Shown here: positions 1 to 64,000 of the stretch, piece by piece
How positions within the stretch are numbered: the first letter of the stretch is position 1
Layout: each line of letters starts with the position of its first letter
Origin: Blastochloris viridis
Lineage (GTDB): Bacteria; Pseudomonadota; Alphaproteobacteria; UBA2136; UBA6156
NCBI GenBank assembly: GCA_005768725.1
Contig: VAFM01000002.1
Location: 276,486-340,485, forward strand
Length of the DNA stretch: 64,000 nucleotides
Reading direction: 5' to 3'
Position numbers and translations under genes: made by a program
The notes under the pieces: model-generated
What the model saw: the letters and a program-made list of their open reading frames with translations, nothing else
The model's database searches: none
What the model was told of the DNA's origin: nothing

Positions 1-666
1 TTGGATGCACTCGATAAACGCATGCAGCGCGACGGTGTTCTCGACGGCAAAAGCATGGCCGCCACCTTCAGCATGATGCGCGCCAACGATATGATCTGGT
101 CGTTCGTGGTCAATAACTACCTGCTCGGCAAACAGCCCTTCCCGTTCGATATTCTCTACTGGAACAGCGACTCCACCCGCATGCCGTGCGCCATGCACAG
201 CTGGTACCTGCGCAAACTGTACCTGAAGAACGAGATGGCCCAACCGGGCAAACTCGAAGTACTGGGTAAGAAGATCGACCTGCGCAAGATCGCCCTGCCG
301 ATGTACATGGTCGGCGCGATAAACGACCACATCACACCCTGGACAAGCTGCTACGCCCCCTTCTCCGGCATGGCCTCCAAGTCCAAGCGCTTCGTACTCA
401 GCAAGGCAGGTCACGTCGCCGGTATCGTCAATCCGCCCACACCGGCCGGCAAACCGATCAAACGCAGCTACTGGGTGGCCGAGGCTACCAACGTACCAGC
501 CGAAACCTGGCTGCGCAGCGCAACCGAAAACCAGGACAGCTGGTGGCCCGACTACACCCAATGGCTGGGCAATCAGTCCGGCAGCAAGGTTGCGGCCCCC
601 ACCAAGTCTGGCAACACCAAGTACAAGCCGCTGGGCAGCGCCCCGGGCACCTACGTGCTGGAATAG
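1..666 (+). CDS. phaC: Poly(3-hydroxyalkanoate) synthase, class I (PhaC), C-terminal 221 aa; 5'-partial, begins upstream of the window
   Basis: C-terminal PhaC-like region (ILYWNSDSTRMP, HVAGIVNPP); in-frame from base 1 with no start codon in window. Confidence 0.85.
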   Translation: MDALDKRMQRDGVLDGKSMAATFSMMRANDMIWSFVVNNYLLGKQPFPFDILYWNSDSTRMPCAMHSWYLRKLYLKNEMAQPGKLEVLGKKIDLRKIALPMYMVGAINDHITPWTSCYAPFSGMASKSKRFVLSKAGHVAGIVNPPTPAGKPIKRSYWVAEATNVPAETWLRSATENQDSWWPDYTQWLGNQSGSKVAAPTKSGNTKYKPLGSAPGTYVLE

Positions 667-680
667 CCTACCCGCACTTA

Positions 681-704
681 AACGGCCCCAAGGGGCCGTT
701 TTTG
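681..704 (+). terminator. Rho-independent terminator after phaC
   Basis: GC hairpin aacggcccc-aa-ggggccgtt followed by T-run. Confidence 0.6.
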
Positions 705-855
705 AGTCCTTCATGCAGCCAGATTTGTGCGCACCCCTTATAAACAGAAAGACACACCGGTCTCGCATCAAACGTAGCCCTGCACTGCTAACAGCTCCAA
801 AACCTGATATCCTGTGAAGCACACGCGATACCTCATACAAAGGAAAGGTACATTT

Positions 856-1395
856 ATGAAACCATCTCTTCTCCTGATAGCAATCCTTTGCTGCACATCA
901 ATCTCTCTCCATGCCCAAGAGCGCACCGCCGGCGGCAACCTGCAGAACGAAGCATCATGGAATGCTCTGAAAGGGATTGCCGACAGTGCCAATAACAATG
1001 CGAAATCCGCCCACATCCGCCTGAACCAGGTGGAAGCCTGTGGCAAACTGGGTATGTTCTACGCACCCGGTGCAGCGGGCAGCGATGGTCAGGGCTGTAA
1101 GGCTCCCGCCATGGGCAACCAGGGTTCCCGCTGGAGCCGCGATTCGGGCTACGCATGGGCGGGCCCGCTGCTTTTCCAGTGGGGCCGCACCTGCTTGGGT
1201 TACAGTACGGAAGTACATGTCCCCCTTCCCGTCACCTACCCGAACGCGATCATGAACGTCGTGGGCCAATTGGATGAACAACACTTTGGCGCTACCCGCG
1301 CCAACCAGTATGTCCGTATTGTGAACAACGGCACTATTCTGGCCGGTAAAACCAATATCAATGGCTGTATGAACTGGCTTACAACCGGTTATTAA
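856..1395 (+). CDS. Secreted Cys-rich protein, paralog A of a 3-member family (shared N-terminal module QERTAGGNL..EASWNAL..NNNAKSAHIRLNQV.AC)
   Basis: ATG with AAAGGAAAGG RBS upstream; signal peptide ending ..HA|QE; paralogs at 27400-27924(-) and 33129-33656(+). Confidence 0.6.
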   Translation: MKPSLLLIAILCCTSISLHAQERTAGGNLQNEASWNALKGIADSANNNAKSAHIRLNQVEACGKLGMFYAPGAAGSDGQGCKAPAMGNQGSRWSRDSGYAWAGPLLFQWGRTCLGYSTEVHVPLPVTYPNAIMNVVGQLDEQHFGATRANQYVRIVNNGTILAGKTNINGCMNWLTTGY

Positions 1396-1412
1396 AAATA
1401 CCGCGTAAAAAA

Positions 1413-1442
1413 GAGACCCGGCCTTGCCCGGGTCGCTTTCAT
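1413..1442 (+). terminator. Rho-independent terminator
   Basis: gacccgg-ccttg-cccgggtc hairpin then gctttc. Confidence 0.5.
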
Positions 1443-1512
1443 TCTAGGAACCTTCACCGCTCACGTCAGTATACTTTACACACATCCTCATAAGGATTAG
1501 GAAGTAAATGTC

Positions 1513-2055
1513 ATGAACACCATAACCGGCCTTTACACTACAGCAACGGGGCTCGCGCAGCTCCGCGAGGGCTTTGCCAAGGCCGATACCGACGGCAGCA
1601 AAGCGCTCTCGTTCGCCGAGTTCGAAGCCGCCGCAAAACTCAACCCCAACATCACCGCATCCTCTACGGTCGAAGCCACGTTCGCCAAGCTGGACGCCGA
1701 TGGCAACAAGCAGATCACCGCCAACGAGATTACCCAGGGCCTCAACCTGACAACGCAGGTCTACAGCGCCCTGCTGCAAGGGCAAGAGCTCCGCTCCGGC
1801 AACGCCTTCCTCACCCTGTTAGGCAGCGCCTCCAATGCGAGTTCGATGTTCGGCACCGACAGTTCTAGCAATTACTTCAATCTCACCTCCAGCCTGATGG
1901 GCGGCGGCAGTGCCTCCACCTATCTCACAACCCTGGCCAGCGGCGGTAATTCCAATACCACCCTGCTCGCCGCGATGTTCGATGGCTCGGGCGGCACCGC
2001 ATCGCGTCTGGAATCCCTTCTCAGCCAATACGTGACGACCGATACCGAAGCCTGA
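1513..2055 (+). CDS. EF-hand calcium-binding-like protein with Ser/Gly/Thr-rich C-terminus
   Basis: Two canonical EF-hand loops (DTDGSKALSFAEFE, DADGNKQITANEI); RBS aggattaggaag upstream. Confidence 0.5.
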   Translation: MNTITGLYTTATGLAQLREGFAKADTDGSKALSFAEFEAAAKLNPNITASSTVEATFAKLDADGNKQITANEITQGLNLTTQVYSALLQGQELRSGNAFLTLLGSASNASSMFGTDSSSNYFNLTSSLMGGGSASTYLTTLASGGNSNTTLLAAMFDGSGGTASRLESLLSQYVTTDTEA

Positions 2056-2178
2056 TAACGGCGCAGAAGTCACAGACATCCCCCTCAATGCCAACCCGTT
2101 CCGGGTGTTCGGGTCTTTCGACTTGAAATATCAGCATTTCAAACCAATACTTACTACATTACCCGATAAGGAGTCCCT

Positions 2179-3153
2179 ATGAAGCGCCTACGCCCCCTTT
2201 CCCGCAGTCTGGCCCTGTTGGCCGTAACCAATATGTCGCTGGCTCCGGCCTTAGCCCCTCTGGCCTTTGCCGATATGCAGACGGCTACCGCGGCAGACGC
2301 AACGCTGACCGACACCACCACGACCACAACAGAAACGGTCACAACCACCGACGGCACCACAACCACCGAAACAACCACCACAACGACGGTCTCCACAGAT
2401 AATATTGCGGACATCATCAAGTCCCTGACATCCAGCAATATCGCCGAGATCCAGGCCCGTTACACCGAGCTTCTCGATACCATCCGCGTGCAGAAGATCG
2501 AACTGGCACAACAGACCGATCCCACGACTATCTCAAGCATGAAGGCCGAAATCGCCGAGATGGAAAACCTCGCCAAAGCCTTCAAGGCGATCATCGAGGG
2601 GTATGAAGACAGCGGCGCCAAAACCGTCGTGAAGACCGAAAGCTACATCGACGACGAAACCGGCGACAAGGTCACCCGCACCACCTATTCCGACGGCAGC
2701 TACACCGAAACGGTGGAGGTGAACACCGATACCGACTATGACAGCGACAGCGCCGGCTTTGGCGACTACAGCAGCGGCGATAGCGGCAGTGGCGGCGGCA
2801 GCGACTTCCTCCAGAAAATGCTGGAAAACCCGATGGTTCAGGGCATGATCGCAGGCCTGCTGCAAAAACTGATGAACGGCGGTCTGGGCAGCCTCTCCAG
2901 CCTGCTCGGCGGTTTGGGCTCGCAAGCCAATGCACCGCAAAATGGCGATACCCTGCTCGGCAAGGCCTGCGGTACCAGCGGCACACCCAAGTGCGAAGCG
3001 TCCGAATACAATACGCCCTCGCCCCAATCCAAATCCACAACCGAAAAGAAACAAGTAACTCCCAATACATCCGGTTCACCGGATGACCGGAATTCGGGTT
3101 CAACTCTTACCAACCCTACCGGCACGAATGGTCGCGTTCCAGGGCGTCTCTAG
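2179..3153 (+). CDS. Secreted low-complexity protein with poly-Thr tracts and acidic/Gly-Ser-rich C-terminal half
   Basis: Signal peptide (..APALAPLAFA), aaggag RBS, TTTTTTETVTTTDGTTTTETTTTTT repeats. Confidence 0.5.
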   Translation: MKRLRPLSRSLALLAVTNMSLAPALAPLAFADMQTATAADATLTDTTTTTTETVTTTDGTTTTETTTTTTVSTDNIADIIKSLTSSNIAEIQARYTELLDTIRVQKIELAQQTDPTTISSMKAEIAEMENLAKAFKAIIEGYEDSGAKTVVKTESYIDDETGDKVTRTTYSDGSYTETVEVNTDTDYDSDSAGFGDYSSGDSGSGGGSDFLQKMLENPMVQGMIAGLLQKLMNGGLGSLSSLLGGLGSQANAPQNGDTLLGKACGTSGTPKCEASEYNTPSPQSKSTTEKKQVTPNTSGSPDDRNSGSTLTNPTGTNGRVPGRL

Positions 3154-3164
3154 TAAACTAGCCA

Positions 3165-3195
3165 CAAAAAAACCGCCTCACCGGCGGTTTTTTTG
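3165..3195. terminator. Bidirectional rho-independent terminator between convergent genes
   Basis: A7-ccgcc tcac cggcgg-T7. Confidence 0.65.
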
Positions 3196-3209
3196 GGGGT
3201 TACAGAATT

Positions 3210-3824
3210 CTACTCGGCATCATCGTCTTCCGGCTTGGCTTCTTCACCGATGGTCACGGCTTTGGCACCACAGGCCGAGCACGCATCCAGCAGGTCCTGC
3301 CAGGCTTCCAGCGGAGCAGTCCCCATATCGGCCATAATCAGGGTCACGCCGTCCTTGGTCTCGGGGTCGCCTAGGTAGTGAACCACTTCCTGAACCTGAC
3401 CTTCCAGCTCTTCCGGCTCGGCAAACCAGCGCCAGAACCACTGTTGCAGCGGTTCAAAGCTCACGTCGTTCTTCAGGCCTTCCATGCGTACCGGCATCAT
3501 GTCCCAGCCAAACGGATAAACCTTTACCTGCATTCCGCTGTCCCAGGTCACGTCAATGCCGCCATCGAACTTGAAAACGCCTTCCGCGGCCACCTGAACA
3601 GGCTCCACGTCTTCTTTGCCGTCTTCCACGCGCTTGGCCAGCAGGTCAACGCGGGCAGGCAGCTTTAAAACACCTTCCAGCGCCACTTCACCCTTGTCGT
3701 CACGGAAAGCGGGTTCAAACATCACCTCGGCACCTTCGGCCTCAAGGTCTTCGGCCGTGGCGGTCAGGTGGTCAATGTAATCCTGCCGGATCATCTCCAG
3801 CAAATCGCCCAACGTCATGGTCAT
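3210..3824 (-). CDS. Hypothetical acidic protein (about 204 aa, from internal Met)
   Basis: Long ORF; start set at internal MTMTLGDLL Met with GAAAGAG RBS; no recognisable domain. Confidence 0.5.
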   Translation of the reverse strand: MTMTLGDLLEMIRQDYIDHLTATAEDLEAEGAEVMFEPAFRDDKGEVALEGVLKLPARVDLLAKRVEDGKEDVEPVQVAAEGVFKFDGGIDVTWDSGMQVKVYPFGWDMMPVRMEGLKNDVSFEPLQQWFWRWFAEPEELEGQVQEVVHYLGDPETKDGVTLIMADMGTAPLEAWQDLLDACSACGAKAVTIGEEAKPEDDDAE

Positions 3825-3986
3825 GACATACTCTTTCGTTCGTTTCGCTAACTGCTTACCATCAAAACGCACGGGAAGCCAGCGTTGCCTCCCATTCCAA
3901 AAAGTTCCTGCGTTTGATAAATTCCGGCACGTAGTGCCGTTGCCCACACATACACGAGAATTAACGAAGCGCCGCAGGAGAATGCT

Positions 3987-4844
3987 TTAGCCCGCGCCGT
4001 TCAACACCTTACGCAGCAAAAGATTATTCGCCACATGCCCCGGCGCCGTCATGTGGAAGATCCCGCTCACCGGACGCCCCGCCATGTACAGGTCGCCCAC
4101 AACGTCCAACACCTTATGACGGACAGGTTCATCAGCAAACCGCAAGCCACCGGGGTTTTTTACGCTGCCGTCATCCCCGAATACGACCGCGTTCTCAAGG
4201 CTGCCGCCCTTGGCAAGGCCTGCCGCCTGCGCCGCCGCAATATCGCGCTCCAGCACAAAGGTGCGTGCCGGCGCAATCTCGCGTCGATAGGTCTCCTCGT
4301 CCACAACACCCTTCCATTCCTGACGCCCAATGGCCGGGTGCGGAAAGTCCACCACACACTCCACACGTAAGCCCTTGCGAGGCTCAGGGTTCGCCAGCAA
4401 GACGCGGCCTTCACTGTCTTCCACCTGCGGAGACGCGACATCCAGCCAGTTACGTTGAAGCTCAAGCTCCACACGCCCCACCGAGTCGATCAATTCCACC
4501 CACGGTAAGGCACTGCCGTCCAGAATCGGCACTTCCGGGCCGTTAATTTCAATAACAACGCTGTCCACACGCAGGCCATGCAGAGCACTTAACAAGTGCT
4601 CTACAGTGCTCACGTTCACGCCATGCTCATTTTCCAGCAATGTGCACAAAGGGCTACGCTTCACCATACTGGGGTGCAGATGAAACTCGCCATGACTCAC
4701 ATCGCCACGCCGCAGCATCACACCGGGCAAAGCCCCGATATGCGGACGCAAAACCACTTCGGCCCCGATCCCGCTGTGCAGACCAATCCCCCGGATGCTG
4801 ACCTCTTTGGCCAGCGTCACACTTTTGTGCATGTTCAATTCCAT
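3987..4844 (-). CDS. lpxC: UDP-3-O-acyl-N-acetylglucosamine deacetylase
   Basis: LpxC-like sequence and length (285 aa), downstream of ftsZ as in canonical dcw clusters; AGGAAAG RBS. Confidence 0.9.
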   Translation of the reverse strand: MELNMHKSVTLAKEVSIRGIGLHSGIGAEVVLRPHIGALPGVMLRRGDVSHGEFHLHPSMVKRSPLCTLLENEHGVNVSTVEHLLSALHGLRVDSVVIEINGPEVPILDGSALPWVELIDSVGRVELELQRNWLDVASPQVEDSEGRVLLANPEPRKGLRVECVVDFPHPAIGRQEWKGVVDEETYRREIAPARTFVLERDIAAAQAAGLAKGGSLENAVVFGDDGSVKNPGGLRFADEPVRHKVLDVVGDLYMAGRPVSGIFHMTAPGHVANNLLLRKVLNGAG

Positions 4845-5035
4845 TGTTCTTTCCTACCACCAAACCAGCTGGAGCGGAATACGCATCATCATGCGTAAAC
4901 GAAAGGCCCCTCAGGGCCTACGTTAAGCTTTGGGGTTTGTTCCCCCGCCCCACAGTCTCTGCCAGAAGCTCACTTCGGCGGTGTCTCGGGGTCCTGCGGC
5001 GTCGTCCCCCGCAGATGGTGTTTCAACCGGTTCTT

Positions 5036-6202
5036 TCAGTTGATCTGACGGCGCAAAAAAGCCGGAATCTCCAGGTTGGCGTATTCGTCCTGCTCTTCTT
5101 CGCGCTCGCGCTTGGCGGCGGCAGCTTGGGCAAAGTCGGCAACGCTGGCCTTGGTTTCCACAATCTTGGCTTCGGTCGGAGCTTCGGCCTTCTTGATGGA
5201 CGACAGGTCAACCATGGTCGGCTTCTGGCGCTTGACGGTTTCGCCAAGGCCGGTCGCTACAACGCTCACACGGATGCGGCCGGTGACGGTCTGGTCGTAA
5301 GCCGTACCGAAAATGATGTTGGCATCGGGGTCAACTTCTTCACGGATACGGTTAGCAGCTTCATCCACTTCGTAAAGGGTGAGGTCGTCACCGCCGGTGA
5401 TGTTGATCAGCACGCCCTTGGCACCGTGCATGGACACACCGTCCAGCAGCGGGGAAGAGATGGCCATTTCAGCGGCCAGAATCGCACGGCGGTCGCCTTC
5501 GGCTTGGCCGCTGCCCATCATGGCTTGGCCCATTTCAGACATCACGGTCTTCACGTCGTTAAAGTCGAGGTTGATGATACCCGGTACCAGCATCAGGTCG
5601 GTCACACCGCGCACACCACTGTAAAGCACGTCGTCAGCCATTTTAAAGGCATCCTGCAGGGTGGTGCGCTCGGTCGCAATGCGGAACAGGTTCTGGTTCG
5701 GAATAACGATAACGGTGTCGGCCACGTTCTGCAGTTCCATGATGCCGGCTTCCGCCTGCTTCATGCGGCGTACGCCTTCAAAGCTGAACGGCTTGGTCAC
5801 AACAGCAACGGTCAAAATCCCCATTTCGCGGGCGGCACGGGCCACAACCGGCACGGCACCAGTACCGGTACCACCGCCCATACCAGCGGTAATGAACACC
5901 ATGTGGCTGCCACGGATGGCTTCGCAGATTTCGTCGTAGCTTTCTTCGGCAGCGGCAGCACCCACTTCGGGGTTGGCACCGGCACCCAGACCTTCGGTCA
6001 GGCTGCGGCCGAGCTGGATCTTCACTTCGGCGTCATGATTCTGCAGAACCTGCAGGTCGGTGTTGGCAATAGCGAATGTGGCGCCGGTAAGGTTGGCACG
6101 GATCATGTTGGACACGGCATTACCGCCGCCGCCACCCACACCGATAACCATAATGCGCGGCTGGTGAACCGATTCCTTGACCATTGCAATGTTGAGCGAC
6201 AT
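5036..6202 (-). CDS. ftsZ: Cell division GTPase FtsZ (short-linker form, about 388 aa)
   Basis: [10 protein letters not shown] tubulin signature, GTGTGAAPVVA T7 loop region, conserved C-terminal peptide [15 protein letters not shown]; internal ATG with GAGAGGGAAG RBS preferred over the track GTG at 6229. Confidence 0.93.
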
Positions 6203-6508
6203 CCCGACTTCCCTCTCGTTATGGTGCACCGTGGGCCAGATCCAATTCCAATTTCCGGTGCGATTTGTTATCCGTCACTCTACGCGTGTAGCCTTTGTGT
6301 TCCAACCCCTCTGCCCGCAAAATCCGCACGCTTGCAGGCTTTTTCAAACCCCCTGCGTTGTTACCGCAACAACCTGCAAGCACACCTCAAACAGTATCTT
6401 TAACTCACTGAAAAACGGTACGACACGGAAACTCCCTTGCCAAAGAGCCATGTCCATCGCATATCTGGCCTCGATCCACCCCACGACCTTTTGAAAAGGA
6501 CAGTCTCC

Positions 6509-6955
6509 ATGCTGAAAACCGGTTTTTCACATCTCGCCGTCTCGTATTTTTCTCCCCTTCTCAAACTCTCCGCCCGAACACTTCGCTTTGGTATGGTCGC
6601 GCTCCTGATCGTGACAGGACTACTACTAGGAATCTTCGACTTCGACGATTCTCTGGCAGCAGCTTTCATCCTCATTGCCATCGGCGTGCTTCTCGCCATC
6701 AGCGGCTGGAAAAGCCTGTGCGACTTCTCATCCGAACCTCACGATGAAGCAAAGGAAAAGAACACGCTTTTTCATGAAATCTTCCTGATACTGGCGCTCG
6801 GTTGCTTCTTCGGCGGCTTTATCGCATTCGGCAGCGGAATTCTGGGTTTCTTGAACGGCATTAGCCGCAGCATCATCCTGATCCCGATCGGTTTCGTCAT
6901 CATGGCGGCAGGCACCGCCTTCGGCATTCTTAGCCACAATTGCGCGCCAGACTGA
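6509..6955 (+). CDS. Small integral membrane protein (about 148 aa, 4 predicted TM helices), hypothetical
   Basis: ORF between ftsA and ftsZ on the opposite strand; hydrophobic segments; AAAGGA RBS; local GC about 52%. Confidence 0.45.
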   Translation: MLKTGFSHLAVSYFSPLLKLSARTLRFGMVALLIVTGLLLGIFDFDDSLAAAFILIAIGVLLAISGWKSLCDFSSEPHDEAKEKNTLFHEIFLILALGCFFGGFIAFGSGILGFLNGISRSIILIPIGFVIMAAGTAFGILSHNCAPD

Positions 6956-6972
6956 CTTTCTTCCTATTCAAT

Positions 6973-6998
6973 AAAAAGGCCGCCCTCGGGCGGCCTTT
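6973..6998. terminator. Bidirectional terminator between the membrane-protein gene and ftsA
   Basis: aaaaaggccgccc-tc-gggcggccttt. Confidence 0.6.
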
Positions 6999-7011
6999 AC
7001 ATATATCAATG

Positions 7012-8262
7012 TTAATTCGCAAAGCGCAGCAACTTCGCCATCTGCCCGGCCAACTGCGCAATTTTGCTATCCGTCACGCGCACGCGGCTCTGCTGGGCGG
7101 CCTGACGCGCACCATAAATCAGCAAGCCAACCGGAGTCGCAAAACCCGGCGTACCGGAAAGATCAGTAAGACCCTGCACGCCAACCGGACGCGCCAGACG
7201 CACACTCTTGTCCAGCACCACTTCGGCCAGATTCCGCAGACCATTCAACTGGCTGGCACCACCGGTCAGCACCACGCGGCGGCCAATAGCGGCTTCAAAC
7301 CCGCTCTGCTCAATCTTGTCACGCACCAGCTCCAGCATTTCTTCGCAACGCGGCTGGATGATTCCGGCCAAGGCACTCTTGGTCATGTGGGTCGCTTCGG
7401 CCTTCACGGTCTGGTTGTCGTCACCAACGCTCGGCACTTCAAATTCATCATCGCTTACAATGGTGCTCGCCATGGCATGGCCATGCAGAACCTTGATACG
7501 CTCGGCCGCTGTCAGCGGAGTGGAAAGCCCACGCGCAATGTCAGCGGTAATATGCTGGCCACCCAGCGGAATCACAGCGGTGTAAACAAGCGCACCTTCG
7601 GCATAAATGGCCAGATCAATGGTCCCACCACCAATATCCACCAGCGCCACACCCAACTCACGCTCATCCGGCACCACGGTGGCCAGTGCGCTGGCGTAAG
7701 GCTGTACCACAATGTCCAGCACTTCCAGGTTTGCACGCTCCACGCAACGCACTACGTTACGGATAGCCGAGGTCGCGGCGGTAATAATATGAACGTCCGC
7801 TTCAAGACGGCTGCCGGTCATGCCGCGCGGATCACGAATGTCGCTCTGGTTATCCAGCACATACTTGGTCGCTTGGGCATGGATGATCTGACGGTCGTCA
7901 CCGATCTGACGGGCACGCGCTACATCAATAACTTTAAAGATGTCGGCATCGGTAATGTCCTGCTTGTTCAGCACCACCAGACCATCGGTCATGTGGCTAC
8001 GCAGGTGCACACCACCCAGGCTCACAATCACACCCTGAATCTCCACACCGGCCATATCTTCAGCCGCGTGTACGGCTTCGCGAATCGCCGTTTCGGTACG
8101 ATCCATATCCACAATCATGCCGCGTTTCAGACCGGTAGAGATATGCTGACCGTAACCCAGCACATGCGGGTTAAAGAACTCATCCAGCTCGGCAATAAAG
8201 CAGGCCACCTTGCTGCTGCCGATGTCCAGTCCTGCCACGATGCGGTTACGGGTTTTTACCAT
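7012..8262 (-). CDS. ftsA: Cell division protein FtsA
   Basis: Actin-like ATPase, N-terminal VAGLDIGSSKV motif, 416 aa; AGGACTAAGG RBS. Confidence 0.92.
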   Translation of the reverse strand: MVKTRNRIVAGLDIGSSKVACFIAELDEFFNPHVLGYGQHISTGLKRGMIVDMDRTETAIREAVHAAEDMAGVEIQGVIVSLGGVHLRSHMTDGLVVLNKQDITDADIFKVIDVARARQIGDDRQIIHAQATKYVLDNQSDIRDPRGMTGSRLEADVHIITAATSAIRNVVRCVERANLEVLDIVVQPYASALATVVPDERELGVALVDIGGGTIDLAIYAEGALVYTAVIPLGGQHITADIARGLSTPLTAAERIKVLHGHAMASTIVSDDEFEVPSVGDDNQTVKAEATHMTKSALAGIIQPRCEEMLELVRDKIEQSGFEAAIGRRVVLTGGASQLNGLRNLAEVVLDKSVRLARPVGVQGLTDLSGTPGFATPVGLLIYGARQAAQQSRVRVTDSKIAQLAGQMAKLLRFAN

Positions 8263-8297
8263 GTCGTTACCTTAGTCCTATTCCTAAACTCTCAAAC

Positions 8298-9275
8298 TTA
8301 TCCTGCTACCGCCGGTTTCTGCGTCACCGGCGTGGTTCCCACGGTCTCCGGCAGGCGCAATACCACACGGTCGGGCAAACGCAAATCCACTTCACCCGCG
8401 TTCAGCGTCAGCACGTGGCGGGCTTCTTCCAGCTTGGCCAGCAGCGGCAAGGCCTGCTCAGCACCAAAGGTGCGGCTGTCTTCGGGCAGTTGCACCATCA
8501 CGCCACTTACAAAGCGCAGGTTCCAGCGGCGGTCACCCACCCACTCGGCTTCCCGCAGTTGGGTCAAAAGCTGCGGCCAGTTGGCAAGGTGCATAAACAG
8601 CGGGCCAGCCTGCGCCGCAGCACCATCACCCTTCAGCAATGGCAAACCGGCAAAGGCATTGCTGGCATCAGCCACAATGCGCTTACCGTCCTTGTTGATG
8701 ACCCATATCTGGCCATCCGCCACCAGACGCGCCAGCGGCACATGCTCGTAAATCGTCACGTTCACACGGTCCGGCAGCATGCGGTCCACGCTGGCCAAGC
8801 GCACCCACGGCAATTGCTCAATACGGGCACGGGCACTACCGGCATCAAACCCGACCAGGCTATCGCCTCGTTTAAGGCCCAAGGCACTCTGCAGATCTTC
8901 CCGACCCGTATAAACCGCGCCGCTCACCACAATTTTCTCAACAACCGCACCGGTCGCCTCAGCCACATACGCTGCGGTAAAATCACCGACAAACACACGG
9001 TTGGTCCACAATGCATACCCGCCAGCCATCACTGCCACAGCCATGGCACCTTGGCCGATCCGCTTCCACGGCCACGCGATTACACGCTGCTCGGTCTTGG
9101 CCAGCCAGCCACGGAAACCCTTCGGCTCTTCTACTTTTTTAGGGCGTGTACCGCCAAACAGGCTACCACCAAACTCATCCATCAACTCAACCGGAGGCAC
9201 GTCAGCAGGCTTACGCGGAACCATGGACACAACCTCCTCAAAACTGTTTTCAACTGCGGGTAAACCTGAAATCAA
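8298..9275 (-). CDS. ftsQ: Cell division protein FtsQ (TM + POTRA)
   Basis: Position upstream of ftsA; TM helix then POTRA-like region; TTG start (alternative Met at 9224). Confidence 0.78.
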   Translation of the reverse strand: MISGLPAVENSFEEVVSMVPRKPADVPPVELMDEFGGSLFGGTRPKKVEEPKGFRGWLAKTEQRVIAWPWKRIGQGAMAVAVMAGGYALWTNRVFVGDFTAAYVAEATGAVVEKIVVSGAVYTGREDLQSALGLKRGDSLVGFDAGSARARIEQLPWVRLASVDRMLPDRVNVTIYEHVPLARLVADGQIWVINKDGKRIVADASNAFAGLPLLKGDGAAAQAGPLFMHLANWPQLLTQLREAEWVGDRRWNLRFVSGVMVQLPEDSRTFGAEQALPLLAKLEEARHVLTLNAGEVDLRLPDRVVLRLPETVGTTPVTQKPAVAG

Positions 9276-9470
9276 TCAGAATGTGCATACCCTATCAGAA
9301 ACCCTACGCCGCAGCCACCCTTTTCGAACGCGCAAATCAATAACTTAGCCCACCGTCCTACATTCATCCAAGGGGGTGTGTCCGCCACACCCCACCGGCA
9401 CGCCCCAAGCGCTTGCCAACCTCGCATGTCGGGCTTACAAAGAGATATCTCTCACCGGAGGACGCCCTTC

Positions 9471-9737
9471 ATGAAAGAACTCCCCGTTTTCTCTGCATCC
9501 ACCCTTTTTCAGGGCAAAGTGGTCTATATCGACGCAAAAACCAGCGATGTCTGGATTGAGCTCACCACCTCATCCCTCAAAGGCGAGATGGTACCCTTTC
9601 CTGCAACACCCGTAACGGCCCCCTACCTGCCCATTCATTACCATCTCAACGATACGATCGAAGGCACACTCGAAAAGGTCGTCATCAAGAACGAAACCCG
9701 CCTCCGTTTCGCACGCATCGAGAGAATTCCTTCCTGA
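9471..9737 (+). CDS. Small hypothetical protein (88 aa)
   Basis: ORF with internal ATG (MKELPVF...); followed by a terminator; weak support. Confidence 0.3.
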   Translation: MKELPVFSASTLFQGKVVYIDAKTSDVWIELTTSSLKGEMVPFPATPVTAPYLPIHYHLNDTIEGTLEKVVIKNETRLRFARIERIPS

Positions 9738-9747
9738 ACGACAGATA

Positions 9748-9774
9748 AAGCCCGGCAAACAGCCGGGCTTTCTT
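9748..9774. terminator. Bidirectional terminator
   Basis: agcccggc-aaaca-gccgggct then tttctt. Confidence 0.55.
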
Positions 9775-9804
9775 CATATACGGAACGCATACAAACAATA
9801 CATT

Positions 9805-10437
9805 TCACTTACGCAACACAACACCGAACATCGCATCACCATACGTCGTGACACTCAGGTCCGGCATAGCCCGCTCAACCGTACCACCTAAAGCTTGCCA
9901 TGCCGCCGCAACTTCTTCGGCCCGATAAAAGACCATCACTCGTGGCAGATCCTTCCCCAGATTCCGCGAAACCTCCTCCCCCTCACCTTGTTTGGAGATC
10001 AGCACCGCAATGCCACCGATCACTAACCCGGTATGTATCTTCTTCACAAATGTCCGTAATTCCATACGCGGAACATGCACCAGCACCGCACACGCCCACA
10101 CCACATCGAACCCGTCCCCAAACGGCAAAGCTTCATCACTCCGCAAGTCATACTCGCTAAAATACGGTCCCACCTCACGTACAGCCTGCGCCAGTAAGGG
10201 CGGGCTCACATCACACCCATACGCGTCTGCTCCACGTCGCCGGAATTCGGCCACATCGCGCCCAAACCCGCAGCCGATGTCGAGCACCCGCCGCCCTTGC
10301 AGGTCTAGCGTCTCCAGCAAAGCGTAACACGAAGCATTACGGTTCTCGCTGTTCCGCATCTCCTTGGCCACAAACCCTGCCGCGCCGCGCTCATCGCGGT
10401 AACTGGCTACGGTCTGGTCAAAGATATCCCCCGCCAA
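9805..10437 (-). CDS. Class I SAM-dependent methyltransferase
   Basis: Motif I VLDIGCGFGRD and downstream acidic motif; occupies the slot where ddl normally lies. Confidence 0.7.
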   Translation of the reverse strand: MAGDIFDQTVASYRDERGAAGFVAKEMRNSENRNASCYALLETLDLQGRRVLDIGCGFGRDVAEFRRRGADAYGCDVSPPLLAQAVREVGPYFSEYDLRSDEALPFGDGFDVVWACAVLVHVPRMELRTFVKKIHTGLVIGGIAVLISKQGEGEEVSRNLGKDLPRVMVFYRAEEVAAAWQALGGTVERAMPDLSVTTYGDAMFGVVLRK

Positions 10438-10439
10438 CG

Positions 10440-11378
10440 CTATTCCACCCCGGTAAAGCGTACTTCCCGCTCCATCACAATCCCTAACCGCTCCAGCACC
10501 TGCGCTTCCACTTTCTGGCTCAATGCCTCAAAATCGGCCGCCGTTCCAGGCGTCCCTTCCTTGGCTCCGGCATTCACAAAAAAGTTAGCGTGCTGCTCAC
10601 TCACCTGCGCACCACCTACGCGCATACCACGGCATCCGGCTTCATCTACAATCCGCCAGGCGTTCACGCGCTCACCGTCGCGCACCACGTTCTTGAACCA
10701 ACTGCCCGAGCTCGGCATATGCAGCGGCTGCGTACTGCTGCGCGCGCGGTTGATCTCCTGCATCTGTTTGCGAATCTCTTCCTTATCGCCGGGCACCAGC
10801 TCCCATTCACCGGCCTTGTACAGCCATCCGGCAGGCAGTGCCGTGCCACGGTAACGCGGTGCCAGAAAATCCGGCGTCACTTCGCGTTCTGCGCCGTCGG
10901 CATCCAGCACCCACACACGCTTCAGCTTATCAAACGTCTCAAACCCGTAGGCCCCCGCATTCATGCGCAGCGCCCCACCGATAGCTCCGGGAATCCCCCC
11001 AAAGAACGCAATCCCTTCCAGCCCAGCCTCACGCGCGGCACGGGCGGCAGTCCCATTCGCAGCGCCCGCTTCGGCATATAATAAGGTACCGTCGACACGC
11101 ACGGCATCCAGCCCTTTGGCCAGATTCACCACCACACCGGCAATGCCACCATCACGGATCACCATATTGCTACCCTTGCCCATCGGCGTCAGCGCCACGG
11201 CATGGGCATTGCACCAGCGCACTAAAGCCGCCATCTGGTCCCAGTCGGTAACCTCAGCCATCACCTCGGCCGGGCCACCGACCTTGATCGTGGTATAATC
11301 CGCCAGCGGCACATTGCGCGTATAGCTAATACCTTCGGGCATATCCTCAAACCAAACCGGAGCAGGCCATTCCTTCAT
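10440..11378 (-). CDS. murB: UDP-N-acetylenolpyruvoylglucosamine reductase
   Basis: FAD-binding MurB-like sequence; start at internal MKEW Met. Confidence 0.88.
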   Translation of the reverse strand: MKEWPAPVWFEDMPEGISYTRNVPLADYTTIKVGGPAEVMAEVTDWDQMAALVRWCNAHAVALTPMGKGSNMVIRDGGIAGVVVNLAKGLDAVRVDGTLLYAEAGAANGTAARAAREAGLEGIAFFGGIPGAIGGALRMNAGAYGFETFDKLKRVWVLDADGAEREVTPDFLAPRYRGTALPAGWLYKAGEWELVPGDKEEIRKQMQEINRARSSTQPLHMPSSGSWFKNVVRDGERVNAWRIVDEAGCRGMRVGGAQVSEQHANFFVNAGAKEGTPGTAADFEALSQKVEAQVLERLGIVMEREVRFTGVE

Positions 11379-11389
11379 ATCGCACCGCC

Positions 11390-12841
11390 TTAATGATGGT
11401 GATGATGACCGTGATGACCATGGCCATGACCGCAATCATGCGCCGCCAGATGCTTGGCAAAATCGGTGATGGTCCCAGCACCCAGGCACACGATCACATC
11501 GCCCTTGCCCACATGCAGGTGGTGCAACACCTTCTGCAAACCGTGTTCATCAGCTACCACATGTACGTCTTCCGGCAGACCGGCTTCGTCCATTTTTTGG
11601 CCCAGAACTTCATGACTCACACCGGCGATCGGTTCTTCACCGGCACTATACACCGGCAGCAGCACGGCCACATCGGCCAGTTTGGCGCATCCGGCAAACT
11701 CGTCCATCAAGTCGCGCAAACGGGTGTAACGGTGCGGTTGAATCACCGCCACAATCTTGCCGTCATAAGCCTGCTTGGCCGCACCAAGGGTCGCCATAAT
11801 TTCAGTCGGGTGGTGGCCATAATCATCGATCACATCCGCGCCGTGCCATTCACCCACTTTCGTGAAGCGACGGCCTACACCTTCAAACCGCGCCAGCCCT
11901 TCTGCCGCCTTCACCACATCAGCCTTGGCAATGCTCGCCACTGCCAATGCCGCCAGGCTGTTCAGTACATAGTGTGCGCCCGGCAGCGCCACAACCACAT
12001 CTTCAATAATCCCACCACGCAGGCTCACATCAAACGCCATACCCATGCCGCCGTTGGGCAGGGTACCACCGGCGCGGGTCACGCTGTAGCTGTCGGTGTA
12101 CACATCGGCACCGTCTTCCATGCCGTAGGTAATCACATCCGTATCGGTCCGCGCTTCCACGATCATCGCATTGGTGTCATCACCGCAAATCACCGCCATC
12201 TCGGCACTGTTGGCAAAGTCCACAAAGGCCTGTACCAGCTTTTCCTCGGTACCGTAGGTGTCCATGTGCTCGGGCTCAATGTTGGTGATAACCGCCACGG
12301 TCGGCTTCAGTTTCAAAAAGCTCGCATCACTCTCATCGGCTTCCACCACCAGCCAGCCGCTGGTCTTCTTCGGCAGCAGCGCATTGGTGCCAAGCGCGTT
12401 CAGCACACCGCCATTGATAATCCCTGCATCCACATCCGCCGCCTTCAGTGCGGTGTACACCAGCGCAGTGGTGCTGGTTTTACCATGGGTACCGCTTACC
12501 GCTACGGTCTGGTAATTCTTCATAATTTCGGCCAGCACATCGGCACGGTGCACGGTCTGCAAACCCTGCTCTTTGGCCGCCACACGCTCCGGGTTATCAG
12601 CCGGGATCGCCGTGCTCAGCACCACGATCGCATCGCCCGGCACCTGCTCGGCCTTGTGCCCGCGGAACACCTTCACACCGGCTTTCTCCAGGCGCTCAAA
12701 ATCGCCTTTGCTGCCACCATCGCTACCAGAAACCGTGGCACCCTGCGTCGCCAGAACTTCGGCCAACCCGCTCATGCCAATACCGCCCACACCCACAAAG
12801 TGAATGCCTAAGCCTTTAACATCCTGTCCAAAAATTTTCAT
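11390..12841 (-). CDS. murC: UDP-N-acetylmuramate--L-alanine ligase with His-rich C-terminal tail (..HDCGHGHGHHGHHHHH)
   Basis: Mur ligase motifs (GTHGKTSTTAL); start at MKIFGQD with GGGAGAGAG RBS. Confidence 0.9.
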   Translation of the reverse strand: MKIFGQDVKGLGIHFVGVGGIGMSGLAEVLATQGATVSGSDGGSKGDFERLEKAGVKVFRGHKAEQVPGDAIVVLSTAIPADNPERVAAKEQGLQTVHRADVLAEIMKNYQTVAVSGTHGKTSTTALVYTALKAADVDAGIINGGVLNALGTNALLPKKTSGWLVVEADESDASFLKLKPTVAVITNIEPEHMDTYGTEEKLVQAFVDFANSAEMAVICGDDTNAMIVEARTDTDVITYGMEDGADVYTDSYSVTRAGGTLPNGGMGMAFDVSLRGGIIEDVVVALPGAHYVLNSLAALAVASIAKADVVKAAEGLARFEGVGRRFTKVGEWHGADVIDDYGHHPTEIMATLGAAKQAYDGKIVAVIQPHRYTRLRDLMDEFAGCAKLADVAVLLPVYSAGEEPIAGVSHEVLGQKMDEAGLPEDVHVVADEHGLQKVLHHLHVGKGDVIVCLGAGTITDFAKHLAAHDCGHGHGHHGHHHHH

Positions 12842-12873
12842 TCTACTCTCTCCCAAAAATAAACGTCTCAAAC

Positions 12874-13989
12874 CTAATTCTTAACGGCCTCGGCAACCAC
12901 CTGCGCCACCACACGGGTCGCATCGGGGCGGGCCAGCCCTAGCGCGGCTTTGGCCATGGCGTCAAGGCGTACCTTGTCCTGCATCAGCGCCCGCACGTGC
13001 ACCAGCAGGTTGGCCGGTGTAAAATACGGCTGCTCCACCACCACCGCAGCCCCTACCTTTTCAGCCACACTGGCGTTCAGCTTCTGGTGGCCATCCGCCA
13101 GTTCCAGCGGCACATAAATGGCAGGCACACCCATAGTGGCGCACTCCAGCACGGTACCCACCCCACTACGACCGATCACGATATCCGCCTCGGCATAGCG
13201 CTTCGGCATATCGGTAAAGAAGGTCTCTACCGTCACACCGCCCAGGCCCTGCTTGGCATAGGTGGCGGTTACACGTTCAAAGTCGTCGGCACGTACCTGC
13301 TGCACCACATGCAAACGGGCACGGTCGGCAGGCGGCAGCATTCCCACCATCTCCGGCACCACTTCGCTCAAAATGCGCGCGCCTTGGCTACCGCCCAGCA
13401 CCAGCAGGTTAAACACATCCGTGTCCTTGGCCTTCTTCGCACGCGCCGCCTCTAAAATCTCTTCACGCAGCGGGGTACCAGCCACCACAACTCGACCTTT
13501 CACACTGGGTAGATAAGCAAGGCTCTCCTCAAACGTCAGCACCACCACATCCGCAAAACGCGAAAGAAAACGGTTGGCCCGCCCCGGCAATACGTTCTGC
13601 TCATGAATGATGGTCGGCACGCCGCGCAGTTTGGCCGCCAGCATCAGCGCCACGGTGGCATACCCGCCGGTCCCGAACACCGCCACCGGCTTCTCGCGTA
13701 CCACAAGTTTCAGAGCCTTGAAGAACCCGCGCGCCAGCTTCCCGAACGCCCACAAAATCCCCAGCGGCCCGCGGTCATTAAATGCCGCGGCAGGCAAACG
13801 CACATACGGCAGACCGGTACGCTCCACCACATCCAGAAACTTGTTGCCGCCCAGAATAACTTTCACCGCAAATGCCGGACGTGTCCCCTCGGCCTCACAC
13901 AGCGCCTGCGCCACCGAAAGCGCGGGGAACAGGTGTCCCCCACTTGCACCGCTGGCTACAAGAATGGTTCGTTTTTCAGTCGTAGGCAT
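12874..13989 (-). CDS. murG: UDP-N-acetylglucosamine--N-acetylmuramyl-(pentapeptide) pyrophosphoryl-undecaprenol GlcNAc transferase
   Basis: GT28 family sequence (GGHLFPAL, GGSQGA); start at MPTTEK Met just after the ftsW stop. Confidence 0.9.
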   Translation of the reverse strand: MPTTEKRTILVASGASGGHLFPALSVAQALCEAEGTRPAFAVKVILGGNKFLDVVERTGLPYVRLPAAAFNDRGPLGILWAFGKLARGFFKALKLVVREKPVAVFGTGGYATVALMLAAKLRGVPTIIHEQNVLPGRANRFLSRFADVVVLTFEESLAYLPSVKGRVVVAGTPLREEILEAARAKKAKDTDVFNLLVLGGSQGARILSEVVPEMVGMLPPADRARLHVVQQVRADDFERVTATYAKQGLGGVTVETFFTDMPKRYAEADIVIGRSGVGTVLECATMGVPAIYVPLELADGHQKLNASVAEKVGAAVVVEQPYFTPANLLVHVRALMQDKVRLDAMAKAALGLARPDATRVVAQVVAEAVKN

Positions 13990-13993
13990 AAAA

Positions 13994-15106
13994 TTAAATC
14001 CGTTTTCCTTGTTTACGCAGCAATGCCAGCAAAAAGCCAAGCACCAGTGCCATCGCGAAGGTAGAGCTACCACCGTAACTGATGAACGGCAAGGTCATGC
14101 CGGTGGTCGGCACCAAGTGCAGCGCCACGCCAATATTCACACAGACGTGGATTGAGATCAGCGTCAGCAAGCCACCCACGCCCAGCAGCACAAAGCGGTC
14201 TTCCTGCGCCAGCACCCGAGAGAACCCGCGCAACACGAGGGTCAAAAACAGCCCCATCAGCAGTAGCCCGACCACGATACCGAACTCCTCGGCCACCACG
14301 GCAAAGATAAAGTCAGTATGCGCGTCCGGTAGTTGGTGCTTCACCACCCCTTCCCCGGCGCCACGGCCCCACAGGTGCCCCATCATAATAGCCTCATTGG
14401 CCTGGTCTACCTGATAGGTATCCGAATGCTCGGGGTTAATAAAACGCTCCAGACGGTCACGCACGTGCGGCAGCATGGTATAGGCCCCCACCACCACACA
14501 CAAACCCCCGGCCACCACAGGCGCCAGCCACAGCAGCGGCAATCCGGCCATGAAGACCTGCAGGAACCACACCAACCCCATCGCCAAGGCCATCCCGAAG
14601 TTCGGCTGCATCAGCACCGGCAGGCCTACCGCGCCCATCATCACGATACTCGCAAAATAGCCCTGCAACTGCTTGCGCTTGTCATGGCTCGCCAGCAGTG
14701 CCGCGGTCACTAAAATCAACGCCGGTTTCATGAACTCGGTCGGCTGAATACTCTGCCCGGCAATATCGATCCAGCGCCGCGCCCCCTTCACCTCGGTCCC
14801 GATCACAAACGTCAGCAAAATCCCCACAAACGCCCCAATGAACAGTAAAAAGCCCGCGCGCTTTACCCCTTCCGGCTTCAGCGTGGTCATGCCCAGCATC
14901 ACACCGAGAGCTAAGAGCAGGAACAGATAATGACGTACCGCAAAGTGGTACGGCCCCACATTATAGCTCTTGGCCACCGCCACACTCGCAGTGGTCACCG
15001 CCACCGCGCCGCATAGCATGATGACCACGATAACGGCCACCGCCACGCGGTCCATTTCCCACCACCAGCGTACCAGCGGGTGTCGGCTCTGACGATAAAT
15101 GCTCAT
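13994..15106 (-). CDS. ftsW: Lipid II flippase / peptidoglycan polymerase FtsW
   Basis: SEDS family polytopic membrane protein, 370 aa, position between murD and murG. Confidence 0.9.
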   Translation of the reverse strand: MSIYRQSRHPLVRWWWEMDRVAVAVIVVIMLCGAVAVTTASVAVAKSYNVGPYHFAVRHYLFLLLALGVMLGMTTLKPEGVKRAGFLLFIGAFVGILLTFVIGTEVKGARRWIDIAGQSIQPTEFMKPALILVTAALLASHDKRKQLQGYFASIVMMGAVGLPVLMQPNFGMALAMGLVWFLQVFMAGLPLLWLAPVVAGGLCVVVGAYTMLPHVRDRLERFINPEHSDTYQVDQANEAIMMGHLWGRGAGEGVVKHQLPDAHTDFIFAVVAEEFGIVVGLLLMGLFLTLVLRGFSRVLAQEDRFVLLGVGGLLTLISIHVCVNIGVALHLVPTTGMTLPFISYGGSSTFAMALVLGFLLALLRKQGKRI

Positions 15107-16482
15107 CGGCCCGTAACCCTCCGTTCAACCTGTTCAACGGTAACCAATCCCTGCACTAAATTGACGAACGTATCGCCACGGTGCTCAAAGTTCCGGTATT
15201 GGTCCATGCTGGCAGCAGAGGGGCTCAACAGCACAACCGCATCTTCCAGCCCTTCACTGCGCGCCGCCGCAAACGCCTCGCGCACGGCCACATCCATCGT
15301 ATGGCATTTAAAGCTCGGCACATTATGCTGGACCAACGTATCGGCAAAATCCTCGGTCGCCTGCCCGATCGTAAACGCCGCGCGCACCGCACCCAGATGG
15401 TTGATGCACGCACCAAGTCCATCGGTCTTCGGCAAGCCACCGCAGATCCAGTAAATATTCGCAAAACTCTGCAACGCATATACGGTGCTGTCACCATTGG
15501 TGGCCTTGCTGTCATTCACAAACAGAACGTCACCGACCTTCCCGACCTTTTCCAGACGGTGCGGCAAGCCCTTAAAGCTCTTGCAGGCATCCCTGAATTC
15601 CGCCGGCGTACACCACCGCGGCACCAGCAGCGCGTAGGCACAGGCCACGTTCTGGGCATTGTGCGGGCCGGGCAGATGCTCCAGATCCTCCAACGGCATC
15701 AGCGTGTCCAGCCCATGGGTCAACTTGCCTTCGGTCACCATGTAGTCGCCCACTCCAGTCACGCTCACTGTAGTCACGCCACGCGTTTCGGCCTGGCCCC
15801 GCAGCAACGGCTGGTCAATCCCCATCACCTGTACGGCTCCGGCCTTGGCCAAGTCAAATAGACGCAGTTTCGCGGCCAGATAAGCCTCCATCGTGCCGTG
15901 CCGCGCTAGGTGGTCCGGCGTCAGGTTCAGCAGCAGCGCACCATCCACCTGCAGGTCCGTCAGGGTTTCCAGTTGGTAGCTCGAAAGCTCCAGCACATAG
16001 ACACCGTTTTTCGGCAATTCCGGCAAGGCCAGCGCGGGCGTACCAATGTTCCCGCCTACCGCAACCTTGTATCCGCACACGCGCAAAATATGCCCGATAA
16101 GCGCGGTGGTCGTACTCTTGCCATTGGTGCCGGTGATGCCGATGAACGCCGCACCATTGCTGTTATCGCGACGGTACAGCAGATCCACATCGGTCATCAC
16201 CGGCACCTTGTGCGCCAGCGCGGCCCGCACCAGCGGCGTTTCCAGAGAGATCCCCGGGCTCTTTACCAGCGCACCGATGCGCGTCCAGTCCACTGCATCC
16301 GGCGCACGGACACTGAACAGGTTAGCGTCAGGGCTGGAGTTGAAATCGTCATTGTCATCCCACACAAACACTTCCACACCGGCATCCTGCAAGGCCAGCG
16401 CGGTGGCGCGGCCACTGCTGCCAAGCCCGTACACCATCACTGCCTTGTGGCCAAATCCGTAAACGTCACGCCGCATGGTCAT
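15103..16482 (-). CDS. murD: UDP-N-acetylmuramoylalanine--D-glutamate ligase
   Basis: Mur ligase (GTNGKSTTTAL); overlaps ftsW start by 4 nt. Confidence 0.9.
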   Translation of the reverse strand: MTMRRDVYGFGHKAVMVYGLGSSGRATALALQDAGVEVFVWDDNDDFNSSPDANLFSVRAPDAVDWTRIGALVKSPGISLETPLVRAALAHKVPVMTDVDLLYRRDNSNGAAFIGITGTNGKSTTTALIGHILRVCGYKVAVGGNIGTPALALPELPKNGVYVLELSSYQLETLTDLQVDGALLLNLTPDHLARHGTMEAYLAAKLRLFDLAKAGAVQVMGIDQPLLRGQAETRGVTTVSVTGVGDYMVTEGKLTHGLDTLMPLEDLEHLPGPHNAQNVACAYALLVPRWCTPAEFRDACKSFKGLPHRLEKVGKVGDVLFVNDSKATNGDSTVYALQSFANIYWICGGLPKTDGLGACINHLGAVRAAFTIGQATEDFADTLVQHNVPSFKCHTMDVAVREAFAAARSEGLEDAVVLLSPSAASMDQYRNFEHRGDTFVNLVQGLVTVEQVERRVTGR

Positions 16483-16489
16483 TCTCCTC

Positions 16490-17572
16490 CTAGCGCAGCT
16501 TCAGGGTGGCTAAACCGATCAGCGCCAGAATCACGCTGCAGATCCAGAAGCGGATGACGATCGTGCTTTCCGGCCAGCCCAACTGCTCAAAGTGGTGGTG
16601 CAGCGGCGCCATACGGAAGATACGCTTGCGGGTCAGCTTATACCCGGCCACCTGAATCATCACGCTCAACGTCTCAACCACAAACAGACCACCGATGATC
16701 AGCAGCGCAAATTCTTGCTTGATCATCACCGCCACACCACCCAGAAACGCCCCAACCGGCAGGCTGCCGCTGTCGCCTAAAAAGATGCGTGCCGGCGGCG
16801 CGTTGTACCACAAAAAGCCCAGTGTCGCGCCGGCCAGCGCGGCGCACATAATGGAGATCTCACCGCTGCCGGCAATATGCGGCAGGTGCAAATAGGCGGT
16901 ATAGTCCACACGGCCCATCACGTAGGCTAAAATCGCCATGGTCGTCGCCACCAGCACCACCGGAATACTCACCAGCCCGTCCAGACCATCGGTCAGGTTC
17001 ACGGCATTGGCGGTGCCGACCATTACCAGCACCCCGAACATCACAAAACCCCAGATGCCGATGCCGACCACCAACTCCTTGATGAACGGGAAATAGATCT
17101 CGGTCGAAACGGCGGTACCGTTCACGTACACATAGCCCAGCAAAAACACGGTACTGATGAATGTCCCCAGCGCCAGCCGCAGCTTGCCCGGCAAACCCTT
17201 CTTCCACCGGCGGGTCAGGTTCAGATAGTCATCCATAAACCCGATGGCACCATACCCGACCAGCAGGAACAGCAGCAGCCATACATAACCATTGGCCAGA
17301 TTCGCCCACAGCAGGGTCGCCAGCGTCATGGCCCCCACAACGCCAATACCGCCCATGCTGGGGGTACCGGCCTTGCCCTGATGAGGCAGAATCGCCTTCA
17401 CGGTATCGCCACCCTTCTGCCACAGGCGGAAGGCGGTGATAAGCCGGGTACCGAACACCAGCCACAGCAAAAATGCCGTAAACATGGCCGCACCGGCGCG
17501 TACAGTTAAGTACTGGAACACATTGAACCAGTTCACATAATCCACAAAGGGAAGCAACAAGGCAGGAATCAT
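16490..17572 (-). CDS. mraY: Phospho-N-acetylmuramoyl-pentapeptide transferase
   Basis: MraY-like 360-aa polytopic membrane protein. Confidence 0.92.
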   Translation of the reverse strand: MIPALLLPFVDYVNWFNVFQYLTVRAGAAMFTAFLLWLVFGTRLITAFRLWQKGGDTVKAILPHQGKAGTPSMGGIGVVGAMTLATLLWANLANGYVWLLLFLLVGYGAIGFMDDYLNLTRRWKKGLPGKLRLALGTFISTVFLLGYVYVNGTAVSTEIYFPFIKELVVGIGIWGFVMFGVLVMVGTANAVNLTDGLDGLVSIPVVLVATTMAILAYVMGRVDYTAYLHLPHIAGSGEISIMCAALAGATLGFLWYNAPPARIFLGDSGSLPVGAFLGGVAVMIKQEFALLIIGGLFVVETLSVMIQVAGYKLTRKRIFRMAPLHHHFEQLGWPESTIVIRFWICSVILALIGLATLKLR

Positions 17573-17723
17573 GCCGCAGTATCCCCCTTTTTAACCCGAA
17601 ACACCAGAGCCTGAGCCACGCCACCGCTGCAAAATCCGGCAGCACCTTCGCCCTTGCAAAAGCCCCTGCCCCGCCCCACACTCGTAGTCGAATAAAACGG
17701 CATCAACAAGAAAGGAGTATGCC

Positions 17724-18065
17724 ATGAAACACATCGTCCCGGCCTTGGCCGCTCTCGCTTTTCTGCTGACGCCGCTCGCGGCCTCCGCCGATACCCTCTC
17801 CGCCTGCAAAGCCAACTACCCCAAGGCCAAATCAATCACCCCCGTCCTTTCGGTCACCGAAGTCGGGAACGATTATTTTGTGACCGCCAACGGCAAACGC
17901 TTCAAGGCCCGCTTCGAGGAAGACAACTACGCCAGTTTCCTCACCGCCATCGGCGGCGGCAAAGTAACCCTCTACGCCGACACCCAAGGCAATCTCTACG
18001 GCCCGAACATCGCCGGAAACGATTCCCTGCTGACGGCCGAAGAACGCGCCTGCATCCGCTTCTGA
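17724..18065 (+). CDS. Small secreted protein (113 aa), hypothetical
   Basis: Signal peptide ..LTPLAASA; AAGAAAGGAG RBS; strong terminator downstream. Confidence 0.55.
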   Translation: MKHIVPALAALAFLLTPLAASADTLSACKANYPKAKSITPVLSVTEVGNDYFVTANGKRFKARFEEDNYASFLTAIGGGKVTLYADTQGNLYGPNIAGNDSLLTAEERACIRF

Positions 18066-18080
18066 CCACCCACATCTCCA

Positions 18081-18112
18081 AGCCTCCCGCCCCGTGCGGG
18101 AGGCTTTTTTTG
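18081..18112 (+). terminator. Rho-independent terminator
   Basis: agcctcccgc-cccgt-gcgggaggct then T7. Confidence 0.7.
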
Positions 18113-18266
18113 TGCCCTAACCCTCTGCCGTTCCGGTTAACCCATTGTGGGAACACGGCAGGCATGCTAGCGTTTCCCTAACAAATATAAAAAGACGCAT
18201 CTTTCTCTTACGTTGTAATGCGGCACCCACCTTATCGACTCTCAGCGACTACAGAAAGGTTAGGCC

Positions 18267-18914
18267 ATGCTGAAATCTATGCGCATATTCGCCTGCTCGT
18301 GTGCTGTTCTGGTAGGGCTGGCGCCGCTCGCGGCCTCCGCCGGGCAGGTTCTGGTAACACCGGATAACTTCCCCAAGGAATGCAGCGACGACATCTTCGA
18401 CAATACCGCCTACAGTGGCCCGGTCTCGGTCTACACCGTCCGCAACCTGCGGCAGGACAAGAACGACCCGTACCAGATCCAGTTCCAGATCAGCGACAGC
18501 AAGACCATCGTCTTCAAGACCGCCTTCCTGCGGGATCTTGACGACGAAACCATCCAGCAGGTCGACGGCTACCTCAAGAAGAAGAAAGGCCTGTTCGTGG
18601 CCTTCATCCAGCCGGGCACCGCGCATCTGGGCCCTGAAGGCGCACTTCCGGTAAGCAGTCCCGAGTCCAGGCTCGACTTCTTCCTGATAGCCTCGATCAG
18701 CATGGGCAACGGCAACCCGCCGATGTGCAGCTACCTGAGCCAGCCCGCCGGCTTGCCGCAGGAAGCTTACCAACACATGCCGGAGCGCATCCAACTGCTG
18801 ATGAACTGGGTGAAGGACGCCATGACGAAAGACATGGCCAACGCCTTCGCCGCCTTCACTACGAAGCAGCAGAACACCCCAGACCTCGTCGCCGACGACG
18901 ACGTCTTCAAGTAA
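18267..18914 (+). CDS. Secreted protein (215 aa), hypothetical
   Basis: Signal peptide ..LAPLAASA (same signal-peptide end as the 17724 gene); AGAAAGG RBS. Confidence 0.55.
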   Translation: MLKSMRIFACSCAVLVGLAPLAASAGQVLVTPDNFPKECSDDIFDNTAYSGPVSVYTVRNLRQDKNDPYQIQFQISDSKTIVFKTAFLRDLDDETIQQVDGYLKKKKGLFVAFIQPGTAHLGPEGALPVSSPESRLDFFLIASISMGNGNPPMCSYLSQPAGLPQEAYQHMPERIQLLMNWVKDAMTKDMANAFAAFTTKQQNTPDLVADDDVFK

Positions 18915-18952
18915 GTCTCCGCCAGCACGTTCCTGCTGGCCCCAACAAAAAA

Positions 18953-18978
18953 AGTCCCCGCCAAACGGGGACTTTTTC
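18953..18978 (+). terminator. Rho-independent terminator
   Basis: agtccccg-ccaaa-cggggact then ttttcc. Confidence 0.6.
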
Positions 18979-18991
18979 CATAGATAAAGGC

Positions 18992-20437
18992 CTAACCGCC
19001 CAGCACCTCACGGGCCACCAATCGGTCATCGAATGGATGCACCTCATCGCCCACGATCTGCCCGCTCTCATGCCCCTTCCCGGCGATCAGCACCACATCG
19101 TCCGGCCCGCCATCGGCAATCGCCGCCGCAATCGCGGCCTTGCGGTCATCAAATTCCAGTCCCTTGGCGCCGCCCGCGGTCACACCGGCCAATACCTGCT
19201 GCCGGATGTCCGCTGCATTCTCCTTGCGCGGGTTATCATCGGTCACATACACCACATCGGCCAGCTCGGCGGCAATGCGGCCCATAATCGGGCGCTTGGT
19301 CGCATCACGGTTCCCGCCACAGCCAAATACCACACGCAGTTTACCGCCACCTTTCACTACCGGACGCAGGCTCTCCAAAGCGCGCTGCAACGCATCCGGC
19401 TTGTGGGCATAGTCGACCACCACGCTTGGCTGGGTTGGCGCACTCTTCACCACTTCCATCCGTCCCGGCACAGCGGTCATGCGGCTCACGGCACCCGAGA
19501 TTTTTTTCCAATCATGACCGCTTCCCACCAGCAGGCCCAGCGCTACCGCCAGATTTTCGGCCTGGAACGTCCCGATCAGCGGCACATGCACCGGCACCGG
19601 TACACTATCATATTTCAAATTCAGTTGCAGGCCACGGCCGTTAGCTTCCACCACTTCCGCCACCAGTTCAGCGTTAGCGGTGCCCACGGTCAGCACCCGG
19701 CAGCCGCGCTGCTTGGCCACACTCGCGGCAGGCAGGGTTTCCATACGCCCGATGTTCAACACCGCCGTGCCATCTTCCGGCAGAACCTCGGCAAACAGGC
19801 GTAATTTAGCCGCATGGTACTCGGCCAGATCACCATGGAAATCGAGGTGATCCTGCGTAATATTCGTCAATCCCGCCGCAGTGAACTTGACCGCATCCAC
19901 ACGGTTCAGTACCAGCGCATGGCTGCTCACTTCCAGTAGGCAGGTCTGCACCTTCTCGCGTGCCAGTGTCTGCAAAATCGGCCCTATTTTCAGCGCGTTA
20001 GGGCTTGTAAAACCGGTATATTCAGTCTCTACATCCTCATCCTTGCGCATCACGCCCAGCGTTCCTACGCTGGCGGCATTCACCCCGCTCAACTGGGCCA
20101 GCTGACGCCCGAACCACACCACGCTGGTCTTGCCGCTGGTACCGGTTACACCCAGCATAACGGGCGGTTGTTCCGGCCAGCGCAGCGCCGCAAAGCGCGA
20201 AAGCACCTCCCCCGCATTCGTCACCTGCACCGCACCGTCCACCGGCACATCGGTCACAATGGCAGTTGCTCCTTTGGCCTTGGCGTCGGCCACCAGTGCC
20301 GCCACATCCTGCTTGGGCGCCACACGGCTGTCCCATACAAACACATCACCCGCCGCCAGCTTGCGCGTGTCATCACACACGTTCTGTACCGCAAAATCCG
20401 CCGCCACCGGCTGCCCTACAATCTCTGAAAATTTCAT
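18992..20437 (-). CDS. murE: UDP-N-acetylmuramoyl-L-alanyl-D-glutamate--2,6-diaminopimelate ligase
   Basis: Mur ligase (GVTGTSGKTS), 481 aa; DAP-type specificity assumed from Gram-negative context. Confidence 0.9.
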   Translation of the reverse strand: MKFSEIVGQPVAADFAVQNVCDDTRKLAAGDVFVWDSRVAPKQDVAALVADAKAKGATAIVTDVPVDGAVQVTNAGEVLSRFAALRWPEQPPVMLGVTGTSGKTSVVWFGRQLAQLSGVNAASVGTLGVMRKDEDVETEYTGFTSPNALKIGPILQTLAREKVQTCLLEVSSHALVLNRVDAVKFTAAGLTNITQDHLDFHGDLAEYHAAKLRLFAEVLPEDGTAVLNIGRMETLPAASVAKQRGCRVLTVGTANAELVAEVVEANGRGLQLNLKYDSVPVPVHVPLIGTFQAENLAVALGLLVGSGHDWKKISGAVSRMTAVPGRMEVVKSAPTQPSVVVDYAHKPDALQRALESLRPVVKGGGKLRVVFGCGGNRDATKRPIMGRIAAELADVVYVTDDNPRKENAADIRQQVLAGVTAGGAKGLEFDDRKAAIAAAIADGGPDDVVLIAGKGHESGQIVGDEVHPFDDRLVAREVLGG

Positions 20438-20490
20438 TCGTTTATCTCCCTCAAATTCTGCGGTGCATCAGCACCGTTATCACGGCTCAC

Positions 20491-20601
20491 TCACGAGGTT
20501 GAAACGGTCATCCCGGTGCTTTTTGGTTTGGCGCGGTGTACGGAACATGGGGTACATAAGCCAAACCAAAAAGTGCTGGGGGGCCGTTTCAACCCGTGAG
20601 G
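20491..20601. repeat. 111-nt imperfect palindrome (about 40-nt arms, 28-nt loop) filling the ftsI-murE gap, abutting the ftsI stop codon
   Basis: Left arm cacgaggttgaaacggtcatcccggtgctttttggtttggc pairs with right arm gccaaaccaaaaagtgctggggggccgtttcaacccgtgagg; loop contains tgtac..gtaca core. Confidence 0.6.
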
Positions 20602-22461
20602 TTAATCAACCACTTCACCCGTTGCATCAGGTCGTAATTTCACGCCCCCCGCACTACCGCGCTTGGTTCTAAAATCGCTCAACACATACGTCTGCCACGG
20701 GTCATTGTACTTGCGCTTGGTACGGTCCAGCAGCGCACGGTAGGCGGTTACTTCATCCATGTCCGGCTTTAGCGCGGCAAGTTGGGTCAGGTCACGGTAA
20801 AAGTCTCCCACCACCGGTGCCGCGCTCTTACCACCGGTCTCATAGCCCTTCTTCGGCTCGTCTAGCATCACCAGCGTAATATATTCCGGGTTCTTCATCG
20901 GCAACACACCCACGTAACTCACGCGGTTCTTGTCCTTGGCATAACCACGGCCAACAATCTTTTCCGCCGTCCCGGTCTTGCCGCCAATATCATAACCTAC
21001 CACCTGGCTGCTACGCCCACTGCCATTCAGCACCACGTCACGCATCAGCACATGGATCTGCTCCAGTGTGGCGTCATCGATCAACCGGCGCGGCTGCGTC
21101 GTGCTCACACCGCCCAGCAACACGCTGGGGTGCTTTACGTAGCCGTCGGCAAGTGTGGCCACGGCATTCACAAGGTGCACCGGCGTCACACTCATCCCGT
21201 GACCAAACGAAATGGTAAAGGTCTGAATGCGTCCCCAGTTGTTCGGGTAACGCACATTCCCCACTTCGGGGATACCCGTCTGGATCGGCTCAAGCATGCC
21301 GAGCTTGGTCATGAATTCCTTCTGCGCGGCAGGGCCGCTCATGTCAGCGATCTTCGCCGCCCCGATGTTGGACGAATAACGCAGCACTTCATTGGCGGTC
21401 AGAATCGCCTTCTTGGCGTGGAAGTCCTTAATCGTGTAACGCCCGATGGAGATCGGCGTCCGCGCATCGATCAGCGTATCCGGCGTGATCTTCTTCTCCA
21501 CCAAACCTTGCGCCAGCGTAAAGAGCTTGAAGGTGCTCCCCATTTCGTAGCTGCCCAGCGTTACGTGGTTGAACATCTCGGCGGGCGTGGCCTTGCCTAG
21601 GTGGTTCGGGTCGTAATCGGGCAGACTGACCAGCGCCACGATCTCACGGGTCGGCGCCTTCATCACCAGTGCCCACGCGGCTTTGCTCTCGCTCTTGTCC
21701 TTCATTTCGATCAGACGCCGACGCAGCATTTCCTGCAACCGCACATCAAGCCCGAGGTGAATATCCTCACCCGCCGCCAACTGCGTGTTAAAGCCGCGTT
21801 CCACACCGGCCAAGCCGGTATTGTCCACGTCCACCGCACCCAGCACGTGGCTGGCCAGGTTCTTGTGCGGATACACCCGCACGAACTCTTCCCGGAATTC
21901 CAAGCCCGGCAACCCGAGCGCATTCACTTTCTGCGCCTCATCCGGCGTCAGGCGGCGCTTGATCCAGATAAACCGGCGGCTCGGGTCTTCAAGCTGCGCT
22001 TTCAGGCGCGCCATGTCCAAGCCCGGCAGCGCCTGCGGCAGGCGGCGTATCACGTCCTGGGGGTCCAGAATACGCTTGGGGTCGGCGTACAGGCTGTACA
22101 CCTTCAACGTAGCCGCCAGCAGCACGTTATTGCGGTCGTAAATATTCCCGCGGCGCAGCGTCTCCTTGGGCATCTCCCGGATGCTCGGACGCGGCTCGGC
22201 CGGCGGCATAAGACCCACATAGGCCAATTTTGCCCCCACACCGGCAAACGCCAGCGTCAGCACACCCATCACAATCATCGCACGGAAGTGCGCGGCAACC
22301 CCGCTCTCCACGATCTCGGCCCGGGTGGGCATAAAGCCACGCGCCGCGTGGGTCTTCACCCGCCGCTGCTGTACGGTGCTACGCTTCGGGGTAAATACGG
22401 GCGTGTTGTCACGTCCGCGCCCGATGCGCGCACTTTCCCAAGGCTTCTTGAATTGGCTCAT
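20602..22461 (-). CDS. ftsI: Peptidoglycan D,D-transpeptidase FtsI (PBP3)
   Basis: STFK, SSN and KTG motifs; N-terminal TM; 619 aa. Confidence 0.9.
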   Translation of the reverse strand: MSQFKKPWESARIGRGRDNTPVFTPKRSTVQQRRVKTHAARGFMPTRAEIVESGVAAHFRAMIVMGVLTLAFAGVGAKLAYVGLMPPAEPRPSIREMPKETLRRGNIYDRNNVLLAATLKVYSLYADPKRILDPQDVIRRLPQALPGLDMARLKAQLEDPSRRFIWIKRRLTPDEAQKVNALGLPGLEFREEFVRVYPHKNLASHVLGAVDVDNTGLAGVERGFNTQLAAGEDIHLGLDVRLQEMLRRRLIEMKDKSESKAAWALVMKAPTREIVALVSLPDYDPNHLGKATPAEMFNHVTLGSYEMGSTFKLFTLAQGLVEKKITPDTLIDARTPISIGRYTIKDFHAKKAILTANEVLRYSSNIGAAKIADMSGPAAQKEFMTKLGMLEPIQTGIPEVGNVRYPNNWGRIQTFTISFGHGMSVTPVHLVNAVATLADGYVKHPSVLLGGVSTTQPRRLIDDATLEQIHVLMRDVVLNGSGRSSQVVGYDIGGKTGTAEKIVGRGYAKDKNRVSYVGVLPMKNPEYITLVMLDEPKKGYETGGKSAAPVVGDFYRDLTQLAALKPDMDEVTAYRALLDRTKRKYNDPWQTYVLSDFRTKRGSAGGVKLRPDATGEVVD

Positions 22462-22523
22462 TCGCCACCATAATGCTTAAAAACAAAGCCACCCACAAGG
22501 GTGGCCGCCACGTCTCCGCGCGT

Positions 22524-23009
22524 TTATTCGGCAGCGGCGGCAGGCACAAGGGTTTCCGAAACCTCCTCAACCGCCTCGCTCGGCAAAGCCGCTTCCGGCG
22601 GCACGGTGGTGGTGGATGACGTCCCTTCAGCCACCATCGCGGGCCCCGTCTCCTCCACCTCACTGTTACTGACAAACCCGGCAGCCAGTACCGCTGCCAC
22701 AGCGCTACCCGAAACCACGCGCGGTGCCGCCGGCACCGTGCCGCTCACCGGCTCCATCGGCGCAATAATATCCAGCGCAGTGGCAGGCACATACCCCATG
22801 GTCTGAACCACACGCTCCATGCGGCTGGGGCTGGCCAACAAGGCCCATTCCGCTTCCAGCACCCGCTTGGTCTCGCGCAGCTCGGCACGCTCGCGCACCA
22901 GTTGCATACGCTGGCGGTCCATGGTCTGGACGTCGGTCTTGATACGCATCATGCCGGCAAACGCCGCCACACTCAGCAATACCGCCAGCAACACCAGACT
23001 ATTTCTCAT
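22524..23009 (-). CDS. ftsL: Cell division protein FtsL-like (TM anchor + coiled coil, Ala/Glu/Val-rich tail)
   Basis: Position immediately upstream of ftsI; N-terminal TM then REAELRETKRVLEAEW coiled coil. Confidence 0.6.
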   Translation of the reverse strand: MRNSLVLLAVLLSVAAFAGMMRIKTDVQTMDRQRMQLVRERAELRETKRVLEAEWALLASPSRMERVVQTMGYVPATALDIIAPMEPVSGTVPAAPRVVSGSAVAAVLAAGFVSNSEVEETGPAMVAEGTSSTTTVPPEAALPSEAVEEVSETLVPAAAAE

Positions 23010-23035
23010 ACCCCCAACCTAACAGCGCCTCAGCT

Positions 23036-23072
23036 GCAAAACAAGACCGGCCCCTTCAGGCCGGTCTGTTTG
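23036..23072. terminator. Bidirectional terminator between ftsL start region and the 23092 gene
   Basis: aaaacaag-agaccggcccc-ttca-ggccggtct-gttt. Confidence 0.55.
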
Positions 23073-23091
23073 GCGGGCAGCCGTGTGACTT

Positions 23092-23727
23092 CTAGTGTCC
23101 GCTGCCCTGGGCCTCGGCACCTGCCGGAGGCGTTTCATCGGCCGGAGTCGCCGGTTGGATCTCAGCGGTCGGGGTCGCTGGCTTTTCATCAATGGCCGGT
23201 TCCTTTACAGGAGCCGTTTCTGCCGGAGCGGTTTCCGCAGGCAGAGCTTCCTCGGTGGCAGCCTCTTCCTTCACAACCACCTTCTTGGCAGCCTTCTTCA
23301 CAGCCGGTTTGGCAACAGGGGTCGGCACACGTTTGCCGTTCTCATCCCAACGGTCAGCAAACTTGGCTTCGCCTTTACCCACAACAAACAAGCCGCTGGT
23401 CGGGTCAAAGGTAAAGCGGTCATATCCCTTTTCACGGGCATATTCCTGCCAGCTCTTGTCAGCCGTGTCCGGGAACTGGGTGGTGGTGCCGTCTTCCAGC
23501 TTCACGGTCGCCATGTGGCCCGGGTCAACGGTCGGGGCGCTGCCAACAGCCGTGGTTTCCACGGTAGTGTAGGTGGTCGTGGTGGTGGTCGGCACGTCCG
23601 AGTACGGGTTGGCCGGTACTTCGTGGGTCACGGTCGTGGTGTTTTCTACCTGCTCAACCATCACTTGGGCGTTAGCTTGGGTAGCTACCAGAGCAGCGGC
23701 CGCAGCAACATACAACATCTTGTTCAT
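23092..23727 (-). CDS. Secreted protein with poly-Thr tract and Lys/Ala/Pro/Glu-rich (histone H1-like) C-terminus
   Basis: Signal peptide MNKMLYVAAAAALVATQANA; AGGAGAAAA RBS at internal Met. Confidence 0.55.
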   Translation of the reverse strand: MNKMLYVAAAAALVATQANAQVMVEQVENTTTVTHEVPANPYSDVPTTTTTTYTTVETTAVGSAPTVDPGHMATVKLEDGTTTQFPDTADKSWQEYAREKGYDRFTFDPTSGLFVVGKGEAKFADRWDENGKRVPTPVAKPAVKKAAKKVVVKEEAATEEALPAETAPAETAPVKEPAIDEKPATPTAEIQPATPADETPPAGAEAQGSGH

Positions 23728-23932
23728 TTTAGGTTTTTCTCCTGTGTTGGATACCTTCATCATAAAGGCTCATCGGCAGTATAATGCACAATCACGCGGT
23801 TTGTTCAGCGTTTGGGTACGCTGCGTGCGCTTTTTTCCCAAGGGGGTGTGCCCATGGGGTTTTCCAATCATCCCGGAACCTTTGCCACGCTGTCCCGTCT
23901 CTCTCTTGATTAAGAAAACGACCAAGAAAGGT

Positions 23933-24508
23933 ATGACCATGACAACACTATCCGAAGCCCGCATCCTTATCCTCGCCACCGACGGCTTTGAACAATCCGA
24001 ACTGGAAACCCCGCTGAACGAACTCCGCGCCGCAGGTGCCACAGTGCACGTCTGTGCACCCTCCCAAACCAAGGAAGAAGGCGTCATTCGCGGCTGGAAA
24101 GACGGCGACTGGGGTACCACTGTTCCGGTTGATGTGATTCTGGAATCCAGCACCGACTGGCCCTACCACGCTCTAGTGCTGCCGGGCGGTGTGATCAACC
24201 CAGACACCCTGCGCACCAACCCCAATGCCGTGAAGCTGGTGCAGGCATTCGTCAACGAAGGCAAACCGGTCGCCGCCATCTGCCACGGCCCATGGCTGCT
24301 GGCCGAAGCCGATGTGGTGAACGGCCGTAAGGTCACCTCCTACACCTCCATTAAAACCGACATGATCAATGCCGGTGCCGACTGGCAGGATGCCGAGGTG
24401 GTGACCGACAACGGACTCATTACCTCGCGTAAGCCGTCCGACCTTCCCGCCTTCGTCGCCAAGATCCTCGAGGAAGTGCAGGAAGGCCAGCACCGCCGCG
24501 CCGCATAG
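23933..24508 (+). CDS. DJ-1/PfpI family protein (class I glutamine amidotransferase-like)
   Basis: AICHGP nucleophile-elbow motif, 191 aa from MTMTT start with AAGAAAGG RBS. Confidence 0.8.
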   Translation: MTMTTLSEARILILATDGFEQSELETPLNELRAAGATVHVCAPSQTKEEGVIRGWKDGDWGTTVPVDVILESSTDWPYHALVLPGGVINPDTLRTNPNAVKLVQAFVNEGKPVAAICHGPWLLAEADVVNGRKVTSYTSIKTDMINAGADWQDAEVVTDNGLITSRKPSDLPAFVAKILEEVQEGQHRRAA

Positions 24509-24693
24509 CGCTACCATACAACCCATAAGCCTCTCGGAATGGGAGGCTTTTTAGTATCTTACCGATAAAAATCCTTGTCTCCCCATCTTGACGAAGCCCA
24601 ACGCTCATTGCATACAAAGCATGTCGCAAGACATATGTTTGAAGTATCCCTAAATCACGTTCACCTTTCAGCCATTCCAAAAGGAGAGGAACC

Positions 24694-25128
24694 ATGCTGA
24701 AGAAACTTCTCACCTGCGCCAGCGCGGCCCTGATCACCGCTGCCATGCTGTCCACCAGCGCCCATGCCGACCTCCGCCGCTCCGGCCAGGCCGCCTGGGA
24801 TGTTTACCAGGGTCGTCTCGGCCTGAAGATCGGCGGCAACGCCAGTATGATCTTCGGCAACGAAACCTACTGCTCACGCGGTCAGGTGCAGAATATGGTC
24901 TATGGCCACTACAACCAGAACGTCGAGTTCGTCGGCAACATGTCGTCCCTCATCGGCCGTATGAACGGCAGCTGGGGCGGCAGCGGAGACTCGGACGGTT
25001 ACGTTCTTGCAGACGTCTTCGACTGCGGCGTCTCGCTCGGCGGGCGTCTCAGCGGCGCCGTCTGCGTCTCGCTGGACATCATGCAGCCGATGGGCACCCG
25101 CTACTGCGCCTACGGCACGCAGGAGTAA
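24694..25128 (+). CDS. Secreted protein (144 aa), hypothetical
   Basis: Signal peptide ..STSAHA; AAAAGGAGAGG RBS. Confidence 0.5.
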   Translation: MLKKLLTCASAALITAAMLSTSAHADLRRSGQAAWDVYQGRLGLKIGGNASMIFGNETYCSRGQVQNMVYGHYNQNVEFVGNMSSLIGRMNGSWGGSGDSDGYVLADVFDCGVSLGGRLSGAVCVSLDIMQPMGTRYCAYGTQE

Positions 25129-25198
25129 CCCTGCACGCACATGCGGAACGCCCTCCCGGCGTTCCGCAACTCCTTTCATGGTTCAGGAGGAACCCCTC

Positions 25199-25915
25199 AT
25201 GAAAATGCGTCCTACCTTACTTCTGGCCGCCTGCATCGCGCTTACGGCTTCCACGGCCATGGCCCAGCAGGTACCCAAGAATATCTCCGGTGATATCCTC
25301 ACCGACGACATCAACATCCACAGCCGCAACAGCGCAGAGGTCTGCTGGTCCAACAGTGACAATCAGACCTGCCATACTCTAGTGGGTGCCGGTAACGACC
25401 GCAACTGCACCGATAGCACTCTGCTTCGCACCGCCGAAACCTTCATGAACCGGAAGTTCCGCTACTACAATACCGACCGGCTCATGGATGAAGACGGCAA
25501 TCTCGAGATTCAGGGCGTCGGCGGTCTCCGCTCGTTCCTGAAACGCGACCGCGATGGCGGCATCTTTGCCGCCCTGCTCCGGTGCACCAGAAATGGTGAA
25601 TTCACCGGCACCTACGCGCTGCTGATCGATCTGGAAGACACCATGACCAACGAAGGCACCTTCAAGCCGGAAGGACTGTTCCATGTCGCCATCGACACGG
25701 GCGACGACGACATGGAACAAGTCGAACACGCTCCCGCTACTGTCGAAGACGAACCTATCGTCACGGAAAAACCGGTCGTCGTCACGCAGGAAGAGCAACT
25801 TCCCGCCAAGCCTTCGGCCAAGGCCGGACTGGCGAAGCAGGTCGAATCCCTGTCGGAAGAAGATGCCGAGGCCATCGCCAAAGCCATTCAGGAGATCAGG
25901 GATAAAAAGCAATAA
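25199..25915 (+). CDS. Secreted protein, tandem paralog E (238 aa) with acidic C-terminal tail
   Basis: Signal peptide ..ASTAMA; AGGAGG RBS; paralogous core shared with 26064 gene (..YALLIDLED.. vs ..YALIIDKDE..). Confidence 0.55.
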   Translation: MKMRPTLLLAACIALTASTAMAQQVPKNISGDILTDDINIHSRNSAEVCWSNSDNQTCHTLVGAGNDRNCTDSTLLRTAETFMNRKFRYYNTDRLMDEDGNLEIQGVGGLRSFLKRDRDGGIFAALLRCTRNGEFTGTYALLIDLEDTMTNEGTFKPEGLFHVAIDTGDDDMEQVEHAPATVEDEPIVTEKPVVVTQEEQLPAKPSAKAGLAKQVESLSEEDAEAIAKAIQEIRDKKQ

Positions 25916-25928
25916 CCCTCTATATTGT

Positions 25929-25959
25929 AAAAAACGGCAGCCCAGTGGCTGCCGTTTTT
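25929..25959 (+). terminator. Rho-independent terminator (identical copy at 26628-26657)
   Basis: aaaaacggcagcc-cagt-ggctgccgttttt. Confidence 0.7.
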
Positions 25960-26063
25960 CTCTTTTCCATGGCATCGCTCGGCCCACCTTGACCACTCGT
26001 ATCACTCAATATATACAGCAATCACCACAACTTAGCCCTTTCCTCACGCCCGGAGCCTCTCTC

Positions 26064-26621
26064 ATGCGCGCATCTTTCCGTCTGTCTCTTTCCGTTCTGG
26101 CCATGGTCATGTGCCATGTCCCGCAACCCTCTGCCGCCGCCGAGCCCAAGATCGACATCATTTACGGCAACCTACTCAATTACAAAATAGATCTCCGCGA
26201 TCCGGCCATCACCTTGTGTTGGGAAGAGATCTTCAGCCCCGGCAAGCTCAAAGCATGCCGGACCGTTGTTCCTTCCGATACCTATGGCCAGGCCCTCACC
26301 TGCCCTCTGATGAATGTCGGGGATATGGCGGAAAGCTTCATGACGATCTGGCGCAATGTTCTCAAACTGAAGGGTGATTTCAGCCAGATACCCGAATGGC
26401 CTGCCATAACGGGCTTTGCGGCCCTGCCTCGCATTCTGGCGACCAATGGCGAAGGCACGCTGCATGCAAGCCTGATCCAATGCCAGGTGGACGGTCAGCT
26501 GACGGATATCTACGCCCTGATCATCGATAAGGACGAGGTCAACCTGTCGGACGCCAAGGCCGAAAAGGGACTGTATCCAGAAGCCGTCTTCAAGGTGACG
26601 CTGCAAAAGCCGTCCAAATAA
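26064..26621 (+). CDS. Secreted protein, tandem paralog F (185 aa)
   Basis: Signal peptide ..PSAAA; shares core with gene E; identical terminator downstream. Confidence 0.55.
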   Translation: MRASFRLSLSVLAMVMCHVPQPSAAAEPKIDIIYGNLLNYKIDLRDPAITLCWEEIFSPGKLKACRTVVPSDTYGQALTCPLMNVGDMAESFMTIWRNVLKLKGDFSQIPEWPAITGFAALPRILATNGEGTLHASLIQCQVDGQLTDIYALIIDKDEVNLSDAKAEKGLYPEAVFKVTLQKPSK

Positions 26622-26627
26622 CGTCGC

Positions 26628-26657
26628 AAAAACGGCAGCCCAGTGGCTGCCGTTTTT
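26628..26657 (+). terminator. Rho-independent terminator (identical to 25929-25959)
   Basis: aaaaacggcagcc-cagt-ggctgccgttttt. Confidence 0.7.
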
Positions 26658-26700
26658 GCGTTTCTTGCCAAAGGTACACAAATCCCCTAGGTTACGGCAC

Positions 26701-27345
26701 ATGATCACCCGCCCGACCCCGACCATCACCCTTGTCCATAACGATCTCCCCGCCGGCCTCACCTTCCCGAACGGCATGGTCGCGATCGATACCGAAACCA
26801 CCGGCCTCTCGCTGGTGACCGACCGCCTGTGCCTGGCCCAGGTCGGCGATGGCGAAGGCAACGTCTGGCTGGTCAAGTTCGATGGCTCCGACTACTCCGC
26901 ACCTAACCTGCGCAAAGTGCTGGAAGACCCGCGCCTCATTAAGCTCTTCCACTTCGCCCGCTTCGACCTCGCCATGCTGCAAAAATGGCTGGGCCTGCCG
27001 GAGATCCATCCCTCTTTCTGCACCAAAATCGCCAGCAAGCTCACCCAACCCGGCCCGGGCAAACATAACCTGCGCACCCTGTGCAAAGACTTTCTGGGTG
27101 TCGAGCTCGATAAGACCGAGCAGATGTCCAACTGGGCGGCAGAAGAACTGACCGAAAGCCAGATGAACTACGCCGCCTCGGACGTTCTCTACCTGCATGA
27201 GCTCTACCAGATCTTCAGCGACAAACTGACCGAAATGGGTCTCAACGTCGCCATGCACAACGCCCTCAACTTCCTCGCCACTCGCGTCGAGCTCGACCTC
27301 AAGGGCTACCCCGAGACCGATCTCTTCTCCCACACCGGCTGGTAA
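26701..27345 (+). CDS. RNase D-like 3'-5' exonuclease (DEDDy family), short single-domain form
   Basis: Exo I AIDTETTGL, Exo III YAASDVLYL motifs; 214 aa. Confidence 0.75.
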   Translation: MITRPTPTITLVHNDLPAGLTFPNGMVAIDTETTGLSLVTDRLCLAQVGDGEGNVWLVKFDGSDYSAPNLRKVLEDPRLIKLFHFARFDLAMLQKWLGLPEIHPSFCTKIASKLTQPGPGKHNLRTLCKDFLGVELDKTEQMSNWAAEELTESQMNYAASDVLYLHELYQIFSDKLTEMGLNVAMHNALNFLATRVELDLKGYPETDLFSHTGW

Positions 27346-27358
27346 TCCCGCCTGAATG

Positions 27359-27385
27359 AAAAGCCCCGCACACGCGGGGCTTTTT
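27359..27385. terminator. Bidirectional terminator
   Basis: agccccgc-acac-gcggggct then T5. Confidence 0.65.
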
Positions 27386-27399
27386 AGTATCGGCTTCAG

Positions 27400-27924
27400 C
27401 TACATGCCGCGCGTACACAAAAATTCCTGAGTATGACACTCATTCAAATAAACACCGCCACTTCCCGGATATTTACAGAAATTCGACATTTCGTTTTCAC
27501 TCATACGGTCGGTACCATACCCAATATGTAACACTTTCGCGTCGCCGCAACGCGGTACGCCATTCTGGCATCCGGTTGCATCCCCCCACGGGTTGCGTAT
27601 GGTCCAGTCAGTCCCAACACGGGGTCCCGACTCCGGCGTCAGACACTGCCCACCACCCGTAATCACAAAGCCGCGCATACAGCCGTTACCATCTGCGCCA
27701 GCCTGTCCAGTCGCATAAAACGCCCCCTTACGCGCACAGGCATCCACCTGATTAAGCCGTATATGCGCCGATTTCGCATTATTGTTGGCTTGGTCGGCAA
27801 TATTCTGCAAAGCCGACCAACTGGCCTCCATGTTCAAACTTCCTCCCGCCGTCCGCTCTTGGGCATAGCTGCCGCACACCAGGCTTAAGGCAACGACAAC
27901 AACCGACCAGACACGTACGTTCAT
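27400..27924 (-). CDS. Secreted Cys-rich protein, paralog B of the QERTAGG family (9 Cys in C-terminal half)
   Basis: Signal peptide ..GSYA|QE; N-terminal 60 aa about 65% identical to paralog A, C-terminus unrelated. Confidence 0.6.
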   Translation of the reverse strand: MNVRVWSVVVVALSLVCGSYAQERTAGGSLNMEASWSALQNIADQANNNAKSAHIRLNQVDACARKGAFYATGQAGADGNGCMRGFVITGGGQCLTPESGPRVGTDWTIRNPWGDATGCQNGVPRCGDAKVLHIGYGTDRMSENEMSNFCKYPGSGGVYLNECHTQEFLCTRGM

Positions 27925-28013
27925 GAAGGAATCTTTCTTTTGGTTCTGTAATATTATAACCCTGAAGAGCAAGCAAACCTGACGCCTTCCAAATTCTTAA
28001 AAAATCAGCCCGA

Positions 28014-29021
28014 TTGCCAAAATGCCCGATCAGCGGTATTTCAATACCCATGCAAAACCAAGCCCTCGCCGCTGCGCTGGAAACCCTCCGCGCTGAAACC
28101 GCCGCTCTTCAGAACCTCACCAAGGCTCTGGAGGCCGACCCCGCACTGCCCGCCGCACTCAGCCTGCTGCAGGCGGTAACCCTGAATGGCGGCGGACGGG
28201 TCATCGTCACCGGCGTAGGCAAATCCGGTCACATCGGCGGCAAGATCGCCGCTACCTTGGCCAGCACCGGTACCCCGGCCTTCTTTGTACACCCCACCGA
28301 AGCCCTGCACGGCGACCTCGGCATGATTACCAAGTCCGATGTCATCATCGCCCTTTCCCACAGCGGCGAAAGCAAAGAGCTGGCCGCGGTTGTCACCTAC
28401 GCCACACGCTTCTCCATCCCGCTTATCGCCGTCACCGGTAAACCCGCCAGCACGCTGGCCAAAGCCGCCAAGGTCACCCTCAATACCCGTGTCGAGAAAG
28501 AAGCCTGCCCGCTGAATCTCGCCCCCACCACCAGCACCACAGTGGCGCTGGCGCTGTGCGACGCACTGGCTGTCGCGCTGATGACCGCGCGCGGCTTCAG
28601 CAAAGAAGACTTTGCGGTCTTCCACCCCGGCGGCAAACTCGGCGCCCAGCTGCTGCGGGTGAAGGAGATCATGGTGGACGAGAACCTGCCGCTGCATTCC
28701 GAAAACGCCCCGATGGCCGACGTTCTGGTCACCCTCACCGCCAGCAACCTCGGCTGCGTCGGCCTCACCGATGCCAAGGGCAACCTCACCGGTATCTTTA
28801 CCGATGGCGACCTCAAGCGCCGCCTGACGCCAGACCTCCTCTCCCGCACGGTGGCCGACGTCATGACCCGCACACCCAAAACCATCACGCCAGACGCCCT
28901 CGCCACCGCCGCCGTGGCGCATATGGAACAAACCAACGTCACAACCCTTTGGGTTACAGACAAAAACAAACCCGTCGGCCTGCTGCGCATTCAGGAATGC
29001 CTGCACGCCAACGTCATCTAA
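28014..29021 (+). CDS. kdsD: Arabinose-5-phosphate isomerase (KdsD/KpsF family; SIS + tandem CBS)
   Basis: GRVIVTGVGKSGHIG SIS motif, C-terminal CBS pair; followed by lptC-lptA-lptB. Confidence 0.88.
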   Translation: MPKCPISGISIPMQNQALAAALETLRAETAALQNLTKALEADPALPAALSLLQAVTLNGGGRVIVTGVGKSGHIGGKIAATLASTGTPAFFVHPTEALHGDLGMITKSDVIIALSHSGESKELAAVVTYATRFSIPLIAVTGKPASTLAKAAKVTLNTRVEKEACPLNLAPTTSTTVALALCDALAVALMTARGFSKEDFAVFHPGGKLGAQLLRVKEIMVDENLPLHSENAPMADVLVTLTASNLGCVGLTDAKGNLTGIFTDGDLKRRLTPDLLSRTVADVMTRTPKTITPDALATAAVAHMEQTNVTTLWVTDKNKPVGLLRIQECLHANVI

Positions 29022-29046
29022 ACCTGTACTGGAAAGCCCGTCTCGC

Positions 29047-29697
29047 ATGCTTCAGCGTCGTCGCGTCATTATCCTCCTGCTGCTGGCCGCTGTGGGTATT
29101 CTGGGGGTTATTCTGTTCCTCAACGTGCGTCCCAGCACCATGTTCAGTCTGGCCGCACCTATTGCCAAACCGCTCACATCATCCTCCCTGCCGCAAGGTG
29201 TCTCCACCACGCTGGATGGCCCGCTCACCCAAGTCTCCGGCACCACATTGCTGGAAAAACCGCGCTATACCGGCCAGGACGCCCTGGGCCGCAACTGGAC
29301 CGTCCAGGCCGAAAACGCCCTGCAGGGCGGTACAGCCTCCAGCGGCACCTACATCCTCCAACAGGTTACCGCCGAATGGTCCGATCCCAAGCAACAGACA
29401 CCACTCACCATCCGCGCCGAAGAAGGCGACTACAGCCAGACCTCGTCCTCCATTCAGTTGACCGGCAACGTCCAGGCCACCGGCATGGGCCTCAACCTCA
29501 CCGCCCCGCAAATGAATGCCGACCTCGCCAGTCGCCGTATCACCGCCAGCGGCGGCAGCCATGTCACCGGCACGGTGGGCAAAGAAAAAGGCGGCTGGAA
29601 CATCGACCTCAAAGCACCCAATCTCTCCGCCGACCCTTCCAGCAGCATCCTGCTGTTCACCGGCGGCGTTCGTGCTAAACTGACCCCCATCAAATAA
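29047..29697 (+). CDS. lptC: LPS export protein LptC-like (N-terminal TM anchor, periplasmic beta-jellyroll)
   Basis: Position between kdsD and lptA; TM anchor LLLLAAVGILGVILFL. Confidence 0.6.
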   Translation: MLQRRRVIILLLLAAVGILGVILFLNVRPSTMFSLAAPIAKPLTSSSLPQGVSTTLDGPLTQVSGTTLLEKPRYTGQDALGRNWTVQAENALQGGTASSGTYILQQVTAEWSDPKQQTPLTIRAEEGDYSQTSSSIQLTGNVQATGMGLNLTAPQMNADLASRRITASGGSHVTGTVGKEKGGWNIDLKAPNLSADPSSSILLFTGGVRAKLTPIK

Positions 29698-29711
29698 TCA
29701 CAGGCATAGCC

Positions 29712-30203
29712 ATGAACACCCGTCTCTCCTCAAGCGTCCTTACTCTCGCCCTGGCCACCCTCACGCTGGCCCCGGCCTACGCCGCCACCCAGGGTCCTAT
29801 CGACATCACCGCCCAGAAGCTGGAAGTCAACCAGTCCTCCAGCAAGGCCGTCTTCAGCGGCAACGTCGTGGTCACGCAGCAGGGTCTCACCCTTACCGCC
29901 CCGACTGTCACCGCCGATTACACCAGCAAAGCGGGTAACAGCGGCATTCAAACCGTCACCGCCTCGGGCGGCGTGGTCATTACCCGCAACGGCACCGGCG
30001 GCGTAACCGAAAAAGCCACCGGCTCCACCGCGGTGTACAACCCCGATGCCGGCAACCTCACGCTCACCGGCGCGGTCACGCTGGTGCGCGGCCCAAGCGA
30101 ACTGTCCGGCGACAAACTGGTCTATAACCTCACCACCGGTAATGCCGTGGTGACCAACAGCGCTGGCCCGGTTAAAGCCCGCTTCGTGCCCGGCGGCAAG
30201 TAG
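29712..30203 (+). CDS. lptA: LPS transport periplasmic protein LptA (OstA-N domain)
   Basis: Signal peptide, OstA-like repeats, 163 aa, immediately upstream of lptB. Confidence 0.7.
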   Translation: MNTRLSSSVLTLALATLTLAPAYAATQGPIDITAQKLEVNQSSSKAVFSGNVVVTQQGLTLTAPTVTADYTSKAGNSGIQTVTASGGVVITRNGTGGVTEKATGSTAVYNPDAGNLTLTGAVTLVRGPSELSGDKLVYNLTTGNAVVTNSAGPVKARFVPGGK

Positions 30204-30237
30204 CCATCGCGCTTCATGTGTGCTACAAACGCCGCCA

Positions 30238-30993
30238 ATGACCACTGCCTCTACCCCTCCCGCCAAAGGCCTGTATGTCGAAGGCCTGCAGAAACGCGTT
30301 GGCGCCCGCCAGATTCTGCGCAATGTCTCTCTCTCCGTCCAGCGCGGCCAGGTCGTGGCCCTGCTGGGGCCCAACGGCGCCGGTAAAACCAGCAGCTTCC
30401 AGGCCGTTATCGGCCTGACCCATGTCGATAGCGGCGTGATCACGCTGGACGGCGCCGATCTTACCCACCTGCCCATGTACCGCCGTGCCCGTCTGGGCCT
30501 CGGCTATTTGCCACAGGAGAGCAGCATTTTCCGCGGCCTGTCGGTAGAAAAGAACCTGCTCGCGGTGCTCGAAATGGTCTGCCGCACCCACGCCGAGCAA
30601 ACCACGCGCCTTGAAGAACTGCTCAACGAATTCGGCCTGACCAAGGTCCGCCACAGCCCGGCCCCTGCCCTTTCGGGTGGTGAACGCCGCCGTGTCGAGA
30701 TCGCACGCGCACTGGCCGCCAATCCGCAATTCATGATGCTCGACGAACCCTTTGCCGGGGTCGACCCTCTCGCCATCCGCGACGTGAAGAACTTGGTGCT
30801 GCACCTCAAAACGCGCGGCATGGGCGTCCTGATTACCGACCACAACGTCCGGGATACGTTAAGCCTTGTCGACCACGCCTACATCATGGCCGAAGGTCAG
30901 GTCCTAGCCTCCGGTACGCCGGCGCAGATCGTCGCCAACCCGGACGTTCGCCGCGTCTATCTGGGCGACGACTTCGAACTCGCCAAATCCTAA
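30238..30993 (+). CDS. lptB: LPS export ABC transporter ATP-binding protein LptB
   Basis: Walker A GPNGAGKTS, signature LSGGERRRVEIARAL, Walker B MLDEPFAGVD; start at MTTAS (track start 30220 also possible). Confidence 0.88.
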   Translation: MTTASTPPAKGLYVEGLQKRVGARQILRNVSLSVQRGQVVALLGPNGAGKTSSFQAVIGLTHVDSGVITLDGADLTHLPMYRRARLGLGYLPQESSIFRGLSVEKNLLAVLEMVCRTHAEQTTRLEELLNEFGLTKVRHSPAPALSGGERRRVEIARALAANPQFMMLDEPFAGVDPLAIRDVKNLVLHLKTRGMGVLITDHNVRDTLSLVDHAYIMAEGQVLASGTPAQIVANPDVRRVYLGDDFELAKS

Positions 30994-31157
30994 CCGATTG
31001 TCCGACAATCCGTCGCGCCAAAAGGCGCTTATCCGCCATTGTCTTTACGGAAAACGGAAACGACCGCCCTACCCCCTTGCCTTCTTATTCTGAAAGGTTC
31101 ATGTAAGAAACGTCTCCCGGAGACATCACATCATTTACATATGCGGAGGGGAAACTC

Positions 31158-31400
31158 ATGATGCGTTTAGTTGAAACGCCGCTCATCGGCGCCATTATCT
31201 GCCTGATTCCCGTGTACCTTGCGTTGACCTACCTTCACATACCCGCTGAAACATTCAAACCGTTCCTGATGCTCTGCTTCCTGGGATACATGTTCCTGGC
31301 TGCGGCCTGCGCCACCATTACCGCCTTCCACGGCACCGCTATATTTGTAGTCGCGGCACTTATGCTTCTGGGTCTGGCACATGTAACGCCAATCCTCTGA
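31158..31400 (+). CDS. Small membrane protein (80 aa, 2-3 TM), hypothetical
   Basis: Hydrophobic ORF with GGAGGGGAAA RBS; shares a bidirectional terminator with accD. Confidence 0.4.
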   Translation: MMRLVETPLIGAIICLIPVYLALTYLHIPAETFKPFLMLCFLGYMFLAAACATITAFHGTAIFVVAALMLLGLAHVTPIL

Positions 31401-31418
31401 ATACCTTACTTCGTCCGT

Positions 31419-31451
31419 AAAAAACGCCGCCCTTGTCCAGAGCGGCGTTTT
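31419..31451. terminator. Bidirectional terminator (serves accD on minus strand)
   Basis: A6-cgccgc..gcggcg-T4. Confidence 0.55.
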
Positions 31452-31469
31452 GTTATGTCGCGTAAACTC

Positions 31470-32333
31470 TTAAGCCTTGCGACCGGCCGTCATCATGCCG
31501 AGCAGCTTGGCCAACGTGGCACGCTGCTCGCTGCGCGGCGTCACCATATCCACCATCCCGTGCTCCAGCAGATATTCGGCACGCTGGAAGCCTTCCGGCA
31601 ACGTCTGGCGGATGGTCTGCTCGATCACCCGCGCCCCGGCAAACCCGATCAGAGCCCCGGGCTCCGCCATATGCACGTCACCGGTCATCGCGAAACTCGC
31701 ACTCACACCACCGGTGGTCGGGTCGGTCAGTAACACAAGATACGGCAAACCAGCCTCTTTCAGCATCGCAATTGCGGCCGTGCTGCGTGCCATCTGCATC
31801 AGGCTCAGGGTGCTTTCCTGCATGCGGGCACCACCACTCGCGGTGATAACCATCATCGGGATCTTCTTTTCCAGCGCATACTGGGCGGTCGCCACCAAAG
31901 CTTCCCCCACACCACGGCTCATAGAGCCTGCCATGAAGCCGAAGTCCAGCGCGCACACCGCTACCGGCTGGCTCTCAATATGGCCATGCAGCGCACGGAA
32001 AGCATCGCTGTGACCACTGGCGGCGCGGGCGTCTTTCAGACGCGCCTTGTAGGCTTTCTTGTCCTTGAAATTTAGGGGGTCGTCGGCTGGCACCGGCACG
32101 GCAATCTCCACCGGAGCCTTGCCTTCGTCCTGATCCAGCAGATACTCCAGACGCGCATCGATATCCCAGCGCAAATGGTGGTTACAATGCGTGCAGCAGA
32201 ACAGGTTCTGCGGCAGTTCGGCGGCGTAAATCAGTTGGCCACAGCCGGGGCACTTTTCCCACACATCGGCGGCAACCTCGCGCTTTTTGGTGGTTTTGAT
32301 GCTCGGACGGATCAGATCGGTAAGGAACGACAT
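31470..32333 (-). CDS. accD: Acetyl-CoA carboxylase carboxyltransferase subunit beta
   Basis: N-terminal Zn ribbon CPGCGQ..CTHCNHH, carboxyltransferase domain; start at MSFLTD Met. Confidence 0.9.
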   Translation of the reverse strand: MSFLTDLIRPSIKTTKKREVAADVWEKCPGCGQLIYAAELPQNLFCCTHCNHHLRWDIDARLEYLLDQDEGKAPVEIAVPVPADDPLNFKDKKAYKARLKDARAASGHSDAFRALHGHIESQPVAVCALDFGFMAGSMSRGVGEALVATAQYALEKKIPMMVITASGGARMQESTLSLMQMARSTAAIAMLKEAGLPYLVLLTDPTTGGVSASFAMTGDVHMAEPGALIGFAGARVIEQTIRQTLPEGFQRAEYLLEHGMVDMVTPRSEQRATLAKLLGMMTAGRKA

Positions 32334-32431
32334 GCCCCCTCTATACCGCAAAATCCCCTTGCACGCACGTTTTTTAGAGTATACAGACCACCCATCCACG
32401 AGGAACATACCGCACATACGGAGCAAGACGC

Positions 32432-32992
32432 ATGTCATCCGATGCCTACTACATTTCCAAAGCCTTTCACGTCATTACCGAACGTATAGCCCGCAAAGGC
32501 GCAACCGAAAAGCTGCCCAACTGGCACCGCGCCAAACCGATCCTTCTCGGCCAGACATGCCTCCCGCCTGATCGCGAGGATCTGGCCCAGGTGCTCTATA
32601 ACCTGTGGGAGAAAAGCCTGACCTACTACCAGCAGGCCGACCTGTTTCTGCCACGGCCGGATATCCTGCACCCAGGCTCGCACGACAATCCGGACATGCT
32701 CTGCATAACCGAGCATCAGGCCACAACCTACAAGCTGCGTATCCTGACCGAAAAACAACATCAACGGCCCGGCACATGGCAGGCGTTCGACCTCTACGCC
32801 AGAACCCCGCCAAAACAGCGGCCCAGGCTCAAACAGGGTTATGGCGAAGTTCCGGTCCGGCTTCTGCAAACCATGCCGAACGTGCATATGGCTCGTGCCA
32901 TCACGCTGGCGGTGGTCATCACCGCCAACCGTCACTTGCACGGCATCTACCCCCGCACGCTGATCGCTCTGGAGCGCGAAGCCGTCTGCTAA
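32432..32992 (+). CDS. Hypothetical protein (186 aa)
   Basis: Plus-strand frame chosen over the mirror minus ORF because of upstream GGAG and the strong plus-strand terminator at 33004-33043. Confidence 0.4.
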   Translation: MSSDAYYISKAFHVITERIARKGATEKLPNWHRAKPILLGQTCLPPDREDLAQVLYNLWEKSLTYYQQADLFLPRPDILHPGSHDNPDMLCITEHQATTYKLRILTEKQHQRPGTWQAFDLYARTPPKQRPRLKQGYGEVPVRLLQTMPNVHMARAITLAVVITANRHLHGIYPRTLIALEREAVC

Positions 32993-33003
32993 AACCACCT
33001 ATA

Positions 33004-33043
33004 GGAGCCTCTCTGACATCCTGCAGAGAGGCTCTCTTTTTTT
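33004..33043 (+). terminator. Rho-independent terminator
   Basis: gagcctctctg-acatcct-gcagagaggctc then T7. Confidence 0.7.
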
Positions 33044-33128
33044 ACATATTTACAACATGTAACACCCGTTATTTGGCCTATCTGGCACGTGTCAAATGCA
33101 CGCCTCCTGAATGATGCTATAAGAGGGT

Positions 33129-33656
33129 ATGAAAAACATTGTCATCACTCTCGCTTTCGTCCTGTCATTGTTCATAAGTCCGGTTAATTACGCCCAAGAG
33201 CGCACCGCAAGTGGCAATCTCATGCAGGAAGCCAACTGGAATTCACTGAAAAGCCTGGTCGATGCCGCCAGTAAAAAAGTCGACATGATGCAGGCCCAGA
33301 TCGACAAGATTGCAGAATGTGGTACCGCAGGTATGGTGTATGCTCCCGGCGAGACCAGCACCAGTATCAATGGCTGTAAAAAAACCAATGCAACACTCGC
33401 ACCATTTGTCGTGACCGCTGCCGGGAGTAACGAGCAAGCTATCGCGCAGTGCCCCTCCACTGCCGTCCGTATCGGCTGTGCCGGTGCCCGGGATGTCAAC
33501 CTCAGCGATGGCTGCCGCGAAGAATCCTGCGGCGTGATGGGAGCCATTCCTTACGGTGCCAACGGCTGCCTGATGCGCAATACTAACGACGGCGGCCGCA
33601 AAGCCAACGAACGCGCTCTTACTCCTGTTGCCTACGCTTTCTGCACCCCCAAATAA
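33129..33656 (+). CDS. Secreted Cys-rich protein, paralog C of the QERTAGG family
   Basis: Signal peptide ..VNYA|QE; conserved N-terminal module, divergent Cys-rich C-terminus; AAGAGGG RBS. Confidence 0.6.
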   Translation: MKNIVITLAFVLSLFISPVNYAQERTASGNLMQEANWNSLKSLVDAASKKVDMMQAQIDKIAECGTAGMVYAPGETSTSINGCKKTNATLAPFVVTAAGSNEQAIAQCPSTAVRIGCAGARDVNLSDGCREESCGVMGAIPYGANGCLMRNTNDGGRKANERALTPVAYAFCTPK

Positions 33657-33673
33657 GCCGAGCAAAATCACCT

Positions 33674-33701
33674 AAAACCCCTGTTTAAGCAGGGGTTTTT
33701 G
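33674..33701 (+). terminator. Rho-independent terminator
   Basis: aaaacccctg-tttaag-caggggttttt. Confidence 0.7.
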
Positions 33702-33763
33702 ATTGTCGATAGCGAATGAAAGATATACATACACATATCTACATCCGTACACGGAGTATTATC

Positions 33764-34312
33764 ATGACGTTTGCGCGCCTTATCGCAAGGCACGAACATC
33801 AAACCGCATCGCGCCCAAAACCACCCCAAACCCACGAATACTTTGGACTCGCCGTCCATCATGTTCTCTTCTATTTAAACTACAAGGGAGACCCCCTGCA
33901 ACTTTCACGAAAGGATATTCAGGCCGAACTGACGAATACGCTGAACATCAAGTACGAAAAACGTCTCGCAAATAGCCAGCTAACCCGGCGTATCACATTA
34001 ACGTGGCACGCCATTACGCAGTACGTTTATGAGAACTCAACCTACTTCACGACCGAGGTCGGGTTTCTGGGTAATCGCAAGATAGACTTGATACTGGAAC
34101 ACCCGGACGGCACGATCGAGCTGGTCGAAATTAAGACCTATAAAAAGAAAACCAAGACCTACTGCAAAAGGACTGCCACGAAACAACTGGCGGATGCCCG
34201 CAAGTTTATTTTGGAACATTATCCGGACACCAAGCTGAAATGGACAAAGATTCTGATCCAGAATGATCTCAGTAAACCCTTCAAGTGCCAGATTCTACGC
34301 GCCCCCTCGTGA
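33764..34312 (+). CDS. PD-(D/E)xK nuclease-fold protein (YraN/Hjc-like core GNRKIDLILEHPDGTIELVEIKT), low-GC ORFan
   Basis: E..D..ExK catalytic-motif arrangement; local GC about 47% versus about 60% background; flanked by terminators (start could be 33716). Confidence 0.5.
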   Translation: MTFARLIARHEHQTASRPKPPQTHEYFGLAVHHVLFYLNYKGDPLQLSRKDIQAELTNTLNIKYEKRLANSQLTRRITLTWHAITQYVYENSTYFTTEVGFLGNRKIDLILEHPDGTIELVEIKTYKKKTKTYCKRTATKQLADARKFILEHYPDTKLKWTKILIQNDLSKPFKCQILRAPS

Positions 34313-34314
34313 AA

Positions 34315-34343
34315 GAGCCTCCCCGCAAAGGAGGCTCTTTTTT
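34315..34343 (+). terminator. Rho-independent terminator
   Basis: agagcctcc-ccgcaaa-ggaggctct then T6. Confidence 0.7.
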
Positions 34344-34409
34344 CGCAGATACCTTGTCTTAACGCCCCCTTTTCGCTAGATTCCACCCCGTAAAAGGAAA
34401 GGAATCCCT

Positions 34410-34934
34410 ATGTCCCTCAAAGACCTGCCCGCTGGCAAAGAACCCCCGCACGATATCTACGTGGTGGTGGAAAACCCCAAGCACACCCCGCACATCAAGT
34501 ACGAGGTCGATAAGGATACCGGCTTGCTGTTCGTCGACCGCTTTGCGCCGATGCCGATGGTCTTCCCGGCCCACTACGGCTTCATCAATAACACGCTGGG
34601 TGGCGATGGCGACCCGGTCGACGCGTTTGTCTACACCGACATCGCCGTGGTTCCGGGTGCGGTTGTCCGCTGCCGTCCGGTAGGCGTGCTGATGACCACC
34701 GACGAGAGCGGCGAAGACGCCAAACTGGTCTGCGTGCCGCACAAGAAGCTCGACCCGCGCTTTGAAAACATCAAGGACTACACCGACCTGCCGCAGATGT
34801 TCCGCGACCAGCTCGAGCAGTTCTACAGCCACTATAAGAACCTCGAACCCGGCAAGTGGGTCAAGATCGCCGGCTGGGGCGATGTCAAGGCCGCCGAAGC
34901 CATTGTGCTCAAGGGCATCACCGACGCCAAGTAA
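34410..34934 (+). CDS. ppa: Inorganic pyrophosphatase (family I)
   Basis: 174 aa, PPase signature DGDPVDAFV, conserved throughout. Confidence 0.92.
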   Translation: MSLKDLPAGKEPPHDIYVVVENPKHTPHIKYEVDKDTGLLFVDRFAPMPMVFPAHYGFINNTLGGDGDPVDAFVYTDIAVVPGAVVRCRPVGVLMTTDESGEDAKLVCVPHKKLDPRFENIKDYTDLPQMFRDQLEQFYSHYKNLEPGKWVKIAGWGDVKAAEAIVLKGITDAK

Positions 34935-34951
34935 CAGGCACATACCTGCAC

Positions 34952-34975
34952 AAAAGGGCCCATAGGGCCCTTTTT
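34952..34975 (+). terminator. Rho-independent terminator after ppa
   Basis: aaaagggccc-ata-gggccctttt. Confidence 0.7.
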
Positions 34976-35020
34976 GCTATCCCTAAATCATTGTCCAGTC
35001 TATCAGGTTTGCTAAAGATA

Positions 35021-35416
35021 TTAAGCGTGAGTTGCTTTGGCTTTGATCCACATCAGATGCTCCGTCAGATTAGTTTTCACCTGTTCCAGCGTCTGAATTC
35101 GCTGATGCAAAGACTCGGCAAATTGCATACACTCCTCAAGACCACGCAGACATTCCGCCTCTTCAGTAGAGTTACCATTTGCCCTAGCCTCATCTAACCA
35201 TTGAGACCACTGACGAACACGTTCCTCCGTCTCAACAAGCATGGGTCGTAATGCAAGAAGTTGATTCTCAGCCTCAGCTAAAACCTCTCTCCCCTCGGCA
35301 GCGACGAATTGCGCCTTCAGAATAAGGCGCTCATATTCTTCATCGTCGGTTTCGATATCGTAGAAGTTTTCTAACATGATCCATTGAGTCTGAACCAGAC
35401 TGAGCTGACAAGACAT
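35021..35416 (-). CDS. Acidic coiled-coil hypothetical protein (131 aa), low-GC ORFan
   Basis: GGAGTGAAGAA RBS before ATG; local GC about 46%; no recognisable domain. Confidence 0.45.
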   Translation of the reverse strand: MSCQLSLVQTQWIMLENFYDIETDDEEYERLILKAQFVAAEGREVLAEAENQLLALRPMLVETEERVRQWSQWLDEARANGNSTEEAECLRGLEECMQFAESLHQRIQTLEQVKTNLTEHLMWIKAKATHA

Positions 35417-35428
35417 TTCTTCACTCCA

Positions 35429-35453
35429 ATAAAAAGCCCCGTAACGGGGCTTT
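35429..35453 (-). terminator. Rho-independent terminator after rsmH
   Basis: On minus strand: agccccg-tta-cggggct followed by TTTTT. Confidence 0.6.
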
Positions 35454-35461
35454 CTTCACTC

Positions 35462-36457
35462 TTATCCAACCCGTTCCAGCGTCCGCAAAATCGCACTCCG
35501 CGCACGCGGGTTTACGTCAATCTCCGCATCACTCGGCACGATCTTCTTCCCCATCTTGAACTTGGCCGGGGTCTTGACGCGACCGATCTCATCCAGCTCA
35601 TCCAGACACAACCGGCGGAACGCCGCCTTCACCGCACGCTCTTCCAGCGGCTGGAACGAAATCACCGCCAGCACGCCACCCTTTTTCAAACACCACGCCG
35701 CATCCGGCAGCGCGCGCTCCAGCACGGCCAGTTCATCATTCACGGCCACACGCAGGGCCTGAAAAATACGCGCCGCCGGGTGGGCACGCTTCAGGCCTAA
35801 CTTAGGCGGATACACCTGCTCCACCGCCGCCAATAAATCTTTGGTGGTCTCAAACGGCTGAGCCTTGCGCTGCTTGACGATCAGACGCGCCAGCACACGG
35901 CTCTTCGGCTCTTCACCGTACACATAAAAGATATCGGCCAATTCTTCCTCGCGGGAGGTGTTCAGCACGTCCGCAGCGGTCTTTTTCATGCTGCTGTTGA
36001 GGCGCATATCCAGCGGCCCCTCAAAATGATAACTCAAGCCGCGCTGAGGGTCGTCCAGTTGGTCGCTACTGAACCCAAGGTCGAGCAGAATCCCATCGGC
36101 CAGCGGGGGTAACGCGCCCACTTTGCGCTTGCCGCAGGTCACGCTGTTTTGCAGTACCGGTCCGGCCAATACTTCGGGAATGGTATCGTAGGCGGCACGT
36201 ACCAGGTGCACACGGTCGCCAAAGGTTTCCACCAGCGGCGCACAGCGCACTAATGCACGGCTGTCCCAGTCCAGTCCCACCACTTCGGCCCCGCGCTCCA
36301 GCAGGCCACGGGTGTGCCCACCACCGCCCAAAGTACCATCCACCAGCAGTTTTCCGGCGGCAGGTTCAAGGGCATCCATCACTTCATGGAACAGCACAGG
36401 GACGTGCACCGTCTCGGCCGTACCGCGCGTTTCTAGCAAAGTGGAATCCCCATTCAT
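35462..36457 (-). CDS. rsmH: 16S rRNA (cytosine1402-N4)-methyltransferase RsmH (MraW)
   Basis: SAM-binding TLGGGGH motif, 331 aa, downstream of mraZ. Confidence 0.9.
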   Translation of the reverse strand: MNGDSTLLETRGTAETVHVPVLFHEVMDALEPAAGKLLVDGTLGGGGHTRGLLERGAEVVGLDWDSRALVRCAPLVETFGDRVHLVRAAYDTIPEVLAGPVLQNSVTCGKRKVGALPPLADGILLDLGFSSDQLDDPQRGLSYHFEGPLDMRLNSSMKKTAADVLNTSREEELADIFYVYGEEPKSRVLARLIVKQRKAQPFETTKDLLAAVEQVYPPKLGLKRAHPAARIFQALRVAVNDELAVLERALPDAAWCLKKGGVLAVISFQPLEERAVKAAFRRLCLDELDEIGRVKTPAKFKMGKKIVPSDAEIDVNPRARSAILRTLERVG

Positions 36458-36633
36458 GGCCGCCTTCTACCCCAAATCGCAGATTAACCCAAGCGAAAAA
36501 GCGGCGCGAAGCCGCATTATTTCTGAATTTTTTTCGTATTTTAGTAAACTACCAACCTAAAAAAACGAGCCTCCCCCGAAGCTCGTTTTCACAAAGATAA
36601 TTTTCCAGTCGAAGGAAAGTTCCCTCACCTTTT

Positions 36634-37110
36634 TTATTTCCAGAGTCCGTCCATAACGGCGAAGTCTTCCGCCGTTAATTGGCCGTCATCCTGCATCTGG
36701 GCTTCATAACGCTGCGGGTTCCAGATGGTGAAATATTCCCCCTGACCGGCGAACATGATCTCTTCGCCAAGGCCGGCTTTTTCCGCCAGGTCCGCTGGCA
36801 GCATCACGCGGCCGGCATCATCGAAGTTTAGTGGCCGAGCAGCTGCAAGAATGGCCCGCGCCAGTCGTTGGCGTACCGGGCTGAGTGCCGGAAGTTGCTG
36901 AATTTTTTCAGCCAGTTTGAGAAAGTCATCGTAAGCCCAGCCATATAAGTATCCTCCATTGCTTCCTGCATCCGGCGCCGCGTACACCACAACTTGCTGT
37001 CGGGTATGCGCGGCCATTTCATGACGGAACGACGCCGGCACCGAAACACGGCCCTTCTTGTCCACGTTATTCACGTAAGAGGACAAGAAGACGGTCATCG
37101 GGGCAGTCAT
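36634..37110 (-). CDS. mraZ: Transcriptional regulator MraZ
   Basis: Two MraZ repeats (DKKGRVSVP.., DDAGRVMLP..); start at MTAPMTVF (alternative 37098); track ORF extends to 37254. Confidence 0.85.
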   Translation of the reverse strand: MTAPMTVFLSSYVNNVDKKGRVSVPASFRHEMAAHTRQQVVVYAAPDAGSNGGYLYGWAYDDFLKLAEKIQQLPALSPVRQRLARAILAAARPLNFDDAGRVMLPADLAEKAGLGEEIMFAGQGEYFTIWNPQRYEAQMQDDGQLTAEDFAVMDGLWK

Positions 37111-37263
37111 CCTTCCGTTGTGGCGCCGCATCGTGCGTTGCCGGTTAATTTCGTGGCCGGGGTCGCCCAGTACTCGCGTACTCTCCGGCCTTGGTCCCTC
37201 GTAGGCGGTCCCCCATGAACCGCCCGCTCCCTTGGAACCTTTTGGATCACCCATGGTTGTATT

Positions 37264-37298
37264 TGGGCGACACTGGGAATCTATGGGATGTTATGGGA
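37264..37298 (+). promoter_or_regulatory. Four direct TGGGN repeats with 10-nt periodicity (TGGGC/TGGGA/TGGGA/TGGGA) in the mraZ-rnpB divergent region; candidate MraZ operator
   Basis: tttgggcgacactgggaatctatgggatgttatgggac; matches the published MraZ-box architecture (TGGGN direct repeats, 10-bp spacing). Confidence 0.4.
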
Positions 37299-37465
37299 CA
37301 ACGCAAGAGGAAAAGTGACATACCCCGCAGTATTTCTCGCCTAAGGCTGTGGATAAGTCTGGGGACGGAATCCCAAACACCCCCTCAAACAGCGCGGCCA
37401 CACGCCAAAAGAAAAAGATCGGCCCATAAAATCCCATCGGAACAAACCTTGTTTTTCCCCTCCCC

Positions 37466-37494
37466 TTGCCCAATCGGTCAGCAACTCTTATAAG
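37466..37494 (+). promoter_or_regulatory. Sigma-70-type promoter for rnpB (TTGCCC-N17-TATAAG)
   Basis: -35/-10 hexamers with 17-nt spacer about 7 nt upstream of the predicted RNase P RNA 5' end. Confidence 0.5.
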
Positions 37495-37498
37495 GCAC

Positions 37499-38020
37499 CT
37501 GCACGGGGTCACCGCGAGCCGCAAGGTTCGAGGAAAGTCCGGGCACCCACGGGCCACCGGCCGGAGAATATCCGGGCTGGCGACTCCCGCCAGACCAACA
37601 GGGCCACAGAAAAGAACCACCCCAGCAATGGGGAACGGGTGAAAAGGTAGGGTAAAAGCCTACCGCCGTTTCTAGCAATAGAGCGGGCGAGAGTAGGTTC
37701 CAGAATCGCTAGGCAGAGGTGATTTTTGAGATTTGCAAAGACTGAGCACCGTAAGTGTACACGCGAGTACACGCGGAGCGGAAGGCAAGCAAAGCTCAAA
37801 AAGCGCTCTGCATAGTAGATTCTGGAGCCTACTCGAAGGTAACCTGCCGGAGGGTGCAATGCTAAATAGGGACTCCCAGTGGCGCGGTCCGCGTCCGAAG
37901 CGCAAGCCGAGGAGGGTCCGGGTTGGCAGCTTGACGCCTGACGCAAGTCAGCGCGCAGATGAATGGTGACCGATCCCGCAAGGGAGAACAGAACCCGGCT
38001 TATACGTGCAGCAGGAGACT
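37499..38020 (+). ncRNA. rnpB: RNase P RNA (bacterial type A) with about 127-nt repeat-element insertion in helix P12
   Basis: P4 core AGGAAAGTCCGGGC (37531-37544), 3' core ACAGAACCCGGCTTATACG, P1/P2 complementarity (ggtcacc/ggtgacc); terminator hairpin follows. Confidence 0.78.
37699..37825 (+). repeat. Structured repeat element, copy 1 (diverged), inserted at the tip of rnpB P12
   Basis: ccagaatcgctaggcagag..gcaccgtaagtgtacacgcgagtacacgcggagcg..tagtagattctgg; homologous to copies at 38098 and 41420. Confidence 0.7.
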
Positions 38021-38047
38021 ATGGGGCCCTCGGGCCCCATCTTTGTT
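38021..38047 (+). terminator. Rho-independent terminator after rnpB
   Basis: atggggccc-tc-gggccccat then ctttgttt. Confidence 0.65.
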
Positions 38048-38097
38048 TAAGATATTAGAGGGGAATCCGTCCGCCATAAGGCGGGCGTTTGTTTAGA

Positions 38098-38236
38098 CTC
38101 CGGAACTCGCTGGCAGCGAGGGATTTTTGATTTTCTCCGCTGATGCTAGCACCGTAAGTGTACAAGGTCGGTACATGCGGAGCGCAGCATCAAGGAAAAA
38201 TCAAAAAGCACCGCTGTCCAGTAGAGTTCGGTTCCT
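38098..38236 (+). repeat. Structured repeat element, copy 2 (about 138 nt, long imperfect hairpin with terminal inverted repeats ccggaactc / gagttcgg)
   Basis: ccggaactcgctggcagcgagggatttttgattttctccgctgatgctagcaccgtaagtgtacaaggtcggtacatgcggagcgcagcatcaaggaaaaatcaaaaagcaccgctgtccagtagagttcgg. Confidence 0.7.
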
Positions 38237-38242
38237 TAGGAT

Positions 38243-38818
38243 TTATCGCAACCAGTCCCAACTGAAGTGCACGCCCGGATCCGTCTTCCGCCCCGGCGCC
38301 ACTTCATTATGCCCAAGCACACGCTCGGAGGTGATATGCGGATTCCGCGCTAGAATATCCGCCACCAGTTCTTTGAGCGCGAGATACTGCGCTTCGGTAT
38401 AAGGCTCGGCCCGCGTCCAGCCTACCAGAGTTTCTTGCTCCACACTGGGCGGCCCGTCCAAAAACGGCCCACAGTTGGCCACTTCAATCCCCAGGCTCCA
38501 GTTATTAAGCCCGTTAACCTCCGCACCATCGCTTTTCACGGCACGGCTCACACCGGCATGGAAGGCCACCAGACGCTCCGGCACGAGCTGAATGACCTCA
38601 CCCTCACGGGTAATATAATAATGACAACTCACCTCGGCCACAGGGTCGCACAGGCGCTGCAAGGCGCCGTCGTCCCCCGCCATCCACGTGCCATGTATGA
38701 TCACGAATTCCAGTCGCTCACCCGCGTTGCGCGTGCGGTAGTTAGGGCTGGGCAATACGCGGTCAACCAGAGCCGAGTCCGCCGTGAACACCGGCACAGC
38801 CGTCGCTACATCGGCCAC
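38243..38818 (-). CDS. ampD: N-acetylmuramoyl-L-alanine amidase, AmpD-like (Amidase_2 family)
   Basis: Zn-ligand and catalytic motifs (IIHGTW.., HNEVAPGRKTDPG), 191 aa. Confidence 0.8.
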   Translation of the reverse strand: MADVATAVPVFTADSALVDRVLPSPNYRTRNAGERLEFVIIHGTWMAGDDGALQRLCDPVAEVSCHYYITREGEVIQLVPERLVAFHAGVSRAVKSDGAEVNGLNNWSLGIEVANCGPFLDGPPSVEQETLVGWTRAEPYTEAQYLALKELVADILARNPHITSERVLGHNEVAPGRKTDPGVHFSWDWLR

Positions 38819-39819
38819 AGGCGGTTCACCACATCACGGATCTTCGGCAGAGGCCCCACCGGCTGACCGTTCAATGTCAGGGTCATCTGCATATTGCCCA
38901 TACGGATGGTCCCGACTGACGGCAGGTTGCGCATAAAGCGGTTCACACCATTAATCTCCGCATCATTCTGCGGCGCCAATACGCCGGAGGCCCGCACCCA
39001 ACGCGCCAGGTTCTGGCTCTTGTCGCTCGTAAAGGTCATTTCGCCCAGCATCTGGTAATCACGGGTCACGGTCGCGCGGCCGAACACCGCAGCAGTCGTG
39101 CTGGCACCCTGTATCGTGGTCTTGACCGAAAGACTGGCGATATCCACCACATCCCCGGGGCGTAACGCCATCACCGCCGCTTTCACAAGCGCTCCGGCTG
39201 TTGGCACCTGCCCCTGCCCGAACACATTCACCATCGCCGCAAACGACGCCGCGGGGATCTGCATCTTCCCGCTCACCACCGCCTCACCGCCTTGCCATTT
39301 CGGACGACTCGCAAGGTTGAGGTCAACCGCACCGCCATTAATGCCGCGCTCCAGCACCACATCGCCCAAGCTCACCAGTTCGTTGCCAGCCAAGTCAAGC
39401 ACGCGCACACTCTCGGCTTTCAGCGTCAGGCTGTTTTCCTTTTCAATCCACATCACACGCCCGTCCTGGGTTTCCAGTATCAGCTTACGCCCTTGTGCCA
39501 GCGTCACTTCCACGCGCTCGGGCAATTCGATAACCCAGCGGTCGCGGCGGAAGAAATCGCTGCTCAGACGCAGGCTGGGCGCCGAAATACTCTGCACAGG
39601 CCCGCTGCTGAACTCCACACGCGGTGCCGGCATATCCATCGTTACGTGCATCACGTCGGGCACCCACTGCGGTTGGCCGTAACTCACGCGGGCCTGCAGC
39701 CCCTGTTCCAGCGTACCCTTCATTTTAGCAGTGGTGTACTCAAGGCTCACCATCCAGAATACACCGTACCCCAGCACGGCCAGCAGGGCTGCCAGAAAAA
39801 GAGCTGCAATTGTCCGCAT
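38806..39819 (-). CDS. Membrane-anchored hypothetical protein (337 aa, N-terminal TM, periplasmic beta-rich body)
   Basis: Long ORF, 13-nt overlap with ampD start suggests co-transcription; no confident family assignment. Confidence 0.5.
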   Translation of the reverse strand: MRTIAALFLAALLAVLGYGVFWMVSLEYTTAKMKGTLEQGLQARVSYGQPQWVPDVMHVTMDMPAPRVEFSSGPVQSISAPSLRLSSDFFRRDRWVIELPERVEVTLAQGRKLILETQDGRVMWIEKENSLTLKAESVRVLDLAGNELVSLGDVVLERGINGGAVDLNLASRPKWQGGEAVVSGKMQIPAASFAAMVNVFGQGQVPTAGALVKAAVMALRPGDVVDIASLSVKTTIQGASTTAAVFGRATVTRDYQMLGEMTFTSDKSQNLARWVRASGVLAPQNDAEINGVNRFMRNLPSVGTIRMGNMQMTLTLNGQPVGPLPKIRDVVNRLWPM

Positions 39820-39846
39820 ATCGTTTCTCGTCCTCGTTTATCGTGG

Positions 39847-41307
39847 TTATTTGGCGTCGGGAGAAATCATCTGCTCCGGGCGGACCGCGGCATCAAACGT
39901 CTTGGCATCCAAAAAGCCCAGCTTCAACGCCGCCTCTTTCAGGCTCATGTTGTCATGCAAGGCTTTCTTGGCCACTTGGGCGGCCTTGTCGTAACCGATC
40001 ACATTGTTCAGCGCCGTCACCAGCATCAGGCTGTTGGCCAGGTGGCGCTCGATCTGTGGCTTGTTCGGCTCCAAGCCAACCAGACAGTTGTCGGTGAAGC
40101 TTTGCAGCGCGTCGGCCAGCAAAGTCACGCTTTGCAGAATATTATGAATGATGAGCGGCTTGAACACGTTGAGTTGCAGGTGTCCTTGCAAACCACCTAC
40201 AGTCACGGCGGCATCGTTCCCAATCACCTGGCAGCACACCATGCTCAATGCCTCGCATTGGGTCGGGTTGACCTTACCGGGCATGATGCTGCTACCCGGC
40301 TCATTGGCAGGCAGGTTCAGCTCGTTCAGGCCGCAACGCGGACCGCTACCCAGCAGACGCACGTCATTGGCAATCTTCATCGCCGCCACGGCGGTGGTCT
40401 TCAGGCTGGCGCTCAGTTGCACCAGCGGGTCATGCGCTGCCAAGCCAAAGAACTTGTTCTCCATCTCACGGAATTTGAGGCCCAGTTCCTTGGCGCAGTA
40501 CTTGGTCACAAGGCCCGGGAATTTCACGTGGGTGTTCAAGCCGGTACCGACAGCCGTCCCGCCAATCGGCAGCGCCAGTGCGCCATTCAGGGCATCTTTC
40601 ACCGCGGCTTCAGCAAACTCGATCTGCGCCGCAAAAGCCGAAAATTCCTGACCCAGCGTCAGCGGTGTCGCATCCTGCAGGTGGGTGCGACCGATCTTGA
40701 TGATCTTCTGCCACGCCTTGACCTTCTTGTTCAGTTCCTTCTTCACCGTCGCCAGCACCGGCAGCAGTTCCTGGGCCACGGCATCGCACGCAGCCAGATG
40801 CATGGCGGCCGGGAAGGTATCGTTGCTGCTCTGCCCCTTGTTGACATGGTCATTCGGGTGCACCGGAGACTTGCCGCCACGGTTCCCCGTCAGCATCTCA
40901 TTGGCACGACCGGCGATCACTTCGTTCAGGTTCATATTGGTCTGCGTGCCGCTGCCGGTCTGCCAGACCACCAGCGGGAAATTCCCGTCCAGCGTGCCGG
41001 AGATCACTTCATCTGCCGCCGCCGTAATGGCTTTCACCAGCTTGGCATCCAGACGCTTCAGGTCACCGTTGGCCAGCGCCGCACTCTTCTTCAGCACGGC
41101 ATAGGCTTTCACAAAACGCGGCGTGAAGCTGAAGCGCTGTTCACCGCCGATACGGAAATTCTCGCTGCTGCGCTGGGTCTGGGCGCCCCAGTAGCGCTCG
41201 GCAGGGACCGGTACGGCACCCATGCTGTCGGTTTCATCGCGGGTGGCAGCGGTCATGGCTTTCACGTTTTTGGCGGAAGCCGCGGGTTTCTTGAGGGCAG
41301 AGGCCAT
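39847..41307 (-). CDS. fumC: Fumarate hydratase class II
   Basis: [16 protein letters not shown] signature, 486 aa (possible start at internal Met 41256). Confidence 0.92.
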
Positions 41308-41419
41308 GGGGTAGTATCCTTCTTGTATGCCGCCACTCTAAGCGCAAAAAAAAAGCGGCACCAGAGGCACCGCGGAAAATTAACAAGAGACCGTGGGATA
41401 ATCGCACAAACAGGTTCGG

Positions 41420-41554
41420 CCCCGGAACTCGCTGAGCGCGAGGGATTTTTTGTTTTCTCCGCAGAGACGAGCACCGCAAGTGTACGAGGTTGTACATGCG
41501 GAGCGCAGGAACAAGGAAAAACAAAAAAGCACCGCGCTCAGTAGAGTTCGGTGC
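41420..41554 (+). repeat. Structured repeat element, copy 3, between fumC and flgE
   Basis: ccggaactcgctgagcgcgagggattttttgttttctccgcagagacgagcaccgcaagtgtacgaggttgtacatgcggagcgcaggaacaaggaaaaacaaaaaagcaccgcgctcagtagagttcgg. Confidence 0.7.
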
Positions 41555-41571
41555 TTTGAGAGAGGATGCTA

Positions 41572-43254
41572 CTAGCGAAGTTGCAACAACTCGTTGAGCA
41601 TCTGGTCTACCGTGGTGATCACCTTGCTGCTCGCCTGGAACGCACGCTGGGCCACGATCATGTTGGAGAACTCACCGGCGATGTCGGTGGTCGAACCTTC
41701 CAGACTCCCGCTCACGATACGACCGGTACCACCGACACCCGCCTGCTTCAGCAGTGCCTGGCCGCTGGCGTCGGTCGATTGCAGCAGGCTGCCCGACACC
41801 ACTTCCAGACCCGCCGGGTTCTGGAACGCAGCCAGCGCGACCTTGAACAGCTTCTTCACTTCACCGTTGGTAAAGGTACCGCTCACAAAACCCTCTTCGT
41901 CAACCGAGATGGAAGCCAGCGAACCTGCACCGAAACCGTCCTGGTTCACACCGCCGGTGTTGTAGGCGGAGGCCAGCTGGGTCATACCGTCGGTACCGAT
42001 ACCATCCTGCAGCTTATTGCGGGTGGCGACCGTAAAGGTCTGGATCGGACCGTTGGCAGCACCTTCGTTAAAGGCGTCGCTGACCGTCACACGTACCGCA
42101 GCCGTCAGTGTCGGCGGGTTGGCAGGGAAGAACAGTTCACGCGTACCGTTTGCAGCAATTTGTGCAGCCGGGATCGTACCGATAACCGTCGTCCCGTCGG
42201 TATCCAGAAGTTCGACGTTACCACCGTTCATATTGAGGGTGTAAGTACCGCCCGAAGTCAGCGTACCGGTTTCCACAGCAACACCCAGAATACCTGTCGT
42301 GCTGGCGTTGGCAGTTGTCGCGGTGGTGGTTTGACCGCCGGTGAACTGGCCGAAGTTCATGGTAATGGCACTCGCGGCTACACCGTTGGCCCACTGGATG
42401 TTGGTGGCCGTACCGGTCGCATATTTCAGGGTACCGCCATTGGTGTTGAATTCCAGAACACCGCCACCGACTTTCACGCGGGAGCCGTCGGCGCTGGTGG
42501 CCTGACCGGTACCCGGCTGAATGTCAGCCGAGTCGGCAACCAGTTGCCAGTCCCAGGTGTTGGCACTGCGCTTGGTAAAGTGAATGGTCATGTCGCGGGC
42601 CCCACCCTGAGCGTCATACACACGGACGTCGGCCACATAGTCGGCAAGGGTCGGGTCATCCAGCGTATCTTGCAGGACCTGCGCAAGGGTATCCGTACCG
42701 AGCGTGCCGTAAATAGAGTTCACGGTTTCGGTGTTGTTCAGGTTCGCCTTGATGGAGAAATTCTCGGTCTGCTTGGCGGATACACCCACACTCTGCAGTT
42801 CGATCGCCTGCGGCTCCTGAATATTGACGATGGTACCATCGCTTTCGGTGCGCCAGCCCTGCAGGTAAAAACCATCCGGGTTGACCAGGTAACCTTCCTT
42901 GTTTTCGCTGAAGCTACCGGCACGGGTATAGTAGGTCGTGCTCTGGGTGCTGTTCACCTTGTTGTCGGAGACAACGAAGAAACCGGTACCGGAAATCGCA
43001 AGGTCGGTCTTGCTGGTGCTGGTAATAAAGCTACCCTGGCTGCTCTGGCCACGCAGAACCGAGGTCCCGACACCACCCGAGTTATACTGGGTACCGGAGG
43101 CACCGCTGCTGGTCACCATTTGGGAGAACAGCGTACGGCTGGCCTTATAACCAATGGTATTGGTGTTGGCGAGGTTGTCAGAGATCACGCTGATGGCTTG
43201 GCCTTGTGCGCCGATCCCGGCGACACTGGCGGTCATTGCTCCAAACAGACTCAT
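41572..43254 (-). CDS. flgE: Flagellar hook protein FlgE
   Basis: N-terminal MSLFGAMTASVAGIGAQGQAISVISDNLANTNTIGYK and C-terminal DIAGEFSNMIVAQRAFQASSKVITTVDQMLNELLQLR rod/hook signatures. Confidence 0.9.
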   Translation of the reverse strand: MSLFGAMTASVAGIGAQGQAISVISDNLANTNTIGYKASRTLFSQMVTSSGASGTQYNSGGVGTSVLRGQSSQGSFITSTSKTDLAISGTGFFVVSDNKVNSTQSTTYYTRAGSFSENKEGYLVNPDGFYLQGWRTESDGTIVNIQEPQAIELQSVGVSAKQTENFSIKANLNNTETVNSIYGTLGTDTLAQVLQDTLDDPTLADYVADVRVYDAQGGARDMTIHFTKRSANTWDWQLVADSADIQPGTGQATSADGSRVKVGGGVLEFNTNGGTLKYATGTATNIQWANGVAASAITMNFGQFTGGQTTTATTANASTTGILGVAVETGTLTSGGTYTLNMNGGNVELLDTDGTTVIGTIPAAQIAANGTRELFFPANPPTLTAAVRVTVSDAFNEGAANGPIQTFTVATRNKLQDGIGTDGMTQLASAYNTGGVNQDGFGAGSLASISVDEEGFVSGTFTNGEVKKLFKVALAAFQNPAGLEVVSGSLLQSTDASGQALLKQAGVGGTGRIVSGSLEGSTTDIAGEFSNMIVAQRAFQASSKVITTVDQMLNELLQLR

Positions 43255-43316
43255 GATGGTATCCTTTCGGTTGGGTAATTAGTTGGGTTGATAAAGAATT
43301 ATTGTTGTATCTCGGG

Positions 43317-43991
43317 TTACAGTGCCGTCACCGCGAGCACATCCTTGACGCCGACGGTACGCCCGTCTGTCATCACCAGGCTGGCATTGCCGTCTTCGGT
43401 AATCACGCTGGAAACGACACCGTAGGTCATCACGGTATTCGGAATGACAGCGCCCTTGGCATCAATGGCACGTACACTCACGCTATAGGTACCTTCAGCC
43501 ACTTTTTCGCCGGCATCATTCTTGCCGTCCCAGCTCACAATGTGGTTCCCCGTGGTGCCGTCGCCGGTCTGGGTTTTCACAACCTTGCCGTCTGCGTCAC
43601 GGATGGTGATTTCAACGCTGCTGGCGGTCTTATCCAGCTTGTAAGCAAATTCGCTGCCGCCTTCCTTGCCCACGGCCATAATGCTCCCCGGTGCAAGGGC
43701 GACTTTACCGATGTAGCTCACCGCGAGGCTGGTCTGGCCATAATCACGCTGCTCCAGCAGTTGGGAGAGGTAGTTGTTGCTGTTGATCTGCTGTTCAAGC
43801 GCACTAAACTGCGCGATCTGACCGGTAAATTCGGTACCTTCCAGCGGGTTCAGCGGGTCCTGGTTCTTCAACTGGGCCACCAGAAGTTTGAGGAAGGTGT
43901 TGAAGTCAACGGTGTTCAGACCGCCGCCGGCAGCGGACGTCAGCGCACCCGCGGCATTCCCCGCGTTATTGGTACCTGCAACTGTAGCCAT
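43317..43991 (-). CDS. flgD: Flagellar hook assembly (capping) protein FlgD
   Basis: FLKLLVAQLKNQDPLNP motif; start at internal MATVAGT Met with AGGATAACG RBS. Confidence 0.85.
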   Translation of the reverse strand: MATVAGTNNAGNAAGALTSAAGGGLNTVDFNTFLKLLVAQLKNQDPLNPLEGTEFTGQIAQFSALEQQINSNNYLSQLLEQRDYGQTSLAVSYIGKVALAPGSIMAVGKEGGSEFAYKLDKTASSVEITIRDADGKVVKTQTGDGTTGNHIVSWDGKNDAGEKVAEGTYSVSVRAIDAKGAVIPNTVMTYGVVSSVITEDGNASLVMTDGRTVGVKDVLAVTAL

Positions 43992-44008
43992 AATCGTTAT
44001 CCTAACCG

Positions 44009-45697
44009 TTATACATTTACATCCAGCATGCGGTCCGGGCTGACCCATTCCGCAAGATTGCTCACAAGGGGAGACGCCTCACCGGCAACGTCACCCGTCA
44101 CACCGCTCATACCGGTGCCGCTGGTGCGACGTCCGTTCGGCGTGGTCTGGGCTTGGGCATTCTGGCTTTGCTGGCCAAATTGTCCGCTACCGCTGTCGTT
44201 GCTCAACATCAGGTTGATCCCTTGTTCGCTTACCTTCAAACCGGCATCCGCCAGTCCTTGTCTCAAGGTATGCAACTCGCGTGCCAATTGCTCCACAACC
44301 CGCGGTTCACTTGCCGCAATCGCGCCATGAACCTTGCCTTCGGCAATGGTCAGCTCCACGGTCACCTTGCCCAGTTCCACCGGGTTCAGGTGCATGCGCA
44401 CGGTGCCACCGCCCTGCTCCAGCAGCGGCTGAATCTGCATATTCACCTGACGGCCGACCTGAGCCTTGTCCAGCAAGCCCTGAATCGCTTCATACTGTTC
44501 GGCATAACCGGTACCGCTCGCGGCCGCCTGCGCGGGGAGAGACGGATTGGCCAAAGCCTCGGCACGCTGCTGCTGCATCCATTGACCATGGGTGGTCGAA
44601 GGCGTCGCATCCGCACCTTTCACCGGGAGATCCGCCGTCGCATCGGCCTGCTCACGGCCGGTCGGCAACGGCTTCACCGCCTGCACGGTTTCGGTGCCGT
44701 TCGCATCGGCAGCCAGCGTGTAATAGGTCTCGCCTTCCGGCATCGTCACAATCTCATCGCGTGTCACAGGCTGAACCGTCACCGGCGCACGCGCCGCAAG
44801 CGTTACCTGCTTGGCGTCCACAGCAACATTCGCCACCGGTGCATCAGCCGCAGCCAACGCCGCAGTGTCCACGGGCTGCGCCTCCGGCAAAATCATCCCG
44901 ACATGCGCCGCATCTCCGTCCTGCACAACATCTACCTGAAACACCCGCAGCGCCGGCGCTTTTACCGCCACCTCACGGGTCACATCACCGTCACGCAAAC
45001 TCGCCAGCAGGTCACTGCCGGAAGGCAGTTTCGCCAGCGGCAGACTGCTCACGGTCAAGGTCTGTTCGGTGGTGGAAATCTGCAAACTGAAACTTTGGTT
45101 CTCTCCCTCGCCCACCGGCTGCGCGGCCTGACCCATCACGGTCAGCATCATCGCTGCCAGCGTGCCCGCCGTCTCGGCATCCAGTTCTTTCTCCTTGCCA
45201 TGATACTGCTCAACCAGTTTCATCATGGTCTCGATCCGGGCGGCAACCCCTTGGGCGGTCTCGGCGTCCATCCCCAGCTCCTGCAGGGCGCCCGCCAGCG
45301 CAGCCGTATCACCGGCCCCGCTCAGATCTAATCCACCTTCCAGAATGATCTTTTGATAAACCTCTTTCACCTGCGCCATGAACGCTTTCACGGTTTCGGC
45401 ATCACCCTTTACGGTCACGGCAGGTGCATCTTCATCCAGCTGTACCGTCTGTTCCACCACACCTTGGGTGGCAAAAAACGCCGATACATCAAATCCCATA
45501 TCCGCGACCACATCCGACCCCTCACCGCCGAACTTCACTGCCATCATACCGGCACCCATGGCCGGAGCCGCCGCACCGCCCATCAACGCCCCGAACAGAC
45601 CACCTAGGCCTGTTAAGTCCGGCGTACCGGCACCACCGGTCAACACAGAACCGGCTCCGAAAGAGACACCAGGGGCAATGACAGGTGAAGAAGACAT
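44009..45697 (-). CDS. fliK: Flagellar hook-length control protein FliK
   Basis: Low-complexity Ala/Gly/Thr-rich N-terminal part plus C-terminal Flg_hook domain (LNPVELGKVTVELTIAEGKVHGAIAASEP). Confidence 0.75.
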   Translation of the reverse strand: MSSSPVIAPGVSFGAGSVLTGGAGTPDLTGLGGLFGALMGGAAAPAMGAGMMAVKFGGEGSDVVADMGFDVSAFFATQGVVEQTVQLDEDAPAVTVKGDAETVKAFMAQVKEVYQKIILEGGLDLSGAGDTAALAGALQELGMDAETAQGVAARIETMMKLVEQYHGKEKELDAETAGTLAAMMLTVMGQAAQPVGEGENQSFSLQISTTEQTLTVSSLPLAKLPSGSDLLASLRDGDVTREVAVKAPALRVFQVDVVQDGDAAHVGMILPEAQPVDTAALAAADAPVANVAVDAKQVTLAARAPVTVQPVTRDEIVTMPEGETYYTLAADANGTETVQAVKPLPTGREQADATADLPVKGADATPSTTHGQWMQQQRAEALANPSLPAQAAASGTGYAEQYEAIQGLLDKAQVGRQVNMQIQPLLEQGGGTVRMHLNPVELGKVTVELTIAEGKVHGAIAASEPRVVEQLARELHTLRQGLADAGLKVSEQGINLMLSNDSGSGQFGQQSQNAQAQTTPNGRRTSGTGMSGVTGDVAGEASPLVSNLAEWVSPDRMLDVNV

Positions 45698-45806
45698 GGT
45701 ACAGGCGTCCTAACTCGTTTATACTTGCGCAAATCAGTTAACAGGGCGGCCGGGTGGAAAGGGAGAGAGAGCCAGCCGCACTGTTGCCAACAGGAATGCA
45801 AGACCT

Positions 45807-46097
45807 ATGCCAAACCCACCCACACCTCCCTACCAGCCCAAAGCGGCTGCGCTGAAATACGATAAGGAAACCTCCGCCGCCCCGAAGCTGACCGCCAAGG
45901 GCCGTGGCCTGGTGGCCGAAAAGATCATCGCGCTGGCCGAGTCCGAAGGCATTCCCCTCTACCGCGACCCGGACCTGATCGAGATCCTCGACAAGACCGA
46001 ACTCGACACCGAGATCCCGCTGGAAGTCTACGCCATTGTGGCCGAGATCTTTGCCTTCGTGTATAAGGTCAACCAGCAGAAGAAAATCAAACTCTAG
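45807..46097 (+). CDS. Standalone FlhB C-terminal-domain homolog (96 aa, cytoplasmic, no TM region)
   Basis: Alignable to FlhB C-terminal fragment (..AAPKLTAKGRGLVAEKIIALAESEGIPLYRDPDL..EIPLEVYAIVAEIFAFVYK). Confidence 0.7.
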   Translation: MPNPPTPPYQPKAAALKYDKETSAAPKLTAKGRGLVAEKIIALAESEGIPLYRDPDLIEILDKTELDTEIPLEVYAIVAEIFAFVYKVNQQKKIKL

Positions 46098-46109
46098 GTA
46101 TTTTTCCTT

Positions 46110-46370
46110 ATGGCGACGCCCCTCCTCCCGCTTCTCGAGATCCTCCGCAACCCGGAAAGCCCGGGCTTTGCCGAAGCCGCACAACGCCTCGGCACGGTAC
46201 TGGAAACCTTCGACCCGACCACACTGTCCGAAGCCGACCGCCTCGCGGTACAGGCCAGCCTGACCGAGGCTCTAGCCAATATCAGCGCCGCCCAAAGCCT
46301 AACCGCCCAGGAGCTCGGCATTACGCAAAAACGTGCCCACGCCCTGCAATCCTACAACCGTCTCAAGTAA
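46110..46370 (+). CDS. Hypothetical protein in flagellar operon (86 aa)
   Basis: ORF packed between FlhB-C homolog and fliO; no known motif. Confidence 0.4.
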   Translation: MATPLLPLLEILRNPESPGFAEAAQRLGTVLETFDPTTLSEADRLAVQASLTEALANISAAQSLTAQELGITQKRAHALQSYNRLK

Positions 46371-46375
46371 GTTTT

Positions 46376-46675
46376 ATGGAAACACTCCCCCTCCTCCGCA
46401 TGCTTGCCAGCCTCTCCGTCACGCTGGGCCTTATGCTGCTGCTCGCCATGGCCTACAAACGCTACGGGACACCCTTCGCCAACCAAAGCACCAAGCGCAC
46501 CGAACCGCGTCTGAATGTGCTGGAAAGCAAACGCCTCAACCCCACTACTACGCTCTATCTGGTGCAGCACGACGCGACTGAACACCTGCTCGCGGTCACG
46601 AATGGTCAAACCACGGTCATCAGCAGCACAACAACCTCCCCCAAAACAGCCAAAGCCGCTAAGGTGAAGGCATGA
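46376..46675 (+). CDS. fliO: Flagellar biosynthesis protein FliO
   Basis: Single TM helix then conserved FliO segment (LESKRLNPTTTLYLVQHDATEHLLAVTNGQTTVI); overlaps fliP start. Confidence 0.6.
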   Translation: METLPLLRMLASLSVTLGLMLLLAMAYKRYGTPFANQSTKRTEPRLNVLESKRLNPTTTLYLVQHDATEHLLAVTNGQTTVISSTTTSPKTAKAAKVKA

Positions 46676-47448
46676 TCAAACGCCTCCTGCCTTTCCTTGT
46701 TGTTGCCCTGATGCTCGCGCCGCTGGCAGCTTTTGCCCAGACCGGCCCGCTCAACATCAATGTGGGGAACGACCTTCTCTCGCCGCAACGCATGTTCCAG
46801 GTCATCGCTCTGGTCACGGTGCTGTCGGTGGCCCCCAGCCTGCTGCTCATGGTCACCAGCTTCACACGCCTCATCATCGTGTTCGGTTTCCTGCGCTCGG
46901 CGCTGGGTTTGCAAAGCAGCCCGCCCAATATGGTGCTGGTGGGTCTGGCTCTGTTCCTCACCAGTTTCATCATGGCGCCTACGTTCAAACTGGCGTGGGA
47001 CGAAGGCCTGTCGCCCTACATCAATCAGCAGATCACCGAAGAGCAGGCGTTCCAGCGCACCACGCAACCGTTCGCCCGCTTCATGCTGGCCAATGTACGG
47101 GAAAACGACCTCGCCCTGTTCACCGGTTTCCTGCCGGAAGACGAGCAGAAGGCCATGATCCTCCCGGCGCCCAACGTCGCCCCGCAGGACATCCGCGTGC
47201 CCCTGCAAGCCTTGGTACCGGCGTTCATGATCTCCGAACTGCGCCGCGCGTTCGAGATCGGCTTCCTGGTGTTCCTGCCGTTCCTTATCATCGACCTCAC
47301 CGTCGCCAGTATCCTGATGTCGATGGGGATGATGATGCTCCCGCCGGTCACAATCTCACTGCCGTTCAAGATTATCTTCTTCGTGCTGGTCGACGGCTGG
47401 AATCTCCTCACCGGCAGCCTCATCCAGTCCTTCCAACCACCCTTATAA
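46672..47448 (+). CDS. fliP: Flagellar type III export apparatus protein FliP
   Basis: Highly conserved FliP sequence, 258 aa with signal peptide. Confidence 0.92.
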   Translation: MIKRLLPFLVVALMLAPLAAFAQTGPLNINVGNDLLSPQRMFQVIALVTVLSVAPSLLLMVTSFTRLIIVFGFLRSALGLQSSPPNMVLVGLALFLTSFIMAPTFKLAWDEGLSPYINQQITEEQAFQRTTQPFARFMLANVRENDLALFTGFLPEDEQKAMILPAPNVAPQDIRVPLQALVPAFMISELRRAFEIGFLVFLPFLIIDLTVASILMSMGMMMLPPVTISLPFKIIFFVLVDGWNLLTGSLIQSFQPPL

Positions 47449-47456
47449 CGAACCCT

Positions 47457-47490
47457 AAAAAAAACACCGGCCCCAGGGCCGGTTCCTTTT
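47457..47490 (+). terminator. Rho-independent terminator after fliP
   Basis: A8-caccggcc-ccag-ggccggt-tcctttt. Confidence 0.65.
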
Positions 47491-47693
47491 GGCGCAAGGC
47501 ATGCGCAAAACGCATAGCTCTCCCGGCGCCAACCGCGCATGAAATACCCATGCGCGGAAGCCCCTGCGCACGGAGCTAGAAACCTTTATTCTGGGGTGAT
47601 GAGGCAAACCGACGTGTACAGATACGTACACGAGGATTGACGAAGCGCCACAGAGAAAGGTTTTAGCCCGCGCCTTTCAACACCGCCTACGCC

Positions 47694-50600
47694 CTAAAGG
47701 GCGGGCGGCGGTAGCAACTCCATGTACTTCATTTTATCGTTGTACTCTTGCTGCTCTTCACGCTGCTGCGCAATCTCCGCTCTCCGCACCTGCACCCTGT
47801 CCGTCAACCGGTTCAGATCACTCAGCGCCACAGTCACCGGCGCTAAAGGCCCAGTACTGGCCAGGCTGGCACTGATGCCGGTACTCGCCGCCACAGCACC
47901 TAACCCATCACCCAATACCGGCAGACGGTTCATCACATCGGCATAGCGCACGGTCAAAGCATCCAGCTTGGTGGCATCGCGCAGTTCGCCGTACACATAA
48001 CCCAGCCGGAAGGCCGCCACCTGAGCGCCACGGTCGCCTACCATTGCCGCCGGAGTGACGCCCTCTAAACGGGCTTCCAGCAACGGTACAATCGTTTTCC
48101 AGTCCTTGGCCATCCACGCCGCTTCGATGCGCAGATCACGTATCGCAGCGTCGTCGTTGGGCATTTTGGCGAGGGCCTTTTGCACGGCTTGCGGGCGCTT
48201 CAGGCGCAGCAGCAGGTCGGCTTCCACCAGTTTCCATTCCCGCGCCAGCACCTGCGTATTCGCGGCATGCTGCCATTTATCGATGATCTTAATGCCTTCG
48301 GCCGCCTTGCCCATGTTGCCGTAGGCTTCGGCCAGCATGAGAGAGAGCCGCGCCTGCGTCGGCATATCCAGCGGACGGAACTTGAGCTGCGATTCGAGAA
48401 TCGGCACGGCTCGTGCCCACAGGTTGGCATCGATCAACAGACGCGCCACATGTTCATGGATCAGATCACCGCGCGCATCATGTGGCACCAGTTCACTGAA
48501 GTCATAATACAGCCCCACGTATTCCAGCGGATCATACGTATGCGGGTTTTCGGGGTCGAACACATGCACGAACGCATCCCCCATCTTTTCGGTCACCTGA
48601 CGTAAGTTTGGCGAACGCGGGAACGCTTTCACCAGCGTCTGCCAGTACTGCAGCGCCATGCGCGAGTCACCGGTCTTGGCGTACATGTCGCCCAGCATGT
48701 ACAGCACGTCCTGTTCCAGATCATCCCCGCGCCAGTCGAACCACAGGTCACGCAGGTAGCTGATCACCTGCTCATCACTCAGATCACGGCGCTGGTACAG
48801 CGCCCTCACAAACTCAAACTTGGCACGGTAGGCGGTCTTCGGGTCGCGCATATCCTCGGCGGCAGCGGCCAAATACTCCAATCCCTCCGACTCCTCTGGC
48901 GTCCCCAAACGCACCAGCCCGCGCAGGCGGTTCAGCGCTGCCGGTACATCCTTGGGGTCATGGTAGCCCTTAATAAGTTCTTCCAGAACCGCCTTACCAG
49001 CCTTGCGGTTACCACTCATCACCAGCGCGCTGGCCTGGGCTTCCTGCGCCATCTCACGCATATAGGCCGGGTACTTCGGCAGAATCCCACGCTCCTCCGG
49101 CCACAGTTTCAGCGCAGTGGCATAATCCCCTAAGCGGCTGGCAGCCACCGCACGCCACAGCTTGCCATCAGCGCCTAGTGGACCACCCTGATCGAACAGT
49201 TTCGCATCCGGCACTTCATCCCGCGCCAGCATCGCCACACCCATCAGCAAACGCGCAGCAGGGCTGGCGGGCAGTTTATCTTCGCGCACCGGCAACTCCC
49301 GCAATACCGCAAGCGCCTCTTCCGGACGGTCCCAGTTGAGGTACACCGCCGCCATATTCATCTGTTCGGCACGTTCCTGCGCACTGTCGGCCGGGCGCTC
49401 GGCAATGGCCCGCAACGCCGCCAGAGAATCACTCACGTACGACTTCCCGCGCACCGGGAACAATCCCTCCACCATCCGTGCCGGAACATCCGGAATCGGC
49501 TCCACCGCCGCCATATCAGGAATCTTTACATCCAGCCGCCCTTCGCGGGCTTTTTCTTCATCAATTTTACGCTGCTTTTCAGCTTCCAGAGAGGCTTTCA
49601 CCGGCTCCAGTGTCACCTGATTCCAGGTACCCGAAACCTTGCTCGGCGTCACATCAGAACTGGCGGTCACCGTCTCGTCACCATGCGCCTCCGCCCCCAC
49701 GTCCGGGGTTTCCGCAGGCGGTTCGGCCGAATGCGCGGCTAACACCTCTCCGGCAGCCTCAACCCCATGCGTATCAGCGGCGTGGGTGTCCGAAACCGTC
49801 GTCACGTCCCTTTTTTTTTCCTGATCCACCAGCGGGGTGCCCAGCCCGCTCATGCCCTTGGGCAGGGTCAGGCTGACTAGCGTGCCCGGCACATACACCT
49901 TGCCCAGCACGCGCGGCAGCAGTTCGCTTTCCACTTCTTCCAAAGCCATGGGCCGCATCGAAGGCGCCGGGTGCACACTCACCTTGGCTAAACCGCTCTG
50001 CGCCACGGCCGCTTCCACAGCGGTGGCCGAAGGTTTGCTCGGCAGGCTCGGCGGTGCCTTTACAGCCACCTCGTCCACCTTGGTCCCGCGCGTCATCACA
50101 TCGCCTACATTTACAGCCTGCAACGGCGCCTTGGCCGCAGGCGTTTCACCTGTCGTTGCCGCCGCCGTGGTCGTCTTGGCGGGCACTGGTTCATCACCCG
50201 CCGCAGGGTTTACTGCAGCGGCAGAAACACGCCCCGCAGCCCCCATGCGCACACCACCCACCACACTGCCCAGCATACTCACCGGGCGCTCCGCCAGCGC
50301 GACCTGCCAATCTTTTCCAAACGCGCGCAGGCTTTGCGGACGCAGCGTTTCGTTCCCCGCCAGCCAGCTGTCATTCAGCATTACGGCGCTCTCGCTTTTC
50401 AGCGCGGTGCCCGGGCGCACCAGCCAGTTAGTCCCGTCCTGCACCACTTTCCAGCTGCTTTCCACACCGCGTACCAGCACCGCCTGCAAACCGTTGTCGG
50501 TCGTCCGCTGTACATTCACGGTGGCAGGCAAGGTACCGATTTTTACTTCACCACCCGCGGGCACCACTACAATCAAACCATCCACACTCGGGCGCCATGC

Positions 50601-50729
50601 CGCCATGCGTGCCGCTTCCGCACGTATCAGTAATTTTCCGTCCACGGCATCAATCTGCAGGCCCGGTGCCGCCCATACAGCCGTTGGCACCACCAGTACC
50701 GCCGCTACGTGCATCGCAAATGTCCGCAT
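47694..50729 (-). CDS. Large periplasmic TPR-repeat protein (1011 aa) co-transcribed with motB-like genes and cheA
   Basis: Signal peptide, Ala/Pro/Thr-rich linker, C-terminal half rich in TPR-like helical repeats; start overlaps upstream gene stop (TGATG). Confidence 0.65.
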   Translation of the reverse strand: MRTFAMHVAAVLVVPTAVWAAPGLQIDAVDGKLLIRAEAARMAAWRPSVDGLIVVVPAGGEVKIGTLPATVNVQRTTDNGLQAVLVRGVESSWKVVQDGTNWLVRPGTALKSESAVMLNDSWLAGNETLRPQSLRAFGKDWQVALAERPVSMLGSVVGGVRMGAAGRVSAAAVNPAAGDEPVPAKTTTAAATTGETPAAKAPLQAVNVGDVMTRGTKVDEVAVKAPPSLPSKPSATAVEAAVAQSGLAKVSVHPAPSMRPMALEEVESELLPRVLGKVYVPGTLVSLTLPKGMSGLGTPLVDQEKKRDVTTVSDTHAADTHGVEAAGEVLAAHSAEPPAETPDVGAEAHGDETVTASSDVTPSKVSGTWNQVTLEPVKASLEAEKQRKIDEEKAREGRLDVKIPDMAAVEPIPDVPARMVEGLFPVRGKSYVSDSLAALRAIAERPADSAQERAEQMNMAAVYLNWDRPEEALAVLRELPVREDKLPASPAARLLMGVAMLARDEVPDAKLFDQGGPLGADGKLWRAVAASRLGDYATALKLWPEERGILPKYPAYMREMAQEAQASALVMSGNRKAGKAVLEELIKGYHDPKDVPAALNRLRGLVRLGTPEESEGLEYLAAAAEDMRDPKTAYRAKFEFVRALYQRRDLSDEQVISYLRDLWFDWRGDDLEQDVLYMLGDMYAKTGDSRMALQYWQTLVKAFPRSPNLRQVTEKMGDAFVHVFDPENPHTYDPLEYVGLYYDFSELVPHDARGDLIHEHVARLLIDANLWARAVPILESQLKFRPLDMPTQARLSLMLAEAYGNMGKAAEGIKIIDKWQHAANTQVLAREWKLVEADLLLRLKRPQAVQKALAKMPNDDAAIRDLRIEAAWMAKDWKTIVPLLEARLEGVTPAAMVGDRGAQVAAFRLGYVYGELRDATKLDALTVRYADVMNRLPVLGDGLGAVAASTGISASLASTGPLAPVTVALSDLNRLTDRVQVRRAEIAQQREEQQEYNDKMKYMELLPPPAL

Positions 50730-51424
50730 CAGTTCGCCCTCACAACCAGATGCACAGCCGGCTCACCTTCCACCACTTCGGCAAAGGCATTGTCCACGCC
50801 GGTCGCGTTCAAGATCAGCGCCAGTTTCTGGGCCTGTTGGGCAGCCGCGGCCAAACCGGCCTGCGGTGCACTCACACGCACACCCACCGGATTTTTCCAG
50901 CCGCGCAAGGCGGCTCCCAAGGCTTCCCATTCAGCTTTGGCAGCCTGCGGGTCCTGCTTAGTTGCGGCAATGCTGTAAACCATTTCACTGCCACGCACGC
51001 CCTGCGTTTCTTCGCCACGCAAACCACTCCAACCCGGGCTTTTTTCCAGATGCTGCTGCAGCAGAACATTCAGATATCCCAAGCCCGAACGCACGGCCGA
51101 TGTCCGAATTTCGGCATTATTCACGCCTTCCGCCACACTCTCCACCACCACTTCGCGCGAGGCAAATTTCGATTTGAAGCTGCCGGATATCGCCTCCCAC
51201 TTCTCGCGCTCCAGCGTCTGCATCGAGAACATCAGCACAAAGAACGCCACCATCAGACTGGTAAGGTCAATGAACGAGATCAGCCATGCCGTCCGCGAAG
51301 GCTGATAACGCGCGGTCTTTAATTCCATCCAGAGTGGCGCCGGCGCCGCCACAGCAACCGGAGCTTTCACCGGAGCGGCCACAGGAGCTTTTTCGTGTTC
51401 AGTTTGCGGAGCCACCGTCGTCAT
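50729..51424 (-). CDS. MotB/TolR-like TM-domain protein without OmpA domain (231 aa), paralog 2
   Basis: TM segment WLISFIDLTSLMVAFFVLMF matches the MotB plug/TM motif including the conserved Asp; no peptidoglycan-binding motif. Confidence 0.5.
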   Translation of the reverse strand: MTTVAPQTEHEKAPVAAPVKAPVAVAAPAPLWMELKTARYQPSRTAWLISFIDLTSLMVAFFVLMFSMQTLEREKWEAISGSFKSKFASREVVVESVAEGVNNAEIRTSAVRSGLGYLNVLLQQHLEKSPGWSGLRGEETQGVRGSEMVYSIAATKQDPQAAKAEWEALGAALRGWKNPVGVRVSAPQAGLAAAAQQAQKLALILNATGVDNAFAEVVEGEPAVHLVVRAN

Positions 51425-52086
51425 CGAACACCTCCGGCATCCACGCCACGGGTATCCCCATTCACGTCATCGGTCAGGTTCTGTATAGCGCTCCCCATAG
51501 CGGAACCGGTCAACGCACCGGGGCGGACCTGCACCTGCAGCACACGCTCTTCACTGTCCTGCCACGCCACCGCGCTCCCGGTCATGCGGCTCAGGGTCGC
51601 CATGTAACCGGCAAACAGGCCTTTCGCGTCGTAAGGCGCTTGCAGGCCCCATGCCAGGGTACTGTCGGCACCAGCCGCCGCGCGCAGCTTGGCAACAAAC
51701 TCGGGCCGGCGCAGCGTGCCATTCTCCTGAAAGACTTCATTCAGCGGCACTTCCACGCGCAGCTCATTGGCGTTGGAGCCCTGCGGCAACACGCGTAACT
51801 GCATGCGGTTCATCACGGTCCCGCGCAGACGGGTGATCACATCTTCGCGCCACGCAGTGTGCGGAGCCGTCGGTACGGCCTGACCTTCAGGCGCTTCGGT
51901 GCGGGTCTCGGCCATCGCCTCGTTGCTGGCCATCAATTCCGCGTCGGGGTGCGGTTTACCCGGCTGGGCCATGCTGTTCAACAGCATGAAAAACACCAGC
52001 AGGATGAGATTGAGAGACAGCCACATGATCAACGCCGAATCGCCGTTGGAAACGGCTTTCAGCGAGCGGGGAACAAGCGCGGTCAC
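51421..52086 (-). CDS. MotB/TolR-like TM-domain protein (221 aa), paralog 1 (Asn in place of the TM Asp)
   Basis: TM segment MWLSLNLILLVFFMLL; weak MotB-periplasmic-like stretch ELRVEVPLNEVFQENGTL; GTG start (ATG alternative at 52026). Confidence 0.45.
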   Translation of the reverse strand: MTALVPRSLKAVSNGDSALIMWLSLNLILLVFFMLLNSMAQPGKPHPDAELMASNEAMAETRTEAPEGQAVPTAPHTAWREDVITRLRGTVMNRMQLRVLPQGSNANELRVEVPLNEVFQENGTLRRPEFVAKLRAAAGADSTLAWGLQAPYDAKGLFAGYMATLSRMTGSAVAWQDSEERVLQVQVRPGALTGSAMGSAIQNLTDDVNGDTRGVDAGGVR

Positions 52087-52229
52087 GCGGCGGATTCTCT
52101 TTCTTGGTCACGCAAGTTTAGCACAAAGCCGCCGGGACACCAGTCCAACGGCGGCTTTGGGGCAGGCTTTCCTGCGGCATCTGCGTAAGGCTGTGGCGGA
52201 AATATGAATCGCCAGCGCCTATTCCGGCT

Positions 52230-54365
52230 TTAGTGACCGACCGACTTGCTCATCTGCTTCATCATGTAGGGCACATCCAGAATCATGTGCACCTTACCGT
52301 CACCGGTAATGGTGGCACCCGAAACCGCCTTGTTGTACTCAAACATGCCGGTCACGGGCTTCACAACCACTTCTTCCTGGCCCAGCAGCGCATCCACAAC
52401 CAAGCCCATGGCCGAGCTGCCTTCACGCACCACCACCACAAAACCCTTGATCTTGTCATTCGGGGCCGCACCCGGTTTGTCCACATCTTCCAGACGCACC
52501 AGCGCACCGTCCACTTGCGGGGTGAGCGCATGGGTCAGTTTGGAGAGGTAATACAGCGGCAGCGGCTCGCCCCGCAACTCAATCACATTCTGGTCATTCA
52601 CACGGTGAATACCTTCGGTGGTGAACTTGATGACCTCGGCAATATCCCCGATCGGGATGGCAAATCCTTCATTACGGGCCCCCACGATCAACGCGTTCAC
52701 AATAGCCAGCGTCAGCGGCATGTAAATGCTGAAGCACGTTCCCATCCCCAGCTCGCTGGTGATGTCCACGCTGCCCTGCAGGTTAAGAATCTTGGTATTC
52801 ACCACATCCATCCCCACACCACGGCCGCTCACGTCGGTAATCTGCTCGGCGGTGGAGAATCCCGGCGCCATGATGAGACGGATCGCTTCGGCATCACTCA
52901 GCGCCGCCGCCGCCACGTCACTGATGATCCCCTTCTTGACGGCGACCTTGCGGATCTTTTCGGGGTCGATCCCCTTACCATCTTCCTGAACTTGGATCAC
53001 CACGTTGTTACCCTCGTAAAACGCGCGCACAACCAAAGTCCCTTCGGGGTGCTTGCCAACAGCTTCACGCTCGGCAGGCAGTTCAATCCCATGGTCAAGC
53101 GCGTTACGGATCATGTGCACCATCGGGTCGGCCAGATCCTCAACAAGGCTCTTATCGACTTCGGTCATTTCCCCTTCGACGATCAGGTTGACCTCTTTCT
53201 TGAGTTGCGTCTTCAGCTCACGCACCTGTCTCGGAATCTTGTCGAATACCTTCTTGATCGGCTGCATGCGGGTACTCAGCACGCTCATCTGCAGGTCCTG
53301 CGTCACACGGCTCAACTGCTCCATGGTAGAGTAGATCATCGTCGCATTGTCCAGCTCTTCAATCACCTTACGGGTCTCAGGGCCGTTCAGTTGGCGCAGC
53401 ATGGTGTTACGGGCCAGCACAAGCTCACCCACCAGGTTCATCACCTTGTCCAGACGCGAGGTCTCCACACGGATGGTATCGTTACCAGCTTCCTCATTAC
53501 GGCGCGGCGCCTGACGACGATCTTCACCCTTGCGCTGCTCTTCCGGCACAGCCTTGGCCACAGCCGGGCCAACCGCCGCAGCAGGCGCCGGGGCAGCCGC
53601 CACCGGGGCCGAGAATTTCAGATCCTCCTCACACTCTTTATCGCGGCTCGGGTCAAGGGTCGGGTCATTCAGTACCGAGGCCAGCAGTTCGGCATTTACA
53701 CTCACACCACTCGTAACAGGCGTCGCCACAGGGGCGGCAGCAACAACCGGAGCCGCCTCCTCAGGTTCCTTGTCGCGGCTGGGGTCCAGCGTGGGGTCGC
53801 TCAAAACTTCATCCAGCAGGTTGAACGGTTTGTCCTCAACAACCTCCGCGTCCGCTGCCATATCCGCGTCCTCAGCGGCATCGTCCATATCCTCGTCCGC
53901 AGCTTCCATTACCACTGGTGCGGCCGGAATTTCCACAGCGGTCTGGCCGGTCGCCAGCGCATCCAAAGCCTCACGCAGGGCGGTGGTATCAAAATCAGAA
54001 TCATCTTCGCGGCGCTTCTGGATCAGCACCAGTTGCTTCAGCATATCGGTGGTCTGCAACAGGGCGTCCATCACCGGCTTGGTCACTTTCACACGTCCCT
54101 GACGCACTTCATCCAGCAGGTTTTCACCGGAGTGCGCCAGCTTGGCGATTTTTTCCAACCCCAAAAAGCCGGCGCCACCCTTCAGGGTGTGCAGCATACG
54201 GAAGATACGGTCGACCGTTTCCTGGTCGGTACCGCTGCTGGCACCATCGGCCAGCGCTTCTAGTTTGATGAGATCCTGTTCGAGCGTATCGAGGTTTTCA
54301 TCGGCCTCGGTGAAGAATTCCTCAAGGATTTCATTCAGCTCATCGCCCATATCGTCCATGGTCAT
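52230..54365 (-). CDS. cheA: Chemotaxis histidine kinase CheA
   Basis: HPt MLHTLKGGAGFLG, dimerisation, HATPase_c and C-terminal CheW-like domains; acidic linker with internal 44-aa tandem duplication. Confidence 0.92.
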   Translation of the reverse strand: MTMDDMGDELNEILEEFFTEADENLDTLEQDLIKLEALADGASSGTDQETVDRIFRMLHTLKGGAGFLGLEKIAKLAHSGENLLDEVRQGRVKVTKPVMDALLQTTDMLKQLVLIQKRREDDSDFDTTALREALDALATGQTAVEIPAAPVVMEAADEDMDDAAEDADMAADAEVVEDKPFNLLDEVLSDPTLDPSRDKEPEEAAPVVAAAPVATPVTSGVSVNAELLASVLNDPTLDPSRDKECEEDLKFSAPVAAAPAPAAAVGPAVAKAVPEEQRKGEDRRQAPRRNEEAGNDTIRVETSRLDKVMNLVGELVLARNTMLRQLNGPETRKVIEELDNATMIYSTMEQLSRVTQDLQMSVLSTRMQPIKKVFDKIPRQVRELKTQLKKEVNLIVEGEMTEVDKSLVEDLADPMVHMIRNALDHGIELPAEREAVGKHPEGTLVVRAFYEGNNVVIQVQEDGKGIDPEKIRKVAVKKGIISDVAAAALSDAEAIRLIMAPGFSTAEQITDVSGRGVGMDVVNTKILNLQGSVDITSELGMGTCFSIYMPLTLAIVNALIVGARNEGFAIPIGDIAEVIKFTTEGIHRVNDQNVIELRGEPLPLYYLSKLTHALTPQVDGALVRLEDVDKPGAAPNDKIKGFVVVVREGSSAMGLVVDALLGQEEVVVKPVTGMFEYNKAVSGATITGDGKVHMILDVPYMMKQMSKSVGH
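53628..53819 (-). repeat. Intragenic tandem duplication (132-nt period) within the cheA P1-P2 linker
   Basis: LLDEVLSDPTLDPSRDKEPEE ... LLASVLNDPTLDPSRDKECEE. Confidence 0.6.
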
Positions 54366-54614
54366 GGCAAGTTCCTGCGGTGCTTGTTCTTATTGCCTTC
54401 ACCTTAGCCGAGTCCGTCCCGTAACTCAATGCAACTTCAAGCCGATGCCCAACAATCACGCATACCTCTGCGCGGCATTCGCCACGATTCATCAGACCGC
54501 AAAACCCGCTTTTTTCCCTCCCTCAATCCTGGTTACCGAAGAACGTAAGCGCACGGCACAGCAATGAGCAATGCAGAGGAATGAACGATGACTACCCAAG
54601 GGTAATACAGGGTC

Positions 54615-54647
54615 AAAAAAATGCGGGCTGTTTTAGCCCGCGCTTTT
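54615..54647 (-). terminator. Rho-independent terminator after cheB (hairpin embeds the stop codon)
   Basis: Minus strand: gcgggc-taaaaca-gcccgc followed by ATTTTTTT. Confidence 0.65.
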
Positions 54648-55784
54648 AATTCCTAACAGAATGCACAACCGTTCACCGATCTGCTCCAACGGCAACACTT
54701 CACTGGCACCGCCACCTTCCACCACCGCCTTGGGCATACCATACACCACGCAGCTTTCCTGATTCTGCGCAATGATGTGCGCGCCCAGTTCCTTCAATTT
54801 CACATACTCACGCATGCCGTCGCTGCCCATACCGGTCAGCATAACGCCAATGACATTACGGCCATACGCCTGCGCCACACTCTCGGCCAGCACATCCACA
54901 CTCGGCTTGTACAGGCTTTCACCCTTGTCTTCATCCACACGGCACGAACTCGCATTCACACGCGCATGCAACCCGCCGGGGCTGATGTACACCGTACCCG
55001 CCTGCAGTACATCGTGGTTCTTCATTTCCACCACTTTGATCGGACAGGTTTCGTTCAGACGGTTCGCCAGCGCCAACGTAAACTGCGGCGGCATGTGCTG
55101 GGCCACCACCACGGGCAGCGGAAAATTCGCGGGCAGCTTCTCCAGCAATACCTGCAACGCCTTAGGGCCGCCAGTACTGCTGCCAACCATCACCAGGCGT
55201 GCATGAGGTATGCGCAACGTGCTCGGTAAGGGCGCCGGAACCGCGGCCGGAGACGCCGGGCGCGGCGGCATACCCACAGCCAGAACAGAGGGACTGAGAG
55301 ACGGTGCGGCAGGTGTGCTGAAATGCGGAGACGGCATCGACGGCGCAGCTCCACCGGCATCCACACCGGCCGCGGCAAACAGCTTTTCATAAAGCTCATC
55401 GGCACCGCGGAAGATATTGCGTTCCTTGTCACCAAACGCCTTCGGTACAAAGTCCACTGCACCCAGTTCCAGTGCCTTGATGGTCGTCTGTGCTCCGGCT
55501 TCGGTGAGAGTCGACACCATGATCACAGGTGTTTTCACCGTCTTCATGATTTCCGCCAACGCTTCCAGCCCGTTCATCACGGGCATTTCCACGTCCATCG
55601 TCATCACATCGGGCTTGAGAGCCTTGGCTTTCTCCACACCTTCCTTGCCATCCGCGGCGGTATCGATCACCGTAAAGCGCGGATTCTTGGAGATCATGCG
55701 GACAAGCGCGCCACGCATGAACGAGCTGTCATCAACCACCAGAACCCGTACGGGTTTGGCGGAGGAAGGCGGTTGTCCTATCAT
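54633..55784 (-). CDS. cheB: Chemotaxis response regulator protein-glutamate methylesterase CheB
   Basis: N-terminal REC domain (VLVVDDS), long Ala/Pro linker, C-terminal methylesterase domain. Confidence 0.9.
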   Translation of the reverse strand: MIGQPPSSAKPVRVLVVDDSSFMRGALVRMISKNPRFTVIDTAADGKEGVEKAKALKPDVMTMDVEMPVMNGLEALAEIMKTVKTPVIMVSTLTEAGAQTTIKALELGAVDFVPKAFGDKERNIFRGADELYEKLFAAAGVDAGGAAPSMPSPHFSTPAAPSLSPSVLAVGMPPRPASPAAVPAPLPSTLRIPHARLVMVGSSTGGPKALQVLLEKLPANFPLPVVVAQHMPPQFTLALANRLNETCPIKVVEMKNHDVLQAGTVYISPGGLHARVNASSCRVDEDKGESLYKPSVDVLAESVAQAYGRNVIGVMLTGMGSDGMREYVKLKELGAHIIAQNQESCVVYGMPKAVVEGGGASEVLPLEQIGERLCILLGIKSAG

Positions 55785-55802
55785 AGGATGATTCTAAGCT
55801 GC

Positions 55803-56510
55803 TTACAGCAGTTTGGAAAGAATCGAGTCGATCTCGTCCTGATCCAGACCCTGACCACTCAGCTGCGGACCGTTCAGCAGTTCGGCATCTTCACGCAGTT
55901 CTGCCGCCGTCTCTTCATCCAGATTATGCTTGTTCTCCATCAGACCGAACACGACAACCATGCGCAGAACCTGACGCTCGATTTCCTGCAGGGCACGCAC
56001 AACCTTCTGCACGCGCTGGCCGGTAATATCCTGGAAGTTACAGGCTTCAAAAATATGAGTGATGCTGGCGGCAGCCTGATTGATGGCGTCATCGACACCA
56101 GCCAGGGCATCCGGGTCCAGCGGCGGATCCATGGCGATAAGGCGCTCACGCAGGTCGTTATGGAACATCGTCAGACGGTCGCACTCGTCCATGATGCGGC
56201 CGGTGGCCTGTTCGGTCATCTGCACAATGGCATCAAGCTGGTTGGTGGCGTTCGGCAGGTGCTCTTCCGCAATGGCGCTACCCTTAACGTCCTGCAGCTC
56301 TTTCTTGGCGTTATTGATGAACTTAGCTAGTTCACCCAGCTCCTGATACAGGCGCTCGTTGTTACCGCTCTTGTCGCCTTGCTGGCCGAACATTTCTTTT
56401 ACGGCGGCAACAAGTTCACGAACCTGTTCGGCCGGGATCATGTCGCCGGTTTGGGCGGCTTCCAGCGCGGCAATACGCTGGCTCAGGCTCAGGTGTTCAA
56501 AGGTGCTCAT
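55803..56510 (-). CDS. cheZ: CheY-P phosphatase CheZ-like
   Basis: Catalytic-motif match NFQDITGQRVQKVV (E. coli CheZ FQDLTGQ with active-site Gln), helical 235 aa, located between cheB and cheY. Confidence 0.65.
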   Translation of the reverse strand: MSTFEHLSLSQRIAALEAAQTGDMIPAEQVRELVAAVKEMFGQQGDKSGNNERLYQELGELAKFINNAKKELQDVKGSAIAEEHLPNATNQLDAIVQMTEQATGRIMDECDRLTMFHNDLRERLIAMDPPLDPDALAGVDDAINQAAASITHIFEACNFQDITGQRVQKVVRALQEIERQVLRMVVVFGLMENKHNLDEETAAELREDAELLNGPQLSGQGLDQDEIDSILSKLL

Positions 56511-56545
56511 GGGGATATATCTCTCTTAACAATAGGGCGGAAGGG

Positions 56546-56932
56546 TTAGAACATCCCGATGACTTTAGTCATCTTTTCTTTCAACGTGGCAGCGTTGAAG
56601 GGCTTGACGATGTAGTTGGAGACACCGGCCTGTACGGCGGCGATCACGTTCTCACGCTTACCTTCGGCGGTCACCATGATGAACGGAGTAATCTTGTATT
56701 TCTCGCTTTCGCGGACTTTTTTCAGCAGGTCAATGCCGGTCATTTTCGGCATGTTCCAGTCGGAAATGACCAGGTCGATATGTTCGCTGTTCAGCTTGTC
56801 CCACGCGGTAGTGCCATCATCGGCTTCGGTCATGTTGGTAAAGCCCAGCTGGCGCAGCAGGTTCACGATAATACGGCGCATGGTCTGCGCATCGTCCACC
56901 ACCAGGATTCTCATGTTACGGTCGACGCTCAT
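56546..56932 (-). CDS. cheY: Chemotaxis response regulator CheY
   Basis: Single REC domain 128 aa (RILVVDD..ISDWNMP..KPF); start at MSVDRN with AAGGAA RBS. Confidence 0.9.
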   Translation of the reverse strand: MSVDRNMRILVVDDAQTMRRIIVNLLRQLGFTNMTEADDGTTAWDKLNSEHIDLVISDWNMPKMTGIDLLKKVRESEKYKITPFIMVTAEGKRENVIAAVQAGVSNYIVKPFNAATLKEKMTKVIGMF

Positions 56933-57229
56933 CGGCCAGTATTCCTTATTTTTGTACGTCTCCCCTCTTATTCTTTTTGGGCGGAGACTTGCCCTTCTGG
57001 CGCGGCACACCAGCCGCTCCTGACATACCTTCACCCTAGCGCCAAATGCGTCCGTACCGCTAGCCCCCTTCCTTCAAATCGCCCAACACACGGCGCCCAC
57101 CGTGGCACCCCTGCCACCACGTTTGTCCGATGTTTCAACATTCTCTGGAACGTTACATATTCAATTCATAATTGGCATAAGGCAGTGTACACCTTCCGGC
57201 GCGAAGCGACATTGCCCCCGCACGCAAGG

Positions 57230-57817
57230 CTACGGAGCCGTCGCCGATACCGTCGGCGGCGGCGTCCGCGCCGCCATCATTTCACTCAGCACCCGTGCCT
57301 TGGCCGGATCGATCGCTTCCATGATCTTCCCGCTCTTCTTGGCAGGCATCCGCGTGATCACATCGAGCACGATCAGGTTGTCCAGACGGTTGAGCACACC
57401 AGCCGCCACCAGCGGCTTCATGTTGCCGTAAATCATCGCCAACTGGTCAAGCTCCTTGTCGTCCTTACCGCTCACATTGCCCAGTAATTTTTCCAGCTCA
57501 CCCTGAAGCGTTTTCAATTCCGCCACGCGCGCATTCAGGCGTTGCTCCATCAGGTCCACCAGCTTTTCACGCAGTTCCAGCGCCTGCGCACGGCGTTCCA
57601 TTTCAATCCGTTGCTGGTCCAGGTCCAGCAATACGTCTACTTCGGTCTCGCTGTACACGCGGCCTTGGCGCAGTTGCGGGTCTTCCACGGGCAGAGTCGA
57701 CGAAACCTCACCACCACCCTCACCTTCACCACCACCGCCATGGCCTCCGCCACCACCAGCAGCCCAACCCGGCACCGCCAGCGCTACCAGCATCAAGGCC
57801 ACCAGCCAGGCGCGCAT
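57230..57817 (-). CDS. Flagellar motility protein MotE-like (MgtE-N-like periplasmic domain)
   Basis: Signal peptide, poly-Gly stretch, coiled coil, C-terminal LAMIYGNMKPLVAAGVLNRLD..VLDVITRM motif. Confidence 0.5.
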   Translation of the reverse strand: MRAWLVALMLVALAVPGWAAGGGGGHGGGGEGEGGGEVSSTLPVEDPQLRQGRVYSETEVDVLLDLDQQRIEMERRAQALELREKLVDLMEQRLNARVAELKTLQGELEKLLGNVSGKDDKELDQLAMIYGNMKPLVAAGVLNRLDNLIVLDVITRMPAKKSGKIMEAIDPAKARVLSEMMAARTPPPTVSATAP

Positions 57818-58416
57818 TACGCACCACCCTTCAGGCTTTGCTGAAGGTCCAGCTCGGCCTGTGTCACCGGCCCACTGCGCTTACGCTTCGGAGATTTCGT
57901 CACAGGCGCATCAGCAACGCCGGTGGTCTGCAAATTGGCCAGCAGTTCTTCCAGTGGGTCACCGTCACGCCCCATACCAGCCTGCAACGCCTGCGGCAAA
58001 GGCTTGGCCGCCGTGCCGTTGGCACTGGCCACACGCTCCACAACCGCCTGAGTTTCCGGCGCTAAACGTACACTCGGCAAATCCTCTTCGTCCGTTACCA
58101 CGGTACGGCGGCTCGTCGCCTGCTCCAGCTTGTCGCCCATGCTCTCGGCACGTTGTAATAAAAACTGCAATTCCACCTTGCTCTGGCCCGCCGCGTCAAT
58201 CAAACGGTTCAGCTCGGGGCCAGAGCCACTCAGTTCCTGCTTGATATCAGCCAATCCCTTACGCGCACTCAAAATCGCTTCGGTCAGTTTCTCGGCCAGC
58301 AGCGGGGCCTCGCGCGCCGCCACACGCCATTCCTTGAGCTGGAAGTGCAGAACCAGCAGCAAACCGGCCACCAGGGCCAGCAGTAACACGGTCAGAATAC
58401 TGATGTACAACGCCAT
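57817..58416 (-). CDS. Membrane-anchored hypothetical protein in flagellar operon (199 aa)
   Basis: N-terminal TM helix, coiled-coil; start/stop overlap with neighbours (operon). Confidence 0.45.
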   Translation of the reverse strand: MALYISILTVLLLALVAGLLLVLHFQLKEWRVAAREAPLLAEKLTEAILSARKGLADIKQELSGSGPELNRLIDAAGQSKVELQFLLQRAESMGDKLEQATSRRTVVTDEEDLPSVRLAPETQAVVERVASANGTAAKPLPQALQAGMGRDGDPLEELLANLQTTGVADAPVTKSPKRKRSGPVTQAELDLQQSLKGGA

Positions 58417-58419
58417 GGG

Positions 58420-59520
58420 TTAGGTCTGCTTCAAATTGTTCAGATCGGTAATATTGTGCGTAATGCGCACGGCTTTAAAGTCCAGCGCTTTGCCCATCTG
58501 GCCGACCATCTTGGTTACGCCGCCGCACTCCAGGCGGATCGGACTGTTCGAACGGGCATTCAGCAAGAACGTATCACCCACGCGCCATTCCAGCACTTCA
58601 CTCAGCGGGAAGGTCATCTGATCCAGCACCGCATCCAGTTCCATGGTGGTGTGGTAAAGCTCTTGGCTCAAGTGGTTTTCCCAGATATTGTCCTGCCCGA
58701 ATTTCTCCCCCATGAACTGCTGCAGAAGCTGCTCACGGATAGGCTCCAGGGTGGCATACGGCAAACAGAACTGCATGCGCCCTTCACGGCCTTCAAGGTC
58801 AACCTTCACGGTCACCAGAATCGCCACGTTGGCTTCCTGAGAGATCACGGTAAAGCGCGGGTTCACTTCCATACGCTCGGCCTTGAACTGGATCGGCGCG
58901 ATCGGGCCGAACGCTTCACCCAGGTTTGCCAGCACAATGTCCGTCAACGTATCGAGAATCTTGCGTTCAATGGCCGTGAACTGACGACCCGCCACACTGA
59001 CCTGACGGCTCTTGCGGCCACCCAGCATCACGTCTACCACGGCGTAAATCAGGTTGCTTTCGTACACCAGCAGCACGTAATCTTCCAGGCCCACGGCGTT
59101 CACCACCACAATTCCGGCAGGCAGCGGCACCTGGTTCAGGTAGTCGCCAAAACGCACCGAGGTCATGTTCATGATGGTCACATCAACGTTGTCGGCAGTG
59201 TACTGGCGCAGGCTGGTCGAAAGCAGGCGTTCGAACTTGTCGTACACCACTTCCAGCATCGGCAGTTTTTCGTAGTTCACCACGCTCTGGTCAAGCAGCG
59301 CGCGTACGCCGCGGCTGCCGTCGGCCTGCGCGCCAGCATCAATGCCCAGCAGCGCGTCAATTTCGCCCTGGTCCAGAATCTTCTGCGGCTCACCACCGGC
59401 GGCCATGGCTTTGGCCATCTCGTCATCACCGCCGCCCGTACCGTCGTCGGCAGCCATATTCTGCCACTCTTTCAGCAGCTCTTCTTCGCTTTTGGCAGGT
59501 GCGTCCGGAGTCTCGGCCAT
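58420..59520 (-). CDS. fliM: Flagellar motor switch protein FliM
   Basis: N-terminal CheY-P-binding motif ILDQGEIDALLG, CheC-like middle domain, 366 aa. Confidence 0.88.
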   Translation of the reverse strand: MAETPDAPAKSEEELLKEWQNMAADDGTGGGDDEMAKAMAAGGEPQKILDQGEIDALLGIDAGAQADGSRGVRALLDQSVVNYEKLPMLEVVYDKFERLLSTSLRQYTADNVDVTIMNMTSVRFGDYLNQVPLPAGIVVVNAVGLEDYVLLVYESNLIYAVVDVMLGGRKSRQVSVAGRQFTAIERKILDTLTDIVLANLGEAFGPIAPIQFKAERMEVNPRFTVISQEANVAILVTVKVDLEGREGRMQFCLPYATLEPIREQLLQQFMGEKFGQDNIWENHLSQELYHTTMELDAVLDQMTFPLSEVLEWRVGDTFLLNARSNSPIRLECGGVTKMVGQMGKALDFKAVRITHNITDLNNLKQT

Positions 59521-59867
59521 GGTTGTTTTTCAAGTCATTCTGGTTGGCATGGTCATACAGAAGATGCATGACCCTCGCCCTACCCTACCAACAAACACCG
59601 CCCCGCAAAAGCCCGCACACGCAATTTGCCCCCTCCTGCGTCACAATTCGGCACTCCAACCGTTTAAACATGTCCAGCCTAAACCCGCGACAACGCTCCG
59701 TCCCTTCAAAGCAACAGGCGCGGGGTGAGTTTTGAAGGGAGGGGTCTTAGCCCCTCCCTTCGTACTATAAGCAATTCCAGAACACCCGAGAGGAAAAAGC
59801 TGAGCGTAAGCACAGGCTATTTTCCGAAGGGATGAACGGAGACCCGCCAAGCATAGCTTGGCAAAAT

Positions 59868-60392
59868 CTACTGTACTAACAACTCACGTATATAAACCGC
59901 CTTCAACTCCACCGGCGCCAAACTCTGCAACGCCCGGCGCAGCAGATTCTCCTTCAAGCGGTGAAGGTTGGCACTGCCCTGCAAGTCGCCCACGCGCATC
60001 TGGCGCAGCAGGCCGCCCCAGTCATCCTGCAGGCGCGGCAACATCTGGTTGACGGCTTCCACATCGGTCTGCTTGGCCAGCTCCAAAGCGACCTTGATCT
60101 TGATGAAGTGCGGCGTCGCCGGATCATCACTCAGCAGGCTCAGGTTAAACTCCGGCACATCGTAAATCACCAGATGCGCGGTCGCAGCCCCTTCTTCCGG
60201 TGCAGCCTCATGTTCCTTTTCACCACCCATGAAGAACACCACGCCAACAGCCACCAGAATCCCTACCACAGCTACCGCCGAGCTGATGATGAGCATCATC
60301 TTCTTCTTTTTGGCTTTACCGCCATCCGCCGCCGCGTCAGCGGTACCTTCACCGCCTTCGGTGCCGGCTGTTGCTTCGGTTTCGTCCGCCAT
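59868..60392 (-). CDS. fliL: Flagellar basal body-associated protein FliL
   Basis: Lys-rich N-terminus, single TM, conserved FliL periplasmic domain (FIKIKVALEL..LLRQMRVGDL). Confidence 0.75.
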   Translation of the reverse strand: MADETEATAGTEGGEGTADAAADGGKAKKKKMMLIISSAVAVVGILVAVGVVFFMGGEKEHEAAPEEGAATAHLVIYDVPEFNLSLLSDDPATPHFIKIKVALELAKQTDVEAVNQMLPRLQDDWGGLLRQMRVGDLQGSANLHRLKENLLRRALQSLAPVELKAVYIRELLVQ

Positions 60393-60480
60393 AAGGTTAT
60401 CTTCCTGTTGTGGTCATTATCTGAACTCCATACTGCCGCACGTTACGCCTACGCGCCACCCCCGTGCTCCACCTGCGCGC

Positions 60481-60513
60481 AAAAAAGGGAGGGGTCATAT
60501 CCCTCCCTTTTTT
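60481..60513. terminator. Bidirectional terminator between fliS and fliL
   Basis: A6-gggaggg-gtcatat-ccctccc-T6. Confidence 0.7.
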
Positions 60514-60522
60514 CGTTTTAAC

Positions 60523-61008
60523 TTAAGCCACGGCGTTGCGGCGCAGTTTCTCCAGCTCTTCATCACTGGGTTTGGGCGCAGAAACAACCGTACCGGCCGC
60601 AGGTACAGCAGGCTTCAGTCCCTGCTGTTCGGCAAGGGTCTGGGCGGTAGCCGTACGCAGGGTACGCATGGCCTGGATCATCTCGTCGCACACGCGTGGG
60701 TCATTGCGCATATCAATTTCCAGCATGCGCTTGAGCATCCCGGAATAGATTCCGAACATACGCTTGCCCACTTCGCCACCGCTCTCGGGGTTCACAAGGT
60801 CAATCAGATACGCCACAATTTCCATCGCACGGCGGTTGGCGTTACAGCGGCCCTGAATATCACCGTTCTCAATCGCGGTCTTGGCCTGGAGCATAAAGCG
60901 CATCACACCGTCATACAGCATGATGACCTGCTCCACCGGGCCGGCCTGTTCAATTTGCTGACGCAGATACTGCTGGGTATCGCGCTGGTGGTTATTCCCG
61001 TACGTCAT
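60523..61008 (-). CDS. fliS: Flagellin-specific chaperone FliS
   Basis: FliS core VIMLYDGVMRFMLQAKTAI; 161 aa with Ala/Pro-rich C-terminal extension. Confidence 0.75.
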   Translation of the reverse strand: MTYGNNHQRDTQQYLRQQIEQAGPVEQVIMLYDGVMRFMLQAKTAIENGDIQGRCNANRRAMEIVAYLIDLVNPESGGEVGKRMFGIYSGMLKRMLEIDMRNDPRVCDEMIQAMRTLRTATAQTLAEQQGLKPAVPAAGTVVSAPKPSDEELEKLRRNAVA

Positions 61009-61031
61009 GATCTCTCCCGCCCGTCTCTCAA

Positions 61032-62753
61032 TTAGTTACCGCTGTTGAGAGAGTCAGTGTAACTCTTGATGGTATCTTCCAGCGTCTTCAGCTTGGCAAG
61101 CGCCACTTCCATGGCGGTATATTTGGCTTCCAGAGAAACGCGGTACACGGCCAGACGCGCATCAATCACATCCACACGGTCTTTAAAGTCGGTATTCTGA
61201 AGCTGCAGATCACTGATCTGGGTCGCGATCGTCCCGGTGGAAGCACGACTGATTTCATCGAAGTACCCGTAAAAACGGTCGGCCAATCCGCTGGACATGG
61301 TCACACTCAAACCACTCACAGTCCCGAGGTTCGGGCCACCATTAAAGAAGATCTTGGTACCGTCCTCCGCCGTCAGGGTCTTGCCGCTGACGGTCATGGC
61401 GACACCATTCCAGGTTGCACCGGTCACATTGCCGCTGGCGTCGGTGCCGGTGATCACAAGGGCGTTGGTGCCGTTGCTGTCACTGCCGCGGTTCAGCACG
61501 GTGATACGGCTGTCGCTGACCGAACTCTTGAACGTGAACAGATCCTTGATGCCTTCCACATTGGTCAGCAGTTTGGAGTCCAGAATCGTTTCATCGATAG
61601 ACAGCGTGTAGTCGGACTTCATCACGATACCGATCTGACTCAGGCTGGAGTACCCGTCCGGCGCACCTTCCACGGTCGCGGCCGCCATTTCACCAAGCTG
61701 GGAAACGATGTCACGCAGAATCTGGTCATAGGCCAGCGCACCGTATTCATTGTCACCTACGGTACCGTCGTCGTTACGGTCGGCGGCAGTGCGTTGCTCG
61801 GTCATGTAGGCACGCACTTCGTTGTAGGCGGTCACAAGGTTCCCGATAACAGTTTTGATGGACGAAAGATCCGGCTCAACCTTCAGGTTGATGGTGGTAC
61901 CCGGTTCGGCCTTCAGCAGGCTCAGGGTCACACCGGGGATCACATCGTTAATCTCATTGCTACTGCGCACGATGCCCGAGATCCCGTCGACCGAGATTTC
62001 AGCGTTGGAAGCCTCCACCAGTTCGTTCTTGATGTCGGCGCCACCGTTGGCGGTCAAACCCAGTTGGTCGGTCAGCGCACCACCCGCGCTGAAGTCCAGC
62101 GCATTGGCGGTCCCGGTCTTGGAGCTGGTCAGCACCAGATAGTGTGTATTGGCATCGGCCGAAACGATGCTGGCGGTCACGCCCGCACCGGCGTTATTGA
62201 TCTTCGAACGCAGGTCCAGCAGCGTGTCGGTCGACGAGATCGTGATGGTCTTGCCACCTACCGTAAAATCACCGGGGGTCACACCGAGAGTCGAAAGCGC
62301 GGTGTTGGTGCTGGTATAGGCATCACTGCGGATCTGTTGCGCCGCGGCCAGTTTCTCAATTTTGATGGTATGCGACATGTTCTGCGCGGTGCTATCCACG
62401 GTCGCAATCAGCAGGCTGTCGATGTCGGAGGGCGTGCCACTGACGGCGGACACCGTACCGCTGATCTTCTTGCTGTCAAAGACGTTGGCACTGTTACCGG
62501 GGTTACCACGCAGCGCGTTCAGCGCAGTGGTCACGTTGGCCACTTTGGTATTGAATTCGGTTAATGCCGAAATTTTGGTAGTGTTGGTGGTAATCTTGGT
62601 TTCAATGTTCACGGCAGGCTGGCGGCGGGCTTGCATAAGGCCGTTAATAATCGCCTCCGTATCCAAACCGGAGGTAATACCGCCCACCTTAAGCTTACCG
62701 TTGGCATCAACGGTGAAATTGGTGGTATTTAAAACTGAGGTCGTTGTTGCCAT
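61032..62753 (-). CDS. fliD: Flagellar filament cap protein FliD (HAP2)
   Basis: N-terminal GITSGLDTEAIINGLMQARRQP and C-terminal FliD coiled-coil regions, 573 aa. Confidence 0.85.
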   Translation of the reverse strand: MATTTSVLNTTNFTVDANGKLKVGGITSGLDTEAIINGLMQARRQPAVNIETKITTNTTKISALTEFNTKVANVTTALNALRGNPGNSANVFDSKKISGTVSAVSGTPSDIDSLLIATVDSTAQNMSHTIKIEKLAAAQQIRSDAYTSTNTALSTLGVTPGDFTVGGKTITISSTDTLLDLRSKINNAGAGVTASIVSADANTHYLVLTSSKTGTANALDFSAGGALTDQLGLTANGGADIKNELVEASNAEISVDGISGIVRSSNEINDVIPGVTLSLLKAEPGTTINLKVEPDLSSIKTVIGNLVTAYNEVRAYMTEQRTAADRNDDGTVGDNEYGALAYDQILRDIVSQLGEMAAATVEGAPDGYSSLSQIGIVMKSDYTLSIDETILDSKLLTNVEGIKDLFTFKSSVSDSRITVLNRGSDSNGTNALVITGTDASGNVTGATWNGVAMTVSGKTLTAEDGTKIFFNGGPNLGTVSGLSVTMSSGLADRFYGYFDEISRASTGTIATQISDLQLQNTDFKDRVDVIDARLAVYRVSLEAKYTAMEVALAKLKTLEDTIKSYTDSLNSGN

Positions 62754-62923
62754 CGTTATCTCCAGTTTCCTACTTGGTTATCCCGCACGTTCCGAGGCAC
62801 GTAAACGCGGGGGTCGGGAGCATCCTGCCCCCAAGGTTACCTGACGCTCGCAGGCGTACCTCTGGTTTATGGTCTGCGGCACCATCTTTTCCTGACGCTG
62901 CGAACACTGCATTCTGTACCATG

Positions 62924-63349
62924 CTACACCTGCCCATCCACCACAATACCCGTGGCCTGTTGCTGGGCGGCAAACATTGTCAGCAAAGCTGGGGTAGTAT
63001 ACGCCTTTATCAAGCGTCCGGAGACCTGCTCACGCAAACTCGCCTGTAAATACGGGTCGTCCTGTGACATCTCCGCCGCAGCCTGTTCCTCTGCATTCGC
63101 GGGTACATTTTCCAGACCAACATCCACACCTTGCGGCGCAAGGGCCTGGCGGTAATGGCCAGCCACACGCAGGGTCGCGCGTTCCACGGCTTCATCCAGC
63201 TGAAAATCCTGCGAAAGTACCGGCACTTTCCAAAGTTTGGGAGCAGAAGCCGCAGCAACCGGAGCCTCACCGCTCAGGGCCGCTACTTCCTCACGGGCAG
63301 CTTGTGCCGCCTGTTTGGCAAGTTCTGCAGCAAGTCCGATTTTCGCCAT
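62924..63349 (-). CDS. Hypothetical protein between flagellin and fliD (141 aa)
   Basis: ORF in the slot often occupied by flaG/flaF/flbT but without their motifs. Confidence 0.35.
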   Translation of the reverse strand: MAKIGLAAELAKQAAQAAREEVAALSGEAPVAAASAPKLWKVPVLSQDFQLDEAVERATLRVAGHYRQALAPQGVDVGLENVPANAEEQAAAEMSQDDPYLQASLREQVSGRLIKAYTTPALLTMFAAQQQATGIVVDGQV

Positions 63350-63382
63350 GATGTCCTAAAACCCCTATCCGTGGTGTCGCGC

Positions 63383-64000
63383 TTAGTTACGGAGCAGTTC
63401 CAGCAAAATTTCCGGTAACTGGTTGGCACGGCCCAGCATGGCGATACTAGCCTCCATCATGGCCTGATTCGTGGTGATATCGGTAATTTCTGCCGCCACA
63501 TCGACATCGATCAACGAGCTTTTGGCCATTTCGTTATTTTCGGAAACCACACCCAAACTGCGCGACACCGCTTCCATACGCAACTGCTGGGCACCCACGT
63601 TGGCACGTCCTTGGTTCAGCACAGCCAACGAATCTGCCAGCTTGTTAATCGCGTCATCGGCATTGATCTGCGTATTGATGGTCAAATCTTCCAATCCCAA
63701 CGCGGTCAAGGTCATGGCCGGAATTTCCACACCGATGGTATCAATCCCCGCAGCCACACCAGTCCCCACCTTGTAAGTCAGATAGGTAGATTTTACTTCA
63801 CCGGTATCGGTCGCCGTCATCAAACCGGCTCCCACATTCACGGTCATGCTGCCTGCACCGATACCGGTCGCGGCCACATCACCCAGCGTTACGCGGCCCA
63901 ACAAAATCTGTCCACCTGCAGCGGCATCCACGTACACATCCACGGTTACGGGTCCAGCACCAACAAGGTCGCCGCTGGCGGCACCGCTGGCACCTACCGC
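63383..64000 (-). CDS. Flagellin (C-terminal part; gene continues beyond the window end)
   Basis: C-terminal D0/D1 flagellin signature (NRLTSAINNL-like ..AMLGRANQLPEILLELLRN); ORF open to the window edge. Confidence 0.85.
   Translation of the reverse strand, partial: AVGASGAASGDLVGAGPVTVDVYVDAAAGGQILLGRVTLGDVAATGIGAGSMTVNVGAGLMTATDTGEVKSTYLTYKVGTGVAAGIDTIGVEIPAMTLTALGLEDLTINTQINADDAINKLADSLAVLNQGRANVGAQQLRMEAVSRSLGVVSENNEMAKSSLIDVDVAAEITDITTNQAMMEASIAMLGRANQLPEILLELLRN

Follow-up and report, generated by a model that had tools for sequence, protein, structure and literature searches.

A palindromic intergenic repeat as putative expansion helix beside P14 of an alphaproteobacterial RNase P RNA

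The RNase P RNA gene (rnpB) within a 64,000-nt stretch of DNA from a metagenome-assembled alphaproteobacterial genome (hereafter the window) contains an extra arm, here named P14.1, which follows P14 and precedes the 3' strand of P11. The arm is homologous to a palindromic repeat that is dispersed in intergenic regions, and this repeat has probably been co-opted as a tolerated expansion helix, that is, as an autonomous arm which is transcribed together with the ribozyme and kept helical. RNase P RNA is a textbook ribozyme whose enlargement by additional helices is, as a rule, inferred for events dating back billions of years. In the lineage described here, helix addition can be observed among close relatives, which possess no helix, a short stub or a 144-nt arm derived from an identifiable selfish repeat and subsequently maintained as a helix through compensatory evolution.

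When the complete window was scanned against Rfam, rnpB matched RF00010 with 166.6 bits (gathering threshold 100, E 5.9e-52) over model positions 1–367 of 367, while no second match at gathering level besides RNase P was found in the window. Both P4 strands (GAGGAAAGUCCGGGC and ACAGAACCCGGCUUA), which are invariant across 10 orthologues, are found in the gene, as are the type A hallmarks P13 and P14 and the GCAA loops on P14 and P18 (Table 1). Thus, the identification of rnpB in the original prediction, which had been made from the sequence alone and had given a length of about 522 nt, was correct. Likewise, the roughly 130 nt of additional sequence it had reported correspond to an excess of about 135 nt over the 384–388 nt of rnpB in relatives lacking the extra helix.

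For comparison, ten further complete rnpB genes were collected from syntenic loci (referred to by numbers such as L053), which were fetched via homologues of RsmH, and from locus L001. The relatives of the window RsmH are metagenome-assembled genomes (MAGs) of unclassified Alphaproteobacteria. RsmH of the window itself is identical to TKW60679.1, deposited as 'MAG: Blastochloris viridis'; since the window has a GC content of about 58% and all close relatives are unclassified alphaproteobacterial MAGs, this species name is probably a mislabel. In an alignment of 10 complete rnpB genes (L065 was fetched later and left out), 39 of the 101 pairs of the core fold are changed on both sides. P13 alternates between GGTAGG/CCTACC and GGTGGG/CCCACC, and five covarying states are seen among the orthologues for the P6 pseudoknot, which joins the L17 loop to J5/7 (GGGCC/GGTCC, GGACC/GGTCC, AAGCC/GGCTT, ATGCC/GGCAT and AGGCC/GGTCT). 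Covariation of the core including the P6 pseudoknot indicates that rnpB is functional, with or without the arm, that its core is under selection and that the gene is no artefact.

The position of the arm was derived from the covariance-model alignment and from the relatives. In the cmscan alignment, 168 nt follow P13 in the window versus 21 nt in the RF00010 consensus. Downstream of the P11 5' strand, cmscan places three hairpins, the first being ACC-ACCCCA-GCAA-UGGGG and the second GGUAGG-GUAAAAG-CCUACC. According to PMC4919922, RNase P helices are numbered in 5'-to-3' order and P13 and P14 form a separate stack; due to this numbering, the first hairpin is P12, the second P13, and the insert belongs to the P14 region. 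The insert-free gene of L056 reads P13-GCCAUCUUCA-GUAA-UGAGAUGGGC-UA-AGUAACCUGCC, the window P13-GCCGUUUCUA-GCAA-UAGAGCGGGC-GA-[144 nt]-GA-AGGUAACCUGCC, and it follows from this comparison that P14 is intact and retains its GNRA loop. The GNRA tetraloops L14 and L18 both serve in docking into P8 (PMC9433436, PMC4264200). That the hairpin 5' of the insert is a small hairpin belonging to the repeat and not P14 was considered and rejected, because insert-free relatives share this P14; that of L057, with insert, is identical to that of L060, without insert.

Accordingly, the placement of the insert at the tip of P12 in the original prediction has to be revised. The covariance model locates P12 elsewhere, yet the extra sequence lies inside the RNA, and the alignment with insert-free relatives shows that it follows P14 and not P12. 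The insert is also less peripheral than a P12 tip would be, as it sits at the junction leading into P11. The P11 pairing itself is recovered by RNAalifold on 10 rnpB genes (columns 121–126 with 377–384). P14.1 ends 3 nt short of the P11 3' strand, a region with a conserved AA bulge which we take to be part of the recognition region for the T-arm of tRNA; neutrality of the arm is therefore not obvious. Being a central junction of the substrate-binding domain and not a known variable helix tip, the site makes P14.1 a test of junction tolerance. For annotation it is instructive that covariance models silently absorb such inserts into the nearest hairpin.

The predicted fold of P14.1 is a single long hairpin of −88.5 kcal/mol (z −9.45; −86.3 kcal/mol when folded jointly with P14), in which the bottom 17 bp are uninterrupted and bulges are few. 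Altogether, the comparisons indicate that P14.1 forms an additional arm where P11, P12, P13 and P14 meet, in the centre of the specificity domain.

Table 1. Features of the rnpB region and copies of the repeat (positions in the window).
Feature	Position	Strand	Basis or remark
rsmH	35462-36457	-	same side of rnpB as mraZ
mraZ	36634-37254	-	gene on one side of rnpB
rnpB, bacterial type A RNase P RNA, 523 nt	37496-38018	+	Rfam RF00010 match
P12, short hairpin with GCAA loop	37617-37638	+	cmscan structure line; alignment of 10 rnpB genes
P13 (GGUAGG GUAAAAG CCUACC)	37646-37664	+	cmscan; pairs covary
P14, intact, GNRA (GCAA) tetraloop L14	37665-37688	+	homologous to P14 of insert-free L056, L060, L063 and L065
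GA dinucleotides flanking P14.1	37689-37690 and 37835-37836	+	
Extra helix P14.1, 144 nt, predicted ~57 bp	37691-37834	+	fold, repeat profile, covariance model R1, covariation
Lower stem of P14.1, 8 bp, outside the repeat	37691-37698 with 37827-37834	+	
Repeat-derived part of P14.1	37697-37827 (profile) or 37694-37829 (covariance model)	+	
P11 3' strand (GGU AA CCU), pairs with 37600-37605	37838-37845	+	RNAalifold on 10 rnpB genes; cmscan
Intrinsic terminator of rnpB	38021-38050	+	terminator scan (38021-38040); kept in all relatives (alignments)
Second terminator-like hairpin with TTTGTTT, just 5' of repeat copy 1	38066-38094	+	terminator scan; relatives
Intergenic repeat copy 1, in the spacer separating rnpB from the amidase gene	38095-38235	+	R1, 135.2 bits
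Amidase_2 gene, convergent with rnpB	38243-38818	-	gene on the other side of rnpB
Intergenic repeat copy 2, upstream of fumC, lying between stop codon and terminator of flgE	41417-41555	+	R1, 148.7 bits
Possible decayed fourth copy, long hairpin with GTGTAC-N6-GTACAC apex	47558-47679	+	weak; R1, 21 bits, E 0.057; z -6.0

Homology of the arm to the dispersed repeats was assessed with a profile of six intergenic copies taken from other organisms, which contained neither window nor rnpB sequence and thus avoided circularity. This profile matches the insert over its full length (E 6.4e-20), within two nucleotides at either end of the segment (37699-37825) that had been taken for a diverged repeat copy at the outset. 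A covariance model of the repeat (R1) scores P14.1 with 135 bits, and BLAST alignments with the two intergenic copies of the window show 75–79% identity over the central 63–71 nt. The similarity is far above chance, and the insert is thus homologous to the intergenic repeats. Both intergenic copies, originally noted near 38098 and 41420, were recovered (Table 1); they are 85% identical to each other and adopt the same predicted fold. The neighbours of copy 2, flgE and fumC, are both encoded on the minus strand. The weakly scoring hairpin of about 120 nt at 47558 is also intergenic and adjoins a 1011-aa open reading frame on the minus strand (47694-50729). All copies, starting at 37694, 38095, 41417 and 47558, are on the plus strand of the window, and GC skew is negative (C > G on the plus strand) in 31 of 32 2-kb intervals. 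The strand bias of the copies could reflect strand-specific insertion, although with three or four copies it is not significant.

Across the loci analysed, the family comprises 15 copies detected by R1, three of them within the 64-kb window. A metagenome scan with the conserved apex pattern returned seven loci, none of them in rnpB, and the family is thus rare in the sampled data. The element is an imperfect palindrome of about 135–140 nt with terminal inverted repeats (YCCGGAAYTCGCTG ... CAGTAGARTTCGG), a hypervariable stem, conserved arms (GATTTTTGA/TCAAAAAGC) and a conserved apex (GAGCACCGYAAGTGTAC-N6-GTACATGCGGAGCGC). Among 14 copies, 24 of 40 predicted pairs of the hairpin are changed on both sides, and the motif AGTAGA is conserved in 12 as a bulge inside the 3' arm. 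Every copy outside rnpB is intergenic, and five of ten intergenic copies sit 9–13 nt past a terminator-like GNRA hairpin on the same strand.

The element is polymorphic for presence at orthologous intergenic sites. L001, L056, L057 and L060 lack copy 1 as well as the small hairpin at 38066-38094 in front of it, and rnpB and the amidase gene are separated there by about 30 nt. Copy 2 has an orthologue in L001 (1259-1396), and the corresponding spacer is empty in L056, L057, L060 and L061. It is by such presence and absence, and hence indirectly, that the repeat can be called mobile. Of the mobile structured element originally proposed, the structured repeat inside a functional gene is borne out by homology, outgroup absence, recurrence in four assemblies and covariation. 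No consistent flanking direct repeat indicative of target-site duplication was seen in the repeat flanks, and comparison of filled with empty sites gave no empty-site junction defining the movement, the flanks being too diverged in both cases to give exact ends. Furthermore, no transposase for the repeat was found among the loci analysed, which amount to about 300 kb of related sequence. The repeat matches no Rfam family (on 38020-38260 all matches were at chance level, E at least 0.014 and far under the gathering scores), is absent from a plasmid collection searched by BLAST, and neither apex subtype occurred in viral contigs scanned for the exact patterns; plasmids or phages are therefore not evident carriers. 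Taken together, these features suggest a previously undescribed, REP/MITE-like family, newly defined here for an uncultured alphaproteobacterial lineage.

Several features of the repeat neighbourhoods were recorded in addition. At five loci (38066-38094 of the window, L048, L049, L050 and L051), the repeat is preceded on its own strand, at a distance of 9–13 nt, by a small GC-rich hairpin whose loop has 4 nt (GCAA, GCGA or ATAA) and which is followed by a T-run. This hairpin may belong to the mobile unit or be a target that the element prefers. At 1931-2068 and 2073-2169 of L051, repeat and 3' end of an SRP RNA gene abut in convergent orientation, 5 nt apart, and at 3710-3848 and 3869-3940 of L048 the same is observed for a tRNA gene at a distance of 21 nt.

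The relatives display the site in three states (Table 2). In L056, L060, L063 and L065, P14 is followed by 2 nt and then by P11. L053, L064 and L055 carry stubs at the same site as the long helix, those of L053 and L064 within the same GA...GA frame. The long helix itself is found at the same place in four independent assemblies from different samples, namely those of the window, of L001 (JAIXQG01), of L057 (ERZ21742350) and of L061. Since the outgroups as well as L056 and L060 are devoid of the helix, its absence is ancestral and the helix was gained within the ingroup.

Table 2. State of the P14.1 site in relatives of the window.
Locus	RsmH identity to window	State of the site
L001	89%	long repeat-derived helix
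L053	83%	25-nt GCAA-capped stub
L055	83%	~45-nt GCAA-capped stub
L064	81%	~42-nt GCAA-capped stub
L056	79%	no helix
L060	78%	no helix
L057	76%	long repeat-derived helix
L061	76%	long repeat-derived helix
L063 (outgroup)	66%	no helix: P14, 2 nt, P11
L065 (outgroup)	63%	no helix

Once gained, the long helix has persisted with covariation. Among the four long-form orthologues, 18 of 57 consensus pairs are changed on both sides and only three cells are broken. At the apex, the compensatory states GTGTAC/GTACAC, ATGTAC/GTACAT and GCGTAC/GTACGT are found. Family motifs decay while pairing is kept, as exemplified by the change from AGTAGA to AGGGAA in the rnpB copy of L057. Decay of the motifs in combination with persistent pairing suggests that selection acts on the helicity of the arm and not on the sequence signals of the repeat.

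On this basis, the following course of events is proposed. A palindromic intergenic repeat of about 135–140 nt would have entered rnpB directly 3' of P14. The arm would be transcribed along with the ribozyme and fold by itself into a helix of about 57 bp projecting from the P11/P12/P13/P14 junction. Because the hairpin is self-contained within its GA...GA frame, it would leave the core helices, the GNRA loops L14 and L18, the P4 and P6 pseudoknots and the junction sequences undisturbed, and the enzyme would keep working. Selection might then mainly keep the arm stable and unable to mispair with the core, which would account for both the compensatory substitutions and the decay of family motifs. 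In some lineages, the arm is represented by a GNRA-capped stub of 25–45 nt or is missing. In the proposed course, the arm is presumably retained in the mature RNA and nearly neutral, and a dispersed copy is the presumed route of the DNA into rnpB. Empty, stub and long forms provide natural constructs for work on folding and kinetics.

With respect to the number of gains, the rnpB tree clusters the window with L001 and L053 (12 diagnostic columns) and L057 and L061 with L056, L060 and L064, with the result that the long form occurs in two clades with short or empty forms between them. Given this patchy distribution, a single gain requires several losses; otherwise, two gains have to be assumed. 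The alignments tend to favour a single gain. The junction, the GA...GA frame and an otherwise hypervariable stem (CTAGGCWGAGGYG...CWGCATAG) are common to all four rnpB copies, and orthology of these copies is favoured for this reason. Two independent insertions into the loop of a pre-existing L053-like GNRA-capped stub, one in the window/L001 clade and one in the L057/L061 clade, are a possibility to be taken seriously but the less probable one. They would agree with the distribution of the long form, with the 12 columns uniting window, L001 and L053 as compared to one covarying pair uniting the long forms, with the complete repeat termini in rnpB, and with the 8-bp lower stem, which matches the whole stub stem of L053 (GAGAGTAGGT versus GAGAGGAGAT). 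Each rnpB copy also agrees with its clade in apex subtype; however, the subfamily structure is drawn from few sampled copies per genome. As a cause of two insertions, a preference for sites about 10 nt downstream of GC-rich GNRA hairpins, one of which P14 resembles, is conceivable, and the location of half of the intergenic copies behind such hairpins is in line with it. The apex adds a complication, since the rnpB copies of L057 and L061 share their apex (GCAGCGCAGCGTAC...GTACGTGAGCAGCGCAGGGC) with the decayed intergenic copy of L056 (13615-13737). Simple vertical descent fails to explain this pattern because the apex sequence tracks the clade and not the locus; concerted evolution between copies could be the cause. 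In a quite unlikely scenario, an element targeting hairpins would insert about 10 nt past GC-rich GNRA stem-loops with P14 as a mimic, and its duplex would be excised by RNase III to leave a two-piece RNase P RNA; repeated hits in rnpB, or continued exchange with dispersed copies, would then explain why the apex subtype tracks the clade. A mosaic or recombination linking the long-insert alleles was dropped, since one covarying P6 pair unites them versus 12 columns for window, L001 and L053.

As the main rival to a retained arm, excision also has to be weighed on its own. As an intervening sequence, the arm would be cut out by RNase III or another nuclease specific for double-stranded RNA, and the two pieces of RNase P RNA would be held together by the pairing of P1–P11. 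M1 RNA reconstituted from fragments is active, and intervening sequences of alphaproteobacterial 23S rRNA are excised by RNase III. Moreover, a duplex of about 57 bp as regular as the predicted one might serve as a substrate, and pairing selected along the full length is also expected of a processing stem. However, the short GNRA-capped stubs of the relatives resemble ordinary retained helices, and a naturally split RNase P RNA has, to our knowledge, not been reported from any bacterium; excision is regarded as unlikely. The reverse direction of copying, with the long helix as an rnpB expansion of native origin from which the dispersed copies were derived, could draw on the L056 copy mentioned above, which resembles rnpB-type copies in its central ~70 nt. 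It is nevertheless very improbable: outgroups and several ingroup genomes have no helix, intergenic copies keep AGTAGA and GAGCACCGYAAGTGTAC, motifs that have decayed in rnpB of L057 and L061, and none of the intergenic copies is accompanied by flanking rnpB sequence. Finally, the insert might be an assembly chimera, or rnpB a pseudogene no longer making the enzyme, considering that the window originates from a metagenome-assembled genome and that repeats break related assemblies beside rnpB (L002/L053, L058 and L059). An assembly artefact was rejected on the grounds that four independent assemblies show the same architecture with compensatory substitutions within the insert, and a pseudogene is hardly reconcilable with a core and two pseudoknots that are conserved or covarying and with the full-length covariance-model match; this explanation can practically be dismissed. 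Co-option of the repeat as a tolerated expansion helix remains the preferred reading.

Repeats inside rnpB and lineage-specific helices of RNase P RNA are already known. Heterocyst-forming cyanobacteria carry STRR (short tandemly repeated repetitive) sequences within rnpB (Vioque 1997, Nucleic Acids Res 25:3471, cited in PMC2858038). As in the window, a genome-wide repeat family inside rnpB lengthens a helix of the specificity domain and the RNA stays type A. However, the STRR sequences, which reportedly lengthen P12 of cyanobacterial rnpB, are tandem heptanucleotide repeats, whereas the insert of the window is one palindromic unit of about 140 nt and not tandem. Furthermore, P14.1 appears as a new helix after P14, by which a four-way junction becomes a five-way junction, while P12 of the window is short and unaffected. 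Expansion helices such as P5.1, P10.1, P15.1 and P18.0 (PMC12974513) resemble P14.1 in being independent new helices on an unchanged core at a junction. In contrast to these helices, which are old, characteristic of whole clades and of unknown source, P14.1 is recent, polymorphic and derived from an identifiable repeat family. The bacterial expansions known so far are distal to the tRNA interface (PMC12974513), whereas P14.1 adjoins P11.

Like the repeat described here, REP, BIME and REPIN sequences and MITEs (e.g. ERIC, Correia/NEMIS, RUP and the Rickettsia palindromic elements; PMC10969869) are short, non-coding, dispersed and mostly intergenic palindromes, which fold into hairpins, are often near terminators and vary in presence at orthologous sites. 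With MITEs the repeat shares terminal inverted repeats and several dispersed copies, whereas it differs from REP sequences in that its GTAG motif is a bulge of the 3' arm and is not located at the 5' end. The Rickettsia palindromic elements, too, enter functional genes that survive the insertion; their hosts, however, are protein-coding genes and not a ribozyme gene. The intervening sequences of 23S rRNA are also hairpins of about 100–150 nt in an essential RNA gene, variable among relatives and tolerated as self-contained stems. They differ in that their excision by RNase III, leading to fragmented rRNA, is known, while that of the rnpB arm is hypothetical, and in that they have not been traced to a dispersed repeat family. 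Among the papers searched, no description of an extra helix after P14 or of a MITE in rnpB was found. New are the site after P14 beside P11, the nature of the element as one long palindrome from a family not described before, and the graded series of empty, stub and long forms in close relatives.

Some further observations concern related assemblies and neighbouring non-coding DNA. In a number of related assemblies (L002/L053, which belong to the same MAG, UBA6156, and L058, L059 and L062), contigs end no more than a few hundred bases from rnpB, that of L059 exactly after P13. Repeats may thus fragment assemblies, and rnpB genes with an insert may be under-represented in MAGs. In L055, the spacer between flgE and fumC orthologous to that of copy 2 contains a shorter, near-perfect hairpin (1490-1600; apex GTGTAC-N10-GTACAT, z −6.7); as the rnpB helix is shrunken there too, elements may shrink in parallel in this lineage. 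A distinct repeat with ~75-nt units (...GCGAAAGCGAGGCCGAAGGCCGTAGCGAAGCC...ACGCGAAGCGTAAAT) is present in L002 (4520-4798), where it occurs twice in tandem 3' of the amidase gene and is fused to the 3' arm of the palindromic repeat, and downstream of rnpB in L061 (~7540-7640). L064 (1394-1625) and L061 (~7560-7810) also have in common a non-coding stretch of about 200 nt 3' of rnpB, which is absent from the window; it contains the motifs ...CAGCGCUCCRGCGC... and ...GGGGGAURGGAUU... and may represent a small RNA or a regulatory region.

Follow-up and report, generated by a model that had tools for sequence, protein, structure and literature searches.

A low-copy hairpin repeat family with a single replication orientation in uncultured Alphaproteobacteria, one copy of which lies within RNase P RNA

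Bacterial genomes often carry small palindromic repeats, and how most of these move and what most of them do are open questions. The RPEs of Rickettsia are alphaproteobacterial palindromes of 105-146 bp, each forming one long stem-loop with no associated transposase, and in the account given in PMC2229807, which cites Ogata et al. 2002, they sit in intergenic DNA and are also found fused into genes, including those for tmRNA and M1 (RNase P RNA). REPs are recognised by a GT[AG]G lying 0-2 nt 5' of a short GC-rich hairpin with a stem of 7-20 bp and a loop of 2-5 nt (PMC6006769), and their doublets (REPINs) form long hairpins, the enzyme for which is encoded by a single-copy gene elsewhere and needs single-stranded DNA (ssDNA) (PMC6006769, PMC3116915). 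The IS200/IS605 elements have a replication-linked orientation bias and use ssDNA at the lagging-strand template, and a bias of this sort is likewise documented for IS91 and IS110 (PMC3971601, PMC6006769). ERIC, Correia (NEMIS) and RUP elements are 100-200 bp long with terminal inverted repeats, lie in intergenic DNA, give stem-loop transcripts in operons and vary between strains, and the CcrM-associated CIR of Caulobacter is an intergenic repeat of ~110 bp, found across species, with two stem-loops and a linker (PMC2229807). The IVSs of 23S rRNA are stem-loops of ~100-400 nt placed in a helix or junction, patchy among relatives and regarded as selfish (PMC4990558).

Here we describe a hairpin repeat family that was previously undescribed, though of a broadly familiar kind (REP/MITE-like bacterial repeats). 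Three copies, all on the + strand of a 64-kb window (the whole stretch of DNA analysed), had been reported in a first-pass annotation; a 3-copy HMM (nhmmer --max) and a 26-copy covariance model (CM) both find them again, and find exactly three full copies in the window. The features are as follows.

3948..4008, + strand: fragment, 84% identical to 47624-47684 (repeat family D3; fold z 0.0)
37496..38018, + strand: gene for bacterial type A RNase P RNA (rnpB; 523 nt), with copy 1 inside it (Rfam RF00010, 166.6 bits, E 5.9e-52)
37691..37834, + strand: copy 1, whole insert, with the family-homologous part at 37697-37827 (nine-rnpB alignment, independent fold of the insert, CM match of 114 bits)
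38021..38047, + strand: terminator-like hairpin at the rnpB 3' end, kept in relatives
38066..38094, + strand: small GC-rich hairpin CGTCCGCC-ATAA-GGCGGGCG plus TTTGTTT, the 5' module ahead of copy 2
38098..38233, + strand: copy 2, long hairpin (CM match of 133.9 bits, folds, Pfam-identified neighbours)
41420..41553, + strand: copy 3, long hairpin (CM match of 144.1 bits)
47570..47670 (match 47574-47668), + strand: candidate short relative, a ~100-nt hairpin with apex CGTGTAC-AGATAC-GTACACG (CM 19.3 bits, E 0.07; fold z -6.9)

Copy 2 has the rnpB terminator on one side and, on the other, the stop codon (38243) of a convergent AmpD-like amidase gene. Copy 3 is found 18 nt past the flgE stop on the strand opposite flgE, precedes the flgE terminator and a fumarase/aspartase-family gene, and is antisense to both flgE and the lyase gene. 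The copies had been described as adjoining the rnpB, ampD and flgE units; copy 1 is not beside rnpB but within it. The motifs quoted at that time are present as written, namely the terminal inverted repeats (CCGGAACTC/GAGTTCGG versus CCAGAATC/GATTCTGG), the GATTTTTGATTTT arm, the core GCACCGYAAGTGTAC-N6/7-GTACAYGCGGAGCG and the paired stem changes (CTGGCAGCG/CGCTGTCCAG versus CTGAGCGCG/CGCGCTCAG). The hairpin at 47570..47670 is a weak and tentative relative of the family, and the right half of it plus flank is matched by the fragment at 3948..4008, which is without a fold of its own. A small GC hairpin like the 5' module of copy 2 stands 10-12 nt upstream of ~12/26 copies.

Each of the three copies is one long imperfect hairpin, with RNA folding energies of -56 to -64 kcal/mol (z -5.9 to -7.9) and DNA folds at z -7.8 to -10.2, as stable as which none of 200 shuffles was found. 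Covariation was assessed on 26 copies from ~8 uncultured alphaproteobacterial genomes, with shuffles and slid registers as controls. The alignment supports a continuous 47-pair hairpin, of which the terminal inverted repeats (CCGGAATTCGCTG pairing with CAGTAGAATTCGG) are a part: 91.7% of cells are paired, against 79.3 +/- 0.6 in shuffles and 38-52% in slid registers, both-sided changes occur in 32/47 pairs (16.1 in shuffles), the covariation score is 0.331 (0.119 in shuffles), and for every measure 0/500 shuffles attain the observed value. The irregularities are conserved as well: CAG-U-A-GAA keeps its bulged A, columns 13/129 and 63/81 keep G.U pairs, and an AA bulge and an A.A mismatch also persist. 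The apex is better conserved than the termini while the apical loop itself is variable, and a GTAG (CAGTAGAAT, 24/26 copies) is conserved within the 3' arm of the long stem. The copies in relatives show the hairpin family to be real and under selection. The earlier argument that paired changes reflect selection for a folded RNA or for a hairpin in DNA, which was to fall if only these copies existed and no covariation was found, is borne out by the strong covariation among 26 copies and by a census of at least 27 forward copies in several related genomes.

The family occurs in a small clade of uncultured Alphaproteobacteria, in flagellated, free-living-type MAG lineages of ~59% GC, with few copies per genome. 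Copies come and go between relatives: copy 2 and its 5' module are missing at the equivalent site in L019, L021, L023 and L027, and copy 3 is missing in L021, L023 and L027 and present in L013. Near-identical paralogues occur (L006 is identical to L010, and L011 nearly so to L008), which within one genome look like recent copying, and the L021 copy and the 3948-4008 fragment have decayed to the point where they no longer fold. Co-oriented pairs or trios cluster within 0.3-4 kb (in the window and at L002, L003 and L029). One copy lies in an rpsD leader (L007) and others in gene 3' regions, with no in-frame protein-gene insertions among the copies examined. Copy 3 and its L013 orthologue are 90.2% identical (13/133 positions differ), whereas codon third positions nearby are 53-64% identical and synonymous sites ~40% diverged; the pair evolves as slowly as codon first positions. 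Such slow evolution argues for host-level constraint, which would not be expected of a purely selfish resident copy.

The copies follow a single rule of orientation. Those sharing a contig are always co-oriented, and with DNA parameters the forward-strand hairpin is the stabler one in 26/26 copies, with RNA parameters in 25/26. The strand with the stabler hairpin is the C-rich lagging strand in 23/23 loci (~18 independent contigs), all of which have a forward-strand GC skew of -0.09 to -0.33 (two-sided sign test ~1e-5, for ~18 contigs). In the window, + and - genes agree in the sign of their GC3 skew, which indicates that the skew is replication-linked, and the orientation of copies relative to neighbouring genes is mixed. 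Uniform replication orientation combined with mixed gene orientation suggests that ssDNA at the replication fork is where the hairpin forms or acts, a single-stranded step being indicated by the adherence of every copy to one orientation. The first-pass annotation had left the choice between a REP/MITE-like element and a small-RNA family; this either/or is supported by the many copies, the strong covariation and the lack of a named match, and strict replication-strand orientation favours the DNA-hairpin (REP/IS200-like) half of it over the small-RNA half. The polarity matches that of IS608-type elements in kind, not obviously in sign, with the stabler hairpin on the lagging-strand sequence and not the template. 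We know of no replication-strand orientation rule for RPEs, and of no orientation rule for ERIC, Correia or RUP elements.

The explanation we prefer, at a probability of roughly 55%, is a new low-copy, non-autonomous REP/MITE-like hairpin element that is mobile or duplicating and acts as a hairpin in one strand. The element would be a ~135-bp imperfect palindrome whose hairpin is formed or used in ssDNA at the fork, as in IS200/IS605 and REP/RAYT, and its movement would rely on a trans-acting enzyme encoded elsewhere in the genome. Copies landing in transcribed DNA would enter RNA as a very stable stem-loop. Inverted repeats bound by a transposase do not usually have an apex better conserved than their ends, and this stands against the mobile-element reading, as do the lack of a transposase and of a definable target in the DNA examined, the internal position of the GTAG, the sign of the polarity and the constraint on copy 3. 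Three features make the questions about such repeats testable in this family: a hairpin that covaries with unusual clarity and keeps its bulges and mismatches, the single replication-orientation rule and the slow-evolving orthologue.

Database searches place the family in no named group. In the window only RF00010 (rnpB) reaches its gathering threshold in Rfam 15 (4227 families), and copies 2 and 3, searched at E up to 10, give chance-level matches only (Esr41, 23.6 vs 102; mir-2778, 19.8 vs 86). Nothing in PLSDB plasmids or IMG/VR matches either, and against these collections the caveat that the family might prove to be a known MITE or REP does not hold; the core pattern has no match in Caulobacter, Brucella or Rickettsia in a search of 185,579 species genomes. 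No HUH or other transposase is encoded among the 30 ORFs scanned in the window, nor does the window hold a parent insertion sequence with matching termini. In the flanks of 15 loci no protein recurs beside the copies and no parent insertion sequence is seen, and the ~280 kb examined contain no RAYT (Y1 HUH) gene, and so no REPtron with copies on its flanks. No conserved target could be made out at the copies, and there is no conserved flanking tetranucleotide; TTCGG recurs immediately beyond the 5' end and again inside the 3' end of 6/~15 copies and is missing from empty sites.

The RPEs share with the family their size, shape, alphaproteobacterial hosts and lack of an associated transposase. 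They differ in being hosted by Rickettsia and in having in-frame protein-gene insertions, and it is on description, not on an RPE consensus, that we set them apart. REP/REPIN-RAYT (TnpA_REP) systems likewise consist of extragenic hairpin palindromes with a conserved GTAG and persist vertically, but the unit here is not two short REPs and numbers few copies per genome rather than tens to hundreds; a canonical REP was rejected, the GTAG being buried in the long stem's 3' arm and the small upstream hairpin not being preceded by one. IS200/IS605 elements and PATEs also combine replication-orientation bias with hairpins that are not sequence-identical repeats (PMC3971601, PMC6006769). Filled and empty sites are too diverged for the ends to be defined, and no target-site duplication could be delimited, a possible parallel with IS200/IS605, where there is none (PMC3971601, PMC6006769). 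In those elements two short, similar subterminal hairpins accompany insertion 3' of a fixed tetra- or pentanucleotide, whereas the present family has a single 135-nt hairpin that folds better in the lagging-strand sequence, and no TnpA was found; typical IS200/IS605 ends were rejected, the structure being a single long hairpin, accompanied in some copies by a small and dissimilar one, with no recognisable target. ERIC, Correia and RUP elements are alike in size, terminal inverted repeats, intergenic sites and presence/absence variation, yet they have TA or other target duplications and in some cases identifiable parent insertion sequences, whereas in this family the apex and not the termini is best conserved and the stems covary extensively. 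CIR is also alphaproteobacterial, intergenic and conserved between species, but is defined by a GANTC methylation site in the terminal loop; here GANTC is restricted to basal stems, those of the RI_491 and rnpB copies, and CIR was rejected on the variable apical loop without GANTC and the absence of Caulobacter and Brucella matches. An integron attC site has a variable centre between terminal R''/R' core sites (RYYYAAC ... GTTRRRY) and lies in an integron; it was rejected on inspection of the ends (CCGGAATTC...GAATTCGG), on the centre being the most conserved part and on there being no integrase nearby.

In a doubtful alternative the family is not selfish mobile DNA but a host-maintained, replication-oriented hairpin module under purifying selection, acting as a fork ssDNA signal or as a new class of structured RNA. 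If that were true, we would be dealing with a new fork ssDNA signal with a dedicated enzyme or an RNA class with a specific partner, the lineage-specific apex switches (between type 1 and type 2 cores) would follow that partner, and the rnpB capture would be an essential ribozyme gaining a helix from a dispersed hairpin element.

It is unlikely that the repeat is a structured RNA, either a multicopy small RNA or a protein-bound or RNase-processed cis module, spread by duplication and held by selection on the RNA. One replication orientation in 23/23 loci is left unexplained by it, as is mixed orientation relative to flanking genes, with copy 3 antisense on both sides, and no promoter-like site lies upstream or terminator downstream of the elements, the terminator-like small hairpin, where present, preceding them. 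The strong covariation with its conserved G.U pairs, bulges and A.A mismatch speaks for an RNA, although G.U and A.C cells are about equal (30 vs 23) once the three conserved wobble columns are removed, and there is no Rfam match. Also in its favour are the better RNA folding of the forward strand, the 90% identity of the orthologous copy, the sites in the rpsD leader and gene 3' regions, and the conserved apex kept by the rnpB copy of the window, whose transcription in the forward sense is certain.

A reading as immobile, host-functional oriented DNA sites with a role in chromosome handling, repair or replication (fork signals, for instance, or hairpins for priming or restart) we regard as quite improbable. 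Variable presence among close relatives at three sites, insertions in rnpB and the rpsD leader, decayed copies and fragments, and the identical paralogues that resemble recent copying all tell against it, even if strict replication-strand orientation, low copy number, the co-oriented clusters, purifying selection on the orthologous copy and a selected strand asymmetry of hairpin stability, opposite to the expected deamination bias, are as it would predict. We know of no system in which a 135-nt hairpin serves as such a site.

The match of rnpB to RF00010 is full-length (model 1-367; gathering score 100; the rnpB genes of relatives score 175-232 bits), the conserved blocks GAGGAAAGTCCGGGC, ACAGAAAAG, AGATGAATGG and ACAGAACCCGGCTTA are intact, and the window's rnpB has 168 nt where the model has 21. 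Copy 1 forms an added 144-nt helix between the P14 3' strand, which ends at 37688, and GAAGGTAACC, the P11 3' strand, and carries an extra basal stem, GAGTAGG/CCTACTC, seen on no intergenic copy. Among the nine rnpB genes aligned, two relatives have the orthologous helix, truncated in one of them, and six lack it; the same-junction insert with a covarying extra basal stem occurs in the window, L023 and L019. Three lineages have maintained the helix by compensatory change, and others have lost or shortened it. On the mobile-element explanation, one old copy would have turned into a lasting extra helix at the P11/P12/P13/P14 junction, which RNase P presumably tolerates. An RPE in M1 is a direct precedent, and no lineage-specific expansion is listed at that specificity-domain junction in a recent survey of RNase P RNA (PMC12974513). 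The IVSs are comparable as extended stem-loops inserted into an essential structural RNA, but are cut out by RNase III to leave fragmented rRNA and are usually not members of dispersed intergenic repeat families. The reverse course, in which copies of a P14-like GNRA hairpin with the extra helix spread from rnpB, is highly improbable, for although P14 (loop GCAA, 3' strand ...GCGGGCG), 9 nt and the long hairpin recall the intergenic composites of small hairpin (loops GCAA/GCGA/ATAA, ...GGCG), 10-12 nt and long hairpin, what is shared with P14 is no more than a GC stem capped by a GNRA loop, a generic feature, the extra basal stem is on rnpB copies and no intergenic one, and RI_491, rich in intergenic copies, has an rnpB without the helix (L025) and a small hairpin, GGGGGAGGG-TTT-CCCTCCCCC, that differs from P14. 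The rnpB copy offers a natural experiment in how structural RNAs gain expansion segments and in how much extra RNA RNase P tolerates. From its fold, the long double-stranded stem of the insert is also a plausible RNase III substrate.

The repeats form a new family of REP/MITE-like hairpin elements, of which the window holds exactly three full copies, recovered both with a profile HMM of those three and later with a covariance model of 26 copies. All are on the + strand where the first-pass annotation had placed them, and the motifs and paired differences quoted there proved correct when the copies were re-inspected. The gene content of the window is that of an ordinary alphaproteobacterial chromosome (dcw cluster, lpxC, kdsD-lptCAB, flagellar and chemotaxis genes), and the copies and their neighbours follow one another in this order:

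35462-36457, - strand, rsmH (Pfam)
36634-37098, - strand, mraZ (Pfam)
37496-38018, + strand, rnpB, bacterial type A RNase P RNA (Rfam, 166.6 bits)
37697-37827, + strand, copy 1 (HMM and covariance model)
38066-38094, + strand, small hairpin upstream of copy 2
38098-38233, + strand, copy 2 (HMM and covariance model)
stop at 38243, - strand, Amidase_2/AmpD-like gene (Pfam)
after the Amidase_2/AmpD-like gene, - strand, DUF2125-like gene (Pfam)
39847-41307, - strand, fumarase/aspartase-family lyase (Pfam)
41420-41553, + strand, copy 3 (HMM and covariance model)
41575-43278, stop at 41572, - strand, flgE (Pfam)
43320-44078, - strand, flgD (Pfam)

Each window copy folds into a single long imperfect hairpin, far beyond dinucleotide shuffles, with RNA folding energies of -56.5, -64.5 and -59.4 kcal/mol (z -7.9, -7.0 and -5.9) and DNA folding z of -7.8 to -10.2. 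The proposed proximity to ampD and flgE holds, as copy 2 has the rnpB terminator on one side and the 3' end of the convergent amidase gene on the other, and copy 3 is 18 nt past the flgE stop codon, on the strand opposite to flgE. The association with rnpB, the sole RNA gene found by Rfam in the window, is closer than the adjacency first described: copy 1 is inside the gene, where the Rfam match has 168 nt against the model's 21. The window's sequence derives from metagenome assembly ERZ27312629; two short-read contigs of the same organism terminate within copy 2, as is expected of a repeat.

The consensus hairpin has 47 pairs, and covariation was measured on an alignment of 26 copies (A4). 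Standard pairs occupy 91.7% of cells, compared with 79.3 +/- 0.6% after shuffling and 38-52% with the partners shifted by 1-3 columns; both-sided changes are seen in 32 pairs (16.1 in shuffles) and the covariation score is 0.331 (0.119 in shuffles), the observed value being reached by 0 of 500 shuffles on each of the three measures. The earlier suggestion that the paired changes reflect selection on a folded form is thus supported. Near-invariant blocks are set among the covarying stems, namely GATTTTTG/CAAAAAGC, the apex GAGCACCGYAAGTGTAC...GTACATGCGGAGCGCA, CAAG and CAGTAGAAT, together with conserved asymmetries: in CAG-U-A-GAA an A bulges out beside a G.U pair, there are also an AA bulge and an A.A mismatch, and the apical stem is closed by G.U. 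Mere copying of one arm onto the other would erase these asymmetries. Compensatory changes have preserved the same G.U pair, the bulge and the mismatch in a second form of the apex (type 2), GAGCAGCGCA-GCGTAC...GTACGTGAGCAGCGCA, which was found in the rnpB copy of L023, an intergenic copy of L021 and L003b (L001-L036 denote related loci or contigs from uncultured alphaproteobacterial genomes).

The two apex forms are discrete: all three window copies are type 1, the metagenome-assembled genome (MAG) RI_491 has both, and in the sister genomes L021 and L023 only type 2 has been seen, one instance being the rnpB copy orthologous to copy 1. This pattern suggests that copies convert one another or that the apex has evolved along with a trans-acting partner.

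About 12 of the 26 copies are preceded, 10-12 nt upstream, by a small GC-rich hairpin with a stem of 8-9 bp, a loop that is GNRA-like or of three bases, and the end GGCG, often followed by TTTGTTTCGGC. The example at 38066-38094 is missing together with copy 2 from that site in four relatives, and a different small hairpin, GGGGGAGGG-TTT-CCCTCCCCC, is common to three loci of RI_491, so that in at least two subfamilies the small hairpin belongs to the repeated unit. No sigma-70-like promoter of the element's own was found, and a terminator of its own was rejected, since the only terminator-like hairpins are either upstream of the element or local palindromes that have arisen by chance in the 5' arm of some copies.

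The family is real but rare, with a few copies per genome, and is not confined to the window, the covariance model giving 27 forward copies (those on the strand with the element in the window's + form) in about 280 kb across several genomes. These include loci gathered through MraZ homologues in addition to those from a census of public genomes and metagenomes, which is an undercount because it searched only the exact type 1 core GCACCGYAAGTGTAC-N-GTACAYGCGGAGCG, at the expense of type 2 and more diverged copies. Among 185,579 species genomes this core occurs at 15 loci in five MAGs only, namely UBA6156 (DIUO01), RI_491 (GCA_016125035.1), C4_MAG_00017 (JAIXQG01), HK-STAS-PROT-82 and one bin labelled Pseudomonas, with 6 further loci in JGI metagenomes. 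The core has no match in IMG/VR and the family none in PLSDB plasmids by blastn, and a phage or plasmid origin was set aside on these grounds.

A further hairpin of about 100 nt at 47570-47670 (z -6.9; apex CGTGTAC-AGATAC-GTACACG) has ends TTCTGG.../...CACAGAGAA resembling those of the family. That hairpin's right half, with 25 nt of flanking sequence, has an 84% identical counterpart at 3948-4008, which does not fold. The 47570-47670 hairpin may represent a distant subfamily, in which case copy numbers are underestimated.

The copy inside rnpB can be placed precisely, as P12, P13 and P14 are intact across nine aligned rnpB genes of relatives. The insert sits between the 3' strands of P14 (...GCGGGC) and of P11 (GAAGGTAACC); a first reading of the Rfam match, which put it in P12, was rejected on this alignment. 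Alone, it folds as a 144-nt hairpin (37691-37834). The rnpB genes of the relatives are as follows:

L023, 518 nt, same insert with type 2 apex
L019, 437 nt, basal ~25 bp of the insert only, closed by a short loop
L021, L024, L025, L026, L027, L028 and L036, 359-407 nt, no insert

An extra basal stem, seen in no intergenic copy, is common to the three inserts and covaries among them (GAGTAGG/CCTACTC, GAATGTGC/GCACATTC, GAGTGTG/CACACTT). This stem and other common derived states argue for descent from one old insertion and against independent insertions in three lineages, a reading that was rejected. In neighbour-joining trees of mraZ, the rnpB core and their concatenation, the six closest genomes form one clade in which three rnpB genes with the insert are interspersed among three without it; L023 pairs with L021, and L019 with L027, in the concatenated and mraZ trees. 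On a single insertion, the insert must have been lost at least three times, or rnpB alleles must have been exchanged. The window's rnpB retains every conserved RNase P region and scores above threshold; its product is therefore presumably a working ribozyme whose specificity domain has a five-way junction. Among RNase P RNA expansions, a recent survey lists bacterial P5.1, P10.1 and P18.0, treats P14 as an older addition, and gives no entry at the P14/P11 junction (PMC12974513). As a precedent, Rickettsia palindromic elements are reported as fused into tmRNA and M1 RNA genes in an account that cites Ogata et al. 2002 (PMC2229807).

In UBA6156 (L007, 2786-2920) a sense copy separates a TTGACA-type promoter from the start codon of a putative rpsD, and takes the place of most of the leader seen in a related contig (L029, 7400-7600). 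The gene is taken by us to be rpsD from its N-terminal sequence.

Copies have been gained and lost. Copy 2 is missing in L019, L021, L023 and L027. Copy 3 has an orthologue in C4_MAG_00017 (L013), at the same distance to the flgE stop and with identical variable stems; its site is empty in L021, L023 and L027, where the flgE terminator alone is left. Recent paralogues are seen in L006 and L010 of RI_491, identical up to the hairpin end and divergent beyond, and in L011 and L008 of one MAG, which differ at a few positions. Decay is seen in the L021 copy and the window fragment 3948-4008, which no longer fold (z about 0), and co-oriented neighbours 0.3-4 kb apart are frequent (the window, L002, L003, L029). 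These features fit an element copied to new sites and sometimes decaying and, with the covarying hairpin, uphold the REP/MITE-like one of the two readings offered in the first-pass annotation. Copy 2 is 89% alike to L002a, at an unrelated site in a distant genome, compared with 82% to copy 3 and about 65% to copy 1 of its own genome. Comparison of filled and empty sites defined no target-site duplication, and no target site was found.

Copy 3 has diverged little from its L013 orthologue. Identity is 90.2% over 133 nt, near that of codon first positions (87-92%), with 0 of 47 pairs changed on both sides; overall identity of the flanking genes is 78-83%, falling to 53-64% at third positions, and the 18-nt spacer that separates copy 3 from the flgE stop is 47% identical. 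This is slower than both neutral drift and arm-to-arm correction, and copy 3 is thus constrained in place by purifying selection on the resident copy, which suggests a benefit to the host.

Orientation was assessed from the GC skew of each whole locus on the forward strand. The skew is negative in 23 of 23 loci (-0.09 to -0.33, mean -0.18), with AT skew mostly positive in the same loci, which represent about 18 independent contigs from at least eight genomes (two-sided sign test, about 1e-5); copies sharing a contig are all co-oriented. Within the window, third-position GC skew is negative for + and - genes alike (-0.26 and -0.16, + reference), so the skew marks replication strands, not transcription. 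The leading strand usually has more G than C, which makes the forward form the sequence of the lagging strand. With respect to adjacent genes orientation is mixed: the copies of L007, L008 and L012 are in sense, copy 3 and the L011 copy are antisense, and those of L001 and L002 have convergent genes on either side. The forward-strand hairpin is also the more stable of the two, with DNA parameters in all 26 copies (mean difference 5.5 kcal/mol) and with RNA parameters in 25 of the 26 (mean 6.8). This asymmetry looks selected, since leading-strand cytosine deamination is expected to place G.T pairs on the other strand; it is a better measure than choosing the strand by counts of G.U versus A.C, which rest on three conserved columns only and were discarded.

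The reading we favour, with a probability of roughly 0.55, is that the hairpin forms in single-stranded DNA at the replication fork and is copied or transposed by an enzyme whose gene lies elsewhere in the genome, possibly of HUH type; a copy arriving in transcribed DNA would then add a stable stem-loop to that RNA. The main reason for preferring a DNA hairpin to a purely RNA mechanism is that such a replication-linked orientation bias is documented for IS200/IS605, where single-stranded DNA transposition at the fork explains it, and likewise for IS91 and IS110 (PMC3971601, PMC6006769). Several points count against this mechanism. Pfam found no transposase, HUH protein or integrase among the 38 window ORFs, and an all-against-all comparison of ORFs from 15 loci returned, as recurring proteins beside copies, only the repeat's own translations and one syntenic pair. 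There is also the lack of a target site or duplication, the strand exposed as lagging-strand template is the one that folds less well, and the constraint on copy 3 suggests host benefit. Were the repeats instead a structured RNA family, that constraint and the G.U pairs would be accounted for, while the orientation rule and the lack of promoters would be left unexplained, and we hold this account to be unlikely. Slightly less probable still is a host-functional oriented DNA site, which leaves unexplained the rnpB and rpsD-leader insertions and the decayed copies, even as it accounts for orientation and constraint. Origin of the family from rnpB itself is very improbable.

On the single-stranded DNA mechanism the family would work like REP/REPIN and IS200/IS605-type hairpin elements, and in appearance it is similar to RPE or ERIC-type palindromic repeats, the RPE likeness being one of description, not of consensus sequences. 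By their defining tests it is neither a canonical REP, a CIR nor an attC, and no Rfam family matches the repeat, which sets aside a known RNA family. Relative to canonical REPs its GTAG is placed differently, which also counts against the mechanism. What distinguishes the family is its clean covariation, strict replication-strand orientation and stable incorporation into RNase P RNA.

Several further observations concern skew and other repeats. The window has a GC skew of -0.148 on the + strand, and every related locus (L001-L034) one of |0.09-0.33|, much above our expectation for Alphaproteobacteria; this may be a trait of the uncultured lineage. Third-position GC skew is +0.16 to +0.21 in flgE (41575-43278), flgD (43320-44078) and 61035-62777, opposite in sign to nearly all other window genes (about -0.2), for which a past inversion, a transfer or unusual codon usage may be responsible. 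An inverted repeat whose two 132-nt arms (911-1042 / 27735-27866) are 70% complementary and separated by 26.7 kb was rejected as further copies, being unrelated to the hairpin family; the arm at 911-1042 is within ORF 808-1392, which has a weak phage tail-fibre Gp53-like C-terminal domain. Identical 30-nt palindromes AAAAACGGCAGCCCAGTGGCTGCCGTTTTT at 25930-25959 and 26628-26657, 698 nt apart, resemble bidirectional terminators and flank a segment just upstream of a 3'-5' exonuclease (RNase D-like) gene.

In L029 (3652-4188) a pair of co-oriented copies, spaced by 270 nt, brackets three DnaA boxes, with fragments of element 5' ends just upstream; this cluster was rejected as oriC, as GC skew keeps its sign there. 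A perfect DnaA box, TGTGGATAA, is also found at 37348, between mraZ and rnpB, and the exact box (TTATCCACA or its complement), counted by presence and not by position, scores once in each mraZ locus (L016-L028), so that DnaA may control the dcw cluster promoter.

Follow-up and report, generated by a model that had tools for sequence, protein, structure and literature searches.

A conserved gene triad beside cheA encodes an aspartate-less MotB paralog, a divergent MotB and a secreted MotK/FssB/PflA-like TPR protein, and probably constitutes a flagellar stator and stator-scaffold operon

In Caulobacter crescentus, deletion of the secreted TPR protein FssB (CC_2058) paralyses the flagellum in the same way as deletion of motB (PMC7885107), and in the Fla2 system of Cereibacter sphaeroides rotation requires MotK, which binds MotE as well as MotB2 in its periplasmic portion (PMC10954123). 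PflA and PflB of Campylobacter jejuni and Helicobacter pylori are periplasmic TPR proteins with a beta-sandwich/AMIN-type N-terminal domain that connect the FlgY E-ring with the stator units, which they stabilise; where other phyla have a single-copy flagellar TPR protein, it has been described as PflA-like (10.1101/2025.02.19.638559; PMC12054838). The E-ring is built by FlgY and the spokes by PflA, and CC_2058/CC_2059 have been identified as homologs (10.1101/2025.02.19.638559, PMC13023049), and the alphaproteobacterial MotK, MotC and CC_2058/FssB have been placed in the PflA class (10.1101/2025.02.19.638559, PMC13023049, PMC10954123, PMC7885107). This class, needed for stator function, is already characterised. 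Two tandem MotB proteins in one stator locus are known from Aquifex aeolicus (motA-motB1-motB2), where they differ mainly in their periplasmic regions, their TM regions being 97% identical with Asp in both (PMC4525482).

The locus analysed here lies within a 64,000-nucleotide stretch of DNA (the window) and comprises three genes, which, like all features within them, are on the minus strand: ORF1 (51421–52086, 221 aa, GTG start), ORF2 (50729–51424, 231 aa) and ORF3 (47694–50729, 1011 aa), with cheA (52230–54365) immediately upstream. As the first-pass annotation had read them from the sequence, stop and start codons overlap at both junctions, as ATGA between ORF1 and ORF2 (gttcgATGAcg) and as TGATG between ORF2 and ORF3 (aacTGATGcgg). 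The product of ORF1 is made in step with that of ORF2. The gap between ORF3 and the convergent fliP holds a bidirectional intrinsic terminator (47466–47483, both strands) with a 7-bp GC stem, ACCGGCC-CCAG-GGCCGGT, followed on the minus strand by GTTTTTTTTA. The order ORF1-ORF2-ORF3 is kept in eight independent loci, every one from uncultured Alphaproteobacteria-like MAGs, in which the triad is unbroken while the flanking genes vary; stop/start overlaps of 1–17 nt are retained in six of seven relatives. cheA lies immediately upstream of the triad in seven loci and fliP downstream in five, and flagellar or chemotaxis genes accompany every triad with sufficient flanking DNA except that of L005, on whose visible side there is the dcw cluster alone. 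The translational coupling and chemotaxis wiring suggested earlier extend to the relatives, the triad being a conserved coupled unit within flagellar and chemotaxis gene clusters.

Judged by its sequence, ORF2 is a divergent MotB-type stator B subunit. The TM helix and plug (residues 44–87; 51164–51295) match the Pfam family MotB_plug (PF13677, 6.5e-13) and fall within an unbroken helix (42–87) of the AF2 model. N-terminal NCBIfam matches are to MotB/MotD/MotS, the stator B chains 9luc, 8bri, 8zyv and 6ysf in the PDB are matched at 1e-9 to 1e-4, and the canonical MotB of the syntenic locus L025 is matched with a phmmer E-value of 2e-12. ORF2 contains WLISFIDLTSLMVAFFVLMF; its invariant residues are T45, A46, W47, L48, D53, L54, T55, F62, V63, L64, F66, S67, W76, G81, S82, F83 and F87, and the presence of Asp53 (codon GAC, 51266–51268) in 16 of 16 homologs, within a confirmed MotB TM helix, bears out the earlier proposal that this paralog keeps the proton-channel Asp. 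The periplasmic domain (residues 92–231; 50732–51151) has a MotB-C/OmpA-like fold devoid of the canonical peptidoglycan-binding Asp and Arg and of the NRRV motif. Both small proteins had been described as lacking OmpA domains: a Pfam search indeed finds none in either, but both are OmpA-like at the level of fold, with the peptidoglycan-binding motif lost from the two alike in the alignment. The annotation's own counter-reading, ordinary MotB with an overlooked OmpA domain, is half right; ORF2 is a MotB, but a divergent rather than an ordinary one, and it would be the main MotB.

On the evidence of alignments, ORF1 is a degenerate MotB paralog, here named MotB', in which the Asp has been lost and is now Ser. 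The protein crosses the membrane once, with its N-terminus inside, and its periplasmic domain is a degenerate OmpA-like one; the GTG start is supported because the N-terminus is conserved among 13 close homologs. ORF1 alone gives no direct MotB match in Pfam, and the MotB kinship is visible only at the family level, which is where the previously noted MotB-like TM segment holds: MotB_plug (PF13677) is found in 38 of the 73 members of the wider family A5 (OmpA in four), and the A5 profile matches PomB/MotB over its full length (2e-11), with Ser opposite PomB Asp24 (HMMER), as well as ORF2 (1.3e-7). The best-conserved part is the TM helix (residues 15–39 in the AF2 model; 51970–52044; ...LIMWLSLNLILLVFFMLLNSMA), which has a distinct, conserved motif, LNL...FFxLLN(S/T), and conserved Asn26 and Asn37. 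An Asn had been assigned to the Asp position; three alignments (hhalign, MAFFT and HMMER against PomB) place Ser24 (52015–52017) there instead, with Asn26 (52009–52011) two residues further on. Among the 73 relatives this column holds Ser in 48, Ala in 14 and Asp in a single case. A disordered linker (residues 41–74) follows the helix, and the periplasmic alpha/beta domain (residues about 105–215; 51442–51774) is OmpA-like in fold without the peptidoglycan-binding loop. In five metagenomic loci (L019, L022, L023, L024 and L027), motB' sits directly between motA and an Asp-bearing motB, in the order motA-motB'-motB, and one alphaproteobacterial-type locus has the order motE-cheY-cheZ-motB'-motB. 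MotB' with its Ser departs from both Aquifex MotB proteins (PMC4525482), and an aspartate-less MotB copy appears not to have been described so far. The label of an uncharacterised module can be kept for ORF1 alone, but not for the TPR class, two members of which, FssB of Caulobacter and MotK of Cereibacter, have been tied to a paralysed flagellum by genetics.

ORF3 would belong to the MotK/FssB (CC_2058)/PflA class, an assignment drawn from synteny and from homology to proteins encoded at equivalent positions; the comparison with PflA made in the first-pass annotation was apt. Its N-terminus is of Sec type by inspection (...AVWA/APGL), with a putative signal peptide read by eye (residues 1–20; 50670–50729; MRTFAMHVAAVLVVPTAVWA|AP). 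The conserved beta-rich block that follows (residues about 21–170; 50220–50669) has no Pfam or PDB match and is a candidate AMIN-like domain; hhalign gives a probability of 2.6% against the AMIN-like segments of distant homologs, one of which, P0038, carries PF24837 (AMIN-like) at 4e-8. The TPR-like helical region (residues about 431–960; 47850–49439) is the best-conserved part of ORF3, for which 14 homologs were found, and the part common to distant flagellar TPR proteins. It includes one canonical TPR at about 674–706; Pfam matches to TPR_6, TPR_14 and TPR_19 are all sub-threshold, and the family profile matches consensus TPR proteins in the PDB (E 3.7e-26, profile positions 668–702). Positions about 414–912 of the close-family HMM match TPR proteins of the flagellar loci L007, L009, L008 and L017 (E 1e-19 to 1e-25); about 450–500 residues are collinear with TPR proteins from flagellar clusters of Alphaproteobacteria. 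The wider HMM reaches a TPR gene of Azospirillum located immediately before motA-motB (8e-36), and other TPR homologs are positioned after fliL-fliM-DUF6468-motE; homologs were found in flagellar clusters only.

The order fliL-fliM-DUF6468-MotE-TPR of L007, whose TPR gene is an ORF3 homolog, suggests, given the CC_2058–CC_2062 gene order, that it is equivalent to the Caulobacter locus. A second basis is the reported adjacency of CC_2058 and CC_2059 (PMC7885107; 10.1101/2025.02.19.638559), and FssB, like ORF3, is a secreted TPR protein, encoded beside the MotE/FlgY homolog CC_2059; unlike in the triad, no motB' neighbour of fssB has been reported. MotK likewise shares with ORF3 secretion, an N-terminal beta domain, a TPR-like helical region and disordered Pro/Ala-rich linkers, and its alphaproteobacterial flagellar cluster (fliL-pflI-motE-motA-motK) also holds motE together with stator genes (PMC10954123). 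This likeness is one of architecture and gene context between proteins of 652 aa and 1011 aa, and motK follows motA, whereas the ORF3 gene is coupled to two motB-type genes. Sequence similarity between ORF3 and PflA/PflB is not detectable, and no PflB-like TM + TPR partner, cage or disk genes are seen in the triad setting.

Taken together, MotB homology, TPR class and synteny agree with the earlier guess of a stator-associated module, and we consider it reasonably probable that these three genes form an operon for a flagellar stator and its scaffold. ORF2, with its Asp53 TM helix, plug and MotB-type periplasmic domain, would be housed in a pentamer of MotA, whose gene would lie elsewhere in the genome. 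MotB' is most likely part of that stator unit too, either completing the B dimer as its second chain or binding tightly as an accessory subunit; we know of no experimental precedent for a B dimer containing just one Asp. In the periplasm, ORF3 probably forms spokes, like MotK, FssB and PflA, which would tie the B subunits, at their periplasmic domains, to a MotE/FlgY ring encircling the MS-ring, recruiting and activating stators. As neither B-type protein has the canonical residues for binding peptidoglycan, ORF3 rather than a direct attachment to the cell wall probably provides the anchoring in this clade. Protein-based stator anchoring is exemplified by MotY of the Vibrio/Pseudomonas T-ring, a periplasmic, stator-associated protein with an OmpA-like domain that aids stator assembly; MotY differs from MotB' in being secreted, in lacking a TM helix of the MotB type and in not being a MotB paralog encoded in tandem with motB.

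Neither the 64-kb window nor any of the triad loci contains a motA; the MotA partner of ORF2 would lie outside the sequence examined, and a canonical motAB pair elsewhere is possible. It is conceivable, if rather unlikely, that such a pair powers rotation and that ORF1 and ORF2 are non-conducting, membrane-anchored adaptors that build, together with ORF3, a static ring or collar in the periplasm, similar to MotY/MotX or FliL/MotF. The lack of an adjacent motA, the loss of peptidoglycan-binding residues from both OmpA-like domains, the missing Asp of ORF1 and a genome view spanning 64 kb all fit such an accessory scaffold, but ORF2 retains the invariant Asp53, the full MotB TM signature and the plug, which are required only for gated ion flow in MotA, and in L025 the corresponding syntenic gene encodes a canonical MotB. 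Moreover, motA and motB are frequently unlinked in Alphaproteobacteria, for example in Caulobacter. More doubtful is that ORF1 is a soluble periplasmic stator-activating factor released by Sec-signal cleavage. Its hydrophobic segment ends in NSMA|QPG, an AxA-like site that counts against the MotB' reading, the disordered linker follows, and Caulobacter FssA, the proposed functional parallel, is described simply as secreted, as having no known domains and as acting on the stator, its loss being suppressed by MotB plug mutations (PMC7885107). At about 22–25 residues, however, the stretch exceeds the usual length of a signal peptide. No part of the protein is more strongly conserved (F33 in 73 of 73 relatives, N37 in 67), which is unusual in signal peptides; alignments match the stretch to the TM helix of MotB/PomB, and relatives sit between motA and motB. 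We give very little credence to a non-flagellar 5:2-motor accessory (Tol/Ton-like, Zorya-like or a cell-division-linked envelope system) placed among flagellar genes by chance: no ExbB/TolQ/ZorA-type gene is adjacent, PADLOC offers only ZorB at E 0.03, there is no ExbD Pfam match, and both the recurrent cheA and fliP neighbours and the confinement of ORF3 homologs to flagellar clusters speak against it.

The predicted E-ring partner of ORF3 in the stator-scaffold reading is the product of a MotE/FlgY/FlbB-like gene outside the triad (57230–57817, minus strand, 195 aa), separated from it by cheY-cheZ-cheB-cheA. It matches the MgtE_N protein preceding the TPR gene of L007 (phmmer E 7e-22) and, under the cut-off, NCBIfam collar_FlbB (1.2e-5). 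Between fliM and this gene lies a DUF6468 gene (57817–58416, minus strand; PF20072 at 2.9e-8), in the place held by pflI in the Cereibacter fla2 operon, a position that suggests equivalence of DUF6468 and PflI.

The three open reading frames called by the first-pass annotation are present on the minus strand downstream of cheA as described: ORF1 (51421-52086; 221 aa, GTG start), ORF2 (50729-51424; 231 aa) and ORF3 (47694-50729; 1011 aa), all with strong coding statistics. Their ATGA and TGATG overlaps can be read directly at the ORF1/ORF2 (...gttcgATGAcg...) and ORF2/ORF3 (...aacTGATGcgg...) junctions. Upstream on the same strand lie cheA (52230-54365) as well as cheB, a CheZ-family gene and cheY, and from downstream fliP, fliO and a stand-alone FlhB-C-like gene converge on the triad, followed by fliK, flgD and flgE, with a bidirectional intrinsic terminator (47466-47483) between ORF3 and fliP. 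Neither a weak, terminator-like hairpin just past cheA (52211-52228) nor two sigma-70-like matches within the ORFs rose above shuffled expectation, and a sigma-70 scan of the cheA-ORF1 spacer (52087-52229) found nothing there. This 143-nt spacer opens, on the minus strand, with TAAA-N15-GGCGATTC, which bears a loose likeness to the sigma-28 promoter (TAAA-N15-GCCGATAA).

Only 13-15 relatives of each triad protein were detectable among 5.8 billion clustered proteins, and a scan of 185,579 species, one genome each, found the ORF2 family in four MAGs. The ORF1-ORF2-ORF3 order is intact in every homologous locus with enough sequence (L001/L012, L003/L014, L005, L013, L015, L028 and L029, from MAGs of uncultured, Alphaproteobacteria-like bacteria), and six of seven relatives retain a stop/start overlap, 1-17 nt long, at each of the two junctions. 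cheA lies directly 5' of the triad in seven loci and fliP lies 3' of it in five; in L005 the triad adjoins mraZ and the dcw cluster, and in L029 the genes 3' of the triad are unrelated to flagella. Because the order remains intact while the flanks vary, the triad is a conserved unit, in agreement with its earlier description as a genuine, stator-linked module. The source MAG (DI628) is filed under 'Blastochloris viridis', and one of its relatives (DI585 / S2_006) under 'Pseudomonas fluorescens'; both labels look like mis-assignments, since the closest genomes are Alphaproteobacteria or Proteobacteria MAGs.

The N-terminus of ORF2 is matched by the NCBIfam MotB, MotD and MotS models and, over residues 44-87, by Pfam MotB_plug (PF13677, 6.5e-13), and the family profile matches B chains in four solved stator complexes (9luc, 8bri, 8zyv and 6ysf) at 1e-9 to 1e-4. 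A single N-terminal TM helix carries the ion-binding aspartate, Asp53, which is invariant in 16/16 homologs, as is the surrounding signature TAWL..F.DLT...FFVL.FS in the family. The plug helix follows directly, with W76, G81, S82, F83 and F87 invariant, and the AF2 model places a helix over residues 42-87. The C-terminal part has an OmpA-like (MotB-C) fold, and the Pfam OmpA model gave no match to ORF2 at E<=1. In canonical OmpA-like domains, peptidoglycan diaminopimelate is bound by the Asp of GHTD, the Arg of LSxxRA and the terminal NRRV motif. Alignment with canonical MotBs shows that in ORF2 the GHTD....NWELS.ARA segment is shortened to SAPQ-AGLAAAAQQAQKLA, with the loop deleted and the peptidoglycan-binding Asp gone, and that NRRV is absent; 14 of the 16 family members have Gln or Lys instead of the Arg. 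With the TM helix, plug and fold present and the motif residues lost, ORF2 is, by its sequence, a divergent MotB, complete in its domain architecture but lacking the residues that canonically bind peptidoglycan.

ORF1 by itself matched no Pfam or NCBIfam model, and hhalign of its family against the ORF2 family aligned the TM helix only (probability 15%), so that the homology of ORF1 to MotB was shown via the wider family. HMMER, run exhaustively with the profile of the ORF1 family, retrieved 88 proteins at E<1e-3, of which 73 were included in the wider alignment; MotB_plug is found in 38 of these 73 and OmpA in four. The resulting profile matches ORF2 at 1.3e-7 and full-length PomB/MotB structures at about 2e-11, in the latter case in an alignment that takes in the periplasmic domain as well as the TM helix. 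These profile comparisons identify ORF1 as a MotB paralog without the aspartate, MotB'. In each of three independent alignments Ser24 falls at the MotB Asp position, correcting the first-pass annotation, which had an Asn in place of the Asp; the residue meant is Asn26, two positions on. Of the 73 relatives, 48 have Ser at the Asp position, 14 Ala, 5 Gly, 4 Cys and 1 Asp; all share F33, 67 have Asn37, and a conserved S-L-x-L...FFxLLN(S/T) helix runs through the MotB' family. The ten wider relatives looked up are all metagenomic singleton clusters, tblastn of one relative against plasmids found nothing, and Foldseek of the ORF1 model against the PDB returned no significant match. We found no published description of aspartate-less MotB paralogs, a weak negative given incomplete literature coverage. 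Both small proteins had also been described as lacking an OmpA domain, which holds for the wall-binding motif and not for the fold, as an OmpA-like fold is present, strong in ORF2 and weak in ORF1. Zorya ZorB and ExbD-TolR were considered as alternative identities and rejected: PADLOC matched ZorB at E 0.03 only, Pfam gave no ExbD match, and phmmer found no MotA/ExbB-family gene (ZorA or ExbB/TolQ) nearby.

When metagenomes were scanned for the helix motif of MotB', loci on unrelated contigs came up. In all, motB' lies immediately 5' of an Asp-bearing motB in the window, in eight triad loci, and in L025, L019, L022, L023, L024 and L027. The 178-kb contig L023 has the order motA - motB' - motB - fliL - fliM (e.g. 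L023:5194-7592), and its MotB' (TM helix FTSLSMILLAFFILLNSMA, no Asp) and MotB (WMVTFSDLLTLMLTFFVL, with Asp) both have a canonical OmpA domain. The motA - motB' - motB order recurs on the metagenomic contigs L019, L022, L024 and L027, again with Asp in motB and none in motB', and with a canonical OmpA domain in both products; the window's clade is thus not the only one to have the aspartate-less paralog. In L025/L021 the order motE-like - cheY - cheZ - motB' - motB mirrors that of the window, MotB being canonical and MotB' half-degenerate. The window's clade looks like the end of this series, with both periplasmic domains devoid of the peptidoglycan-binding motif. The nearest published precedent found for the MotB'-MotB pair is motA-motB1-motB2 of Aquifex, in which the two TM helices are 97% identical (PMC4525482); MotB1 and MotB2 presumably both keep the aspartate.

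The N-terminus of ORF3 reads, by inspection, as a candidate Sec signal peptide of typical form, with a VWA|A site kept in homologs. It is followed by a beta-rich block (about residues 21-170) that is conserved, by variable linkers rich in Ala, Pro and Thr, and by a helical region (about 431-960), also well conserved, in which residues 674-706 form one canonical TPR; several Pfam TPR matches fall just below cut-off, and the family profile matches consensus TPR proteins at 3.7e-26. The last residues (47694-47730, minus strand; EYNDKMKYMELLPPPAL) have a mean column conservation of 0.76 across the triad clade, about that of the TPR core, which suggests a docking motif. An AMIN-like match for the N-domain was sought by Pfam and PDB profile searches, which gave none, and by hhalign (probability 2.6%). 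The protein ends in a conserved tail, YNDKM.YMELLPPP.

Distant homologs of ORF3 (about 26% identity), one of which (P0038) matches the AMIN-like family PF24837 at 4e-8, are all encoded within flagellar clusters of Alphaproteobacteria. In L007 the gene follows fliL-fliM-DUF6468-MotE(MgtE_N), in L008 it lies near fliL-fliM, and in L009 it adjoins fliP-fliO. The close-family HMM shares about 450-500 collinear residues with these proteins and with a plasmid protein of Erythrobacter aureus (E 1e-19 to 1e-25), which is more than a shared repeat would give. A wider HMM matches a TPR protein of Azospirillum brasilense (L016), the gene of which lies immediately 5' of motA-motB. The ORF3 family profile gave no sequence match to PflA in the PDB. 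Synteny and homology to positional equivalents thus make ORF3 a probable member of the MotK / FssB (CC_2058) / PflA class of periplasmic TPR proteins, so that the earlier comparison with PflA/PflB was apt, and, of the module then taken for uncharacterised, this protein would fall in a class with a literature of its own. In Caulobacter, FssB is a secreted TPR protein whose loss paralyses the assembled flagellum (PMC7885107). Cereibacter MotK, encoded in the operon fliL-pflI-motE-motA-motK, has an AMIN-like N-domain and a TPR-like region, binds MotE and MotB2, and is required for rotation (PMC10954123). Feng et al. and Zhu et al. have proposed that FlgY/MotE forms an E-ring, from which PflA, MotK, MotC and CC_2058 extend as spokes reaching the stators (10.1101/2025.02.19.638559, PMC13023049).

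A candidate for the ring component is encoded in the same flagellar cluster. The 195-aa product of the gene at 57230-57817 (minus strand) has no Pfam match, but in L007 the MgtE_N/MotE protein encoded just before the TPR gene is a homolog (E 7e-22), and there is a weak match to NCBIfam collar_FlbB (1.2e-5); in this motor it probably serves as the E-ring protein, MotE/FlgY. Between its gene and fliM lies a DUF6468 gene (57817-58416, minus strand); as pflI holds the equivalent position in the Cereibacter fla2 operon, DUF6468 may be the family of PflI. Through the motE-like gene and the coupling to ORF2, ORF3 is linked to both motE/flgY and stator genes.

We consider it probable that the operon supplies the B-type parts of a flagellar stator along with the protein that docks them in the periplasm. 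ORF2 would sit in a MotA pentamer encoded elsewhere, conducting ions via Asp53 and gated by its own plug; Pfam and phmmer found no MotA homolog within the 64-kb window or at any triad locus. Exported ORF3 would connect the MotE-type ring to the parts of ORF2 and ORF1 that lie in the periplasm, recruiting and activating stators as MotK and FssB do, and since the canonical wall-binding residues are absent, the stators would probably be anchored through this protein scaffold. ORF1 would most likely belong to the same stator unit as ORF2, either as one chain of the B dimer or bound outside it; contact with MotA or MotB is suggested by the coupling of ORF1 to ORF2, by the placing of motB' between motA and motB in other lineages and by the highly conserved MotB-like helix. 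We infer every physical interaction in this proposal.

The triad might instead act as a scaffold that conducts no ions and is accessory to a canonical motAB encoded elsewhere, which seems unlikely to us. That ORF1 is a cleaved soluble factor like FssA is more doubtful still; against it, no part of the protein is as strongly conserved as the TM helix. An accessory role in a non-flagellar 5:2 motor, for which neither PADLOC nor Pfam offered support, is scarcely credible. Returning to the flagellar stator, a more specific version can be put forward only tentatively, with the odds against it: in the triad clade and in the motA-motB'-motB bacteria, the unit would contain a heteromeric pair of MotB and MotB' rather than a MotB homodimer, held in the window's clade by a MotK/PflA-like spoke rather than by peptidoglycan binding. 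Were this so, each 5:2 unit would have a single ion-binding carboxylate.

Current models of 5:2 stators assume two identical B chains, anchored to peptidoglycan, with two aspartates that take turns. A conserved MotB paralog without the aspartate challenges the assumption of identity: MotB' would be a B chain of a second kind or else a new accessory subunit built into the stator, and in both cases it would bear on the coupling of ion flow to rotation and on stator gating. The loss of the motif in both B-type proteins, combined with their coupling to a protein of the MotK/FssB/PflA type, offers a natural case for purely protein-mediated stator anchoring, and carries the architecture of E-ring and spokes, a recent proposal, into a further lineage of Alphaproteobacteria. 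What is new here is the MotB' family and the combination found at the triad, the TPR class being already known; if ORF1 is only a minor accessory, the locus would be a divergent member of known stator-scaffold systems.

Several neighbouring features of the window are also worth recording. The FlhB-C-like gene (45807-46097, plus strand), divergent from fliK, encodes a stand-alone 96-aa protein consisting of an FlhB C-terminal-type domain only (Bac_export_2 in relatives). Between it and fliO, every relative has kept an 86-aa ORF without a family match (46110-46370, plus strand), of which L003 has two tandem copies (L003:14680-15265). The linker of CheA (residues about 185-245) contains two copies of a motif of about 20 aa, LLDEVLSDPTLDPSRDKEPEE and LLASVLNDPTLDPSRDKECEE, separated by an Ala/Pro/Val-rich stretch. 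Finally, the dcw cluster is split (18992-37254), with mraZ-rsmH (35462-37254) about 12 kb from an ftsL-like gene, ftsI and murE (18992-23009), and with ppa, accD, lptC-lptA-lptB, a KpsF/GutQ-type SIS-CBS gene and an RNase D-like exonuclease gene between the two halves; in L005 the dcw cluster is contiguous and directly follows the triad.
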